Under the pieces are notes generated by a model. The model did no database searches, was not told where the DNA came from, and was given only the letters and a program-made list of their open reading frames with translations. Positions 1 to 64,000 of a stretch of 64,000 bases of DNA are shown here, one piece after another (position 1 is the stretch's first letter; each line of letters begins with the position of its first letter). Source of the DNA: Nemertoderma westbladi (Eukaryota > Animalia > Xenacoelomorpha); NCBI GenBank assembly GCA_032718475.1, contig JAUCBJ010008198.1, positions 60,151-124,150 of the forward strand, read 5' to 3'. Made by a program: the position numbers and the translations under genes.

Positions 1-875
1 TGGGATCCAATAACGCAGCAACATTCTTTAGCCTTAGGAAGGCCTACATAATGTATAAAGCACACCAGCAATGGGTAAGTAGGTGGAGTCACTGAGAAAA
101 CATTAAAAATACATAAATATATTTTTAGGAACACTTTCCTACCAATACAATACTGCTGTACTGCGATAAGCCTACAATTTTAAATTAGTGTAAACTACAA
201 ATTTTTGCACAGTTAGGTAGGGTTAGCTCGCCAAATTCCGGACAAAATCTTACATTTTAGACTTGTACGCCAACATAGATTAATTTATTCCTTAATTTAT
301 CAGTTTTTCTATACATTGGGCTATCGCTGATTGCAATGAACACTATGTTGTTAACACCCAGTTTCGACAAATGTTCGAAACTGGGTGTTTATTTTTCGAA
401 GTCGAGTTGTCCGGAATTTGAACACCCTTGGGTAATTCCGTACATTTGGGTAATTCTGGACATGTAATGATGGGCTATAGGTAACTTTTGTACAGTCTCC
501 TATTTTGAAATTTTGTTTGCATATAAGTGTTGGCCTGTTGGGCAACCCTGTTGCTGTGCCTTTGATATTGATAGAAATTATAGATTATGTTTTTTTAAGT
601 TTCTTACCGGTATGTAACTTATAAACTTAATAATATTAATTTATAATATTGTGTTATCATACTGTACTGTAGTTCAAGCCTGTAGTTGACGACGTACAGT
701 AGTGGGTTGTCGGGGGTCGCTGCCCCTTATTTCCTTTACCCACACCACACCATTCACTTAACCTGGCTGATGCAACTGTCACTAAACCCCCCTGTGACAA
801 AAAATATGAAGACGATCGGAAAGTCTAAATAAAGTGTTGAGACAATTATTATTACTCATCCATTCAATACGCCCT

Positions 876-1618
876 ACTAATATGATAATTATAACTCATA
901 ACGAATTATTAAGGCAAATTATATTAGGCAAACTCATACATTCAATAAGCCAAACTAATATGATAATTATAACTCATAACGAATTATTACGGCAAATTAT
1001 ATTAGGCAAACTCATACATTCAATAAGCCAAACTAATATGATAATTATAACTCATAACGAATTATTAAGGCAAATTATATTAGGCAAACTCATACATTCA
1101 ATAAGCCAAACTAATATGATAATTATAACTCATAACGAATTATTACGGCAAATTATATTAGGCAAACTCATACATTCAATAAGCCAAACTAATATGATAA
1201 TTATAACTCATAACGAATTATTAAGGCAAATTATATTAGGCAAACTCATACATTCAATAAGCCAAACTAATATGATAATTATAACTCATAACGAATTATT
1301 ACGGCAAATTATATTAGGCAAACTCATACATTCAATAAGCCAAACTAATATGATAATTATAACTCATAACGAATTATTACGGCAAATTATATTAGGCAAA
1401 CTCATACATTCAATAAGCCAAACTAATATGATAATTATAACTCATAACGAATTATTAAGGCAAATTATATTAGGCAAACTCATACATTCAATAAGCCAAA
1501 CTAATATGATAATTATAACTCATAACGAATTATTACGGCAAATTATATTAGGCAAACTCATACATTCAATAAGCCAAACTAATATGATAATTATAACTCA
1601 TAACGAATTATTACGGCA
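876..1618. repeat. 78-bp tandem repeat (~9.5 copies) inside the pogo-like element
   Basis: Unit AATATGATAATTATAACTCATAACGAATTATTA(A/C)GGCAAATTATATTAGGCAAACTCATACATTCAATAAGCCAAACT; it explains the 311-aa ORF. Confidence 0.95.
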
Positions 1619-1671
1619 ATTAACAATTGAAAATTACATTTATGTTTTTGATATTACCAAAAGTGCAAAAG

Positions 1672-2946
1672 CTAGTCAGTTTCGCAAACTACACATGGTG
1701 CTGATATATCATCAACACAATCCTCATGGTACCAGCGATCGCATTTATCGCATGCAATCCACTGAATAGGATCCTCATCATCAATGTCTGTACTTTCTCC
1801 AGGTGGTTCCATCTCTTTGCAAAAATAACAAATATTTGGATTTATGTTTGCCGTTAAAGCCACGTTCTTTTTGGTTTTACCATTTCCAGTACCACTTTTT
1901 TTGTGCTTTTTCTTTTCTTCCCGGGCTTCAGATTCTTTAAGGAGGCGTGCAAGGCTCTCCTCACTGGTTAAAACTTCCCCGTGTTCCTTTTGAACTCGAG
2001 TACGTTTTCTTTTCGCATTTTCTAATGCGAATTTCGTCTCTTTTGATATTGCTGGTCGTAGTACTCTTGTTATTGCATGTCGCATAGCCGAATTCGGCGA
2101 TAGACCTTCGTTGCGCTTGCTGCTGGTAGGAGTTTGAACTTGAATATATGTCATCGGTGGTTCTTGTCGTAAAGGCGATGTTATTGGTTGATAATCCAAA
2201 TGGTCATCACTTTGATTAGGCCTATCCAATAACACTATCTCTTGCAGTGAAAGCGAAGTCATTGGATCAGATCCTGAAGAGACAGCACATTCGGTATCAT
2301 TAAGTATTTCAAGTTCCTCTATGTCGCATATACTGCCTGTACTTGTAGCAATCGGTGTAGAAGTGGTCGGCATGGAAACGGATTCGGAGTCAGGTGTATT
2401 AGAGACTGTATGCCTAGTGGGGGTTGATTCTTCAATTATTGGTTCCAATTCCAAGTCAATTTTGCCTTTTGGAATTGCGTCACGATTCACCGGGTATAAT
2501 CCACACTTGCGAAATCCACTTATAATATGATCTGGCTTTGCGAGAAATGCTCGATTAAATAGTTGATTTAATAATGTGGGAAATATTTGTTTCTTAACTG
2601 TAGATTGACGACTCTCCCTGTAGAAGTTTCCCAGAATCTTGATTGAATCTTGACGCAGATACTAAATATCTCTCAGAATCAGCGGATATCACTGGTGGGG
2701 AGGGGACCCCCTTCCAAAATGTTTCTCACGTCCCTTCTTCATTGGGCGCTTCAAAGAACCCTTGAAATCGTTACGTAGCCACTGGCTAATGGTGCTTTTT
2801 GGCACCTTAAACTCTTTTGAAATATCTCGTATCGACCTGCGCTCCCGCTGCCCAAGACTTTTGGAATCCTTGTATGCCTTTATAGCGGCCATCAAGTCTG
2901 CCTCTGAGTATTTATTGATAGTTTTTCGCTTATAGTTGAGAACCAT
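1672..2946 (-). pseudogene. pogo-type transposase remnant: N-terminal psq/CENP-B-like HTH plus C-terminal region with PHD finger; DDE core missing
   Basis: ORF 2689-2946 (MVLNYKRK..YSEADLMAAI..SIRDISKEFKVPKSTI) is a psq-type HTH. 2640 down to 1672 reads ..FPTLLNQLFNRAF..IISGFRKCGLYPVN.. and ends in CYFC..WIACDKCDRWYHEDC (PHD). There is no room for the catalytic domain between the two parts. Confidence 0.8.
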
Positions 2947-3822
2947 TATTACCGGTTAATATGTCATAAGAAATAACACCATAGCATATAATAATATAAG
3001 TAGGCTTATAGGTAAGGTGGGCCTAATCTAATACTACAAAAAACAGCAGTTTACTATTAAAATACTGAAATATGTAATGGAGTACTGGTTTTGCAGTAAA
3101 TGCGGTCTGTTAGGCCTATTAGCATATCTAATCTATCAACTTAACGTTAGCTTTACAGTTAGCACCAGTACCTATATATCTGCTTTGAAAAATATCAATA
3201 TTGTCCGGAATTTGAATATGAAACGTAATAGGAAACATAGTAATTGTCCATAATTTGAACACCCTGTCCGGAATTGCCTGGTGGCCGGAATTTGGCTAGT
3301 TAACCCTATGCAATCAATTTAATCTGTTAATTTCAAACAATTTACTTCGTAACGTACTAGACAGCTAGATGTAACGTGATTAAATTCTGTAGTTATTTTA
3401 TCTTACATAAACATTAAGGGCATTACTGCAGTAGCCAGTAGGACAGTTTCATAAGTCCTGTGAGCCTGTCCCTATACAGCTATAGGGCTGTAGGGGGTAG
3501 GCAAACCGGTAAAGAAAATTTGATTTTGTACTATTGTATTTGAATTTCCCTCTCCCTTTACGAATGAACCTTCCCCAAACCCCAAAATAACAATACATTT
3601 TTAATCTAAATTAATTTTTAATTTACAGTATAATTTTCTTTCATCAAGCCTACATTTCATTCATTTATTTATTTTAAAATGTTATATTCTTTTTCTTTCA
3701 TTCATTTATGCTGGTATCAATCTTACAAATAGGGGGTGGGTCTATCGAATCAACGCAATTACCAAACGATAAATTTGTTTAAATTTAACTAATTAGCAAA
3801 GAATGTTTTAATTATAACTAAG

Positions 3823-4921
3823 GCAAACATAATGAAGAAAGGGAGCGGGGTGACTTTAGACGCAAACATAATGAAGAAAGGGAGCGGGGTGACTTTAGAC
3901 GCAAACATAATGAAGAAAGGGAGCGGGGTGACTTTAGACGCAAACATAATGAAGAAAGGGAGCGGGGTGACTTTAGACGCAAACATAATGAAGAAAGGGA
4001 GCGGGGTGACTTTAGACGCAAACATAATGAAGAAAGGGAGCGGGGTGACTTTAGACGCAAACATAATGAAGAAAGGGAGCGGGGTGACTTTAGACGCAAA
4101 CATAATGAAGAAAGGGAGCGGGGTGACTTTAGACGCAAACATAATGAAGAAAGGGAGCGGGGTGACTTTAGACGCAAACATAATGAAGAAAGGGAGCGGG
4201 GTGACTTTAGACGCAAACATAATGAAGAAAGGGAGCGGGGTGACTTTAGACGCAAACATAATGAAGAAAGGGAGCGGGGTGACTTTAGACGCAAACATAA
4301 TGAAGAAAGGGAGCGGGGTGACTTTAGACGCAAACATAATGAAGAAAGGGAGCGGGGTGACTTTAGACGCAAACATAATGAAGAAAGGGAGCGGGGTGAC
4401 TTTAGACGCAAACATAATGAAGAAAGGGAGCGGGGTGACTTTAGACGCAAACATAATGAAGAAAGGGAGCGGGGTGACTTTAGACGCAAACATAATGAAG
4501 AAAGGGAGCGGGGTGACTTTAGACGCAAACATAATGAAGAAAGGGAGCGGGGTGACTTTAGACGCAAACATAATGAAGAAAGGGAGCGGGGTGACTTTAG
4601 ACGCAAACATAATGAAGAAAGGGAGCGGGGTGACTTTAGACGCAAACATAATGAAGAAAGGGAGCGGGGTGACTTTAGACGCAAACATAATGAAGAAAGG
4701 GAGCGGGGTGACTTTAGACGCAAACATAATGAAGAAAGGGAGCGGGGTGACTTTAGACGCAAACATAATGAAGAAAGGGAGCGGGGTGACTTTAGACGCA
4801 AACATAATGAAGAAAGGGAGCGGGGTGACTTTAGACGCAAACATAATGAAGAAAGGGAGCGGGGTGACTTTAGACGCAAACATAATGAAGAAAGGGAGCG
4901 GGGTGACTTTAGACGCAAACA
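3823..4921. repeat. Homogeneous 39-bp minisatellite (~28 copies)
   Basis: Unit GCAAACATAATGAAGAAAGGGAGCGGGGTGACTTTAGAC; no variants seen and no spacers. Confidence 0.97.
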
Positions 4922-5034
4922 AAATCTCTCTATCTCTCTCAGGGAAAATCGACTAAAATAATAGCTTATATGTTTTATAACCAACCGGGTCTCTACGGAG
5001 CCCCTAAAAGGTACATTTTGAAAATAGTTTATAT

Positions 5035-8000
5035 AGAGCGTACTAGACATATTTTCTAGTGCGTACTAGACACATTTTCTAGTGCGCTCTAGATACACTT
5101 TCTAGTGCGTACTAGACACATTTTCTAGTGCGCTCTAGATACACTTTCTAGTGCGTACTAGACACATTTTCTAGTGCGCTCTAGATACACTTTCTAGTGC
5201 GTACTAGATACATTTTCTAGTGCGTACTAGACACATTTTCTAGTGCGTACTAGATACATTTTCTAGTGCGTACTAGATACACTTTCTAGTGCGTACTAGA
5301 CACATTTTCTAGTGCGCTCTAGATACACTTTCTAGTGCGTACTAGACACATTTTCTAGTGCGCTCTAGATACACTTTCTAGTGCGTACTAGATACATTTT
5401 CTAGTGCGTACTAGACACATTTTCTAGTGCGTACTAGATACATTTTCTAGTGCGTACTAGATACACTTTCTAGTGCGTACTAGACACATTTTCTAGTGCG
5501 CTCTAGATACACTTTCTAGTGCGTACTAGACACATTTTCTAGTGCGCTCTAGATACACTTTCTAGTGCGTACTAGATACATTTTCTAGTGCGTACTAGAC
5601 ACATTTTCTAGTGCGTACTAGATACATTTTCTAGTGCGTACTAGATACATTTTCTAGTGCGTACTAGACACATTTTCTAGTGCGTACTAGACATATTTTC
5701 TAGTGCGTACTAGATACATTTTCTAGTGCGTACTAGACACATTTTCTAGTGCGTACTAGATACATTTTCTAGTGCGTACTAGATACATTTTCTAGTGCGT
5801 ACTAGACACATTTTCTAGTGCGTACTAGACATATTTTCTAGTGCGTACTAGATACATTTTCTAGTGCGTACTAGACACATTTTCTAGTGCGTACTAGACA
5901 TATTTTCTAGTGCGTACTAGATACACTTTCTAGTGCGTACTAGATACATTTTCTAGTGCGTACTAGACACATTTTCTAGTGCGTACTAGATACATTTTCT
6001 AGTGCGTACTAGATACATTTTCTAGTGCGTACTAGACACATTTTCTAGTGCGTACTAGACATATTTTCTAGTGCGTACTAGATACATTTTCTAGTGCGTA
6101 CTAGACACATTTTCTAGTGCGTACTAGACATATTTTCTAGTGCGTACTAGATACACTTTCTAGTGCGTACTAGATACATTTTCTAGTGCGTACTAGACAC
6201 ATTTTCTAGTGCGTACTAGATACATTTTCTAGTGCGTACTAGATACATTTTCTAGTGCGTACTAGACACATTTTCTAGTGCGTACTAGACATATTTTCTA
6301 GTGCGTACTAGATACATTTTCTAGTGCGTACTAGACACATTTTCTAGTGCGTACTAGACACATTTTCTAGTGCGTACTAGATACATTTTCTAGTGCGTAC
6401 TAGATACATTTTCTAGTGCGTACTAAATACATTTTCTAGTGCGTACTAGACACATTTTCTAGTGCGTACTAGATACATTTTCTAGTGCGTACTAGATACA
6501 TTTTCTAGTGCGTACTAGACACATTTTCTAGTGCGTACTAGACATATTTTCTAGTGCGTACTAGATACATTTTCTAGTGCGTACTAGACACATTTTCTAG
6601 TGCGTACTAGACATATTTTCTAGTGCGTACTAGATACATTTTCTAGTGCGTACTAGATACATTTTCTAGTGCGTACTAGACACATTTTCTAGTGCGTACT
6701 AGACATATTTTCTAGTGCGTACTAGATACATTTTCTAGTGCGTACTAGACACATTTTCTAGTGCGTACTAGACATATTTTCTAGTGCGTACTAGATACAT
6801 TTTCTAGTGCGCACTAGATACATTTTCTAGTGCGTACTAGATACACTTTCTAGTGCGCTCTAGATACATTTTCTAGTGCGTACTAGATACATTTTCTAGT
6901 GCGTACTAGATACATTTTCTAGTGCGTACTAGATACACTTTCTAGTGCGCTCTAGATACACTTTCTAGTGCGTACTAGATACATTTTCTAGTGCGTACTA
7001 GACACATTTTCTAGTGCGTACTAGATACATTTTCTAGTGCGTACTAGATACATTTTCTAGTGCGTACTAGACACATTTTCTAGTGCGTACTAGACATATT
7101 TTCGTAGTTTTTAGGCGTACTAGATACATTTTCTAGTGCGTACTAGACACATTTTCTAGTGCGTACTAGACACATTTTCTAGTGCGTACTAGATACACTT
7201 TCTAGTGCGTACTAGATACATTTTCTAGTGCGTACTAGACACATTTTCTAGTGCGTACTAGATACATTTTCTAGTGCGTACTAGATACATTTTCTAGTGC
7301 GTACTAGACACATTTTCTAGTGCGTACTAGACATATTTTCTAGTGCGTACTAGATACATTTTCTAGTGCGTACTAGACACATTTTCTAGTGCGTACTAGA
7401 CACATTTTCTAGTGCGTACTAGATACATTTTCTAGTGCGTACTAGATACATTTTCTAGTGCGTACTAGACACATTTTCTAGTGCGTACTAGACACATTTT
7501 CTAGTGCGTACTAGATACATTTTCTAGTGCGTACTAGATACATTTTCTAGTGCGTACTAGACACATTTTCTAGTGCGTACTAGACATATTTTCTAGTGCG
7601 CTACTAGATACATTTTCTAGTGCGTACTAGACACATTTTCTAGTGCGTACTAGATATACTTTCTAGTGCGCTCTAGATACATTTTCTAGTGCGTACTAGA
7701 CATATTTTCTAGTGCGTACTAGATACATTTTCTAGTGCGCACTAGATACATTTTCTAGTGCGTACTAGATACATTTTCTAGTGCGTACTAGATACATTTT
7801 CTAGTGCGTACTAGATACATTTTCTAGTGCGTACTAGACATATTTTCTAGTGCGTACTAGATACATTTTCTAGTGCGCACTAGACACATTTTCTAGTGCG
7901 TACTAGATACATTTTCTAGTGCGTACTAGACACATTTTCTAGTGCGTACTAGACATATTTTCTAGTGCGTACTAGATACATTTTCTAGAGCGTACTAGAT

Positions 8001-9586
8001 ACATTTTCTAGTGCGTACTAGATACATTTTCTAGTGCGTACTAGACACATTTTCTAGTGCGTACTAGATACATTTTCTAGTGCGTACTAGACACATTTTC
8101 TAGTGCGTACTAGACATATTTTCTAGTGCGTACTAGATACATTTTCTAGTGCGCACTAGATATACTTTCTAGTGCGCTCTAGATACATTTTCTAGTGCGT
8201 ACTAGACACATTTTCTAGTGCGTACTAGATATACTTTCTAGTGCGCTCTAGATACATTTTCTAGTGCGTACTAGACACATTTTCTAGTGCGTACTAGACA
8301 CATTTTCTAGTGCGCACTAGATACATTTTCTAGTGCGTACTAGACACATTTTCTAGTGCGTACTAGATACATTTTCTAGTGCGTACTAGACACATTTTCT
8401 AGTGCGTACTAGACATATTTTCTAGTGCGTACTAGATACATTTTCTAGTGCGCACTAGATACATTTTCTAGTGCGTACTAGACACATTTTCTAGTGCGTA
8501 CTAGATACATTTTCTAGTGCGTACTAGACACATTTTCTAGTGCGTACTAGACATATTTTCTAGTGCGTACTAGATACATTTTCTAGTGCGCACTAGATAT
8601 ACTTTCTAGTGCGCTCTAGATACATTTTCTAGTGCGTACTAGACACATTTTCTAGTGCGTACTAGATATACTTTCTAGTGCGCTCTAGATACATTTTCTA
8701 GTGCGTACTAGACACATTTTCTAGTGCGTACTAGACACATTTTCTAGTGCGCACTAGATACATTTTCTAGTGCGTACTAGACACATTTTCTAGTGCGTAC
8801 TAGATACATTTTCTAGTGCGTACTAGACACATTTTCTAGTGCGTACTAGACATATTTTCTAGTGCGTACTAGATACATTTTCTAGTGCGCACTAGATACA
8901 TTTTCTAGTGCGTACTAGACACATTTTCTAGTGCGTACTAGATACATTTTCTAGTGCGTACTAGACACATTTTCTAGTGCGTACTAGACATATTTTCTAG
9001 TGCGTACTAGATACATTTTCTAGTGCGCACTAGATATACTTTCTAGTGCGCTCTAGATACATTTTCTAGTGCGTACTAGACACATTTTCTAGTGCGTACT
9101 AGATATACTTTCTAGTGCGCTCTAGATACATTTTCTAGTGCGTACTAGACACATTTTCTAGTGCGTACTAGACACATTTTCTAGTGCGTACTAGACACAT
9201 TTTCTAGTGCGTACTAGACATATTTTCTAGTGCGTACTAGATACATTTTCTAGTGCGCACTAGATACACTTTCTAGTGCGCACTAGATATACTTTCTAGT
9301 GCGCTCTAGATACATTTTCTAGTGCGTACTAGACACATTTTCTAGTGCGTACTAGACACATTTTCTAGTGCGTACTAGACACATTTTCTAGTGCGTACTA
9401 GACATATTTTCTAGTGCGTACTAGATACATTTTCTAGTGCGCACTAGATACACTTTCTAGTGCGCACTAGATATACTTTCTAGTGCGCTCTAGATACATT
9501 TTCTAGTGCGTACTAGACACATTTTCTAGTGCGTACTAGATACATTTTCTAGTGCGCACTAGATACACTTTCTAGTGCGCACTAGA
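5035..9586. repeat. 23-bp palindromic satellite, block 1 (~198 units)
   Basis: Unit CTAGTGCG(T/C)ACTAGA(T/C)ACATTTT; the variant TCTAGTGCGCACTAGA is a perfect 16-bp palindrome. Confidence 0.97.
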
Positions 9587-9867
9587 ATTAGCAATAGCAT
9601 ATTATTATTACATAAAAGCAGTAGGCCTACAGCATACTAAACTCTGAAACCAAACAACTGAAATTCAGCACTGTCTGACTGTGTTTTGATAATACCGTTA
9701 CCTACCCACTGCTGGATTGTGGTTGGTAGCTGACCCTGGGGGTGTAGAACAGAGCCGTCTACACCCAGATATATGGTGAAGACACCAGGGCCGGTGATTC
9801 CCAACAGTACAGTAACTACCGGGTACCTTAGGCCTACCGGCACCGTACCATACTCGCATGGTTTATC

Positions 9868-12800
9868 ATGGAGAACGTTAGGAAGCTGACAACGGTGCGT
9901 CTTAAAAAGATGTTGGCCGCACACCACGTCTCCACAATGGGAAGTCGCAGCGAACTACTAATCCGTGCTGAGCGCGTAATGCGCAGTGTCTCAAGGCACA
10001 CTGAGAGGAGTTTAGCAATCCGGGACGAACTGGCAGACCCGAGGATGATCTGGGACGAACCCCCCGACCCGACGATGATCCGGGACGAACTTGCCAACCC
10101 GACGATGATCCGGGATGAGCCTGTCCACCCGACGATGATCCGGGACAAACCTTCTGAACCGAGGATGATCCGGGACGAACTTTCCGACCCGACGATTATC
10201 CGGGATGAGTCTGTCGACCCGACGATGATCCGGGACAAACCTTCTGAACCGAGGATGATCCGGGACGAACTTGCCAACCCGAGGATGATCCGGGACGAAC
10301 CCCCCGACCTGACGATGATCCGGGACGAACCTGTCGACCAGATGATGATCCGGGACAAACCTTCTGAACCGAGGATTATCCGGGATGTACTTGCCGACCC
10401 GACGTCGATCCGGGACGAGCCTGTCGACCCGACGATGATCCGGGACAAACCTTCTGAACCGAGGATGATCCGGGACGAACTTGCCAACCCGAGGATGATC
10501 CGGGACGAACCCCCCGACCTGACGATGATCTGGGACGAACCTGTCGACCCGACGATGATCCGGGACAAACCTTCTGAACCGAGGATGATCCGGGACGAAC
10601 TTGCCGACCCGAGGATGATCCGGGACGAACCTGCCGACCCAAGGATGATCCGGGACGAGCTTGCCAACCCGAGGATGATCCGGGACGAACCCCCCGACCC
10701 GACGATGATCTGGGACGAACCCGCCCACTCAACGATGATCCGGGAAGTACTTGCCGACCCGACAATGATCCGGGACGAACCCGCCGACCCGACAACGATC
10801 CGGAACGAACCTGCCGACCCGAGGATGATCCGGGATGAACCCCCCGACCCGACGATGATCCGGAACGAACCTGCCGACCCGAGGATGATCCGGGATGAAC
10901 CCGCCGGCCCGAGGATGATCCGGGACGAACCTTCCAATCCGAGGACGATCCGGGATGAACCCGCCGTCCCAAGGATGATCCAGGATGAACCTTCCAATCC
11001 GAGGATGATCCGGGATGAACCCACCATCCCGACGATGATCCGGAACGAACCTGCCGACCCGAGGATGAACCGGGACGAACCCGCCGGCCCGAGGATGATC
11101 CGGGACGAACCTTCCAATCCGAGGACGATCCGGGATGAACCCGCCGTCCCAAGGATGATCCAGGATGAACCTTCCAATCCGAGGATGATCCGGGATGAAC
11201 CCGCCATCCCGAGGATGATCCGGGACGAACCTCCTGAACCGAGGATGATTTGGGACGAACCTGCCGACCCGAAGTTGATCCCCGACGAACCCGCTGACCC
11301 TAGGATGATCCGGGACGAACCCGCCAACCCGAGGATGATCCGTAACAGGGCCAATGCATCGATGGGGATGCGGCAACCACAGGCGGACGTTATCGACATA
11401 ACGCCAACCCCAACCTTTCCACAGCTCCCGGGATGGGTAGGCCCGGGTATCCATACAGCCCATGACCCAGCCCGGAGAAGCTCAGAGATCGGGTATTCTC
11501 ATAACTACCAACTCCGGCCTAAACTTGACAGAAACAATGGGTTAGTTAGTTACTCATCTATAATAGGTAACATTTACAGTCCCACACATCTTATACAAAC
11601 ATCACATACCAGCACACAATTACCCCAGACAAACCCGACACCCCTGACATACCCCACACCATCACACCAGGAACTCTCACCACCATTGCCCCAATTGAAC
11701 ATCACAGAGCATCCCTCAACAAACCACCACGCCCACTTCACTGGTGTCATGGTCGAAGATCTTCATAGTGATGGCATATGGAGGCCCAGGGACGTTACAG
11801 TCAGGGATATTCCAATTTCTGTTTCGAATTCCAAGCTTTTGGACCACATGCCATGTACTGATCGAGCAGTCACTCAATCAGGGGCTTGCAGGACAGACCA
11901 ATCATATGGGGGGCATCTCCAACCAACTAGCGGCCCATCCGGCATGTCCACTCCAGAGTTGATAGACATTTCTGACAATGCATTGCTTCAGGTGACAGAC
12001 CTCAATCTACCCTCAACTGTCACAGACTCACAAGCACTAATGTCTAAAGCAAAAAGAAGTAAAATTTCTGATTTCTTCAAACCAATTACACATAAGAAGG
12101 GTGGAATAACTCCAGACCATCCAACCACCATCATTACATCGACAGAAAACTCCAATCATATGGTAATGTCAAACATTAACCGTAACAAGGATGTGGTGTA
12201 CATGGGAGAACACAAATATTCCCAAGGAGAAGTAAACAAATTTTATCCTGACACAGACTTAGAGCATGATGATGTGCGAATTAGGGATGCCATCCTCAAA
12301 ACACCAGTAATAAATAGCAAAGTGATTATTAAGCCATCAGACCCAGACTGGGACTACCTACAACCAGGATGCAAACTTTCAACTGTCATTGTGGATTCTT
12401 TTTTATCTATTTTAAATAACTCAATGGGAGATGATAGAATAGGTTGTATCGACTCAAGTCTTTGTAGCAAGTTGCATCAAGAAAGGTTCGACTATGCAAG
12501 TGCCTTGAAATATATCACATCTACCTGTAACATAAGATCTACATCACTGTGCCTCTTTCCTGACTGCTTCAATGACCACTTCGTTCTGCATATTGCTAAT
12601 CTCAGCGACCATAGTGTATATACTTTATGCAGCATCAATGCGATGACTCGACCATCAACTGTGACTCGGAGAATCTGTAAACTGCTAAACTCAATCGAAT
12701 ATGTTTCTGGAGGGGCAAAAAGTTCATGGACTGCCGTCTCCCACATCAACAATTACCCCCTTCAAAAACCTCTAAGCAAAGATTGCGGCGTATTTGCATG

Positions 12801-14577
12801 CCTATATGCGACTATGGTATCCACCGGTAATAGTCTATCAGGTGAGATACAAAATGCTAACCTGCGACAATGGTTACTACAGTGCCTCGTGGACCATAAA
12901 CTACGAGATCCAGAAACCCTGGATCCTGTTCACTTACCAGACTTAAATGCACCAACCATCACGGACCCGACATTAGCAGGTACCATCACCACCAAGCACC
13001 ATAACATACAGGAACAGAAATCCTCACAATGCATCAATTTATTTGGACTTATACAGCACCCCCGAAAGAAAGCAATCAATCTAATAGCTAATACTGCAAA
13101 TGGGGACTTATCAAAGCATAGGAATAAGTTATTCGAGGACTTAAAATCATTTATGTCACCTCTACAGCAGCTGTCACTACAGCTCTATCCACGGAACTCT
13201 CATAGGGAGTTAGCCACTGATGTATATGAGATGCTCTTAGCTATTCGAGAAAAGGTCCTTTCAAACCAATGCCGCAAGAGGATGTATACAACAGATAATA
13301 TCAAACTGGACAAAAATGAACAGGACAACATACGGCTTCTGAGAAATGACTTCATAACTGCTATCGCATCCCTACAATCACGCATCTGCCTACTCGAAAC
13401 CAATAACGACAAACTAAAAGAGCAAAATAAGACAATAGAACAAGATTTAAATCATGAGCGTAACTCCCGGATTGTACTGGAGGAAAAGTTTCGGAATATC
13501 ATTTCAACCAGGAAACAGGGCAACTCTGCCATAGGCACGCAATGCACCCTGACCCCAAGTAATGATACGGAATCCGACTGGCTGATAATAGACTCAATTA
13601 ATGATGATGACGACTTACCAGGAACTTTTTCTTCACCCGAATCAACTTTACATGAAGTAAAATTCCAGGATGAGCGCAGTAGCCAGCAATCGAAGGATTA
13701 TAGTACTTCATTCAGTATGCCGAGGAACAAACATGTAGCAAAACAACCGCCACGGCAAAGGGACATGGGCGGTACAATCATTGGCCCCAACCCTTATCAC
13801 CTACTAAGTAATTTCGATACCGATAACACAATGTCAGACACTACCAGCAGACACACTACTGTCCGTAAAGATAAGCAGCAACAGCATGTCGTTCAACATC
13901 AACCAAAGAGGATTACCAAAAGAATTGCAGTGAACTCGGGAAATAATTGCAAGGGAGAGGACAACTTAATCAATTCTGAAAGATGTGGAGTTCCATTGAT
14001 GTGCGCCGAATCACGCCTCAGAGTACAACTCTTTATTTCTGGCATTAATAAGAACAACACCGAGGATGATGTAGTAAACTTCCTTATCGAAAGGAAAATT
14101 GCTGTGCATCGAATCACAACTCGCCTACATGGAGATGGGAAAAGCGTTCGCCTTACTACTGACGCTAACCTTAAAGATACTCTTATGCACAATGCATTCT
14201 GGCCTTCTGGGATTGTATGTAAAGAATGGGTCACAAACCCAGATAGACATGCAACTAATGACTGGCAAGGACGACGTTCAAGAAAGCAATCTGACAACAG
14301 TTCTGCACTAAACCATAAGGAACAGCATAGCTCCCCAGATGCCTCCAAAGAATCTTCTATAGATGATCACTCCCGTAGTTTTCATGAGAAATCAAGAAAA
14401 CATAACTACAGAGCACCAAGTGACTTGAGATGCTACAGTGCAATCACGCATGATCTTAACAGGCAGGAAAACTCCAAAGCAGACACAAGACAACACAAGC
14501 GAGATTACATGAAACACTACCAAATCGCACAGGATTACTATCTGACGAGGAATCCACTTAACAGGTCTCATTTTTAA
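9868..14577 (+). CDS. LINE ORF1 (1569 aa): SAP-like motif, ~44 x 10-aa repeats, Ulp1/SENP-like C48 protease domain, coiled coil, RRM-like domain
   Basis: SAP-like KLTTVRLKKMLAAHHVSTMGSRSELLIR. C48-like LQPGCKLSTVIVDSF..FPDCFNDHFVL..PLQKPLSKDCGVFAC. Heptad region ~13360-13490. LFISGINKNNTEDDV..SVRL..FWPSGIVCKEW is typical of CR1/L2-group ORF1 RRMs. Confidence 0.85.
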   Translation: MENVRKLTTVRLKKMLAAHHVSTMGSRSELLIRAERVMRSVSRHTERSLAIRDELADPRMIWDEPPDPTMIRDELANPTMIRDEPVHPTMIRDKPSEPRMIRDELSDPTIIRDESVDPTMIRDKPSEPRMIRDELANPRMIRDEPPDLTMIRDEPVDQMMIRDKPSEPRIIRDVLADPTSIRDEPVDPTMIRDKPSEPRMIRDELANPRMIRDEPPDLTMIWDEPVDPTMIRDKPSEPRMIRDELADPRMIRDEPADPRMIRDELANPRMIRDEPPDPTMIWDEPAHSTMIREVLADPTMIRDEPADPTTIRNEPADPRMIRDEPPDPTMIRNEPADPRMIRDEPAGPRMIRDEPSNPRTIRDEPAVPRMIQDEPSNPRMIRDEPTIPTMIRNEPADPRMNRDEPAGPRMIRDEPSNPRTIRDEPAVPRMIQDEPSNPRMIRDEPAIPRMIRDEPPEPRMIWDEPADPKLIPDEPADPRMIRDEPANPRMIRNRANASMGMRQPQADVIDITPTPTFPQLPGWVGPGIHTAHDPARRSSEIGYSHNYQLRPKLDRNNGLVSYSSIIGNIYSPTHLIQTSHTSTQLPQTNPTPLTYPTPSHQELSPPLPQLNITEHPSTNHHAHFTGVMVEDLHSDGIWRPRDVTVRDIPISVSNSKLLDHMPCTDRAVTQSGACRTDQSYGGHLQPTSGPSGMSTPELIDISDNALLQVTDLNLPSTVTDSQALMSKAKRSKISDFFKPITHKKGGITPDHPTTIITSTENSNHMVMSNINRNKDVVYMGEHKYSQGEVNKFYPDTDLEHDDVRIRDAILKTPVINSKVIIKPSDPDWDYLQPGCKLSTVIVDSFLSILNNSMGDDRIGCIDSSLCSKLHQERFDYASALKYITSTCNIRSTSLCLFPDCFNDHFVLHIANLSDHSVYTLCSINAMTRPSTVTRRICKLLNSIEYVSGGAKSSWTAVSHINNYPLQKPLSKDCGVFACLYATMVSTGNSLSGEIQNANLRQWLLQCLVDHKLRDPETLDPVHLPDLNAPTITDPTLAGTITTKHHNIQEQKSSQCINLFGLIQHPRKKAINLIANTANGDLSKHRNKLFEDLKSFMSPLQQLSLQLYPRNSHRELATDVYEMLLAIREKVLSNQCRKRMYTTDNIKLDKNEQDNIRLLRNDFITAIASLQSRICLLETNNDKLKEQNKTIEQDLNHERNSRIVLEEKFRNIISTRKQGNSAIGTQCTLTPSNDTESDWLIIDSINDDDDLPGTFSSPESTLHEVKFQDERSSQQSKDYSTSFSMPRNKHVAKQPPRQRDMGGTIIGPNPYHLLSNFDTDNTMSDTTSRHTTVRKDKQQQHVVQHQPKRITKRIAVNSGNNCKGEDNLINSERCGVPLMCAESRLRVQLFISGINKNNTEDDVVNFLIERKIAVHRITTRLHGDGKSVRLTTDANLKDTLMHNAFWPSGIVCKEWVTNPDRHATNDWQGRRSRKQSDNSSALNHKEQHSSPDASKESSIDDHSRSFHEKSRKHNYRAPSDLRCYSAITHDLNRQENSKADTRQHKRDYMKHYQIAQDYYLTRNPLNRSHF
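10018..11343 (+). repeat. In-frame 30-bp coding minisatellite in ORF1 (~44 units, IRDEPADPRM-like)
   Basis: Every unit is 30 bp (ATCCGGGACGAACC..GA(C/G)GATG), with many substitutions but no frameshifts. Confidence 0.95.
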
Positions 14578-14593
14578 CAATGGATTCAAGGAT

Positions 14594-17500
14594 ATGCCAG
14601 TCGCAAATACCAAAATAACCAAATATACAGAAAACTGCACTGGCCCCACCCTCACAGAACATCAAGCCAAGACATCTCCAAAGGACATTCCATCTCCAAA
14701 GGTGGACTCTGCAGCGAATAAGAACACTGGTACTAGCAACACGGATTATAAATCTTCTAAAGTAAGACTTACATTAGGATCCTTTAACTGCCACGGGTAC
14801 TCGAGTAGCATCGATCAGATATACAAACTGCTTGAAGTATGCGATGTCATTGGAATTCAGGAGCACTGGATGGATGCTATAGAGCTTGATCATGTAGCTA
14901 AGAAATCATTCAATGAAAACTTCGAGCTCGTATACTCCACCAGCGATTTAATGAATAACCCTAATAGGGTTAGAGGCGCTGGAGGGGTAGCCTTGGCATT
15001 CCGCAGAGGTAAAGTATGTAACTGGGCCAAAGTCGCTTCTGGGGACGACATTGTTGGAATAATTGGTGACACTGGCAATGTTCGCGTTCTTCTACTTTCA
15101 GGCTATGCTCCAGACTCTAACAAAAACATTCAAAGTTATAATGAGCATCTTGGTCGCCTTACTGCTTTAATCGCCATGTACCCAGTGGCAATCCCTATCA
15201 TTATGATGGATGCTAACGCGGACTTAGGGTCTGAACAAGGACCACGATTTCACAGACCCAATGCAACAGACCGCGGTCTCATTCTGAACAACTTCCTACT
15301 CAACCACAATCTTACAGCTATAGACACACTTGACAACGTGGCAGGACCAGCATATACTTATATTGGGGGTGGTCATCGGAGTTATATCGACCACATTGTG
15401 ATGCCTATCAATGGTCCATTTAAAGTCATAGGGGGATACATCATAGAACATGACGAAGCAGAAAATTTTTCTGATCATCTACCAATCGTGATTTCAATCA
15501 ACTGTGACGTTGCAAAGGAAGGGTTGGTGGAACAAACTGCTACAAAACAGACGCCTATACGATTTAACTGGAGAAGCGCATCCAAAAAACAGAAAGACCA
15601 GTACTATCGAACCTTAGATAATCACCTTGAGGGGATGGCATTACTCGCTATCGACACCATAGACGACCTCAATACTCTTGCCAACAACATTAACTCTGCG
15701 TTACACAAATCAGCACTTGAATCTATTAATGTAATAAAAAAGAAAAGGACAACCAAAAATTATAGAATACGCTCAGCTACTCTTTCGGAGCGATGCCGAA
15801 CCACCCGCAGCCTGTACAACCTATGGGTCAATAATGGGAAAGATCCTAACGATGAGGTGGGGATCGCCTTCAAACAGTCCAAACGCGGAGTACGACAACT
15901 AAAAAATGCACTTATGAAGACACACGTTGCAAGATCGGTCGGTGAAGTAACTCACAAGCTGAAGTGCAACCCAAAGGGTTTCTGGCGTAAATTTTCAAAC
16001 AAGGGAACTTCAAGTACACCACCAACTCAGATTCAGGAACAAATACGTCAGTCATATAGGGACAGAATCACAAGAAACGTTACTAGTACTACCAATATCA
16101 CCGATAATTTGGACAGACAATGCAAGAATACTACTATGCCTACCATATCTGAAGAAACTATAAGGAAATCTATTCTATCGTTATCGGTAGGGAAGTCGCC
16201 AGACCTCAATTCTATAACAGTGGAGCACCTTTTATCCGCCAACCCCGAGACTATGTGTCACCTGTTAGCAAATATGTACAATGCAAGTATACGTATTGGC
16301 ATGGTGCCCGATGTTTTTGGAGCAACTATCATAACAAGTCTATTCAAAGGGAAGAGGAAGGATCCCATGAGAACTAACTCTTATAGACCGATTGCCAGCA
16401 TATGCCTATTAGCAAAGGTACTCGAGCGTATAATATACAAGGGCTTCCTTGAGAATATCCTTCCAAGAAACGACTATCAGTTAGCATATAAAGAACATGT
16501 GGGATGCGAGGCTGCCATCGGTTTGATACTGGAATGTATACAACACTTTAGTGAACTAGGATCAGGTCTGTATATGTGCCAACTTGATATCAAATCCGCT
16601 TTTGACGAAGTTGACCACGCAGTTCTCTTCGAGAAGTTATCAGGAATTATAAACCCATTCATTTGCCGTCTACTGGTTCATTATTACAGCATCGCCATGG
16701 TGTACCTCAAGTTTGGAAATCTGATAGATGTGGTTGGCATAAATATGCCTAGAGGGATCATGCAAGGATCATTACTGTCACCATGCTTATTTAATCTTTA
16801 CACCATCAGCGTCATGCAGTCGCTAACTGAATCCGGACTGGGGTGCATGATCAACGATATCTGGTTCGGCTGCATAATGTATGCTGATGATGTTTTTCTT
16901 TTAGCCACTACAATACAGGAAATAGAACTCATGTCAAATATACTGAACATGGGGCTCGATAAGTTACAACTAATGTTCGAGCCGTCTAAATGTCACTGGA
17001 TGTACAGCGAAGCTAACAACAACACTTACATACCGTGTTTCCTCAATATTAATGGGCAGCTAATACCGGAAAGTCAGACAATCGAGTTCCTGGGCTACAC
17101 TCTTTCTTCCAACAAAACTAGCGCACACGCTGCCGCAGAGTGCACTCAGCATATATGGAAAATGGGAGGAATTTTTCAACAGAAAGGGTGGACATCGCAA
17201 TGGTTAGATACCGAAACATTATCATATCTCTGGAAGTCACTTGTAATCCCAAGCTTGACATACAAGCTGAAGTATACGATTGGTAACCTGAGCAAGAATG
17301 ACATATCTCGTATCGATTCAGCATATAGACAGGCTCTACGCCGACTTCTGCATGTTGGAGTATATATAAACAACGACACATTATACGAACTCCTGAATAT
17401 TTTGCCTCTCAGCACCATGGCCTATCGTGGCGCCGTGTCAACATTATTGCAAATACTTAGATGCCCTATATTCACCTTACAAACTAGCTTCCGGTACATT

Positions 17501-17764
17501 GCTTTGGATAATGCGATATCCCGCACGTTATACAGGGGCCTTATGAGCACCTACAGACGAGCAAAGGAAACTCACCAAATCCCTTCCATGTGGTCTATAC
17601 TAACATGTGAATATGACAAACGTGCACTTTTGACAGGACTTCAAACTGGCAATAGCTCGCTTGACGACATAATCTGTGCTAATTTTGTAAAGAATTGCTA
17701 CGATCTGCACGGAGTAACTTTTAAAACTAAACATAATAGAATACTACAATTTTACGGATTTTAA
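14594..17764 (+). CDS. LINE ORF2: apurinic-like endonuclease plus reverse transcriptase (1056 aa)
   Basis: APE motifs SFNCHG, IQEHW, GGVA, YAP, DAN, YIDH, SDHLP. RT motifs KSPD, YRPIA, LDIKSAFD, GIMQGSLLSPCLFNLY, YADD, FLG. Confidence 0.95.
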   Translation: MPVANTKITKYTENCTGPTLTEHQAKTSPKDIPSPKVDSAANKNTGTSNTDYKSSKVRLTLGSFNCHGYSSSIDQIYKLLEVCDVIGIQEHWMDAIELDHVAKKSFNENFELVYSTSDLMNNPNRVRGAGGVALAFRRGKVCNWAKVASGDDIVGIIGDTGNVRVLLLSGYAPDSNKNIQSYNEHLGRLTALIAMYPVAIPIIMMDANADLGSEQGPRFHRPNATDRGLILNNFLLNHNLTAIDTLDNVAGPAYTYIGGGHRSYIDHIVMPINGPFKVIGGYIIEHDEAENFSDHLPIVISINCDVAKEGLVEQTATKQTPIRFNWRSASKKQKDQYYRTLDNHLEGMALLAIDTIDDLNTLANNINSALHKSALESINVIKKKRTTKNYRIRSATLSERCRTTRSLYNLWVNNGKDPNDEVGIAFKQSKRGVRQLKNALMKTHVARSVGEVTHKLKCNPKGFWRKFSNKGTSSTPPTQIQEQIRQSYRDRITRNVTSTTNITDNLDRQCKNTTMPTISEETIRKSILSLSVGKSPDLNSITVEHLLSANPETMCHLLANMYNASIRIGMVPDVFGATIITSLFKGKRKDPMRTNSYRPIASICLLAKVLERIIYKGFLENILPRNDYQLAYKEHVGCEAAIGLILECIQHFSELGSGLYMCQLDIKSAFDEVDHAVLFEKLSGIINPFICRLLVHYYSIAMVYLKFGNLIDVVGINMPRGIMQGSLLSPCLFNLYTISVMQSLTESGLGCMINDIWFGCIMYADDVFLLATTIQEIELMSNILNMGLDKLQLMFEPSKCHWMYSEANNNTYIPCFLNINGQLIPESQTIEFLGYTLSSNKTSAHAAAECTQHIWKMGGIFQQKGWTSQWLDTETLSYLWKSLVIPSLTYKLKYTIGNLSKNDISRIDSAYRQALRRLLHVGVYINNDTLYELLNILPLSTMAYRGAVSTLLQILRCPIFTLQTSFRYIALDNAISRTLYRGLMSTYRRAKETHQIPSMWSILTCEYDKRALLTGLQTGNSSLDDIICANFVKNCYDLHGVTFKTKHNRILQFYGF

Positions 17765-18093
17765 GTTTGTTCCTTTATTGCATACTCTTAATTCGAACCG
17801 TATACATACTTATATATAACTATATCGATTTGATTAATGTTAATTATAACGTGTCGTCCCTATGCTATACTAACCCTACCCAACATTGATTGTATAATCA
17901 CTGGTGCCATTTTTAAGCTTTATTTTTAGCCAACTATTGACTTATATTTTATTTAATAATTTAGTAGTGATGTTGATCCTGTTCGTTTACTATGATTTTA
18001 TAATAGTGTAATCGGCATAATTGTATAATCGTCACAATTTTACTAATAAATGCCAGCTAGCCTGGTTTGCGCTTATGTGCGCGAGTATAATAA

Positions 18094-19250
18094 TATACTT
18101 TCTAGTGCGCTCTAGATACATTTTCTAGTGCGCTCTAGATACACTTTCTAGTGCCCACTAGATATACTTTCTAGTGCGCTCTAGATACATTTTCTAGTGC
18201 GCACTAGATACACTTTCTAGTGCGCTCTAGATACATTTTCTAGTGCGCACTAGATACACTTTCTAGTGCGCTCTAGTCTAGATACATTTTCTAGTGCGCA
18301 GTAGATACACTTTCTAGTGCGCTCTAGATACATTTTCTAGTGCGCTCTAGATACACTTTCTAGTGCGCTCTAGATACATTTTCTAGTGCGCTCTAGATAC
18401 ATAGATACATTTTCTAGTGCGTACTAGACACATTTTCTAGTGCGTACTAGATACATTTTCTAGTGCGTTCTAGATACACTTTCTAGTGCGCTCTAGATAC
18501 ATTTTCTAGTGCGCTCTAGATACATAGATACATTTTCTAGTGCGTACTAGACACATTTTCTAGTGCGTACTAGATACATTTTCTAGTGCGCACTAGATAC
18601 ACTTTCTAGCGCGCACTAGATATACTTTCTAGTGCGCTCTAGATACATTTTCTAGTGCGCTCTAGATACACTTTCTAGTGTGCTCTAGTCTAGATACATT
18701 TTCTAGTGCGCAGTAGAAACACTTTCTAGTGCGCTCTAGATACATTTTCTAGTGCGCACTAGATACACTTTCTAGTGCGCACTAGATATACTTTCTAGTG
18801 CGCTCTAGATACATTTTCTAGTGCGCTCTAGATAAATAGATACATTTTCTAGTGCGTACTAGACACATTTTCTAGTGCGTACTAGATACATTTTCTAGTG
18901 CGCACTAGATAAACTTTCTAGTGCGCACTAGATACACTTTCTAGTGCGCTCTATATACATTTTCTAGTGCGCTCTAGATACACTTTCTAGTGCGCACTAG
19001 ATACATTTTCTAGTGCGCACTAGATACATTTTCTAGTGCGCTCTAGATACACTTTCTAGTGCGCTCTAGATACATTTTCTAGTTCGCACTAGATACACTC
19101 TCTAGTGCGCTCTAGATACATTTTCTAGTGCGCTCTAGATACACTTTCTAGTGCGCTCTAGATACATTTTCTAGTGCGCTCTAGATACACTTTCTAGTGC
19201 GTACTAGATACATTTTCTAGTGCGCTCTAGATACACTTTCTAGTGCTCTA
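18094..19250. repeat. 23-bp palindromic satellite, block 2 (~50 units)
   Basis: Same unit as block 1; resumes in register after the LINE. Confidence 0.95.
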
Positions 19251-19349
19251 GTGTAGATATTCCAGTATTCACAGTACAGACAGGTGTAGGCCTTCATTCA
19301 GTCATTGTAATCGATTCAAGAACCTCTTCTGCCTTCTTTTAAAAAAATA

Positions 19350-19784
19350 ATGACGACGACTACATATTATACATTGGATGATTATTATTATTATTATTAT
19401 TATATTATTATTATATTATATTATACATTGTTACGTAATAATGCTGACGATATTTGGGTAGTAATCAACAATAATGTTTTTAACGTAACAAAATTCATCG
19501 AGGAACATCCAGGTGGGGAAGAAGTATTACTGGAACAGCGGGGCAAAGATGGTACCGATGCCTTCGAGGACGTTGGCCACAGTTCCTACGCCAAGGAGCT
19601 CATGCTTTCTTACAAAATAGGGGAAATTGCTGAACAAGATAGAATCGGTTACACACGGAAAGAATCTAGTCCCGGCGTTTCGAGTTCAAATACCTCGGGA
19701 TTGCGGAATTTTCTGATTCCCTTGTTGTGCGGTCTTATTGCCGTTGTTATATACCGGTGGGTTATCATTCCGCGATTCTCATGA
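19350..19784 (+). CDS. CYB5: Cytochrome b5 (tail-anchored), intronless, with an in-frame (TAT)n insertion near the N-terminus
   Basis: WVVINNNVFNVTKFIEEHPGGEEVL..DGTDAFEDVGHS with both heme-ligand His residues (HPGG, GHS). C-terminal TM segment FLIPLLCGLIAVVIYRW. AATAAA at 19841. Confidence 0.92.
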   Translation: MTTTTYYTLDDYYYYYYYIIIILYYTLLRNNADDIWVVINNNVFNVTKFIEEHPGGEEVLLEQRGKDGTDAFEDVGHSSYAKELMLSYKIGEIAEQDRIGYTRKESSPGVSSSNTSGLRNFLIPLLCGLIAVVIYRWVIIPRFS

Positions 19785-21290
19785 TCAGGGAAATATCTGA
19801 CTATTATTTTGCAAATGATTATTGGAATTCATGAACGCTGAATAAATTAGCTGCTGAACCTGAATTTGTTACAATTACTGAATTACCTACTAAAAAGCAA
19901 ATACATCAATAATGCAACTTGACTGTTGATGTGGTATCGTGAACTCATGTGATATGTATATTACAGCTTCCGGGACTACAGGACTATTACACAAGGTATA
20001 ATAATATAAAGATTTACAATTATGTGCACTGCTGCAGAGTGCTTTATTCATGAGAAGCCTATGCTGTACCCAGTACGGTACTACACAGTTTCTATGTTTT
20101 ATTACATGTTCCGTTAACTCTGCCAGACTTAACTCACATGAGTGTGTGGGGGTGTAAGACTCGTGTGTTTACCTCTTTAGTTAATATATATAACAAGCCC
20201 CCGTTAGTCATTATGTAGTTTTTATGACATTCGATATATGTATATTTACTGGTTTATTCTACCGCCCCAACATATTTTCTTCAATTAAGTTCAGCAACAT
20301 GTTTTACATACACATACACGGTGCTTCTACCATGCAAGATATACTAAAGCTCAGAGTAATTATTATCACTACCGTACCATTTTTTTATTAATTATTAATT
20401 AACTCAACTACATAATCTTAGAAATGTGTAAATAACGTGTGATAATTTTACTGTCCGCATGTTCAAATATGGCTCAGTGAATCGAAGCATTCCATTTATC
20501 TTATATCGGTGTGATGTATGATGGTGTCTGCAATAGTAAAGTACATCCGCATGTAGACGTAGAGCGTTTAATATTACATTACTACTATTACATTACCATT
20601 TTATACGGTACAATTGCGATTGTTGCCCTACACCACATACCAGTGTTCGCTATAGAGGAAGCCAACATTACATAATAAAATAGTACGATATCTTTATTTA
20701 ATATCACTATCAAACTTTCACAATGATCCCGCGCCTTAACTTTTACTCCTTATCGCTTTTTGCACAAAATGATTTTCACAATGCGCATTAAATGTCAGTT
20801 TCTCATATATATAATTTTATGGTTTGTTTAAAATTATTTTGGTCGGGTATCGGTTAGTGGATTTCATATTACAGTATATAAAATAACTATGATTTAGAAA
20901 CTACTCCGGTAAGAAAAAGGCGTTATTTTGTGTAACTAGTACTAAACAAAATAGCACGCGAATTGCACATAATCCTTGCACTTTTAATACAGTTAGGTGA
21001 AGTGTTTAACTGTTTATGTGTATGTTGTGTTAGCTATGAATTATGAATAGATGTATCTTATCAATTAAATATCTTATTGAATATCATTTGAAGATCCACA
21101 CCATTATATGAATAAATTTAGTCAGTAGTGTCAATGCCGATTTAGGAGAATGTTAACTTAATATCTGTCATTGTCAACTTCTCTTGTATCTCGTAATAAT
21201 CTTGTGCTTTGATATTGTGGGTAGGTAGGTTCACTACACACCGTGGGCACAAGATTATGGTTGAAATCCAGGACCAGGATATAATAAATA

Positions 21291-21352
21291 CAATGTGTTC
21301 CAATTAAAGTGACTTGTCAATGAGTTTTTAAAAAAGCAATTGGAACACCCTG
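21291..21352. mobile_element. Tiny mariner-like MITE remnant
   Basis: TA|CAATGTGTTCCAATT ... AATTGGAACACCCTG|TA. Confidence 0.5.
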
Positions 21353-21680
21353 TATGTATGTATGTATGTATGTTGATACAGCAGAGTTTTAAAAGCCGGA
21401 TATATTGCCTAAAAAATACATGCAGTCAGTCCTTATTTTTTTATTTGTAGAGATATAAAACAACAATGTGCCTTGCACTTACCCATATACAGTAGGTAAT
21501 TAATTGATTTTAGATATTTCCTGGTAACCGATGTGATAGAGAGAGCGTTTCATTGAATTATATTCTATTAATAGTAGTAGCTGAATGTAGCTGAATTACA
21601 CGTATTGTTTCTATATTGTTTATCTCAATTTGTAAAAAATTTGTATTTACACTTTATTTAATATACAACAATTTAATAAA

Positions 21681-21935
21681 GTGCGCTCTATATACATTTT
21701 CTAGTGCGCACTAGATACACTTCCTAGTGCGCTCTAGATACACTTTCTAGTGCGCACTAGATACATTTTCTAGTGCGCTCTAGATACATTGTCTAGTGCG
21801 CACTAGATACATTTTCTAGTGCGCTCTAGATACATTGTCTAGTGCGCACTAGATACATTTTCTAGTGCGCTCTAGATACATTGTCTAGTGCGCACTAGAT
21901 ACATTTTCTAGTGCGCACTAGATACATTTTCTAGT
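21681..21935. repeat. 23-bp palindromic satellite, block 3 (~11 units), adjoining the right TIR
   Basis: Same unit and orientation as blocks 1 and 2. Confidence 0.95.
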
Positions 21936-22153
21936 TTTCAATAATGTACCTTTAGGGGCTCCATAGGTCGCACATAAACGGTGAACTTTCAGCTCATAAA
22001 TGAGCTTTGGCTATATTGCAATAGACCAGCTATTATAAAAGGGTTGAACAATATTTAGTTGGTAAAATAGTGGTTCCTTCTGATTGGTTGTCTATGCTAG
22101 AGCCTATAGAGATACGAGTTTTCAACTTTCAAGTAAGATAGAACATATGCCCA

Positions 22154-23054
22154 AAGTACCAACTTCAATATGACTTCCCCTGGATCCATAATGATCAATA
22201 TGGATCCATAATAAACAAGGTCAAAAGAAGTCCGTCACTATACATGTCACTATACCTGTGTCGGTTAACTTCGAAGTGCTCTGTGACTCTACTCTCTGCT
22301 GCTAATCATTTCATACTTGAGCACATAATCAAGGCCGATGCCATTGCATTTGCTTATTAAATTAAATGCGACAAGCTTCCCTCCTGCCCCTGCCTCTAAT
22401 TATATTAATACATGTTTAATAAATAAATTAATAAAATATATTTATATTTATATTCATAATTTAATTGTACAAAACAAAAAAATCATGTAATTTAGAAATA
22501 CATAGTAAGCTACAAATGTACTGAATGTGTGCACGCAGACCTAAAAATATCTTCTTAAAAATTAAAGTAATTTTATAATATGGAAGGTGATTTATTGAAA
22601 ACCTAATTTGTTTAAGTAGGTAAACTATGTACCTCATTTTAAATAAAATTATAAAAAAAAGTAGTTTTTAAAACAGTTTAACGTATTGTAATCATAATTT
22701 TTTAAATATTCAAAATCAAATGGGGTATTTAATACTTATTGAAATTCTGCTCAATTCTTTTTAATTAATGGAGGGTTTTAACCACCCGACAAACCACCAC
22801 CCTTTGGCTCACAGGTCGTTGTAAGACAGGCATCAATGTAGCCCCAATGGGCGCCTTTCCTCATACCCTATCTAATTGAACTAGTCATTGTACAAGCAGT
22901 GGCTCTATCCAGGTCTTTCCATGTTCAAGGTTCGATGCATCCATAGGTCTGGGTTTTGAGTGTAATCGATTTCCCGGTCTTCAAGGGAGAAAGAAGCTGG
23001 ACTCCATTATGGTTTCATAAGGATCCAGGGGAAGTCATATTGACGTTGGTACTG
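22154..23054. mobile_element. MITE with ~33-bp TIRs (Tc1/mariner-like ends)
   Basis: AGTACCAACTTCAATATGACTTCCCCTGGATCC matches the reverse complement of GGATCCAGGGGAAGTCATATTGACGTTGGTACT (1 mismatch); the right end is followed by TA. Confidence 0.75.
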
Positions 23055-23225
23055 TAGTACATTTTGAAAGTTGCATGTTTATGTGTGAACGTCTCACTAG
23101 GATACAATGTTTGACAGTTGAATGTTGAAAGCTCAGGCGTGACCTTTGCCTATGTGATGTATACGAGACTTCTGCTGATATATTTCACTCTGTAGTTTAC
23201 CCCCGTGTGAAGAATACCAGGTTTT

Positions 23226-26200
23226 TAGTTAATAGACATGGGCACGCGAGTTAGTTAATGAACATGGGCACGCGAGTTAGTTAATGAACATGGGCACGTG
23301 AGTTAGTTAATGGACACGGGCACGCGAGTTAGGTAATGAACATGGGCACGCGAGTTAGTTAATGAACATGGGCACGTGAGTTAGTTGATGGACACGGGCA
23401 CGCGAGTTAGGTAATGAACATGGGCAGGGCACGCGAGTTAGCTAATGAACATGGGCACGCGAGTTAGTTAATGAACATGGGCACGTGAGTTAGTTAATGA
23501 ACATGGGCACGTGAGTTAGTTAATGGACACGGGCACGCGAGTTAGGTAATGAACATGGGCACGCGAGTTAGTTAATGAACATGGGCACGTGAGTTAGTTG
23601 ATGGACACGGGCACGCGAGTTAGGTAATGAACATGGGCAGGGCACGCGAGTTAGCTAATGAACATGGGCACGCGAGTTAGTTAATGAACATGGGCACGTG
23701 AGTTAATTAATGGACATGGGCACGCGAGTTAGTTAATGAACATGGGCAGGGCACGCGAGTTAGTTAATGAACATGGGCACGCGAGTTAGTTAATGAACAT
23801 GGGCACGTGAGTTAGTTAATGGACACGGGCACGCGAGTTAGGTAATGAACATGGGCACGCGAGTTAGTTAATGAACATGGGCACGTGAGTTAGTTGATGG
23901 ACACGGGCACGCGAGTTAGGTAATGAACATGGGCAGGGCACGCGAGTTAGCTAATGAACATGGGCACGCGAGTTAGTTAATGAACATGGGCACGTGAGTT
24001 AATTAATGGACATGGGAACGCGAGTTAGGTAATGAACATGGGCACGTGAGTTAGTTGATGGACACGGGCACGCGAGTTAGGTAATGAACATGGGCAGGGC
24101 ACGCGAGTTAGCTAATGAACATGGGCACGCGAGTTAGTTAATGAACATGGGCACGTGAGTTAGTTAATGGACATGGGGACGCGAGTTAGGTAATGAACAT
24201 GGGCAGGGCACGCGAGTTAGTTAATGAACATGGGCACGTGAGTTAGTTAATGGACACGGGCACGCGAGTTAGGTAATGAACATGGGCACGCGAGTTAGTT
24301 AATGAACATGGGCACGTGAGTTAGTTAATGAACATTGGAACGCGAGTTAGTTAATGAACATGGGCACGTGAGTTAGGTAATGAACATGGTCACGCGAGTT
24401 AGTTAATGAACATGGGAACGTGAGTTAGTTAATGAACATGGGCACGTGAGTTAGGTAATGAACATGGGCAGGGCACGCGAGTTAGTTAATGAACATGGGC
24501 ACGCGAGTTAGTTAATGAACATGGGCACGCGAGTTAGTTAATGAACATGGGCACGTGAGTTAGTTAATGGACACGGGCACGCGAGTTAGGTAATGAACAT
24601 GGGCACGCGAGTTAGTTAATGAACATGGGAACGTGAGTTAGTTAATGAACATGGGCACGTGAGTTAGGTAATGAACATGGGCACGCGAGTTAGTTAATGA
24701 ACATGGGCACGTGAGTTAGTTAATGAACATGGGAACGCGAGTTAGTTAATGAACATGGGCACGTGAGTTAGGTAATGAACATGGTCACGCGAGTTAGTTA
24801 ATGAACATGGGAACGTGAGTTAGTTAATGAACATGGGCACGTGAGTTAGGTAATGAACATGGGCACGCGAGTTAGTTAATGAACATGGGCACGTGAGTTA
24901 GGTAATGAACATGGTCACGCGAGTTAGTTAATGAACATGGGAACGTGAGTTAGTTAATGAACATGGGCACGTGAGTTAGGTAATGAACATGGGCACGCGA
25001 GTTAGTTAATGAACATGGGCACGTGAGTTAGTTAATGAACATGGGCACGTGAGTTAGGTAATGAACATGGTCACGCGAGTTAGTTAATGAACATGGGAAC
25101 GTGAGTTAGTTAATGAACATGGGCAGGGCACGCGAGTTAGGTAATGAACATGGGCACGCGAGTTAGTTAATGAACATGGGCAGGGCACGCGAGTTAGTTA
25201 ATGAACATGGGCACGTGAGTTAGGTAATGAACATGGGCACGTGAGTTAGTTAATGAACATGGGAACGCGAGTTAGTTAATGAACATGGGCACGTGAGTTA
25301 GGTAATGAACATGGTCACGCGAGTTAGTTAATGAACATGGGAACGTGAGTTAGTTAATGAACATGGGCACGTGAGTTAGGTAATGAACATGGGCACGCGA
25401 GTTAGTTAATGAACATGGGCACGTGAGTTAGGTAATGAACATGGTCACGCGAGTTAGTTAATGAACATGGGAACGTGAGTTAGTTAATGAACATGGGCAC
25501 GTGAGTTAGGTAATGAACATGGGCACGCGAGTTAGTTAATGAACATGGGCACGTGAGTTAGTTAATGGACATGGGCACGCGAGTTAGGTAATGAACATGG
25601 GCAGGGCACGCGAGTTAGGTAATGAACATGGGCAGGGCACGCGAGTTAGTTAATGAACATGGGCAGGGCACGCGAGTTAGTTAATGAACATGGGCACGTG
25701 AGTTAGGTAATGAACATGGGCACGTGAGTTAGTTAATGAACATGGGAACGCGAGTTAGTTAATGAACATGGGCACGTGAGTTAGGTAATGAACATGGGAA
25801 CGTGAGTTAGTTAATGAACATGGGCACGTGAGTTAGGTAATGAACATGGGCACGCGAGTTAGTTAATGAACATGGGCACGTGAGTTAGGTAATGAACATG
25901 GTCACGCGAGTTAGTTAATGAACATGGGAACGTGAGTTAGTTAATGAACATGGGCACGTGAGTTAGGTAATGAACATGGGCACGCGAGTTAGTTAATGAA
26001 CATGGGCACGTGAGTTAGTTAATGGACATGGGCACGCGAGTTAGTTAATGGAAATGGGCACGCGAGTTAGTTAATGAACATGAGCACGCGAGTTAGTTAA
26101 TGAACATGGGCACGCGAGTTAGTTAATGAACATGGGCACGTGAGTTAGTTATGGACACGGGCACGCGAGTTAAGTAATGAACATGGGCACGTGAGTTAGT

Positions 26201-27660
26201 TAATGGACACGGGCACGCGAGTTAGGTAATGAACATGGGCAGGGCACGTGAGTTAGGTAATGAACATGGGCACGCGAGTTAGTAAATGAACATGGGCACG
26301 TGAGTTAGGTAATGAACATGGGCACGCGAGTTAGTTAATGAACATGGGCACGTGAGTTAGTTATGGACACGGGCACGCGAGTTAAGTAATGAACATGGGC
26401 ACGTGAGTTAGTTAATGGACACGGGCACGCGAGTTAGGTAATGAACATGGGCAGGGCACGTGAGTTAGGTAATGAACATGGGCACGCGAGTTAGTAAATG
26501 AACATGGGCACGTGAGTTAGTTAATGGACACGGGCACGCGAGTTAAGTAATGAACATGGGCACGTGAGTTAGTTAATGGACACGGGCACGCGAGTTAGGT
26601 AATGAACATGGGCAGGGCACGTGAGTAAGGTAATGAACATGGGCACGCGAGTTAGTTAATGAACATGGGCACGTGAGTTAGTTAATGAACATGGGCACGT
26701 GAGTTAGGTAATGAACATGGGCACGCGAGTTAGTTAATGAACATGGGCACGTGAGTTAGTTAATGGACATGGGCACGTGAGTTAGTTAATGGACATGGGC
26801 ACGCGAGTTTGTTAATGAACATGGGCACGCGAGTTATTTAATGGACATGGGCACGTGAGTTAGGTAATGAACATGGGGACGCGAGTTAGTATGTGTTGGC
26901 AGATATTGAAGGATCGAACCTTAAAATCGTGAAACTTTCAATGGATTCAGGCAAAATTAGGACGTCCAAATTTAGTTAATGAACATGGGCACGTGACTTA
27001 GTTAATGGACATGGGCACGCGAGTTAGTTAATGAACATGGGCACGCGAGTTAGTAAATGAACATGGGCACGTGAGTTAGGTAATGAACATGGGCACGCGA
27101 GTTAGTTAATGAACATGGGCACGTGAGTTAGTTATGGACACGGGCACGCGAGTTAAGTAATGAACATGGGCACGTGAGTTAGTTAATGGACACGGGCACG
27201 CGAGTTAGGTAATGAACATGGGCAGGGCACGTGAGTTAGGTAATGAACATGGGCACGCGAGTTAGTAAATGAACATGGGCACGTGAGTTAGTTAATGGAC
27301 ACGGGCACGCGAGTTAAGTAATGAACATGGGCACGTGAGTTAGTTAATGGACACGGGCACGCGAGTTAGGTAATGAACATGGGCAGGGCACGTGAGTTAG
27401 GTAATGAACATGGGCACGCGAGTTAGTTAATGAACATGGGCACGTGAGTTAGTTAATGAACATGGACACGTGAGTTAGGTAATGAACATGGGCACGCGAG
27501 TTAGTTAATGAACATGGGCACGTGAGTTAGTTAATGGACATGGGCACGTGAGTTAGTTAATGGACATGGGCACGCGAGTTTGTTAATGAACATGGGCACG
27601 CGAGTTATTTAATGGACATGGGCACGTGAGTTAGGTAATGAACATGGGGACGCGAGTTAG
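23226..27660. repeat. 26-bp satellite (~165 units) with a 771-bp terminal duplication
   Basis: Unit GTTAATGAACATGGGCACG(C/T)GAGTTA, with 30-bp GGGCA-duplicated variants. A unique 84-bp flank occurs at both 26890 and 27661. Confidence 0.95.
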
Positions 27661-28398
27661 TATGTGTTGGCAGATATTGAAGGATCGAACCTTAAAATCG
27701 TGAAACTTTCAATGGATTCAGGCAAAATTAGGACGTCCAAATTTTCGTTTTTTTAACGATATAATATAATAATAATTAATTAATTTATCGCTGTAACAAA
27801 CGGGTTACCATACCAGCTTGCAGATTCGCAATACCATGCAGTTAGAGTCTAGAGTAGGGTACATTACTTGGTCATTATATTGGTTGGGGTTGGGGGTAGA
27901 CCTTCTTCATTATTTCACAAATTCAAATAGGTGAAGATGAAGTGATGACCATATTCTGGCAAAATTAGTATTTATTTGAAATACGGAAAATAGTACAATA
28001 ACTACCTTGCCCACAGCGATATCATGTTCTATAATGTGCCGCATGCCCACCAATACCCATACTTGCAATTACATAACTTATGTCGAACTAAATACTATTT
28101 GTGCTCCTATTCCCTGTGTTTATTTGCTGTAATAATAATAATATATAATTTAACCTATGTATATAACGCTGCATCGTTGCGATATATTTAACTAATATAT
28201 ATATTTTTTACCTCGCTGGAGGTCTATAGAAAAAAAATAATAATAATCTTATTATAAAAATGGTAATTAAATTTTTGTAAATTTTTAATGTATAATAAAT
28301 TTAATAACATAAATAGTAGACATGTATTCAATTAAATACCGCAATAAATAATTAAATTAAACATTAATAAAATTTAAACAAACTAAAATTATATTCTC

Positions 28399-30891
28399 CT
28401 AGTACACAGTGAATGGCGGAAAATCCATTTCATAGAGAGCTAAGGAGCCGCCCCCAGTTTTCTGTGGCGCCCCAGCTACTGGGGGACAGGGTTGGGCAAT
28501 CAGCTCCAGTGTGTGGCCTATATAGTCCTGCCAAGAAGCTTCTTTAATCTGGCAACGAGCCGCGATCTCCGCTAGCGGAGTAGTCCGACAGTAACGAACG
28601 ACCCGCTCTCGCTCCACATCTTCCAACTCATCCTTGTCGAGTTCCAACTGCAGAGACTTCTTTAACGTCTCAAAGGTGATTGGTTCCCCGTCCCCGGGGA
28701 ACTTCCTCGATCCAAAGGGAGTCGAAGCGGCCGAGTCGATCTCGATAGATATAGCGGAAACGTCGAGGGAATGGCGACGCAGTGCAGGGTCGCTAAACGA
28801 ACTCGGATGGAAGGGCGCGCGGAGTTTGGCTACGTCGAGGTTGCTCGCATCCATCGCGTCGCGGATCGCGTCCAGATCCAACAGGAACTCAGGACGAACC
28901 GGGGTGCCGCCGGCCGGGGGGTTCGCGACGCCAGACAGACCCTCCAGCGCCTCTAGCGGCATCAGATAGCGCGCGTTTGCCTCCCTCCGCAGCAGAACGG
29001 CCCGCACCACGCGGTGAAACTGAGTCGTCTCGTTGCTAAGCTGCGAAACGAAGTCGACAAACGCGAGGATGAGAGCGTGCAGGACGAAGCAGTGGGAACG
29101 CGGGAGGTTGCATTCGGGAGCCTCCGAGTCCGCCTGGATACGGAATGTTAGTCGGATTAGGTCGGTTAGAAAGCTGTCGTTGTCCCCGAGTTCAATAGAG
29201 AGTAGACAGAGGGCCGTGTAGATCGCGTTGTAATGTTCCGCACCGTTGGTTGGCTGCATACAGGCGCCGTACAGATGACTCAGTATCGTCTGACCGTTCT
29301 TCCGTAGGAAGATGGCGTCCTGCTTCGACGTCTCTCCCACGCGATCTCGTTTGAGTCGGAGGTCGGAGAGTCGCTCGTAGGTCGTCATGACGGCGAGTTT
29401 CTCCGCGTTCCCGTGGCGGTCCAGCAGCGTGTGGAGGATGTGGAGCGCGAGGGAGCGGATCTCCGCGACCGGGGTCAGGAAGAGTTTGAGGAAGGGCTGC
29501 AGGAAGGAGGAGGGAAAGGTTGTGGTCATAGCGACGGTCTGGTAATGACTCCCGATCCTTAGTAGTGTCCGTAGGAGGGTCGGGAGGTAGGAGGAGTTCT
29601 CGTCGGGTTCCGGGAGTCGGGAAATAACGAACTGCATCACGTCGATCTTCTGGAAGTCCGGGAGTCGCTTCGAGAAGTCGCCGATGACCCGGATCAGGTT
29701 GTCGATGTAACCGGATTCCGCTTCGACGTGCCGTTGCCGCCCCGTAGTCGCCACTCCTTCCTTGGCCGCGTTGAGGACGTCGCAACTGAAGCGGACCTGC
29801 CGAATCAACTCGTTGAATATCTCGAGGACGGAAGGGCCGACGCTGCCGCTGGGGTTCACTCGAACCGCCTCGTCGAATACGTCGACGATGCCGCTACGGA
29901 GGGCCGGTTCGTCATCCTTGTGGACGTCGAGATGCGAGATGAGCGACTTGAAGGCGTAGTTACTGTACTGGTTGTGGTAGGAGAACACGACGATCTTGAA
30001 CAGGGCCTTCGGGAAAGCGATCCGTTGGGGGGACCACAGGCGGCTGTGGTCGAGGTGCCGCAGGGTCGGGTTCAGGATGTTGTTCACGTTGTTGAATCCG
30101 GCCTTGGAGAGCAGGTCGCAGAAACAGGAGTCCGCGAGCTCAGCCGGTTCTTCCGAGTCGATCGCGCGGGTCTGTCGCTCCGCGATGTGACGCTCGTGTT
30201 CCCCCGGCTTCCCGGGGGCGTCGACCACGTCGCCGGTGATCCCGGTGGCTGCGTAGACCGCGTCCTGCTGCATGTTGTAGAGCAGCGACGGGACTATCAT
30301 GTCCATGTGGACCGCGGCCCAGATGTTGGCCTGGAGTTCGTCGGTCACGGTTTTCCGGACGACCCCCTGCAGGCCCTTGATCCCGGCCACTCGGACCTGT
30401 TTACGGATGTCCCCGTCGCCCTTGTCGCTACCGGTATCAGTGTGACACATCGCGCTAAACTTCTGGATGAAGAAGTCGTACTCCCGATGGTAAGAGGGAT
30501 TGTCCTCGTCGATGTTGGCAAATTTTGCGAACGATTGACTTCCGAGGATCTGCAGTTGGAATTTATCGGATTCTAAAAGTTCCGTTATCATTTTTAAGAA
30601 ACTCTCTACGAAAAGATTCAAACTTTGCGACGGAGAGGAAACCAGAAGAGAGTCGACAGCTTCCATGGTAATAGCAACGTAACCAATCTTCCCTTTCTTG
30701 ATGTAGTAGGACAATCTCTTGAACAAATAACTCCCGATGTGATAGAGTTTCTCTGGCTTCGATATGGAGTAGAACGTGAGTTTATCCATGTTGGATTTAA
30801 TGAGACTTCCGGCTTGGGAGTTCACCGGGAATATGTTGTCTACGAGACGACGCCATCGTGGCTTACACGAGGAACAACATCCCGTTGGCAT
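28399..30891 (-). CDS. EFR3: EFR3 homologue (plasma-membrane scaffold of the PI4KIIIalpha complex), single exon, 830 aa
   Basis: N-terminal Cys cluster plus KPRWRRLVDNIFP, MDKLTFYS..PEKL, FANIDEDNPSYHR, GLQGVVRKTVTDELQ, IVPSLLYNMQ, PITFETLK and C-terminal YEMDFPPFTVY. Confidence 0.95.
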   Translation of the reverse strand: MPTGCCSSCKPRWRRLVDNIFPVNSQAGSLIKSNMDKLTFYSISKPEKLYHIGSYLFKRLSYYIKKGKIGYVAITMEAVDSLLVSSPSQSLNLFVESFLKMITELLESDKFQLQILGSQSFAKFANIDEDNPSYHREYDFFIQKFSAMCHTDTGSDKGDGDIRKQVRVAGIKGLQGVVRKTVTDELQANIWAAVHMDMIVPSLLYNMQQDAVYAATGITGDVVDAPGKPGEHERHIAERQTRAIDSEEPAELADSCFCDLLSKAGFNNVNNILNPTLRHLDHSRLWSPQRIAFPKALFKIVVFSYHNQYSNYAFKSLISHLDVHKDDEPALRSGIVDVFDEAVRVNPSGSVGPSVLEIFNELIRQVRFSCDVLNAAKEGVATTGRQRHVEAESGYIDNLIRVIGDFSKRLPDFQKIDVMQFVISRLPEPDENSSYLPTLLRTLLRIGSHYQTVAMTTTFPSSFLQPFLKLFLTPVAEIRSLALHILHTLLDRHGNAEKLAVMTTYERLSDLRLKRDRVGETSKQDAIFLRKNGQTILSHLYGACMQPTNGAEHYNAIYTALCLLSIELGDNDSFLTDLIRLTFRIQADSEAPECNLPRSHCFVLHALILAFVDFVSQLSNETTQFHRVVRAVLLRREANARYLMPLEALEGLSGVANPPAGGTPVRPEFLLDLDAIRDAMDASNLDVAKLRAPFHPSSFSDPALRRHSLDVSAISIEIDSAASTPFGSRKFPGDGEPITFETLKKSLQLELDKDELEDVERERVVRYCRTTPLAEIAARCQIKEASWQDYIGHTLELIAQPCPPVAGAPQKTGGGSLALYEMDFPPFTVY

Positions 30892-31689
30892 GGTGGAGGA
30901 TCTACCCTCAGCAGCTCAGTGTATCTGTATATAGGTCTATAGAGTTCAGAGTTATACAGGTATAAGCTACAGCGCTACAGGTAGACAGACCTACGCAGTT
31001 AAAAACAAGGTAAATAAATAGGCTACCGGTAGGCCTAAAAGATAGATAGATTTATTTATACAATGCATGTAAAAAACAATAATAAATACACCAAACATCG
31101 TACATTATTCACCGGTTATAACAACAGGAAAACTAACAAAACAACCGGTCAATAATCTGATAATTGCGTTGTTGTACACTTTTACCGGACAAAACAACAC
31201 AACGCGATAAGATAATTTAGTACCACTGAAGTAATTTCAGATTAACTACTATGTAATGTGTCCCTCTAGCGGCGAGTGGCGGAATTAAATATAACACCCT
31301 AGATACTACTAGTCCCGTAATATTTATCCAATTTTTTTTAAACCAACTTTGAACTCAGCACCATCGAATATACAAAAATTATCAAGGCGATTTTTAAAAT
31401 TAAATTATTTTTTTATCTAAATTAATTAATTAAAATTAATAAACTTAATTAAAATTTTCAATAATATTAAAAAAAAATTGTCATTACAATGTAGGCATAA
31501 ACTGAAACTCGTTGAGAACCAAAGTAGACTAGACTGCAAGACAGATAGATGCTGAGTGCTGAGATGACTGCATGGGTAGGCCTATATGACTTGTCAGGAT
31601 GTGTGTAGTGGGGTAGTACTGTTGTAGTAGGCCTACTGCTACAGGCAGGCACAGCAATGTAGTAGTAGTTTTCTCTGCAATAGATATAT

Positions 31690-32701
31690 TTTTACCGAAC
31701 TTACATTTCATGATACTATTTTAGAATCAGAAACCGACGATTCATTTCTCACATCGCCTCTGCAAACTCCAAGTGATGCTGAGAGTGAAACTTTAAAATT
31801 TTTTGAGAAAAAAGGTCTGCATGTTTTGCATTTAAACGCACGATATCTGCTTCCCAAACTTTCCGAAATTCGTATTTTAATCAATAAATCCAACCCAGCA
31901 GTTTTAACAATCTCTGAAACTTGGCTCGATGATAGCGTTTCTGATGGAGAAATTTATATTGATAATTACGTAGTTTTACGTAAGGATAGGGACAGACACG
32001 GTGGTGGTGTCTGTACTTACATTCGATGTGACTTAGCTTTTAATCGTAGGGAAGATTTAGAGACTTGTGACAAAGTTTTACTGGTGGAACTTTTACTTCC
32101 TAAAACTAAACCTATTTTAATCGGTACTTTATATCGGCCCCCTAAACAATCAGATTTTTTGCAAAATTTTGAAAATACAATTTTATGTAATCTTAGGTCA
32201 GACTGTGAAATATATTTCTTAAGTGATTTTAATATCTGTTACCATCACAAAGCATCCCCCATCTGTAAACAGTACCAAAGTATTTTAAATTTGTTTGGTT
32301 TAAAACAAATTATTCGGGATTCTACCAGAATTGCCAGTAAAACTTCTACTTTACATCCTTTGTAATAATACCGATATTATTTTTCAATCTGGGGTTTTAC
32401 CTATAGGTCTAAGCGATCCAGATAGGGGGGGGACTGGACGCAATAAACATTAATCCCTCTCCAGGGGAAATTCGACGGAAATAACAGCTGATTATTCTCA
32501 AAAATAAAAGTGTAACCTGTTCGATTGTGCTTAGTTTATTGTTTTGGTTAAAATAACGTGCCACTGTAACCTGCTCCTTTCCCTAAATTGAGAATTTAAC
32601 CTTGAGGCGGGATATTAATTCGTCAAGGCGGGTCTTGCGTCCTAAATTGAGAATTTAACATTGAGGTGGGATATTAATTCGCCAAGGCAGGTCTTGCGTC
32701 C

Positions 32702-32732
<31 letters not shown>

Positions 32733-34640
32733 TGTCTCAAGCGATCATTTTATAGTTTTTTTGCAAAAGAAAGACACAAAAATCTTTTTTCGGGGATCAT
32801 AAAATAGTAACAGTTAGGTCTATGAAAATTACAGCAAGGAACGCTTTTTAAGTTTGTTAGTTAATTCTGACTGGGAACCCTGTTTTAAGGCCGCTGACAT
32901 TAACCTTACGTACACAGTTTCTAAAGGCACTTAATTCTTAATTCTTAATTCTGTAGCACCAATTAAAGAAATTAGTCTTAAACAACGCACTGAGCCCTGG
33001 ATGACCTCGGGTATTCTTAGTAATATCAGAAAGAGATAACTATTTGTATAAATTTAGGAAATACCGTGTTTTAGCTGATTATAATAATTACTGCAAATAT
33101 AGAAACCTTGTCCAACGGGAAATAAAAAAAGCTAAATCTGAATATTTGTACAACAAAATAAGTGAGAATAAAGATAATCCTAAAAGTCTATGGTCTACCC
33201 TAAAATCTTTAGGTTATAAAAACCTTAAATCTAAATCGAATATTGTTCTGCAAGATAACGGTGAGCTGATTCATGATCATACTCTAGTTAGTAATTTATT
33301 TAATAATTATTTTACTAATGTTGCCTCTAATTTAGTTAAGAAGTTACCGTTATCAAGTAATAAATATAGTATAGGGTCCGAAACTCTAAATAATTTTTAT
33401 TTAGAAATGTTCCAAAATTCAGAAAAGTTATTTTTAAAACCCGTTTCTGAGGATTTCGTTTTTCAAAATCTACTTAGCCTATCAGCCTCAAAAAGTACCG
33501 GTCTAGACCTAATACCTGCCCGTTTTCTTAAGGATGGTGCTGAAGTACTTAAAGCGCCTATTACTTTTATTATTAATTACTCTATCGTAGATAATGTAGT
33601 ACCAGACGAACTGAAATTAGCTAAGGTTGTTCCTCTGTATAAAAAGAATAGTAAAGTAGAACCCTGTAATTAGAGACCTGTTAGTATCTTAAGTATTGTA
33701 TCTAAAATTCTAGAACGTTCTGTTTTTCTACACTTTCGTAAATCATATTCTACAGACACCTGCCTAATTAACTTAACTGATACAATTAGATGTAATAACG
33801 CAAAGGGTTTATATACTGGTATGGTAATGTTGGACCTACAAAAGGCTTTCGATACTGTAGATCATGAAATTATGCTTGGTAAGTTAGGCATGATGGGTGT
33901 AGGTTATATAGACTGGTTCAAGTCCTACCTGTCAGACAGAGGTCAAACTGTAGTCATTAGCAAATCGCAGTCTACTGTACAAGAGATCACCTGTGGTGTA
34001 CCGCAAGGTAGTATATTAGGTCCTCTGCTTTTTGTATGCTATGTAAATGATATGATAAGTAGTATAGATCCCGATTTTAAACTCATTTTATATGCCGACG
34101 ACAGTGCTCTTATTTTCTCTCATAAAGATCCTATCCATATTTCCCAAAAGTTAAGTGCAGTTCTAGAATCCTGTAATGAGTGGTTGGTTGATAATAAGCT
34201 ATCCATTCACTACGGTAAGACTGAAAGTATTTTGTTTGGTTCCAAAAGAAAGTTAAAGAAGGTAACTAAGTTTGAAGTCACTAGTAATGGACATAAGATT
34301 GAAAATAAAAAGGAAGTTAAATATTTAGGCGCCACATTGGATAACTGCTTATCAGGAGAAAGTACAGTGAAAAATATTTTCTCGAAAGTTAACAGTAGGC
34401 TTAGGTTTCTATACAGAAATAAAAATAGTTTAAACACCGACTCCCGCAAGTTACTTTGCTCTTCTTTAATACAGTGTCACATGGACTATGCGTGCTCTTC
34501 TTGGTATGAAGGCTTAACCAAACAGCTTAAATGTAAATTACAAGTAGCTCAGAATAAAGTAGTATGATTTATTAAAGACTACACAAACCTAGGCACCACC
34601 TAACTCCAGATGACTTTTCTGAATCTATCGGATTCGGCTA
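31690..34640 (+). pseudogene. Decayed CR1-clade LINE ORF2 (endonuclease plus RT)
   Basis: HLNAR, ISETWL, RKDRDRHGGGV, YRPP, SDFN, SDH; [35 protein letters not shown]. Broken by stops (33671, 34565), frameshifts, a deletion near 33730 and a MITE. Boundaries are approximate. Confidence 0.92.
32419..32738. mobile_element. hAT-like MITE inserted in the CR1 endonuclease SDH motif
   Basis: 8-bp TSD AAGCGATC (32411-32418, 32739-32746); TIR CAGATAG(G)nACTGGACGCAA versus reverse complement GAGACAG(G)nACTGGACGCAA. Confidence 0.8.
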
Positions 34641-34644
34641 TTGG

Positions 34645-37600
34645 ATCATTACGGACAATATCGCTATCAGACTATTACGGACACTATCGCTATCGGACTA
34701 TTACGGACGATATCGCTATCGGACTATTATAATGATATCGCTATTGGACTATTACGGATGATATCGCTATCAGACTATTACGGACACTATCACTATCGGA
34801 CTATTACGGACGATATCGCTATCAGACTATTACGGACACTATCGCTAACGGATTATTACGATGATATCGCTATCGGACTATTACAGACGATATTGCTATC
34901 AGACTATTACGGACACTATCGCTATCGGACTATTACAGACGCTATCGCTATTGGACTATTACGGACGATATCGCTATCAGACTATTACGGACACTATCGC
35001 TATCGGACTATTATGGACGATATCGCTATCAGACTATTACGGACGATATCGCTATCAGACTATTACGGACACTATCGCTATCGGACTATTATGGACGATA
35101 TCGCTATCAGACTATTATGGACGATATCGCTATCAGACTATTACGGACGATATCGCTATCGGACTATTACGGACACTATCGCTATCAGACTATTACGGAC
35201 ACTATCACTATCAGACTATTACGGACGATATCGCTATCAGACTATTACGGACGATATCGCTATCAGACTATTACAGACACTATCGCTATCGGACTATTAT
35301 GGACGATATCGCTATCGGACTATTACGGACGATATCGCTATCAGACTATTACGGACGATATCGCTATCGGACTATTACGGACGATATCGCTATCAGACTA
35401 TTACGGACGATATCGCTATCAGACTATTACGGACGATATCGCTATCAGACTATTACGGACACTATCACTATCAGACTATTACGGACGATATCGCTATCAG
35501 ACTATTACGGACGATATCGCTATCAGACTATTACAGACACTATCGCTATCGGACTATTATGGACGATATCGCTATCGGACTATTACGGACGATATCGCTA
35601 TCAGACTATTACGGACGATATCGCTATCAGACTATTACAGACACTATCGCTATCGGACTATTATGGACGATATCGCTATCGGACTATTACGGACGATATC
35701 GCTATCAGACTATTACGGACGATATCGCTATCAGACTATTACGGACGATATCGCTATCAGACTATTACGGACGATATCGCTATCAGACTATTACAGACAC
35801 TATCGCTATCGGACTATTATAATGATATCGCTATCAGACTATTACGGACGATATCGCTATCAGACTATTACGGACGATATCGCTATCAGACTATTATGGA
35901 CACTATCACTATCAGACTATTACGGACGATATCGCTATCAGACTATTACGGATGATATCGCTATCAGACTATTACAGACACTATCGCTATCGGACTATTA
36001 TGGACGATATCGCTATCGGACTATTACGGACGATATCGCTATCAGACTATTACGGACGATATCGCTATCAGACTATTACGGACGATATCGCTATCAGACT
36101 ATTACGGACGATATCGCTATCAGACTATTACAGACACTATCGCTATCGGACTATTATGGACGATATCGCTATCGGACTATTACGGACGATATCGCTATCA
36201 GACTATTACGGACGATATCGCTATCAGACTATTACGGACGATATCGCTATCAGACTATTACGGACACTATCACTATCAGACTATTACGGACGATATCGCT
36301 ATCAGACTATTACGGACGATATCGCTATCAGACTATTACAGACACTATCGCTATCGGACTATTATGGACGATATCGCTATCGGACTATTACGGACGATAT
36401 CGCTATCAGACTATTACGGACGATATCGCTATCAGACTATTACGGACGATATCGCTATCAGACTATTACGGACGATATCGCTATCAGACTATTACGGACG
36501 ATATCGCTATCAGACTATTACGAACACTATCGCTATCGGACTATTACGAACACTATCGCTATCGGACTATCACTTGATGCTATCGTTATCAGACTATTAC
36601 GGACGATATCGCTATCAGACTATTACGGACACTATCGCTATCGGACTATTATGGACGATATCGCTATCAGACTATTACGGACGATATCGCTATCAGACTA
36701 TTACGGACGATATCGCTATCAGACTATTACGGACGATATCGCTATCAGACTATTATGGACGATATCGCTATCAGACTATTACGGACGATATCGCTATCAG
36801 ACTATTACGGACGATATCGCTATCAGACTATTACGGACGATATCGCTATCAGACTATTACGGACGATATCGCTATCAGACTATTACGGACGATATCGCTA
36901 TCAGACTATTACGGACGATATCGCTATCAGACTATTACGGACGATATCGCTATCAGACTATTACAGACAATATCGCTATCAGACTATTACGGACGATATC
37001 GCTATCAGACTATTACGGACGATATCGCTATCAGACTATTACGGACGATATCGCTATCAGACTATTATGGACGATATCGCTATCAGACTATTACGGACGA
37101 TATCGCTATCAGACTATTACGGACGATATCGCTATCAGACTATTACAGACACTATCGCTATCGGACTATTATGGACGATATCGCTATCAGACTATTACGG
37201 ATGATATCGTATCGGACTATTATGGACGATATCGCTATCGGACTATTACGGACGATATCGCTATCAGACTATTACGAACACTATCGCTATCGGACTATTA
37301 CGAACACTATCGCTATCGTACTATCACTTGATGCTATCGTTATCAGACTATTACGGACGATATCGCTATCAGACTATTACGAACACTATCACTATCGGAC
37401 TATTACGAACACTATCGCTATCGGACTATCACTTGATGCTATCGTTATCAGACTATTACGGACGATATCGCTATCAGACTATTACGGACACTATCGCTAT
37501 CGGACTATTATGGACAATATCGCTATCAGACTATTACGGACGATATCGCTATCAGACTATTACGGACGATATCGCTATCGGACTATTACGGACACTATCG

Positions 37601-40102
37601 CTATCGGACTATTATGGACGATATCGCTATCAGACTATTACGGATGATATCGTATCGGACTATTATGGACGATATCGCTATCAGACTATTATGGACGATA
37701 TCGCTATCAGACTATTACGGATGATATCGTATCGGACTATTATGGACGATATCGCTATCGGACTATTATGGACGATATCGCTATCGGACTATTATGGACG
37801 ATATCGCTATCAGACTATTACGGATGATATCGTATCGGACTATTATGGACGATATCGCTATCAGACTATTACGGATGATATCGTATCGGACTATTATGGA
37901 CGATATCGCTATCAGACTATTACGGATGATATCGTATCGGACTATTATGGACGATATCGCTATCGGACTATTATGGACGATATCGCTATCGGACTATTAT
38001 GGACGATATCGCTATCAGACTATTACGGATGATATCGTATCGGACTATTATGGACGATATCGCTATCGGACTATTATGGACGATATCGCTATCGGACTAT
38101 TATGGACGATATCGCTATCAGACTATTACGGATGATATCGTATCGGACTATTATGGACGATATCGCTATCAGACTATTACGGATGATATCGTATCGGACT
38201 ATTATGGACGATATCGCTATCGGACTATTATGGACGATATCGCTATCGGACTATTATGGACGATATCGCTATCAGACTATTACGGATGATATCGTATCGG
38301 ACTATTATGGACGATATCGCTATCAGACTATTATGGACGATATCGCTATCAGACTATTACGGACGATATCGCTATCAGACTATTATGGACGATATCGCTA
38401 TCAGACTATTATGGACGATATCGCTATCAGACTATTATGGACGATATCGCTATCAGACTATTATGGACGATATCGCTATCGGACTATTATGGACGATATC
38501 GCTATCAGACTATTATGGACGATATCGCTATCAGACTATTATGGACGATATCGCTATCGGACTATTATGGACGATATCGCTATCAGACTATTATGGACGA
38601 TATCGCTATCAGACTATTATGGACGATATCGCTATCGGACTATTATGGACGATATCGCTATCAGACTATTATGGACGATATCGCTATCAGACTATTACGG
38701 ATGATATCGTATCGGACTATTATGGACGATATCGCTATCAGACTATTATGGACGATATCGCTATCAGACTATTATGGACGATATCGCTATCGGACTATTA
38801 TGGACGATATCGCTATCAGACTATTATGGACGATATCGCTATCAGACTATTATGGATGATATCGTATCGGACTATTATGGACGATATCGCTATCAGACTA
38901 TTATGGACGATATCGCTATCAGACTATTATGGACGATATCGCTATCGGACTATTATGGACGATATCGCTATCAGACTATTATGGACGATATCGCTATCAG
39001 ACTATTACGGATGATATCGTATCGGACTATTATGGACGATATCGCTATCAGACTATTATGGACGATATCGCTATCAGACTATTATGGACGATATCGCTAT
39101 CAGACTATTATGGACGATATCGCTATCGGACTATTATGGACGATATCGCTATCAGACTATTACGGATGATATCGTATCGGACTATTATGGACGATATCGC
39201 TATCAGACTATTATGGACGATATCGCTATCAGACTATTATGGACGATATCGCTATCAGACTATTATGGACGATATCGCTATCGGACTATTATGGACGATA
39301 TCGCTATCAGACTATTACGGATGATATCGTATCGGACTATTATGGACGATATCGCTATCAGACTATTATGGACGATATCGCTATCAGACTATTATGGACG
39401 ATATCGCTATCGGACTATTATGGACGATATCGCTATCAGACTATTATGGACGATATCGCTATCGGACTATTATGGACGATATCGCTATCAGACTATTACG
39501 GATGATATCGTATCGGACTATTATGGACGATATCGCTATCAGACTATTATGGACGATATCGCTATCAGACTATTATGGACGATATCGCTATCGGCCTATT
39601 ATGGACGATATCGCTATCAGACTATTACGGATGATATCGTATCGGACTATTATGGACGATATCGCTATCAGACTATTACGGACGATATCGCTATCAGACT
39701 ATTATGGACGATATCGCTATCAGACTATTACGGATGATATCGTATCGGACTATTATGGACGATATCGCTATCAGACTATTATGGACGATATCGCTATCAG
39801 ACTATTATGGACGATATCGCTATCAGACTATTATGGACGATATCGCTATCAGACTATTATGGACGATATCGCTATCGGACTATTATGGACGATATCGCTA
39901 TCAGACTATTACGGATGATATCGTATCGGACTATTATGGACGATATCGCTATCAGACTATTACGGATGATATCGTATCGGACTATTATGGACGATATCGC
40001 TATCAGACTATTATGGACGATATCGCTATCAGACTATTATGGACGATATCGCTATCAGACTATTACGGACGATATCGCTATCGGACTATCACGGACGCTA
40101 TC
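34645..40102. repeat. 26-bp satellite (~210 units)
   Basis: Unit GGACGATATCGCTATCAGACTATTA(C/T); it is the source of all ORFs called between 34641 and 40123. Confidence 0.97.
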
Positions 40103-40793
40103 AAGGTGACATTCCAGCCGTAGGACTTCGACATAAAGACGTTATGGCCCTTTGGCTGGCAGTAAATTAATTGTATAAAAATAATGCAGTCCGTATTCTA
40201 AAAAAATAAACAGCTAAATGAGTACTGGAGTTTGCTCTGGGGAGTATAGTTCTGGGGGACCGCACTGGAAGTAAGTGAATTGGAGTTGACCTCTTAATGC
40301 AAATGTATTGTAATTAATGATGTAATATTATGTTTTTGTTCAGAAATTTAGGAAGCACGTCACAGGGGGTTGAACCAGGGCGACAGAACTTAAGTTGCAT
40401 ATCATATCTCTAACAGCGGATCTACTGTACTAGTACTGGAAATAAGTCGAAATCAGACTTTGTGCCCTATCCCTGAGCTGACGGCTGAAGAAAATTATTT
40501 TACTTTACTTTACATAGGAACCCGGAATAAAAAGACAAGTCCAAAATATCCTCACCCTTTCCCTGTGTAACAAACCTTCTCACTACGACTACCGCCAACA
40601 ATGACATGTTAGAGGCACAACAATGAATTACTGAGTTGTATAATTTTACCACGCGAATATAATAATAGAATGTGGAAGTACGATGATGTGTATTGAGAAG
40701 GAATAATTAAACGGAAGAAGAGTCAAACGGAGGGGGCGGGGGGGGGGGGGGGGAGATACGTTTCATCATAGCATCTTTTCTTAAATGCATATG

Positions 40794-42386
40794 TTACGGC
40801 TCATCAGATGCAAGTACAGGATCTGTAGTCTGATCAGATGCGAGATCTTTGGGCCCATCAGATGCGAGATCATTGGGCACATCAGATGTGAGATCTTTGG
40901 TCTCATCAGATACGAGGTCTTTGGCCCCATCAGATACGAGGTCTTTGCTTGTCGGACGCGGATTTCCATTGATATATTCCGTATACTCTGGCGTTGTTAA
41001 ATCTGGAGATGCGGCCGTATCATCTTTACCAATCAATGTCCTTGACTTTCTATCCAACTTAGAATTGTCCCCAGCTAGCGATATCGAAGTAGAAATTGGA
41101 TCAGCCCAAGTTTTTCGTCGCTGCGATTCCATAAGCTCATTACTCTTCCCTTTGGATTCGCTGCCGGCCCAAGTAGCCCGTCTGGTACCTTCTAAGCACT
41201 CAGAGTGAAAGCTTGCGAGAGGCTGTTTAGTACCGGTGGTCTGTAACTTGTCTTCGGACCTGGATAAGTTATGCAATGATAGATAGGGTCTCCATGTATT
41301 TCGCCTCGACTTATCCCTTTTACCAGCTCGTTTGTCAGTTCCATGTTCACTGATTCCCCCACCCTGTTCAGCATTAGCCGCATCTGATATTGATGATTTC
41401 GAATGATGTTTTCGATCTTTTGAAAATTTAGCAGCCAGACCGGGGTTGTATATCCAACTGCGTGATATAACCGGCTGCCAGGTACTGGACTTACCAGATG
41501 GTCTCCCCTTTGGAGGTTCGACACCGGCATTGTCTTCCACGCAAGGTTTAGGAACAAAAATCCGCCAATCATAATCAGAAAGTCGCGCTACTTGGGGTTT
41601 CCATGGGTTTCGTTCGAACCGTTTTTGCCTGGAACTAGCGCTCATGATACTACGCCGAGCGGACCTTGAGCTCGTGGTGATACTACCCTCTCCATATTGG
41701 CCCGACTCAAGAAACGCTTCAGGGTCACGCTTGCTAGCCACCGAATCCAACCTAACCCGAGGATAAGCAGCCGAGGTGGTGGTGGTGGTGTCTCCGTTGA
41801 TGGACTTTGAATCAATTCTACGAAACCGAAACTCTGTGGATGCACTTCGACCCACAGATGAACGGGATGTTATGATCTTTCCATTGGTCAAGTCTTGGTT
41901 GTCTCTGCTCTTAACAGAAAAAGGTTCTCTGCTCTTAACAGAAAAAGGTTCTTTACTCTTAACAGAAAAAGGTTCTTTACTCTTAACAGAAAAAGGTTCT
42001 TTGCTATTCACCAACAATGGTTCTTTGCTTTTCATCGACAAAGGTTCTTTGCTTTTCACCGAGAACAGTTCTTTGCTTTTCACCGACAATGGTTCTTTGC
42101 TTTTCACCGACAATGGTTCTTTGCTTTTCACCGACAAAGGTTCTTTGCTTTTCACTGAGAAAGGTTCTTTGCTTTTAACCGACAGAGATCCATTGCTTTT
42201 CATTGACAATGATCCATTGCTTTTCACCGAAAAAGGTTCTTTGCTTTTCACCGATAATGGTTCTTTGATTTTCACCGATAATGGTTCTTTGCTTTTCACA
42301 GACAAAGGCTCTTTGCTTTTTACAGAGACAATGTCTTTACTTTTTATAGATAAGGAATCTTTGCTCTTTACCGTATTAGTGTCCAT
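40794..42386 (-). CDS. Uncharacterised Ser/Lys/Arg-rich, probably disordered protein with 8-aa repeats
   Basis: ~1.6-kb open frame, about 900 bp of it non-repetitive. N-terminal SVKSKEP(L/F) repeats and C-terminal DLxSDxxK repeats. First in-frame ATG is at 42386 (the track start is GTG). No family recognised. Confidence 0.55.
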   Translation of the reverse strand: MDTNTVKSKDSLSIKSKDIVSVKSKEPLSVKSKEPLSVKIKEPLSVKSKEPFSVKSNGSLSMKSNGSLSVKSKEPFSVKSKEPLSVKSKEPLSVKSKEPLSVKSKELFSVKSKEPLSMKSKEPLLVNSKEPFSVKSKEPFSVKSKEPFSVKSREPFSVKSRDNQDLTNGKIITSRSSVGRSASTEFRFRRIDSKSINGDTTTTTSAAYPRVRLDSVASKRDPEAFLESGQYGEGSITTSSRSARRSIMSASSRQKRFERNPWKPQVARLSDYDWRIFVPKPCVEDNAGVEPPKGRPSGKSSTWQPVISRSWIYNPGLAAKFSKDRKHHSKSSISDAANAEQGGGISEHGTDKRAGKRDKSRRNTWRPYLSLHNLSRSEDKLQTTGTKQPLASFHSECLEGTRRATWAGSESKGKSNELMESQRRKTWADPISTSISLAGDNSKLDRKSRTLIGKDDTAASPDLTTPEYTEYINGNPRPTSKDLVSDGAKDLVSDETKDLTSDVPNDLASDGPKDLASDQTTDPVLASDEP

Positions 42387-42977
42387 TTTAACTCCGTTGT
42401 GATGCGTCGCTTTTAGCACAGAATCGGCATCCTTTGATGTTTATTGCGGATCTCGACATATTCAAATTGTAGAAGGTGCTGCAAGATGTTACATATTAGA
42501 ACATTTGGCAATGATTGACGGCAAAAATTAATGACGGTTTTTTAGATAAAAACCATCATCCAAGAAAATCGACAAAAAGTATTGTAACCTATTGTAGCTA
42601 ACTACATACGACACACACTTCTACATAACGATTATAAAAAGTAATTATAATACAAAACAATGTTCTAGAACTTAATCACAATAAGAACGACATTATTAAT
42701 TATTCATCAATTTTACCAACATCTACCATCTGGCACTAGGCACTAGTGTGTTTTTTGCACAACCCCACCAAAATTTTAATGCTAAATAGTTTTTGCAAAT
42801 ATTTTTGAAAATATTCTGAAAACTATTATTATATCTATTAATTGTTAAAAAATGATTCTCTAGAACATATTTTCCTATGAAGAGAATTTTACAAAAATCA
42901 TGATTGATTACATTATATTAGAATTCGTTCACTATATCAATGTAATTTATTTACCATGCGCCAGCGTGGAAAAAATG

Positions 42978-43109
42978 TTCCACTTGTTTTACCCATCTTA
43001 TACGTAATTTGATTCTTAAATTGTACTTTACGTTACACCATAATTATGGTGTAACGTAAAGTACAATTTAAGAATAAAATTACGTATAAGATGGGTAAAA
43101 CAAGTGGAA
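42978..43109. other. 132-bp spacer-less palindrome
   Basis: 66-bp arms centred at 43043/43044 (CATAA|TTATG), one mismatch. Confidence 0.95.
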
Positions 43110-43120
43110 GGGTTATATAA

Positions 43121-43585
43121 CCCTTAATACAACAACCATTTTTGGGGGGTCGGAGCCCCCCCCCCCCCCCCCTAATTTTTTTCAAATTTCAATAAAATGC
43201 TACAAAATTTGGTATGATGATGATCGACACCTTTTCTTACTGGTGGCCTGACAGGATTTTTCAATTTCTCAGTTATTTCCATACAACAATCCCTTAAAAA
43301 TGTATATTTAGCAATGTTTAACCACCTCCGTAGACTTTATTTTACGTCTTTGGGATGTAATCTAGATATCATTCGAAGCGCCTTCGTCTGTAGATTCAGA
43401 ATCTGAAAACCGTTTTAAATTTAACCAAAAATTGGTAAAGATATTATCAAAATACTAATGTGTAAATTTAGAAACGTAAATCGCTATAATTCTGATTACT
43501 GGTAATTTGATAACTGATTTGAAAAAAATTAGGGGGGGGGGGGGGGGGGGCTCCGACCCCCTAAAAATGGTTGTTGTATTAAGGG
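43121..43585. mobile_element. Non-autonomous TIR element with piggyBac-like CCC..GGG ends
   Basis: TIR CCCTTAATACAACAACCATTTTT(G/A)GGGGGTCGGAG(C)nTAATTTTTT at both ends; flanks ATAA/TTAT (imperfect TTAA). Confidence 0.75.
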
Positions 43586-43675
43586 TTATGGTGTATATAA
43601 ATACAATCCCAAAGCAGTAGTTCAGTATAATTGATGCATTGTATAATATGTGTGTATAATACAGAAGATGGGTCC

Positions 43676-45957
43676 TTTCAGGTCCTGGCGCTTTAGGTCC
43701 TCGTTAGGTCCTGGTAGCGTCAGGTCCGTGGCGTTAGGTCCTGGAAACGTTAGGGCAGTGGCGTTAGGTCCTGGCAGCGTCAGGTCCGTGGCGTTAGGTC
43801 CTGGTAGCATTAGGTCCGTGGCGCTAGGTCCTGGTAGCATTAGGTTCGTGGCGTTAGGTCCTGGTAGCATTAGGTCCGTGGCGCTAGGTCCTGGTAGCAT
43901 TAGGTTCGTGGCGTTAGGTCCTGGTAGCATTACGTCCGTGGCGTTAGGTCCTGGTAGCTTTAGGTCCGTGGCGTTAGGTCCTGTTAGCGTTAGGTCCGTG
44001 GCGTTAGGTCCTGTTAGCGTTAGGTACGTGGCTTTAGGTCCTGGTAGCTTTAGGTCCGTGGCGTTAGGTCCTGGTAGCTTTAGGTCCTGCTAGCTTTAGG
44101 TCCGTGCGTTAGGTCCTGGTAGCTTTAGGGCCGTGGCGTTAGGTCCTGGTAGCTTTAGGTCCGTGGCGTTAGGTCCAGGTAGCTTTAGGTCCTGGTAGTA
44201 TTAGGTCCGTGGCGTTAGGTCCTGGTAGCTTTAGGTCCGTGCGTTAGGTCCTGGTAGATTTAGGTCCGTGGCTTTAGGTCCAGGTAGCTTTACGTCCGTG
44301 GCGTTAGGTCCTGGTAGCTTTAGGTCCGTGTCGTTAGGTCCAGGTAGCTTTAGGTCCTGGTAGCTTGAGGTCCGTGGCGTTAGGTCCTGGTAGCTTTAGG
44401 TCCGTGGCGTTAGGTTCAGGTAGTTTTAGGTCATGGTAGCTTTGGGTCCGTGGCGTTAGGTCCTGGTGGCTTTAGGTCCGTGGCATCAGGTCCTGGTAGC
44501 TTTAGGTCCGTGGCATTAGGTCCTGGTAGCTTTAGGTCCGTGGCGTTAGGTCCTGGTAGTAGCTTTAGGTCCGTGGCGTTAGGTCCAGGTAGTTTTAGGT
44601 CCTGGTAGCTTTAGGTCCGTGGCGTTAGGTCCTGGTAGTTTTAGGTCCTGGTAGCTTTAGGTCCGTGGCGTTAGATCCAGGTAGTTTTAGGTCCTGGTAG
44701 CTTTAGGTCCGTGGCGTTAGATCCAGGTAGTTTTAGGTCCTGGTAGCTTTAGGTCCATGGCGTTAGGTCCTGGTAGCTTTAGGTCCGTTGCGTGGCATTA
44801 GGTCCTGGTAGTTTTAGGTCCTGGTAGCTTTAGGTCCGTGGCGTTAGATCCAGGTAGTTTTAGGTCCTGGTAGCTTTAGGTCCATGGCGTTAGGTCCTGG
44901 TAGCTTTAGGTCCGGTGCGTGGCATTAGGTCCAGGTAGTTTTAGGTCCTGGTAGCTTTAGGTCCGTGGCGTTAGATCCAGGTAGTTTTAGGTCCTGGTAG
45001 CTTTAGGTCCATGGCGTTAGGTCCTGGTAGCTTTAGGTCCGTTGCGTGGCATTAGGTCCTGGTAGCATTAGGTCCGTGGCATTATGTCCTGGTAGCATTA
45101 GGTCCGTGGGGTTAGGTCCTGGTAGCTTTAGGTTCGTGGCGTTAGGTCCTGGTAGCATTAGGTCCGTGGCGTTAGGTCCTGGTAGCTTTAGGTCCGTTGC
45201 GTGGCATTAGGTCCTGGTAGCATTAGGTCCGTGGCATGAGGTCCTGGTAGCATTAGGTCCGTGGCGTTAGGTCATGGTAGCTTTAGGTCCGTGGCGTTAG
45301 GTCCTGGTAGCATTAGGTCCGTGGCGTTAGGTCCTGGTAGCTTTAGGTCCGTTGCGTGGCATTAGGTCATGGTAGCATTAGGTCCGTGGCATTATGTCCT
45401 GGTTGCATTAGGTCCGTGGGGTTAGGTCCTGGTAGCTTTAGGTTCGTGGTGTTAGGTCCTGGTAGCATTAGGTCCGTGGCGTTAGGTCCTGGTAGCTTTA
45501 GGTCCGTTGCGTGGCATAGGTCCTGGTAGCATTAGGTCCATGGAATAAGGTCCTGGTAGCATTAGGTCCGTGGCGTTAGGTCCTGGTAGCTTTAGGTCCG
45601 TGGCGTTAGGTCCTGGTAGCATTAGGTCCGTGGCGTTAGGTCCTGGTAGCTTTAGGTCCGTGGCGTTAGGTCCTGGTAGCATTAGGTCCGCGGCGTTAGG
45701 TCCTGGTAGCTTTAGGTCCGTGGCGTTAGGTCCTGGTAGCATTAGGTCCGTGGCGTTAGGTCCTGGTAGCTTTAGGTCCTGGTAGCATTATGTCCGTGGC
45801 GTTAGGTCCTGGTAGCATTAGGTCCGTGGCGTTAGGTCCGGGTAGCATTAGGTCCGTGGCGTTAGGTCCTGGTAGCATTAGGTCCGTGGCGTTAGGTCCT
45901 GGTAACATTAGGTCCGTGCGTTAGGTCCTGGTAGCTTTAGGTCCGTGGCATTAGGTC
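43676..45957. repeat. 30-bp satellite made of 16+14-bp TTAGGTCC subunits
   Basis: TTAGGTCCTGGTAGC(T/A) + TTAGGTCCGTGGCG, with irregular subunit order in the middle. Confidence 0.93.
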
Positions 45958-46323
45958 AGTAGGTCCAGTCTGCCTCCAAAACCAGGCAGGTTAGTAAAGG
46001 AGCAGGTTACAGAGGCGAGTTGAAAGGTATCAAAACAATAAACGAGAGTTAGGAATATTGTAGAATAGAAAACCAGTCAGATGTACTGTATGCTACATGA
46101 CCTAATGCGTTAGGACCTAACTTACACCCCATACCGATTTGAACCTAACCCTACATTACCTCAAAAAACACTTCTAATGACACATCTGCACAAAATATTT
46201 CTATCTTCGAATAAAATATGTGGAATGTTTTACGGAGGGTCAGAATTCAGTTAGCGTAAATATATATATGGCATAGCATATCCGGTTAGTTACGATTGTT
46301 ACCGGTGTCCTAAGCGAATCTTC

Positions 46324-46905
46324 CCCAGTGAAAAGTGCGCAAGCGTATCGCAAGCGTGCAACGCAGGCGTATCTGATGTTATTCCCAAGAGTTATGGCCC
46401 GACCTTTACGCAAGCGATCTACTTGCGTTAAGTCGCATAACACTCACATGCGATTCACTTGCGACTTTCAAGCGTCATGACGCATAAATATCACAAAAAT
46501 CTACTGGTTGTGATTTTTGTGTAATATATTGAGACCTTGTGACAGAAAATATGATACAGTAGTTGATTATTCCAATATATTAATATAATTACTGAATTCG
46601 ACAGCCATATTAGATAATTCATAATCATAAATTTTATATTTTAAAACTATTTATTTCTTGATAGGCAACTTTATTTTAATTAATAATCTTTAGTGTAATT
46701 AAAAACATGCGATTCACATGGGAATTAACTCATGAGATTCCCATGGTGTAAAACATGCGTAAAATAAGTTGTGAATCGCATGCGTGGAATCGGTTCCCTA
46801 TTTTACATGTGAATCACAAGAGTTTTATCGCTATTTAGTGAGCCGCAATAAAAACGCATGACGCTTTAAAATCACTTGCGATGCGCATGCGCATTTTTCA
46901 CTGGG
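46324..46905. mobile_element. MITE with ~33-bp TIRs and 3-bp TSD
   Basis: TTC|CCCAGTGAAAAGTGCGCAAGCGTATCGCAAG ... CTTGCGATGCGCATGCGCATTTTTCACTGGG|TTC. Confidence 0.8.
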
Positions 46906-47317
46906 TTCCCCCCGCGCGGAGTGCCCCCTCCCTATAGACTTACAGTATATTATTAATACTGTAGTAAGCCTAGTATAGCGTACCGTACAGCACTTTAACA
47001 TTACCTTGGATGCACTTTATTGGTATATTCTTTTGGTTAGGCCCAAACCATAATTAAAACTGTCATGTAACCCTGGTCCTAAGACATGAAGCTCTAATCT
47101 AAGAAATCCCCCCCCCCCCCACCCCCCAGACAAACAAATATTTTATGTCATAAATTCACAAAATGTCAGAGCAAGCACGACCCCCCCCCCCCCCCCCCCC
47201 CCCCACACACACACACAAGTGCGTGACGTACTTTATGAACTCGCCATAGTGTCGCATGTTAGTTTTAACAGCTGTCCTATAGACAGTGAGATGTAATCTT
47301 TAATTTCAACCACTAAC

Positions 47318-47532
47318 TTTTTGCTTTTTATCTTTTTCTCCCGACGGAACTTTGCCTCCTGGTAACTCTGCAACGCTCTGCACTTTTGCACTTCTTCCCT
47401 TCTCAACTTCGCCTCTCCGACACTCATTGCCGCTAGAATCTCTTCTTCAGCAACAGTCAGTCCTGTTGGGCCTTCAACGCATTTGGAAGCCCCAAGAAGC
47501 GAAAATATTTCTTCTTCTAAAGGGGTACTTGG
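47318..47532 (-). CDS. UTP14: UTP14 (U3 snoRNA-associated protein 14) internal exon, 215 bp
   Basis: Acceptor TTTTATTTGCGCAG, donor GTTAGT. Encodes PSTPLEEEIFSLL..AMSVGEAKLRREEVQKCRALQSYQEAKFRREKKIKSK, matching the conserved UTP14 block (TPLEQEIF..MSLEEAK.RR.ELQ..RALQSY.EAK.RREKKIKSKK). Confidence 0.88.
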
Positions 47533-47852
47533 CTGCGCAAATAAAATTTAATATATCATGCAGATGTAATCAAATCATCATTTAATAAGTTCACAGATAT
47601 GCTAAATGCTTCAGCATATTAATTTATTTTATCTATTCCATTTGGCAATAGTTTCTATTTGTGTTTCACACTTAGCCCGCCAGGGGGTGTACATTTAATA
47701 AATAACCATTGCCCTACCGGTACAGCAGAACCACAAGCACCACCACGTTGGATGCAAATCAGTTATCGGCCACGTGTTTCAGACTTAGCGGATTAAAGGC
47801 AAAGAAATTGGAAGAAATTTAATGGTTATGGTTAGTCATGTAGCCAACTAAC

Positions 47853-48237
47853 GGGACGCTGCTAAACTTATGGCATCTGAAAGTCTCTCAAAAATTAACT
47901 TTTCGGTCCCAGTAGTTCCTATATAAACCTATGTAAATCTTTAATATTACATAATTACAAATAAATGGTGTTTAACTGCAGCAAATAAAATCACAAAATA
48001 CATTAGAAACAGCTAATCGGTTCAAGTCAGTAACTTTATTTTCCTCTCATCAACTTCTTCCAAAGTCAACGTCTTTAGCGCCTATAAATGTCCAACTCAA
48101 CAGCTTTAAAACCGACAAAGTTATTGCTTATTAGCATGCCAAAAAGCAAAACAATAAGACATTTACTGATTTTATGATAACATAGGGCTGTGCCACGCTT
48201 TTCTACAGGGTGATGCTCGGTTTCAGCAGCGTCCCAT
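47853..48237. mobile_element. Possible MITE in the UTP14 intron
   Basis: GGGACGCTGCTAAAC ... GTTTCAGCAGCGTCCC inverted ends. Confidence 0.4.
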
Positions 48238-48348
48238 ACTGTAATTTATTATTGTTAATCACAGGATTTGTTGCTAACAACAAATCTACATTTGCAGCAT
48301 ATTCCTTACTTGACAAAAATTTTTTATTTGTACCGACTAGCGACTAAC

Positions 48349-48468
48349 CTTGAACCGTTTAGTTAAGTTGGTTGCAGTTGGATGTAGAGTAATGGGTTCT
48401 TCATGTAAGGGAAACTCTATATGGTCTGCCCTACGGTTTCGCACCACAATGTCCTGCCATCTAGTTAA
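48349..48468 (-). CDS. UTP14: UTP14 upstream internal exon, 120 bp
   Basis: Acceptor GTTTGTTTCAG, donor GTTAGT, phase 0/0. Encodes LTRWQDIVVRNRRADHIEFPLHEEP..KRFK (compare L.KW..VV..NR.A..L.FPL) and splices in frame to the 47532 exon. Confidence 0.85.
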
Positions 48469-49137
48469 CTGAAACAAACAATAAACAATTATTATGCTTC
48501 TCGACTAAAATATTCTCCTTACCAAGAAATTCAATAGTACAAAATAAAAAGTTTTCATAAACACAATAACAACGTCAGTGTTCGGAGGATGTTATGTTAT
48601 GGATGTAAATTATACTATTGTTATACTTAGTTCAGAAAATGAAAAAAATAAGGAAGCACGTCACTGGGGGTTGAACCATCCATCTCTACACGCGAGTTTC
48701 GGCCTGTCAGGACACTTCACTACCCGAACCAGTCCAGCCACTCTCCCCTGACTCTTGCCTTCCTATTTAAACAAATAAATAAAATATGACAGTATTCTAG
48801 AAATAATATATATTTATTGATTATCGAAATTTTAAAATTATGTCACCCACATTGATTTTACTATTTTCCCGGCGAAAAAGTAATATAAGAAAATGTGAAA
48901 ATATTTTTGGTAGAATTTATCACATTTTTTCACATGTTTTGAAAGAGCAATGACGTAGAAAATGCTTGCACGTATTTGAACAAAATCCATTCACACACAC
49001 ACAAGTTATTACAACTTTAGTGTCTGCAAGGCGAACTCCAAAACGGAACTCAATATCCAATATTGTTTATGTTGTTAAGCGGCTCTCTAGTTACGTAATA
49101 AATATTCGAGAACACAAATTATTTAACATTGAGTTAA

Positions 49138-49498
49138 TGCCTGTTTACACGTGGCAACTTTTAGAGCAAATTTAGCGACTTTAGCATTTTTTTGGAGCAA
49201 CTTCATTTAATCGCTGTTTACACGTGTCAATTTTCTTTACCAGCAACTTGCAATTGGCTACTTTTAGAGCAACTTGGCTAGTTTGACTGCAAAATAGAGG
49301 GTCATTTTATCTACTAGCTAGTTTTTGATAAATTGAATTTGATTATCCCCCTTTATTTCGCCAACGCAAATTCCTTCATGTTGCCGTAAAAGTTGAACAA
49401 CTTATCTTACGTGTTTACACGGAGCAACTTGATCGGCAACCTGGGTTGCTCTACAAGTTGCCGAGAAAGTTGCTCTAAAAGTTGCCACGTAAGAGGCC
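49138..49498. mobile_element. PIF/Harbinger-like MITE
   Basis: TTAA|TGCCTGTTTACACGTGGCAACTTTTAGAGCAA ... TTGCTCTAAAAGTTGCCACGTAAGAGGCC|TTAA. Confidence 0.7.
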
Positions 49499-49673
49499 TT
49501 AAGGCAGCATCAGGAGTTGAATACTACAATATTTTGAAACGCAGTAATTATCGGAAGGGTCGTCCATAAAGAACGTCCGAGGTCAGAGCGGGGGTAGGGG
49601 GTCTTCAAATTCGGGCATCTTCGGAAGGGGGGGGGGGGGGGGGGGATTGCTAAATTAGGATGTACGATTTTTG

Positions 49674-50992
49674 GCTCTTTTTCGGAAACGGGGGCATATT
49701 TTCAAAAAAATTGCAAGTCATTTTTTTTACATTTTAAGACTATTCATGAATGAAAATATTGATATTGAACTCATTTATATTCTAGAATTTATGGTAGCTA
49801 GTATTTATTAATAAAATAAACAATAGGCCCTACTATTCCGTACGTCCCCCCATTTTGTGAGATTTTTTTACTATACCATATTAAGTGATACTATTAAGAC
49901 TTCACTTAAGGGGGGGGGTATACCCCCCCATGAACCATTTTTTAAAATGGCTGTCAATTACTGTTAAATGATAATATTGCTATTTTGTCATTGTCAACCA
50001 CTGTATGGAAGGCCAAATTGCCTTTATAGTAAAATTTGAAAATTTGTAGCCTCCCCCTAGCGGCTGGCGGCGGAATTAAAGAATTCACTAAAATTGCTAC
50101 TAGTCCCTCAATTTTGGTCCAAATTTCTTGAAACCAACTTTTTTGGACTCAGCGTGATCGACTCTACAAAAGTTATCTTATAGAATTTTTAATTAGCCAA
50201 TTTTATTTTAATTAATTAATTTAATCTCCGACACTTAATTATCATATTTTTAATTAAAAATGGCTAATTAGAAAAAATGGTAATATTTATCAAAATTCCA
50301 TAAGATAACTTTTAAAGAGCTTCCTAAGCTCGTTCGAATGAGCCATAAACGAAGAAAATTGGTTGAAAAATGACGGAGGAGTAGTAATTTGAAAATGAAA
50401 AATGTCATTCCGAGAAAATGCCCTTCAAAGTTTAAACCGTCCCGCCAAAATTGGCTGTCTGTGTTCTGGTTGGTTAATTATTTCTGGCATGAAGGATGCA
50501 CACCAACAAGCTAAAATGTTCGTTACTTGGGTTTTCGGGGTCGCTGATTTCATTTCCGATGTCAGTTTTAATTTTTGGTGGAATCTAGTCTATCTGTCTG
50601 TCTGTCGGTCTTCTGTCTTTCTTACAATTTGACGGACAGACCGTCATACGGAAAAACAGTGATAACTCGAGAACTGAAAGAGGTCTCACTAAGCGGTTTT
50701 CAGATTTGTAATCCTCATTAAATTCTGCTCTAGGTGAAATAAAGAAACAATAATTTGAAAATTTTACCTTAGGGGGGGTATACCCCCCCTTAATCCATCC
50801 ACTAATTATTGTGTTTTTTTTATGGTAGCTAACACAGTGATTTTTTACTACCTATAACTTTTTGAAATTATATAAAAAAAATACTAGCTAGTAAAAAAAC
50901 ACTAGCTAGAAGCTACCATAACAAAATATCCACTATAAGAACATTCACCTGGAGCTATTCAGGAAAATATGCCCCCGTTTCCGAAAAAGCGC
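49674..50992. mobile_element. Middle element of the nested trio
   Basis: GCTCTTTTTCGGAAACGGGGGCATATTTTC versus reverse complement GCGCTTTTTCGGAAACGGGGGCATATTTTC. Confidence 0.75.
49910..50789. mobile_element. Inner TTAA-flanked (Kolobok-like) non-autonomous element
   Basis: TTAA on both sides; both ends are the self-palindromic G7-9TATAC7. An internal segment (~50050-50230) resembles 31260-31440. Confidence 0.7.
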
Positions 50993-53201
50993 TATATTAT
51001 AATATTAATTTATCACTGTAACAAACTGGTTATCACACATGTAGAGTTCCGAATACAGTTTATTACAACGATGGAGATTAAGTGATACTAATATTCAGGA
51101 ATAAATTACCCACATCAATGTGAGAGGAGTGCTAATTATAATATTAATTAATTATGACTATTGTAGTCAGTTAGTTACTTTTTTTGGTTGGTAAATTCCG
51201 ACATCCGATATCGGGTGTCGGGACGAGCTTGGGTAAAGGTGGGGGTGGGGTCGGGTCGGGGGGGTCAGAAATTCCGTGGTTACTCGAACGTCCTTTATGG
51301 ACAATGGACCCCGAAGAAATATAGTATAATACTACAGTTCAATTTATTTTGTAACACTTTTTCATTCTATTCACTCACGTTCTATACGCAGCAATTTCAG
51401 AAAAAAATTATTACGTATAATGGGAAAAAACATTGGAACATTATTTCACTATTTTTTCGACCCGACCTCGTTGGCGCTCGGTAAATAAAATAACCCAGAA
51501 TAATGAAAAAGTTCAACTTTTTTTTTCATAAGTAATAAATAATTCGTTTTATTTTCCTTTCTAGTCTTCTGGCTGTGGAGTTTAAACGTGGTCTCAGGGA
51601 ACTAATGGGCACAAATTACCGAAGACTCTAGTCAGAGTTCAAGTTACTATTAAACCAAATTTATTACAATTTATTAATTGTAATTTATAATTTATTTGAT
51701 TACATTTGAATTGAGCGATCTAAGCTATGTGGATAGTCAGCCAGTTCCAGTCCTCTGAGTTCAATTATATTAAGTCGGGGTGAGTAAGATGCGAAATCGC
51801 TAAACCGGGGAGGGCATCACCCTGTGAAATTGATAAAAGTACAGTAAATCTCGCTGACTTTTGAAAATTTGAAATAGTCATTGGATGATAAATAATTCCA
51901 CCTCCATAAATCGTTACTATTGCAGGACATCGCACTTCGTCGTTATTGTATTGTGATTTGCTTGTGTTGAATGGTTGGTTGTTGCGTTAATATTCACGAT
52001 AATATATCAAATAACCTGTGTGGATGGTTACGGTTAATGATGAAAATGGTTTTAATTCATCAGTAACTTGACCACGTGTAGCGAGCGTGTACCGTACCGA
52101 TACGCACCACGTACATTGCGTGCACTCGAGTTATTTTTCTTAAAATATTATAAAATTCGAGGCCATTTGTCGACCAATTCTTGTAAAAAAATGAAAAAAT
52201 CTGCATAAAAATAAGTTGGTTGGAAAAACTTTTGGTGTTTCACAATTATTAGATGATATATATAATTAATTATATATTCTAAAAAGTAAACTATTGGTGC
52301 AATATAAAGAAAAGTGGTCAAAACATGAAGGTAAACTAAATGGGTTTCATTTCAATATATATACAAATCCATATATTCTTCATATATATATTCCATACAA
52401 ATACAAACAGATTACAATGTATAAAAGCATTCGAAAAGTTACGCCTAGAGTAAAAGCACAATCAATTAACCGCAATGATATTAGTTAATACATTAGTGTG
52501 TGTGTGTAGTGTATGCAAATAAGTAGACCCTATAACTAAAAACGAAACATGAGTTAGAGGGGGGAGGGGGAGGGGGGGTGGTCTATTGATGCAAATCCCA
52601 CCTCAGCGAACACAATATACTACTATTAGGATTGTATATCGGTGATTTAACAATGTTTTATTATCAATTAAGGGAAAGGAACATATCACTGAGATGTTAT
52701 TCTAACATAAACAGCAAACGGGAGTCAAAGGTACAGGATTTATTTTCAATTTTGCCCGTAATTAACTTCTATTTGTGTCGATTTTTTCCTGGATGGGTTC
52801 AAATTTGAATGCGTCAATTGTCCCCCGCAAAATTCCACCAAAAACATACCTGCCATACATAGTTACAGGTACAGCTACAGACCCAACTTATTTTAGAAAC
52901 TTTCGTAAATTAGTATGTAATATAGCAAAGATAAACGGGAACGGGACAGACAGACTAAATGTATAGGCGATATTAACATATCGCATAAATGCTAATAATG
53001 TATGTCAACTCACTGAAAATTAGTATATAGTCTCATTGGTTGGCTCATTTTGGAGAAACTACGAACTATTATTTCTACTATATAAGGGCTCAAAAAGACC
53101 TGAATGCAATGTACAGTACATCCTGGGTTGAAATAACTACATCGACGGATATCACACAACCTCCGCATAGTTTAGGCCCAGTGTGTCTGTAGGTCTGTAG
53201 T

Positions 53202-54200
53202 CTACAGTCTCTCCCTGTCGTGAGGTTCATTGTAATTAACTTCTGGACCAATCGGAACGATTCTATGCGGATTGATAGACTCATGAGACATGAAGTAATG
53301 CTTCTTGATGTGATCGAGGTTAGTAGTCTCCCCAAAGGCGGGTATCTGATATAGTTCCTTCGTGTAATTCCATATGTTCGGGTAATCTTTTAGTCGCCTA
53401 AGATTACACTTAAAGTGGCAAACATAAACCGGGTCAAACCGCACCAGAGTGGGATACAATCGAATATCAGCTTCCGTTATTTTATCTCCAGTTAAATAGC
53501 GATTCTTCGATAGAATATCTTCTACTCGATCTAGACAAGCAAACAGAGCTGTAACTTCCTTCTCATGAGCTTCTTGGCGGGTCGCAAAGCCTGACTTGTA
53601 AACGCCGTTGTTGATTCCGGTATAAATCCAATCGTTGAGTTCATCTATCTCCTTTCTCAGAGCTTCCGGGTAGAAGTCGAGCTGCGCCTGTTCCTCAGTG
53701 GCGCTAAATCTGTTGAACTCTGAATTCAACATTCTAATAATTTCACTACTTTCGTTATTGACTATCGTCTCGTTGAATTTATCGTAGAGGACTGGGACGC
53801 TGACAGTTGATGCGTATCCCGGGACATCCGAAGTATAGACCTCGCGAAGGTATTTCCTACCATTGATCGTATCGCCTGTGGTACCCGGGTAACTCGCATC
53901 AAAACTCCATCCTTCCTTTCCAAGAAGATAATGAACAACGTTGAATGAAATCACATCCTCCAGGCCTTTCAGCTTTCTCATAATCAGGGTTCTGTGAGCC
54001 CAAGGACACGCATAGCAAACGTATAAATGATACCGACCCTTCCATGCAGCAAACTCGTGGGTTCCATCAACAAGTTTTGGCTTTTTTGCGGCCACCGGTT
54101 GGATCCAATTTCTAAACTCGCTTGCCCTTCTTTTATATTCACCGTCTTTATCGATATTCTTATTCCAAGCTGCAACAACAGAAGCATTTGTCTCGGCCAT
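53202..54200 (-). CDS. yqjG: Glutathionyl-hydroquinone reductase (Xi-class GST, YqjG/ECM4 family), copy 1, intronless, 332 aa
   Basis: GRYHLYVCYACPWAHRTLI (CPWA active site), SVPVLYDK, IVNNESSEIIRM, INNGVYKSGFA, LVRFDPVY..HFKCN, HIKKHYF.SH..INP..IVPIGP. Start taken as ATG 54200 (MAETN). The symbol is a family-level label. Confidence 0.93.
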   Translation of the reverse strand: MAETNASVVAAWNKNIDKDGEYKRRASEFRNWIQPVAAKKPKLVDGTHEFAAWKGRYHLYVCYACPWAHRTLIMRKLKGLEDVISFNVVHYLLGKEGWSFDASYPGTTGDTINGRKYLREVYTSDVPGYASTVSVPVLYDKFNETIVNNESSEIIRMLNSEFNRFSATEEQAQLDFYPEALRKEIDELNDWIYTGINNGVYKSGFATRQEAHEKEVTALFACLDRVEDILSKNRYLTGDKITEADIRLYPTLVRFDPVYVCHFKCNLRRLKDYPNIWNYTKELYQIPAFGETTNLDHIKKHYFMSHESINPHRIVPIGPEVNYNEPHDRERL

Positions 54201-54434
54201 GTTCGGTAAATAATTCGAATGAGAAAACGTGACGACGGACTTCTTAAAAAGTAAATCGGTAGGTCTACGACCAAGGAAATGAGTCAACAAGCCTAATCTT
54301 AACGTACTTCTACTAACCCACATTAAAATTACAGTAGTAGGTTCATGAGAATCTTAGGTCTGTGGGTACCGGTACCGTTACTGACACTGCTATACTGCAG
54401 TACCGTACTATATTGACGTGTCAGTATGTGTGAG

Positions 54435-54762
54435 TGTGGGGCGAGCCACGAGGTAAGCGAGCTTAGTATACGGGTGCCGCACAGCTGTGGGGCGAGCCAC
54501 GAAGTAAGCGAGCTTAGTATACGGGTACCGGACAGCTGTGGGGCGAGCCAGAAGTAAGTGAGCTTAGTATACGGGTACGCAACAGCTGTGGGGCGAGCCA
54601 CGAAGTAAGCGAGCTTAGTATAGGGGTACCGCACAGCTGTGGGGCGAGCCACGAAGTAAGCGAGCTTAGTAAACGGGTACCGCACAGCTGTGGGGCGAGC
54701 CACGAAGTAAGCGAGCTTAGTAAACGGGTACCGCACAGCTGTGGGGCGAGCCACGAAGTAAG
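54435..54762. repeat. 51-bp tandem repeat (~6.5 copies) upstream of GHR copy 1
   Basis: Unit GTGGGGCGAGCCACGAAGTAAGCGAGCTTAGTA(T/A)ACGGGTACCGCACAGCT. Confidence 0.9.
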
Positions 54763-56369
54763 CCAGTAAGTAAGAAGTAAGTACCCTTATAATAAGCTTA
54801 TTGCTTACTTCGTCCTGGGCACAAGCCCCAGAAAGAAAGCCCCCCCCCCCCCCCCCCCCCAACCCCCCCACGCGCACGAACGTATAGAATCTTGAGTAGA
54901 ATGCCTACCCTTAAACAATGAAGTAGGGATAGGTCTACTCGCAGGTACTCCATATAATAACTACGCTTTGTACCTGCTACAACACTCAATACATGTACAG
55001 CACCACCTCACCAGTCACCACACCGGCACTGCCAAAACCCACGCCGCTCCCCATGTATATATAGACAGCGCCAAATGGAAAAATAAAAAAAAACGACAAC
55101 AACACCCTACATCGAGTGATCAAGTATGACGCCCAATACCCAACAGGAAACATCGCCCAACAGCCCTCATACGACAGACTTCTCCAACACGTTCGAAACA
55201 AATGCGATTTGATCTGGAGACAAAAGTTCGACGGGTATTTTCCCGGAACTTTCAAAAATATTGGAACTTTTATCTAGTATGCCCATACAAAATTTGGTTG
55301 AAAATAGTTAAAATCTTCAAAAGTTATTTACGAATGAATTTTTCATTACAGACGGACAGACAGACGGACGGACAGACAAACATACTGAGATTCAATTTTG
55401 CCCTATTCACTAATTATAATTGTGCGCTAAGGCTGGCCCTGACTGCTGGCACGCCCCACAGTACCAATTTATTGTCTACGGCACCTACCTCACACATCAC
55501 TCCTTGACTCACCTCACCATACGGCTTACCATGCACCTTCCAGGGTTCCAGAAACCTGCACACCAGCGGAGAGCATCACTCAGTGGCTAACCTAGGGTAT
55601 CGGGTTGTTACGTCCGAACGTCGATAGAAGCCAGGTCCTTCGACATTAAGAGAAAGGATTATATTACTGGACCTAACGACCATAAGACATAATGTAATGA
55701 CGGATTACCTACCTACCCTACTACCTGGGTACTACTGTACTTACAGCATTTTGGCCCAGCCCCAACCCTATTTCAAACACCATGCCTGTGCATGCATCGT
55801 TCGTTGTGTTGGATCAGATTCATCTGTTTGCAAGCCTATGCTATGTGGGTAGATCCTGGTATTTGAAACCAATGTGAAAGTAATCCTATAATTCTACGAG
55901 AATTAATCAATTATTTGAGTTTTGACATCTCGGGATTGGAATAATCTGTCAGTAACTTTATAATTGGTACTTTATATTACACCTTTGAAATAGCGAATAC
56001 TAATTCAGCAACATTTTATAAACAACTGATAATACCAACATTTTCATTGTAAATAATAAACGGCAGTGGCACATAATAATAAATAACACCCTGATGTGGT
56101 GTTGGGAACAGGGGTGGGTGTGGGGGTCCGTGGGAGGAGAGGAACGGGGTGAGGTGGGGTAGGGAGTGACAGTGGGCGGGTTAAGATATGTGTGGGAGCG
56201 TAAAGGGGCAGGCGAGTTGGGTTGTGTTGTAAGCGGGGGATGGGTGCGGGAATTGGACAGTGGTGGGACAAAAGTAGGGATGGAAGGGGTGAGGGGGGTT
56301 GTTGTGGATAATAATATGTAACCTGAAGCGCAAATGTTATAAACACATAAATAGGACCGGGAGATCAAC

Positions 56370-58105
56370 TTAAAGTCTCTCCCTGTCGTGGGGTTCATTG
56401 TAATTAACTTCTGGACCAATCGGAACGATTCTATGCGGATTTATAGACTCATAAGGTCATATGTTACATAAGGCCTACTGTAACTTATCCATCACTACCC
56501 GGACACGGGGTCATGTTACATAAGGCCTACTGTGACTTATCCATATCCATTTGTAACTCACCCATCTCTACCCGGACACGGGGTCATGTTACATACGGCC
56601 TACTGTAACTTATCCATATCCATTTGTAACTCATTCATCACTACCCGGACACTGGGACATGCTACATTGGGCCTACTGTAACTTATCCATCACTACCCGG
56701 ACACGGGGTCATGTTACTTAAGGCATACTATATTTTATCAATTTGCTACATATCCTTATCCATCACTACCCGGGCACGGGGTCATGTTACATAGGGCCTA
56801 CTGTGACTTATCCGTTACTATCTGTGTGCGGTGTCAAGTAACAAATTACGTTTAATTGGGTTTTTTTGTGAATAAAGAGATTCGGTATTAAATCGCTCAA
56901 TTGTGTACAAATTTTTTAATTGAAAGTGATATTTGGTTGTTTGTTTTATATTTTGTTCCATTTTCATTGGGATACTATTCATTTACTTTAAAATCAAACT
57001 ATGATTCATACGTGTATATGACTATAATACGTATTGTATATAATTTTTTATATTTTAAGGGGTACAGCACCTACTAGCAAATTGTGCTATCTTGCTGGCC
57101 CCGCCATTGAGTAGGACTGCCCACTGTCTCTTTTTTATATCCTTTTTTGGGTGTTGTTTTGGTTTATTTAGTGGTGCAGGGTATGTTTATCGACAATTAT
57201 TAAATAAATAAAACAAAAAGTCAAAAGTCATGAGACATGAAGTAATGCTTCTTGATGTGATCGAGGTTAGTAGTCTCCCCAAAGGCGGGTATCTGATATA
57301 GTTCCTTCGTGTAATTCCATATGTTCGGGTAATCTTTTAGTCGCCTAAGATTACACTTAAAGTGGCAAACATAAACCGGGTCAAACCGCACCAGAGTGGG
57401 ATACAATCGTATATCAGCTTCGGTTATTTTATCTCCAGTTAAATAGCGATTCTTCGATAGAATATCTTCTACTCGATCTAGACAAGCAAACAGAGCTGTA
57501 ACTTCCTTCTCATGGGCTTCTTGGCGGGTCGCAAAGCCTGACTTGTAAACGCCGTTGTTGATTCCGGTATAAATCCAATCGTTGAGTTCATCTATCTCCT
57601 TTCTCAGAGCTTCCGGGAAGAAGTCGAGCTGCGCCTGTTCCTCAGTGGCGCTAAATCTGTTGAACTCTGAATTCAACATTCTAATAATTTCACTACTTTC
57701 GTTATTGACTATCGTCTCGTTTACTTTATCGTAGAGGACTGGGACGCTGATTATGGATGTATAGTCAGGGTCTGTAGAGGAGTAGATCTGACGTAGAAAT
57801 GCAGATCCATTCACTGTATCCCGAGTGCAACCAGGATAACTATCATCAAAGTGCCAACCTTTGTTTGTTTTATAGAAATGAACAACATTGAATGAAATTA
57901 CATCCTCCAGACCTTTGAGTTTTCTCATAATCAGGGTTCTGTGAGCCCAAGGACACGCATAGCAAACGTATAAATGATACCGACCCTTCTCGGGTGGAAA
58001 CCTTGTTTTTCCAACGGAAATGTCATCATTTATCCAATCCCTAAATTCACTTGCTTTCCTTTTAAATTCGCCATCGATAATAGATTTATTTGAAGGAAGA
58101 GCCAT
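56370..58105 (-). pseudogene. yqjG: Glutathionyl-hydroquinone reductase copy 2, split near its 3' end by a 775-bp insertion
   Basis: CDS 58105-57228 runs to ..HYFMSH and then stops inside the insert. The missing ESINPHRIVPIGPEVNYNEPHDRERL* is at 56452-56370. Confidence 0.88.
56453..57227 (+). mobile_element. Insertion resembling the 3' end of a 5'-truncated non-LTR retroelement
   Basis: TCAT duplicated at both junctions; ~52-75-bp internal tandem repeats (56460-56815); ends in AATAAATAAAAC(AAAAGTC)2; no GT-AG on the gene strand. Confidence 0.65.
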
Positions 58106-58717
58106 TGCTGCATTACTATGAGCAAATATAGAGATACATAAGTGCACACCTTACCATACCAAGGTACCGATAATGAACTATATATTGGATTCAATCAAAT
58201 ACAAAAAGTAGCACCTCATTTCACTCTGTACTGTATTTAATTCCAATATATTGTATTATATTCAAGTTTATAACTTATACAACGGCCCCTTTCGTGGCAT
58301 GTTTGTAACACCTAGTATACTGAGATTGAGGGCCAGCCAACCCAGGACAAGCGAGTTAATCAACTAAGATCACTCCAGCATTGTTTGGGCAGGCACCGAA
58401 CACCAAGGTCAGTCCTAAGGAAAATATATGAGAAGACGCTGGTATCCTATTCTAAGCAATAAACAACATTTACTAATCTGTACTGTACCAATGCACTAAT
58501 TAGACAAATATTTACCCATTATACACAATTTAGGTCAACGGGTTATTACTGGGAAAAAAGTAGGCTTCAATTGGTTTGTTTCTAGCTCTAGCACATAATG
58601 GTTGACACTGTTGACAGGCCCGACAAAAACGAAGTGATGGACTCATGGTACAGTATGCTGGACAGTGAGTGGTGAATATTATTGTGCGTCAACCTAAAGC
58701 TTTAATATTTTAAAAGT

Positions 58718-59725
58718 AAGCAAAAAAGCAAAAAGTTAGGGGTGGGCGCTACTCCTATCTGCTAACCGAAGGTAAGGGCGGGCGCTACTCCTATCTGTTA
58801 CCTGAAGGTAGGGCTGGGCGCTACTCCTATCTGCTACGCGAAGGTAGGGGTGGGCGCTACTCCTATCTGCTACCCGAAGGTAGGGGTGAGCGCTACTCCT
58901 ATCTGCTACCCGAGGGTAGGGGTGGGCGCTACTCTTATCTGCTAACCGAAGGTAGGGGTGGGCGCTACTCCTATCTGCTAACCGAAGGTAAGGGCGGGCG
59001 CTACTCCTATCTGTTACCTGAAGGTAGGGGTGGGCGTACTCCTATCTGCTACCCGAGGGTAGGGGTTGGCGCTACTCCTATCTGCTACCCGAAGGTAGGG
59101 CTTGGCGCTACTCCTATCTGCTAACCGAAGGTAGGGGTGGGCGCTACTCCTATCTGCTACCCGAAGGTAGGGGTGGACGCTACTCCTATCGGCTACCCGA
59201 AGGTAGGGGAGGGTGCTACTCCTATCTGCTACCCGAGGGTAGGGGTGGGCGCTACTCCTATCTGCAACCCGAAGGTAGGGGTGGGCGCTACTCCTATCAG
59301 CTACCCGTAGGTAGGGGTGGGCGCTAGTCCTATCTGCTACCCGAAGGTAGGGGTGGCCGCTACTCCTATCTGCTACCCGAAGGTAGGGGTGGGCGCTACT
59401 CCTATCTGCTACCCGAGGGTAGGGGTGGGCGCTACTCCTATCTGCTACCCGAAGGTAGGGGTGGGTGCTACTCCTATCTGCTACCCGAAGGTAGTGGTGG
59501 GCGCTACTCCTATCTGCTACCCGAGGGTAGGGGAGGGTGCTACTCCTATCTGCTACCCGAGGGTAGGGGAGGGCGCTACTCCTATCCCATGATTTGCTCC
59601 CAGTTATTTAACTGGTACTCATTTTATCGACCCCAGTGGATGAAAGGCTGAGTGGACCCTGGCGGGGTTGAACCTACAACCAATAGATTGCAGGCCCGGC
59701 GCTTAACCAACTGAGCTACCCCGCC
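58718..59725 (-). mobile_element. tRNA-derived SINE with a tandemly amplified 3' region
   Basis: Head GGCGGGGTAGCTCAGTTGGTTAAGCG (box A) and GGTTCAACCCC (box B). Core GTCCACTCAGCCTTTCATCC..GGGGTCGATAAAATGAGTACCAG. TSD-like ATTTTAAA(A/T)GT at 58707-58717 and 59726-59736. Confidence 0.8.
58738..59586. repeat. 36-bp minisatellite (~23 copies) within the SINE
   Basis: Unit GGGTGGGCGCTACTCCTATCTGCTACCCGAAGGTAG. Confidence 0.95.
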
Positions 59726-60939
59726 ATTTTAAATGTTAAATGATTAAATGTTAAATGGTTTTCTAATGGGGGGTGAGTGAGAGGAGGGATGCCTAATCCT
59801 AGATACGTCACTGCTCGACAAAGCAATTAGAAACATTCAAGGTCATTCGCAAGATATGTAAGTAAAAGTTCCCTTCATACGGAGCATAATAAGCAACTTA
59901 TACAATTTAGTTATATCGAAAAGCGCTATAATTGTAACTTACAAGGTTATCAATTCCATAACTCTGGTAAAATGGAAAACCTTAAAATGAAACAATTTTA
60001 TGGTTTTTTTTTCAAAATAGTCGAATAACGCAAAATTTCGGTTTTAAATATTTTTTTTAACGTTGTGACACTGATCGGAATATAAATTAATCTTACGGTT
60101 TTTTCATGGGTTATTGCAATAAAGCAATTCAGTCGAATCGTTAATAATGAGACATGTCTAGATTGGCTACTGGTTCTGCTACCGTTAAATACATATTTAC
60201 GAGAACCTCCCTCGCTGTGCTCGCACCATGAATGGATATACTCGGAGCTATCTACTATAAGGCCGAATATAGCTCTCTTTTCACACGTCTTCCATTATTT
60301 TCACACGTGATCCTTAAGTTTACATTAGCAAGTGAATAAGTGACTTTGCAGAGTACAGTACACAACATATAGGCCAAAACGCCATACTTCACAAAATTAC
60401 ATACCATTCACACGTTAACTGTTGTTAAGCAAATAACAAATTATATTGAAAACATATTATGTGGGTGGATTATGTACAACAAGCAAGAGTAGTAGAAGAG
60501 TACCTATTAGAATAAATGGATTTCTTGTAGCCGTGCGGTGTGAAATACAGTTTCAAAGTTTATTAGATACTAACAAATTAATATCGATATAATATTATGG
60601 TTGCCTAGAAACTGAATTGCAAACATTATTTATAGGCAAAGTCAAAGCCAGAAACGCACGCGAACGCAGATTTCCCTTCAAATATTGCCTATAACCGTTT
60701 AACTTATGCGCTTGACCGATAGCAGGCCGTTTAGAAATAACCACTTGGTTTATCGGTAGAACCGATAAGCCTTGGTCGGTGGAACCGATAAGCCTCGTTA
60801 CAAGGTGCGTTTAGTTTATACGCTGAGACCGTTCAAGCAGGGACACCGATCAGTTGTTAACAGACCAGTACCCTACATAATACTCAATGCAAACATAGAC
60901 ATCACATTTTTTTTGAAATAGGAAAACATGAAATTTCCA

Positions 60940-62531
60940 AGTCGATCCTGATGTAGTCGAGCCGAGTAGAACTGATCGAGCCAGGTGAAACCGATCGCTC
61001 CGAGTCAGGTCGGATCGAGCCCAGTTGAACCGATCGAGCCGAGTTGAACCGATCGAGCCGAGTCAAATTGGTTCGAGTCGAGCCGACTCGAACCAATTGA
61101 GCCAGATCGCACCTATCAAGCCAAGTCAAACCTACCGAGCCGGATCGAGCCGAGTCATGTCGGATCGAGCTAAGACGAACCGATCGAGCCAAATCGAACC
61201 GATCGAGCCAAGTCGAACCGATCGAGCCGAGTCAAATTGGTTCGAGTCGAGTCGACTCGAACCAATTGAGCCAGTACGCACCTATCAAGCCAAGTCAAAC
61301 CTACCGAGCCGGATCGAGCCGAGTCATGTCGGATCGAGCTAAGACGAACCGATCGAGCCAAATCGAACCGATCGAGCCAAGTCGAACCGATCGAGCCGAG
61401 TCAAATTGGTTCGAGTCGAGTCGACTCGAACCAATTGAGCCAGTACGCACCTATCAAGCCAAGTCAAACCTATTGAGCCGGATCGAGCCAAGTCATGTCG
61501 GATCGAGCTAAGATGAACCGATCGAGCCAAGTCAAACCGATCGAGCCGGGCCAAACCGATCGAGCTGAGTCATGTCAGATCGAGCCAAATCGGACCGATC
61601 GAGCCAAGTCGAAACGATCGAGCCGCGTCAAATTGGTTTGAGTCGAGCCGACTCGAACCAATCGAGCCAGTTCGAACTAATCGAGCCGAGTCGAACCGAT
61701 CGAGCCAAGTCGAAACGATCGAGCCGAGTCAAATTGGTTTGAGTCGAGCCGACTCGAACCAATCGAGCCGGTTCGAACTAATTGAGCCGAGTCGAACCAA
61801 TCGAGCCGAGTCGAACCAATCGAGCCAAGTGGAACCAATCGAGCCGAGTCGAACCAATCAAGCCAAGTCGAACCGATTGAGCTGAGTCAAACCAGTGGAG
61901 TCGAGCCGAGTCGAACCAATCGAAACAGTTTTAATCTATCGAGCCGAGTCAAACCGATCGAGCCAAATCGAGCTGAGCCTAGTCGAACCAATCGAGCCTG
62001 TCGAACCAATCGAGCAGATTTGAACCAATCGAGCCGAGTCGAACCAATCAAGCCAAGTCGAACCGATTGAGCTGAGTCAAACCAATGGAGTCGAGCCGAG
62101 TCGAACCAATCGAAACAGATTGAATCTATTGAGCCGAGTCAAACCTATCGAGACGGATCGAGCCGAGCCTAGTCGAACCAATCGAGCCTGTCGAACCAAT
62201 CGAGCTGAGTCGAACTAATCGAGCCGAGTCGAACCAATCGAGCCAAGTCGAACCAATCGAGCCAAGTCGAACCAATCGAGCCAAGTGGAACCAATCGAGC
62301 CGAGTCGAACCAATGGAGTCGAGCCGAGTCGAACCAATGGAGTCGAGCCGAGTCGAACCAATCGAGCCAAGTCGAACCAATCGAGCCGAGTCGAACCAAT
62401 CGAGCCAAGTGGAACCAATCGAGCCGAGTCGAACCAATCAAGCCAAGTCGAACCGATTGAGCTGAGTCAAACGAGTGGAGTCGAGCCGAGTCGAACCAAT
62501 CTAAACAGATTTAATCTATCGAGCCGAGTCA
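60940..62531. repeat. Degenerate ~19-bp satellite with higher-order repeats
   Basis: TCGAGCCGAGTCGAACCAA-type units; ~169-bp higher-order copies at 61025-61550. Confidence 0.9.
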
Positions 62532-62925
62532 AAAAATAAAATAAAATAAAATAAAATAAAATAAAATAAAATAAAATAAAATAAAATAAAATAAAATAAA
62601 ATAAAATAAAATAAAATAAAATAAAATAAAATAAAATAAAATAAAATAAAATAAAATAAAATAAAATAAAATAAAATAAAATAAAATAAAATAAAATAAA
62701 ATAAAATAAAATAAAATAAAATAAAATAAAATAAAATAAAATAAAATAAAATAAAATAAAATAAAATAAAATAAAATAAAATAAAATAAAATAAAATAAA
62801 ATAAAATAAAATAAAATAAAATAAAATAAAATAAAATAAAATAAAATAAAATAAAATAAAATAAAATAAAATAAAATAAAATAAAATAAAATAAAATAAA
62901 ATAAAATAAAATAAAATAAAATAAA
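62532..62925. repeat. (AAAAT)n microsatellite, ~78 copies
   Basis: Uninterrupted pentanucleotide run; it explains the FILFY ORFs. Confidence 0.98.
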
Positions 62926-62960
62926 CGGGGTGTCGATTCGGCCCCCCGCTGTATTTTTGT

Positions 62961-63531
62961 AATCATGCAATAAAATCCTACAAAATTTGGGCTGTAGGTG
63001 AAAAAATTATCGAAGAACATTTTCAAATCCAAAAAAAAAGAAAATTTCATAAGAATTTATAAGTATTAATATTCATAAGTATAATAATTTTCATGAAAAA
63101 TAGAAGTAGTCCTAGTACAAAATATACATTTTTTTGATATGTACCTGCCCATTTTTTTGCGAGAATTAGTCAAACTTAATGGCGCATCTATTCAAAAAAC
63201 GGCGTTGCAATTAGATTTCTACTTTTAAATGTGGGTTGTAACCCACATTCAAAATTTGGTCCCCATTTTTTTGAAATTTTCGAATTTTACAATTGGTCAT
63301 TTGTGAGTTCGTAATTATTTTTGTTGGGGCTTTTTTTTATAGATTCTGATTCGTATGGAGCATAAAATTTGGAAGTGCCACGCCCACTTCATAGGGTGCT
63401 GGGACTACTTCTATATTTTCAAGAAAATTATTACACCCCCTTATGAAATTTTCATTTTTTTGGATTTGAAAATGTTCTTCGATAATTTTTTCACCTACAG
63501 CCCAAATTTCATAGGATTTCATTGCATGATT
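62961..63531. mobile_element. Foldback/MITE-like element with ~90-bp inverted arms
   Basis: AATCATGCAAT..GGGCTGTAGGTGAAAAAATTATCGAAGAACATTTTCAAATCC..TTTCATAAG (62961-63053) is inverted at ~63440-63531. Confidence 0.75.
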
Positions 63532-63533
63532 AA

Positions 63534-64000
63534 TTCCTTAAGAAAGTCATAGTTACTCCCGCGGTTTACCCGCGCTTCAATGAATTTCTACGCAAATGTG
63601 ATAGGAGGTAGCCCCTAACTTCTATAGGTAACTTATATACGTTTTAACTGATCGACATTATAACTTAACATTTATATAACATACATAGACATATCAAAAA
63701 AAAACTGATGTTTTTTTTTTTTTTTTTTTTTTTTTTTGCGGATTTTAACTTCACCATAACTTCCTTAAGAGAGTCCCATAACTTCCTTAAGAAAGTCATA
63801 GTTACTCCCGCGGTTTACCCGCGCTTCAATGAATTTCTACGCAAATGTGATAGGAGGTAGCCCCTAACTTCTATAGGTAACTTATATACGTCTTAACTGA
63901 TCGACATTATAACTTAACATTTATATAACATACATAGACATATCAAAAAAAAACTGATGTTTTTTTTTTTTTTTTTTTTTTTTTTTGCGGATTTTAACTT
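63534..64000. repeat. ~249-bp tandem repeat (2 copies visible, runs off the window)
   Basis: TTCCTTAAGAAAGTCATAGTTACTCCCGCGG.. starts at 63534 and again at 63783. Confidence 0.9.

Follow-up and report, generated by a model that had tools for sequence, protein, structure and literature searches.

Ulp1-like protease domains recur in unrelated transposons, and their role is treated as unknown or speculative in PMC2836005 and PMC13317346. Among non-LTR retrotransposons, NeSL of nematodes and Utopia-1_TSP are described as carrying such a domain (Kojima and Jurka 2015, PMC4640811), and Dualen is credited with a Josephin-like protease (PMC8557442). Among DNA transposons, Ginger1 and Mutator transposases are reported to bear C-terminal Ulp1 or OTU domains, with a repair role proposed for those of Ginger (PMC2836005), Zisupton is reported to carry SAP (PMC8557442), and the Ulp1-bearing KIU and VANC proteins of Arabidopsis Vandal Mutator-like elements are described as acting in anti-silencing, the role of Ulp1 itself being given as unknown (PMC13317346). 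On the host side, SUMO and Su(var)2-10 are reported to repress transposons in flies, and knockdown of the host Ulp1 raised R1/R2 expression (PMC7676866), so that Ulp1 activity is not simply anti-silencing.

The LINE described here resembles NeSL and Utopia, as these are characterized, in that a non-LTR retrotransposon encodes a Ulp1-like domain ahead of its reverse transcriptase. Membership in that group is nonetheless rejected, as NeSL and Utopia have a single ORF with a C-terminal restriction-like endonuclease, whereas our element has two ORFs and an APE endonuclease, and its C48 domain lies in ORF1, which also holds a SAP-like motif, the repeats and the RRM-like end. As in KIU/VANC, a DNA-directed part, here the likely SAP motif, is joined to a transposon-encoded Ulp1 domain, theirs in an anti-silencing context; those proteins, however, are separate genes of plant DNA transposons with features of their own, namely the sequence-specific VANC domain and the loss of DNA methylation. 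In Ginger1, Mutator and Zisupton, Ulp1 (in Zisupton plus SAP) is likewise an accessory part of animal transposons, but these are cut-and-paste elements with the domain on the transposase; they form a possible donor pool. Dualen, with one long ORF and two endonucleases, is also a non-LTR element with a cysteine protease of the ubiquitin pathway, yet from a family different from C48. Published accounts bear out the Ulp1 domains that the initial annotation attributed to NeSL and Mutator elements, as well as SAP in Zisupton, and add Utopia and Ginger; that Zisupton also has a Ulp1 domain is general background.

The window, that is the whole 64-kb stretch analysed, holds the element within a satellite array:

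5034..9586, no strand: left arm of a 23-bp satellite array, stopping within a unit
9587..18093, + strand: full-length LINE, 8.5 kb, boundaries read directly, flanked by satellite arms
9587..9867, + strand: inferred 5' untranslated region, from satellite end to first ATG
9868..14577, + strand: ORF1, 1569 aa, one open frame
14594..17764, + strand: ORF2, 1056 aa, with APE endonuclease (aa 62-295) and reverse transcriptase (aa 591-837)
17765..18093, + strand: 3' untranslated region, AT-rich, with a short TAA-type tail at its end
18094..19246, no strand: right satellite arm, same 23-bp unit, continuing in register

Excision of the LINE in silico restores one 23-bp satellite unit, a variant that occurs five times in the left arm, and no target-site duplication is visible at the ends of the element (9587-18093); insertion into satellite was seen at one site. 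With ORF1, an APE/RT ORF2, a short 3' tail and no terminal repeats, the element is an APE-type non-LTR retrotransposon. Rfam gave no match at gathering score across the 64-kb window, the 5' untranslated region included, and one chance match inside the LINE; RNA folding of five stretches gave z scores of -0.4 to -1.5, none of them significant.

Pfam places ORF2 above cut-off for RVT_1 (E 3e-24) as well as Exo_endo_phos (E 1.5e-6). The CR1/L2-group label initially given is not supported: a grouping of ORF2 with four L2/CR1-like rows is disfavoured (AU test p 0.0024), these and the other group labels being our assumption from characteristic features. In quick trees of 61 rows (P0038 not among them), where it forms a long branch, ORF2 groups with xEHW rows (SH-aLRT 97 and 92), next to RTE-like rows; the second tree used 33 of the 61 rows, kept by hand and leaving out the long-branch P0004, P0008, P0014 and P0015. 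By this placement ORF2 groups with an RTE-sister group, which we take to be RTEX (RTE-X)-like, named RTEX sequences lying outside the tree. With the two-ORF LINEs of that group (L001-L080 and P0003) it shares an APE-RT ORF2 with the xEHW endonuclease motif, at 22-36% identity, and the same RRM-like ORF1 end lies directly 5' of ORF2 in 23 of the 80 loci. It differs from them in what precedes this end: their 12 intact ORF1s measure 327-611 aa and lack a C48 match, the C48 front end occurs in none of the 80 loci, and a profile of the N-terminal domain of RTE-sister ORF1s finds no match in the 1569-aa ORF1.

ORF1 opens with a SAP-like helix pair, followed by 44 decapeptide repeats and two SIM-like motifs, and continues with a C48-fold domain, a coiled coil and an RRM-like domain:

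9877..9975, + strand: SAP-like helix pair, aa 4-36, Pfam SAP below cut-off
10018..11342, + strand: 44 units of 30 bp, coding for a spacer of acidic decapeptides rich in proline
11389..11403, + strand: putative SIM-like motif 1, VIDIT, aa 508-512, pattern match
11959..11976, + strand: putative SIM-like motif 2, LIDISD, aa 698-703, pattern match
12331..12870, + strand: Ulp1/SENP (C48)-fold domain, aa about 822-1001, from sequence, profile and fold searches
13318..13530, + strand: predicted coiled coil, aa about 1151-1221, weak Pfam match at aa 1163-1212, heptad-like sequence
14047..14277, + strand: RRM-like ORF1 C-terminal domain, aa 1394-1470, common to ORF1s of related LINE loci

Several elements of the initial annotation hold: both reading frames are as described, a 1569-aa ORF1 ahead of an intact APE-RT ORF2; the approximately 44 decapeptide repeats count to 44 units of 30 bp; and the helix pair at the ORF1 start is likely a SAP motif, PF02037 being the sole Pfam match on aa 1-51, below cut-off (E 0.0034, 17.4 bits vs 23.9), with no match to this region in a PDB sequence search. 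Variation in the repeat is spread so evenly over the codon positions (46/51/61) that it does not prove selection for coding there. Two antisense ORFs, 9834-11399 and 10729-11463, are rejected as genes, since they are by-products of the stop-free repeat. Scanned whole against Pfam, ORF1 shows the weak coiled-coil match alone. The C-terminal domain, which we presume to be an RRM, has no Pfam match (aa 1394-1470), and an ESM Atlas search with aa 1030-1480 returned unnamed clusters only, with scores under 0.9.

The central domain is assigned to C48 by five kinds of search, and His904, the oxyanion Gln (Gln966) and the DCG Cys973 are all present as initially annotated. Pfam PF02902 matches below cut-off (E 0.0038, 17.5 bits vs 20.7), whereas a profile of four other C48 domains, from which the row of the window was left out, matches aa 827-1000 at E 8e-18, its four rows having originally been found by likeness to the ORF1 protein. 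SENP1 accounts for five of six matches in a PDB sequence search (E 0.4-1.4), Pfam C48 proteins for the top two of 10 matches in an exhaustive search of 1.84 billion proteins, and PF02902 for 27 of 30 matches in the ESM Atlas (best score 0.95). A structure model from a five-row alignment (pLDDT 68.6) finds SENP2 and SENP5 as best Foldseek matches (E 1e-8) and superposes on SENP5 with the CE-clan fold (Z 17.4, rmsd 3.4, 164 aligned), a search that is partly circular because C48 rows went into the model; modelling from the single sequence failed (pLDDT 42), and a fold search with that model gave noise.

A second variant in public runs differs in the C48 domain by 23 synonymous and 15 non-synonymous changes, a synonymous share of 23/38 against the 22-31% expected (P 4e-7 to 1.4e-4), among the places listed (40 of 45). 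Within the same listed places, the His904 codon has a synonymous difference only, and Cys921, Gln966 and Cys973 do not change. Because of this excess, the sequence comparison indicates that selection acted on the C48-fold domain and that the fusion is no one-off. In both variants the domain is linked to the ORF1 C-terminal part, by contigs that span 12858-13451 and 12871-13060, which argues that the synonymous excess arose after the fusion; the chance fusion that the initial annotation had itself raised is thereby countered. The second variant has lost five bases at 12284 in all three runs, which shifts its frame just upstream of the domain, and is therefore probably a decayed copy, leaving one intact variant. 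It is very improbable, in our view, that the front end represents a passenger sequence, acquired upstream from another transposon or from a host gene and joined to ORF1 in frame, with a selection signal inherited from its donor: its absence from the 80 related loci would fit, the closest C48 proteins either have no placement or sit in retroelements, and the comparison with other samples left out the SAP and repeat part, but the entire 8.5 kb lies within a single split satellite unit, one frame is open across 1569 codons, and both variants join the domain to the rest of ORF1.

With human SENP1/2/5 and yeast Ulp1 (PF02902) the domain shares the fold, His, Cys and oxyanion Gln, at 15-20% identity. 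His904, Gln966 and Cys973, the last in an intact DCGVF motif, are invariant in all five C48 rows. The active site nevertheless departs from SENP1, whose Asp550 is described as the triad residue and Trp465 as the lid (PMC5030089): Cys921 stands at the triad position, 17 residues past His, where the other four rows keep Asp; Lys836 replaces the Trp lid over the Gly-Gly tunnel of SUMO-specific SENPs, a position with Trp in P0039 only and Phe in P0038 among the four other rows; and Phe905 takes the place of the floor residue Trp534. P0038, a single 1651-aa frame with C48 followed by RT in the NeSL manner, thus keeps the triad Asp that our ORF1 lacks. Cys is reported as the third catalytic residue of the Tae1 amidase, and Cys-His dyads as common (PMC10318531). 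The proposed SUMO removal is accordingly weakened: three SENP active-site residues are retained, whereas two of five, Asp and the lid Trp, are replaced, so that cleavage is not assured. Neither replacement figures in the initial annotation.

These two replacements would suit a SUMO binder that has lost all or nearly all catalysis and, with the SIM-like motifs, sequesters or shields SUMO-tagged proteins uncut; what selection shows is retention of the fold, not of catalysis. Dead enzymes, however, usually lose the nucleophile, whereas Cys973 in its intact motif, His904 and Gln966 are kept in both variants among the places listed, and we consider such a binder unlikely. Activity on another ubiquitin-like tag (NEDD8 or ubiquitin), shielding ORF1p/ORF2p from degradation or tuning insertion-site repair, strikes us as quite improbable: the C48 fold is described as including NEDD8 and ubiquitin proteases (PMC10318531), the NEDD8 protease NEDP1 follows close below the SENPs in the fold comparison (Z 14.8), the SUMO-contact motif WLND is altered, and the repair role proposed for Ginger Ulp1/OTU domains would be a parallel (PMC2836005), but SUMO proteases rank first by both sequence and fold searches and SIM-like motifs flank the domain.

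Two of the three SIM-like motifs initially proposed, VIDIT and LIDISD, are recovered by patterns that we take to describe SIMs; LIIDSINDDDD (13582-13614) lies behind the coiled coil and fits none of the five patterns used. A narrow pattern, written with the motifs in view, matches twice in the 311-aa linker against 0.01 expected, and a broad one three times against 1.1 (P 0.08); similar motifs precede the C48 domain in P0038 and P0018. The likeness to PIAS/Su(var)2-10 extends to SAP plus SIM but not to SP-RING or PINIT, for which ORF1, whole and in three parts, gave no Pfam match at E up to 1. A protease cutting its own ORF1p, in the manner of viral CE-clan polyprotein proteases, would separate the SAP/repeat front from an ORF1p of ordinary size (350-550 aa). 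Gly-Gly sites occur at aa 681 and 745, ahead of the C48 domain; the adenovirus, poxvirus and ASFV processing proteases have the same fold, and the missing lid Trp would suit a peptide substrate. We find this decidedly improbable, as no Gly-Gly occurs from the C48 domain end to the coiled coil, four in 1569 aa are unremarkable, and self-cutting alone leaves the gain from the module unexplained.

No distant relative with the same ORF1 architecture was found in protein and related-locus searches. A word-index search with aa 790-1480 yielded none among 4781 candidates (proteins of 862-2746 aa), and the 10 matches of the exhaustive search with aa 780-1569 cover either the C48 part (two) or the RRM-like part (eight), none spanning both. 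Two of 5489 candidates in a weak search for longer C48 fusions are an RLE-type element and a protein with a C48 match alone, and two viral-contig scans confirmed C48 relatives in 0/356 and 0/136 stretches. The literature searched gave no case of a two-ORF APE LINE with a Ulp1 domain in its ORF1, Repbase and Dfam lying outside the search, and the main text of a survey of 448 Jockey/CR1/L2 elements mentions no protease-bearing ORF1 type (PMC4120745). Within that scope, the new part is this placement of the domain, Ulp1 in NeSL/Utopia, Ginger and Mutator being already known.

We therefore favour, at somewhat less than even probability, a reading in which a multi-copy APE-RT LINE has added to ORF1 an N-terminal module whose selected Ulp1/SENP fold acts as a SUMO-removing protease on the RNA-protein particle; the domain likely strips or grips host SUMO tags. 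As in other LINEs, the coiled coil and RRM-like part would cover the RNA of the element itself, and the module would thus ride with the particle, several copies together. The SAP helix pair may grip DNA or chromatin, with the 440-residue repeat as a flexible tether, the two SIM-like motifs could dock onto SUMO-tagged proteins, and Cys973 and His904, with Cys921 replacing Asp, would cleave the tag slowly or less specifically. The least certain step is the gain: silencing or repair factors that depend on SUMO would be lost locally, either on the particle or where the element inserts.

A bolder and, taken jointly, doubtful extension is that this LINE lineage has its own eraser of the SUMO arm of piRNA/heterochromatin silencing, that it kept the SAP-plus-SIM reader of the host SUMO ligase while a Cys-His-Cys SUMO protease took the place of the writer, and that many protease copies would reach the insertion site, letting the element land and stay active in satellite heterochromatin. 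If true, plant VANC/KIU anti-silencing would have an equivalent in an animal retrotransposon. The selected, intact example lies in ORF1, the abundant particle coat, and its 215-residue domain plus two peptides make a compact test case for SUMO, NEDD8 and ubiquitin; activity on SUMO would link a LINE protein directly to SUMO-dependent silencing and give the CE clan a Cys-His-Cys variant. A protease-bearing form also joins the known types of ORF1.

The LINE was listed in no RNA dataset, which carries no implication for its expression. Summed read depth over the LINE climbs from 5' to 3' in three runs, a quantity that is not a copy number, and run X5, which has the same species label, covers five of 30 bins.

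The LINE at 9587-18093 (forward strand) is flanked on either side by one 23-bp satellite, at 5034-9586 and about 18094-19246. On direct reading the left satellite arm breaks off mid-unit and the remainder of that unit, a variant found 5 times in the left arm, picks up at 18094; since the split unit rejoins across the element, 9587-18093 was inserted as a single piece. No target-site duplication was visible in the directly read flanks, the 3' end is a short TAA-type tail, and this position in satellite is the one insertion site seen, too few to indicate that the LINE favors satellite. All features singled out in the initial annotation fall within the element, whose description as a two-ORF APE-RT LINE is borne out by the recovery of both reading frames and by ORF2 matches above the Pfam cut-offs for both APE endonuclease and reverse transcriptase:

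9868-14577, forward strand: ORF1, 1569 aa
14594-17764, forward strand: ORF2, 1056 aa, starting 16 bases after ORF1

Ahead of the coiled coil and RRM-like end of ORF1 lies a domain (aa about 822-1001) that had been likened to Ulp1/SENP proteases, an assignment on which several searches and a fold model agree. Its match to Pfam PF02902 is under the cut-off (E 0.0038), SENP1 accounts for five of six matches, all weak, in a PDB sequence search, the top two of ten matches in a search of 1.84 billion proteins cover the domain and are both clear C48 proteins, and PF02902 is present in 27 of 30 ESM Atlas matches. A profile from four other C48 domains, themselves found by likeness to this ORF1, matches aa 827-1000 with an E value of 8e-18. 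Modelling from the single sequence was unsuccessful; the model from the five-row alignment of these domains and the window's own (pLDDT 68.6) has SENP2, SENP5, SENP1 and Ulp1 as its first structural matches, a fold match that is partly circular as the alignment is made of C48 rows. By sequence and model comparison, the ORF1 domain is thus classed as C48-like.

In SENP1, His533, Asp550 and Cys603 are catalytic, and Trp465 and Trp534 form the lid and floor of the Gly-Gly channel (PMC5030089). The initially proposed His904, Gln966 and Cys973 are kept in the ORF1 domain, but Cys921 takes the place of Asp550, Lys836 that of the lid Trp465 and Phe905 that of the floor Trp534. The catalytic Asp is present in all four other C48 rows, two of which are missing the aromatic lid. 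The third catalytic residue of the Tae1 amidase is a Cys, and Cys-His dyads are common among papain-like proteases (PMC10318531); given these precedents, protease activity is plausible despite the altered site, but neither activity nor SUMO specificity is to be assumed. With the Asp and the lid replaced, the domain could instead be a non-cutting SUMO trap, which the retained His904, Gln966 and Cys973 speak against and which we consider unlikely; a NEDD8 or ubiquitin protease appears less likely again, and an enzyme that self-processes ORF1p a shade less probable than that.

The first 36 residues of ORF1, annotated as a SAP-like pair, have Pfam SAP as their sole match, under the cut-off (E 0.0034), and are likely, if not proven, to be a SAP motif. 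The 44 acidic, proline-rich decapeptide repeats are read as a spacer, because they lack stops on either strand and their variation is spread almost evenly across codon positions. The linker holds two SIM-like motifs, more than chance would give with a narrow pattern fitted to the ORF1 motifs themselves (2 against 0.01 expected), whereas the count from a broad pattern is within chance (3 against 1.1 expected, P 0.08); the third proposed motif, LIIDSINDDDD, lies behind the coiled coil and fits no SIM pattern used. The suggested likeness to PIAS was not upheld: neither PINIT nor SP-RING was found in ORF1, which is therefore not a PIAS relative. Separately, the database protein P0038, a 1651-aa C48-RT protein, has three spaced SIM-like motifs preceding its C48 domain, and retroelements may have a recurrent unit made up of SIM and Ulp1.

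We tentatively favor, at somewhat less than even confidence, an ORF1p particle that carries a SUMO-docking, tag-cutting module. The coiled coil and RRM-like end would coat the LINE's own RNA, and the RNA-coating ORF1p would bring the module into the nucleus, where the SAP pair would grip DNA, the decapeptide repeat would provide reach, the SIM-like motifs would dock onto SUMO-tagged proteins and the C48-like domain would then cleave the tag. That such a module serves in counter-silencing is doubtful. In flies, transposons are repressed by SUMO and Su(var)2-10, and R1 and R2 are also derepressed on knockdown of host Ulp1 (PMC7676866), so that it is hard to say which way a SUMO protease would act on balance.

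Three public DNA runs (X1-X3) from two studies, one possibly the window's own source and two from one sample, contain 87-91% of the words of 11400-17760, and their contigs span all 30 bins of 11350-18090, the stretch compared, which follows the SAP and repeat part (9868-11349). All three hold a second, diverged variant of the LINE, with 24 differences in 348 bases within the C48-like domain, and for both variants contigs extend from the end of that domain into the C-terminal part of ORF1. Among 45 differing places in 12230-12960 (40 shown; at two the window is unlike most contigs, and three occur in one run only), the domain accounts for 38, of which 23 are synonymous and 15 non-synonymous, against a neutral expectation of 22-31% synonymous (P 4e-7 to 1.4e-4). 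Across 12430-12857, change is seen at 13 of the 329 non-synonymous sites and at 23 of the 94 synonymous ones, for a rough ratio, calculated by hand, of 0.16; in a non-random top-40 list, non-synonymous and synonymous places stand at 7:3 in the linker and 5:11 in ORF2. The dN/dS comparison advised for the protease-like domain thus returned a synonymous excess, and the module is very probably a real, selected part of the LINE; a front end that is a passenger appears highly improbable.

Speaking against this, the second variant is itself probably a decayed copy, since in all three runs it lacks 5 bases at 12284; the frame is thereby shifted ahead of the C48-like domain and, in the letters of the window, ends in a stop codon at 12330 (the variant being read outside 12366-12399, a stretch that could hold a compensating change); in run X1 only, 320 bases of 13060-13381 are skipped with 2 letters between, a net 318, in frame. 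A 48-base island of the linker (11427-11475) also occurs in X1-X3 contigs with unlike flanks (1-3 contigs per side), which, read by eye, are open in its frame and two of which differ mutually, partly at third positions. The island may be a conserved linker motif shared with additional relatives at a greater distance, and can form a stem, with a z of only -1.5. Contigs resembling ORF2 in patches only (15011-16573, 16662-16745 and 17313-17520) suggest that this genome may also hold a third family, more diverged than these two.

ORF2 is remote from all sequences compared (best identities 24-32%). A metagenome scan for its relatives yielded 315 confirmed loci from 12 of the 64 parts of the collection, and among the best 80 the RRM-like domain of ORF1 recurs in 23, in the orientation of the match to ORF2, with an intact stop-bounded ORF1 of 327-611 aa in 12 of these. 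Quick trees place ORF2, on a long branch, with these loci (support of 97 in the 61-row tree and 92 in the 33-row one), in a group adjoining RTE-like rows, and constraining it with four L2/CR1-like rows was rejected (AU p 0.0024), the RTEX, RTE and L2/CR1 row labels being our own assignments from clade features. The original CR1/L2 label is therefore unsupported. RTE and RTEX are sister clades (PMC11203168).

No C48 match at E < 0.5 was obtained in the 80 loci, many too short for a long front end, nor Pfam C48 or SAP in the 17 related ORF1s scanned, and protein searches, including that of 1.84 billion proteins, returned no protein joining C48 and RRM-like parts; the front end of ~1000 residues is a gain of this lineage. 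One related 611-aa ORF1 (metagenome locus L007:89-1921) has ~220 additional N-terminal residues with no Pfam match, so front ends have been gained in other lineages of this LINE group too.

Ulp1 domains are described in NeSL and Utopia-1_TSP, which have a single ORF and a restriction-like endonuclease (PMC4640811), in Ginger1 and Mutator transposases (PMC2836005) and, with unknown role, in the plant KIU/VANC anti-silencing proteins (PMC13317346); SAP is reported for Zisupton and one Chlamys element, and Josephin for Dualen (PMC8557442). The main text of a survey of 448 Jockey/CR1/L2 ORF1s makes no mention of protease, Ulp1, SAP or SUMO (PMC4120745), and esterases are cited for the ORF1s of RTEX (PMC3905857). 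The portions of the literature covered, to which Repbase and Dfam, where a catalogue entry may exist, are external, yielded no APE element with a Ulp1 domain in its ORF1. The element has an accessory domain familiar from transposons in a place where we found no description of it, and the active site of that domain is unusual.

The window is otherwise satellite-rich, with these further reading frames:

1672-2373, reverse strand: PHD-finger ORF
28399-30891, reverse strand: EFR3-like ORF
53202-54323 and 57221-58105, reverse strand: two single-frame glutathione S-transferase ORFs

At 33434-34567, part of the reverse transcriptase of another LINE, unrelated to this one (Pfam RVT_1, E 5e-25; 24% identity to ORF2), runs into a 26-bp satellite. 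At 63534-64000, 249-bp tandem units containing 27-base T runs had no Rfam match at gathering score; they contain what resembles the reverse complement of the 28S rRNA stretch adjoining the R2 insertion site, and are possibly leftovers of an rDNA-targeting element.
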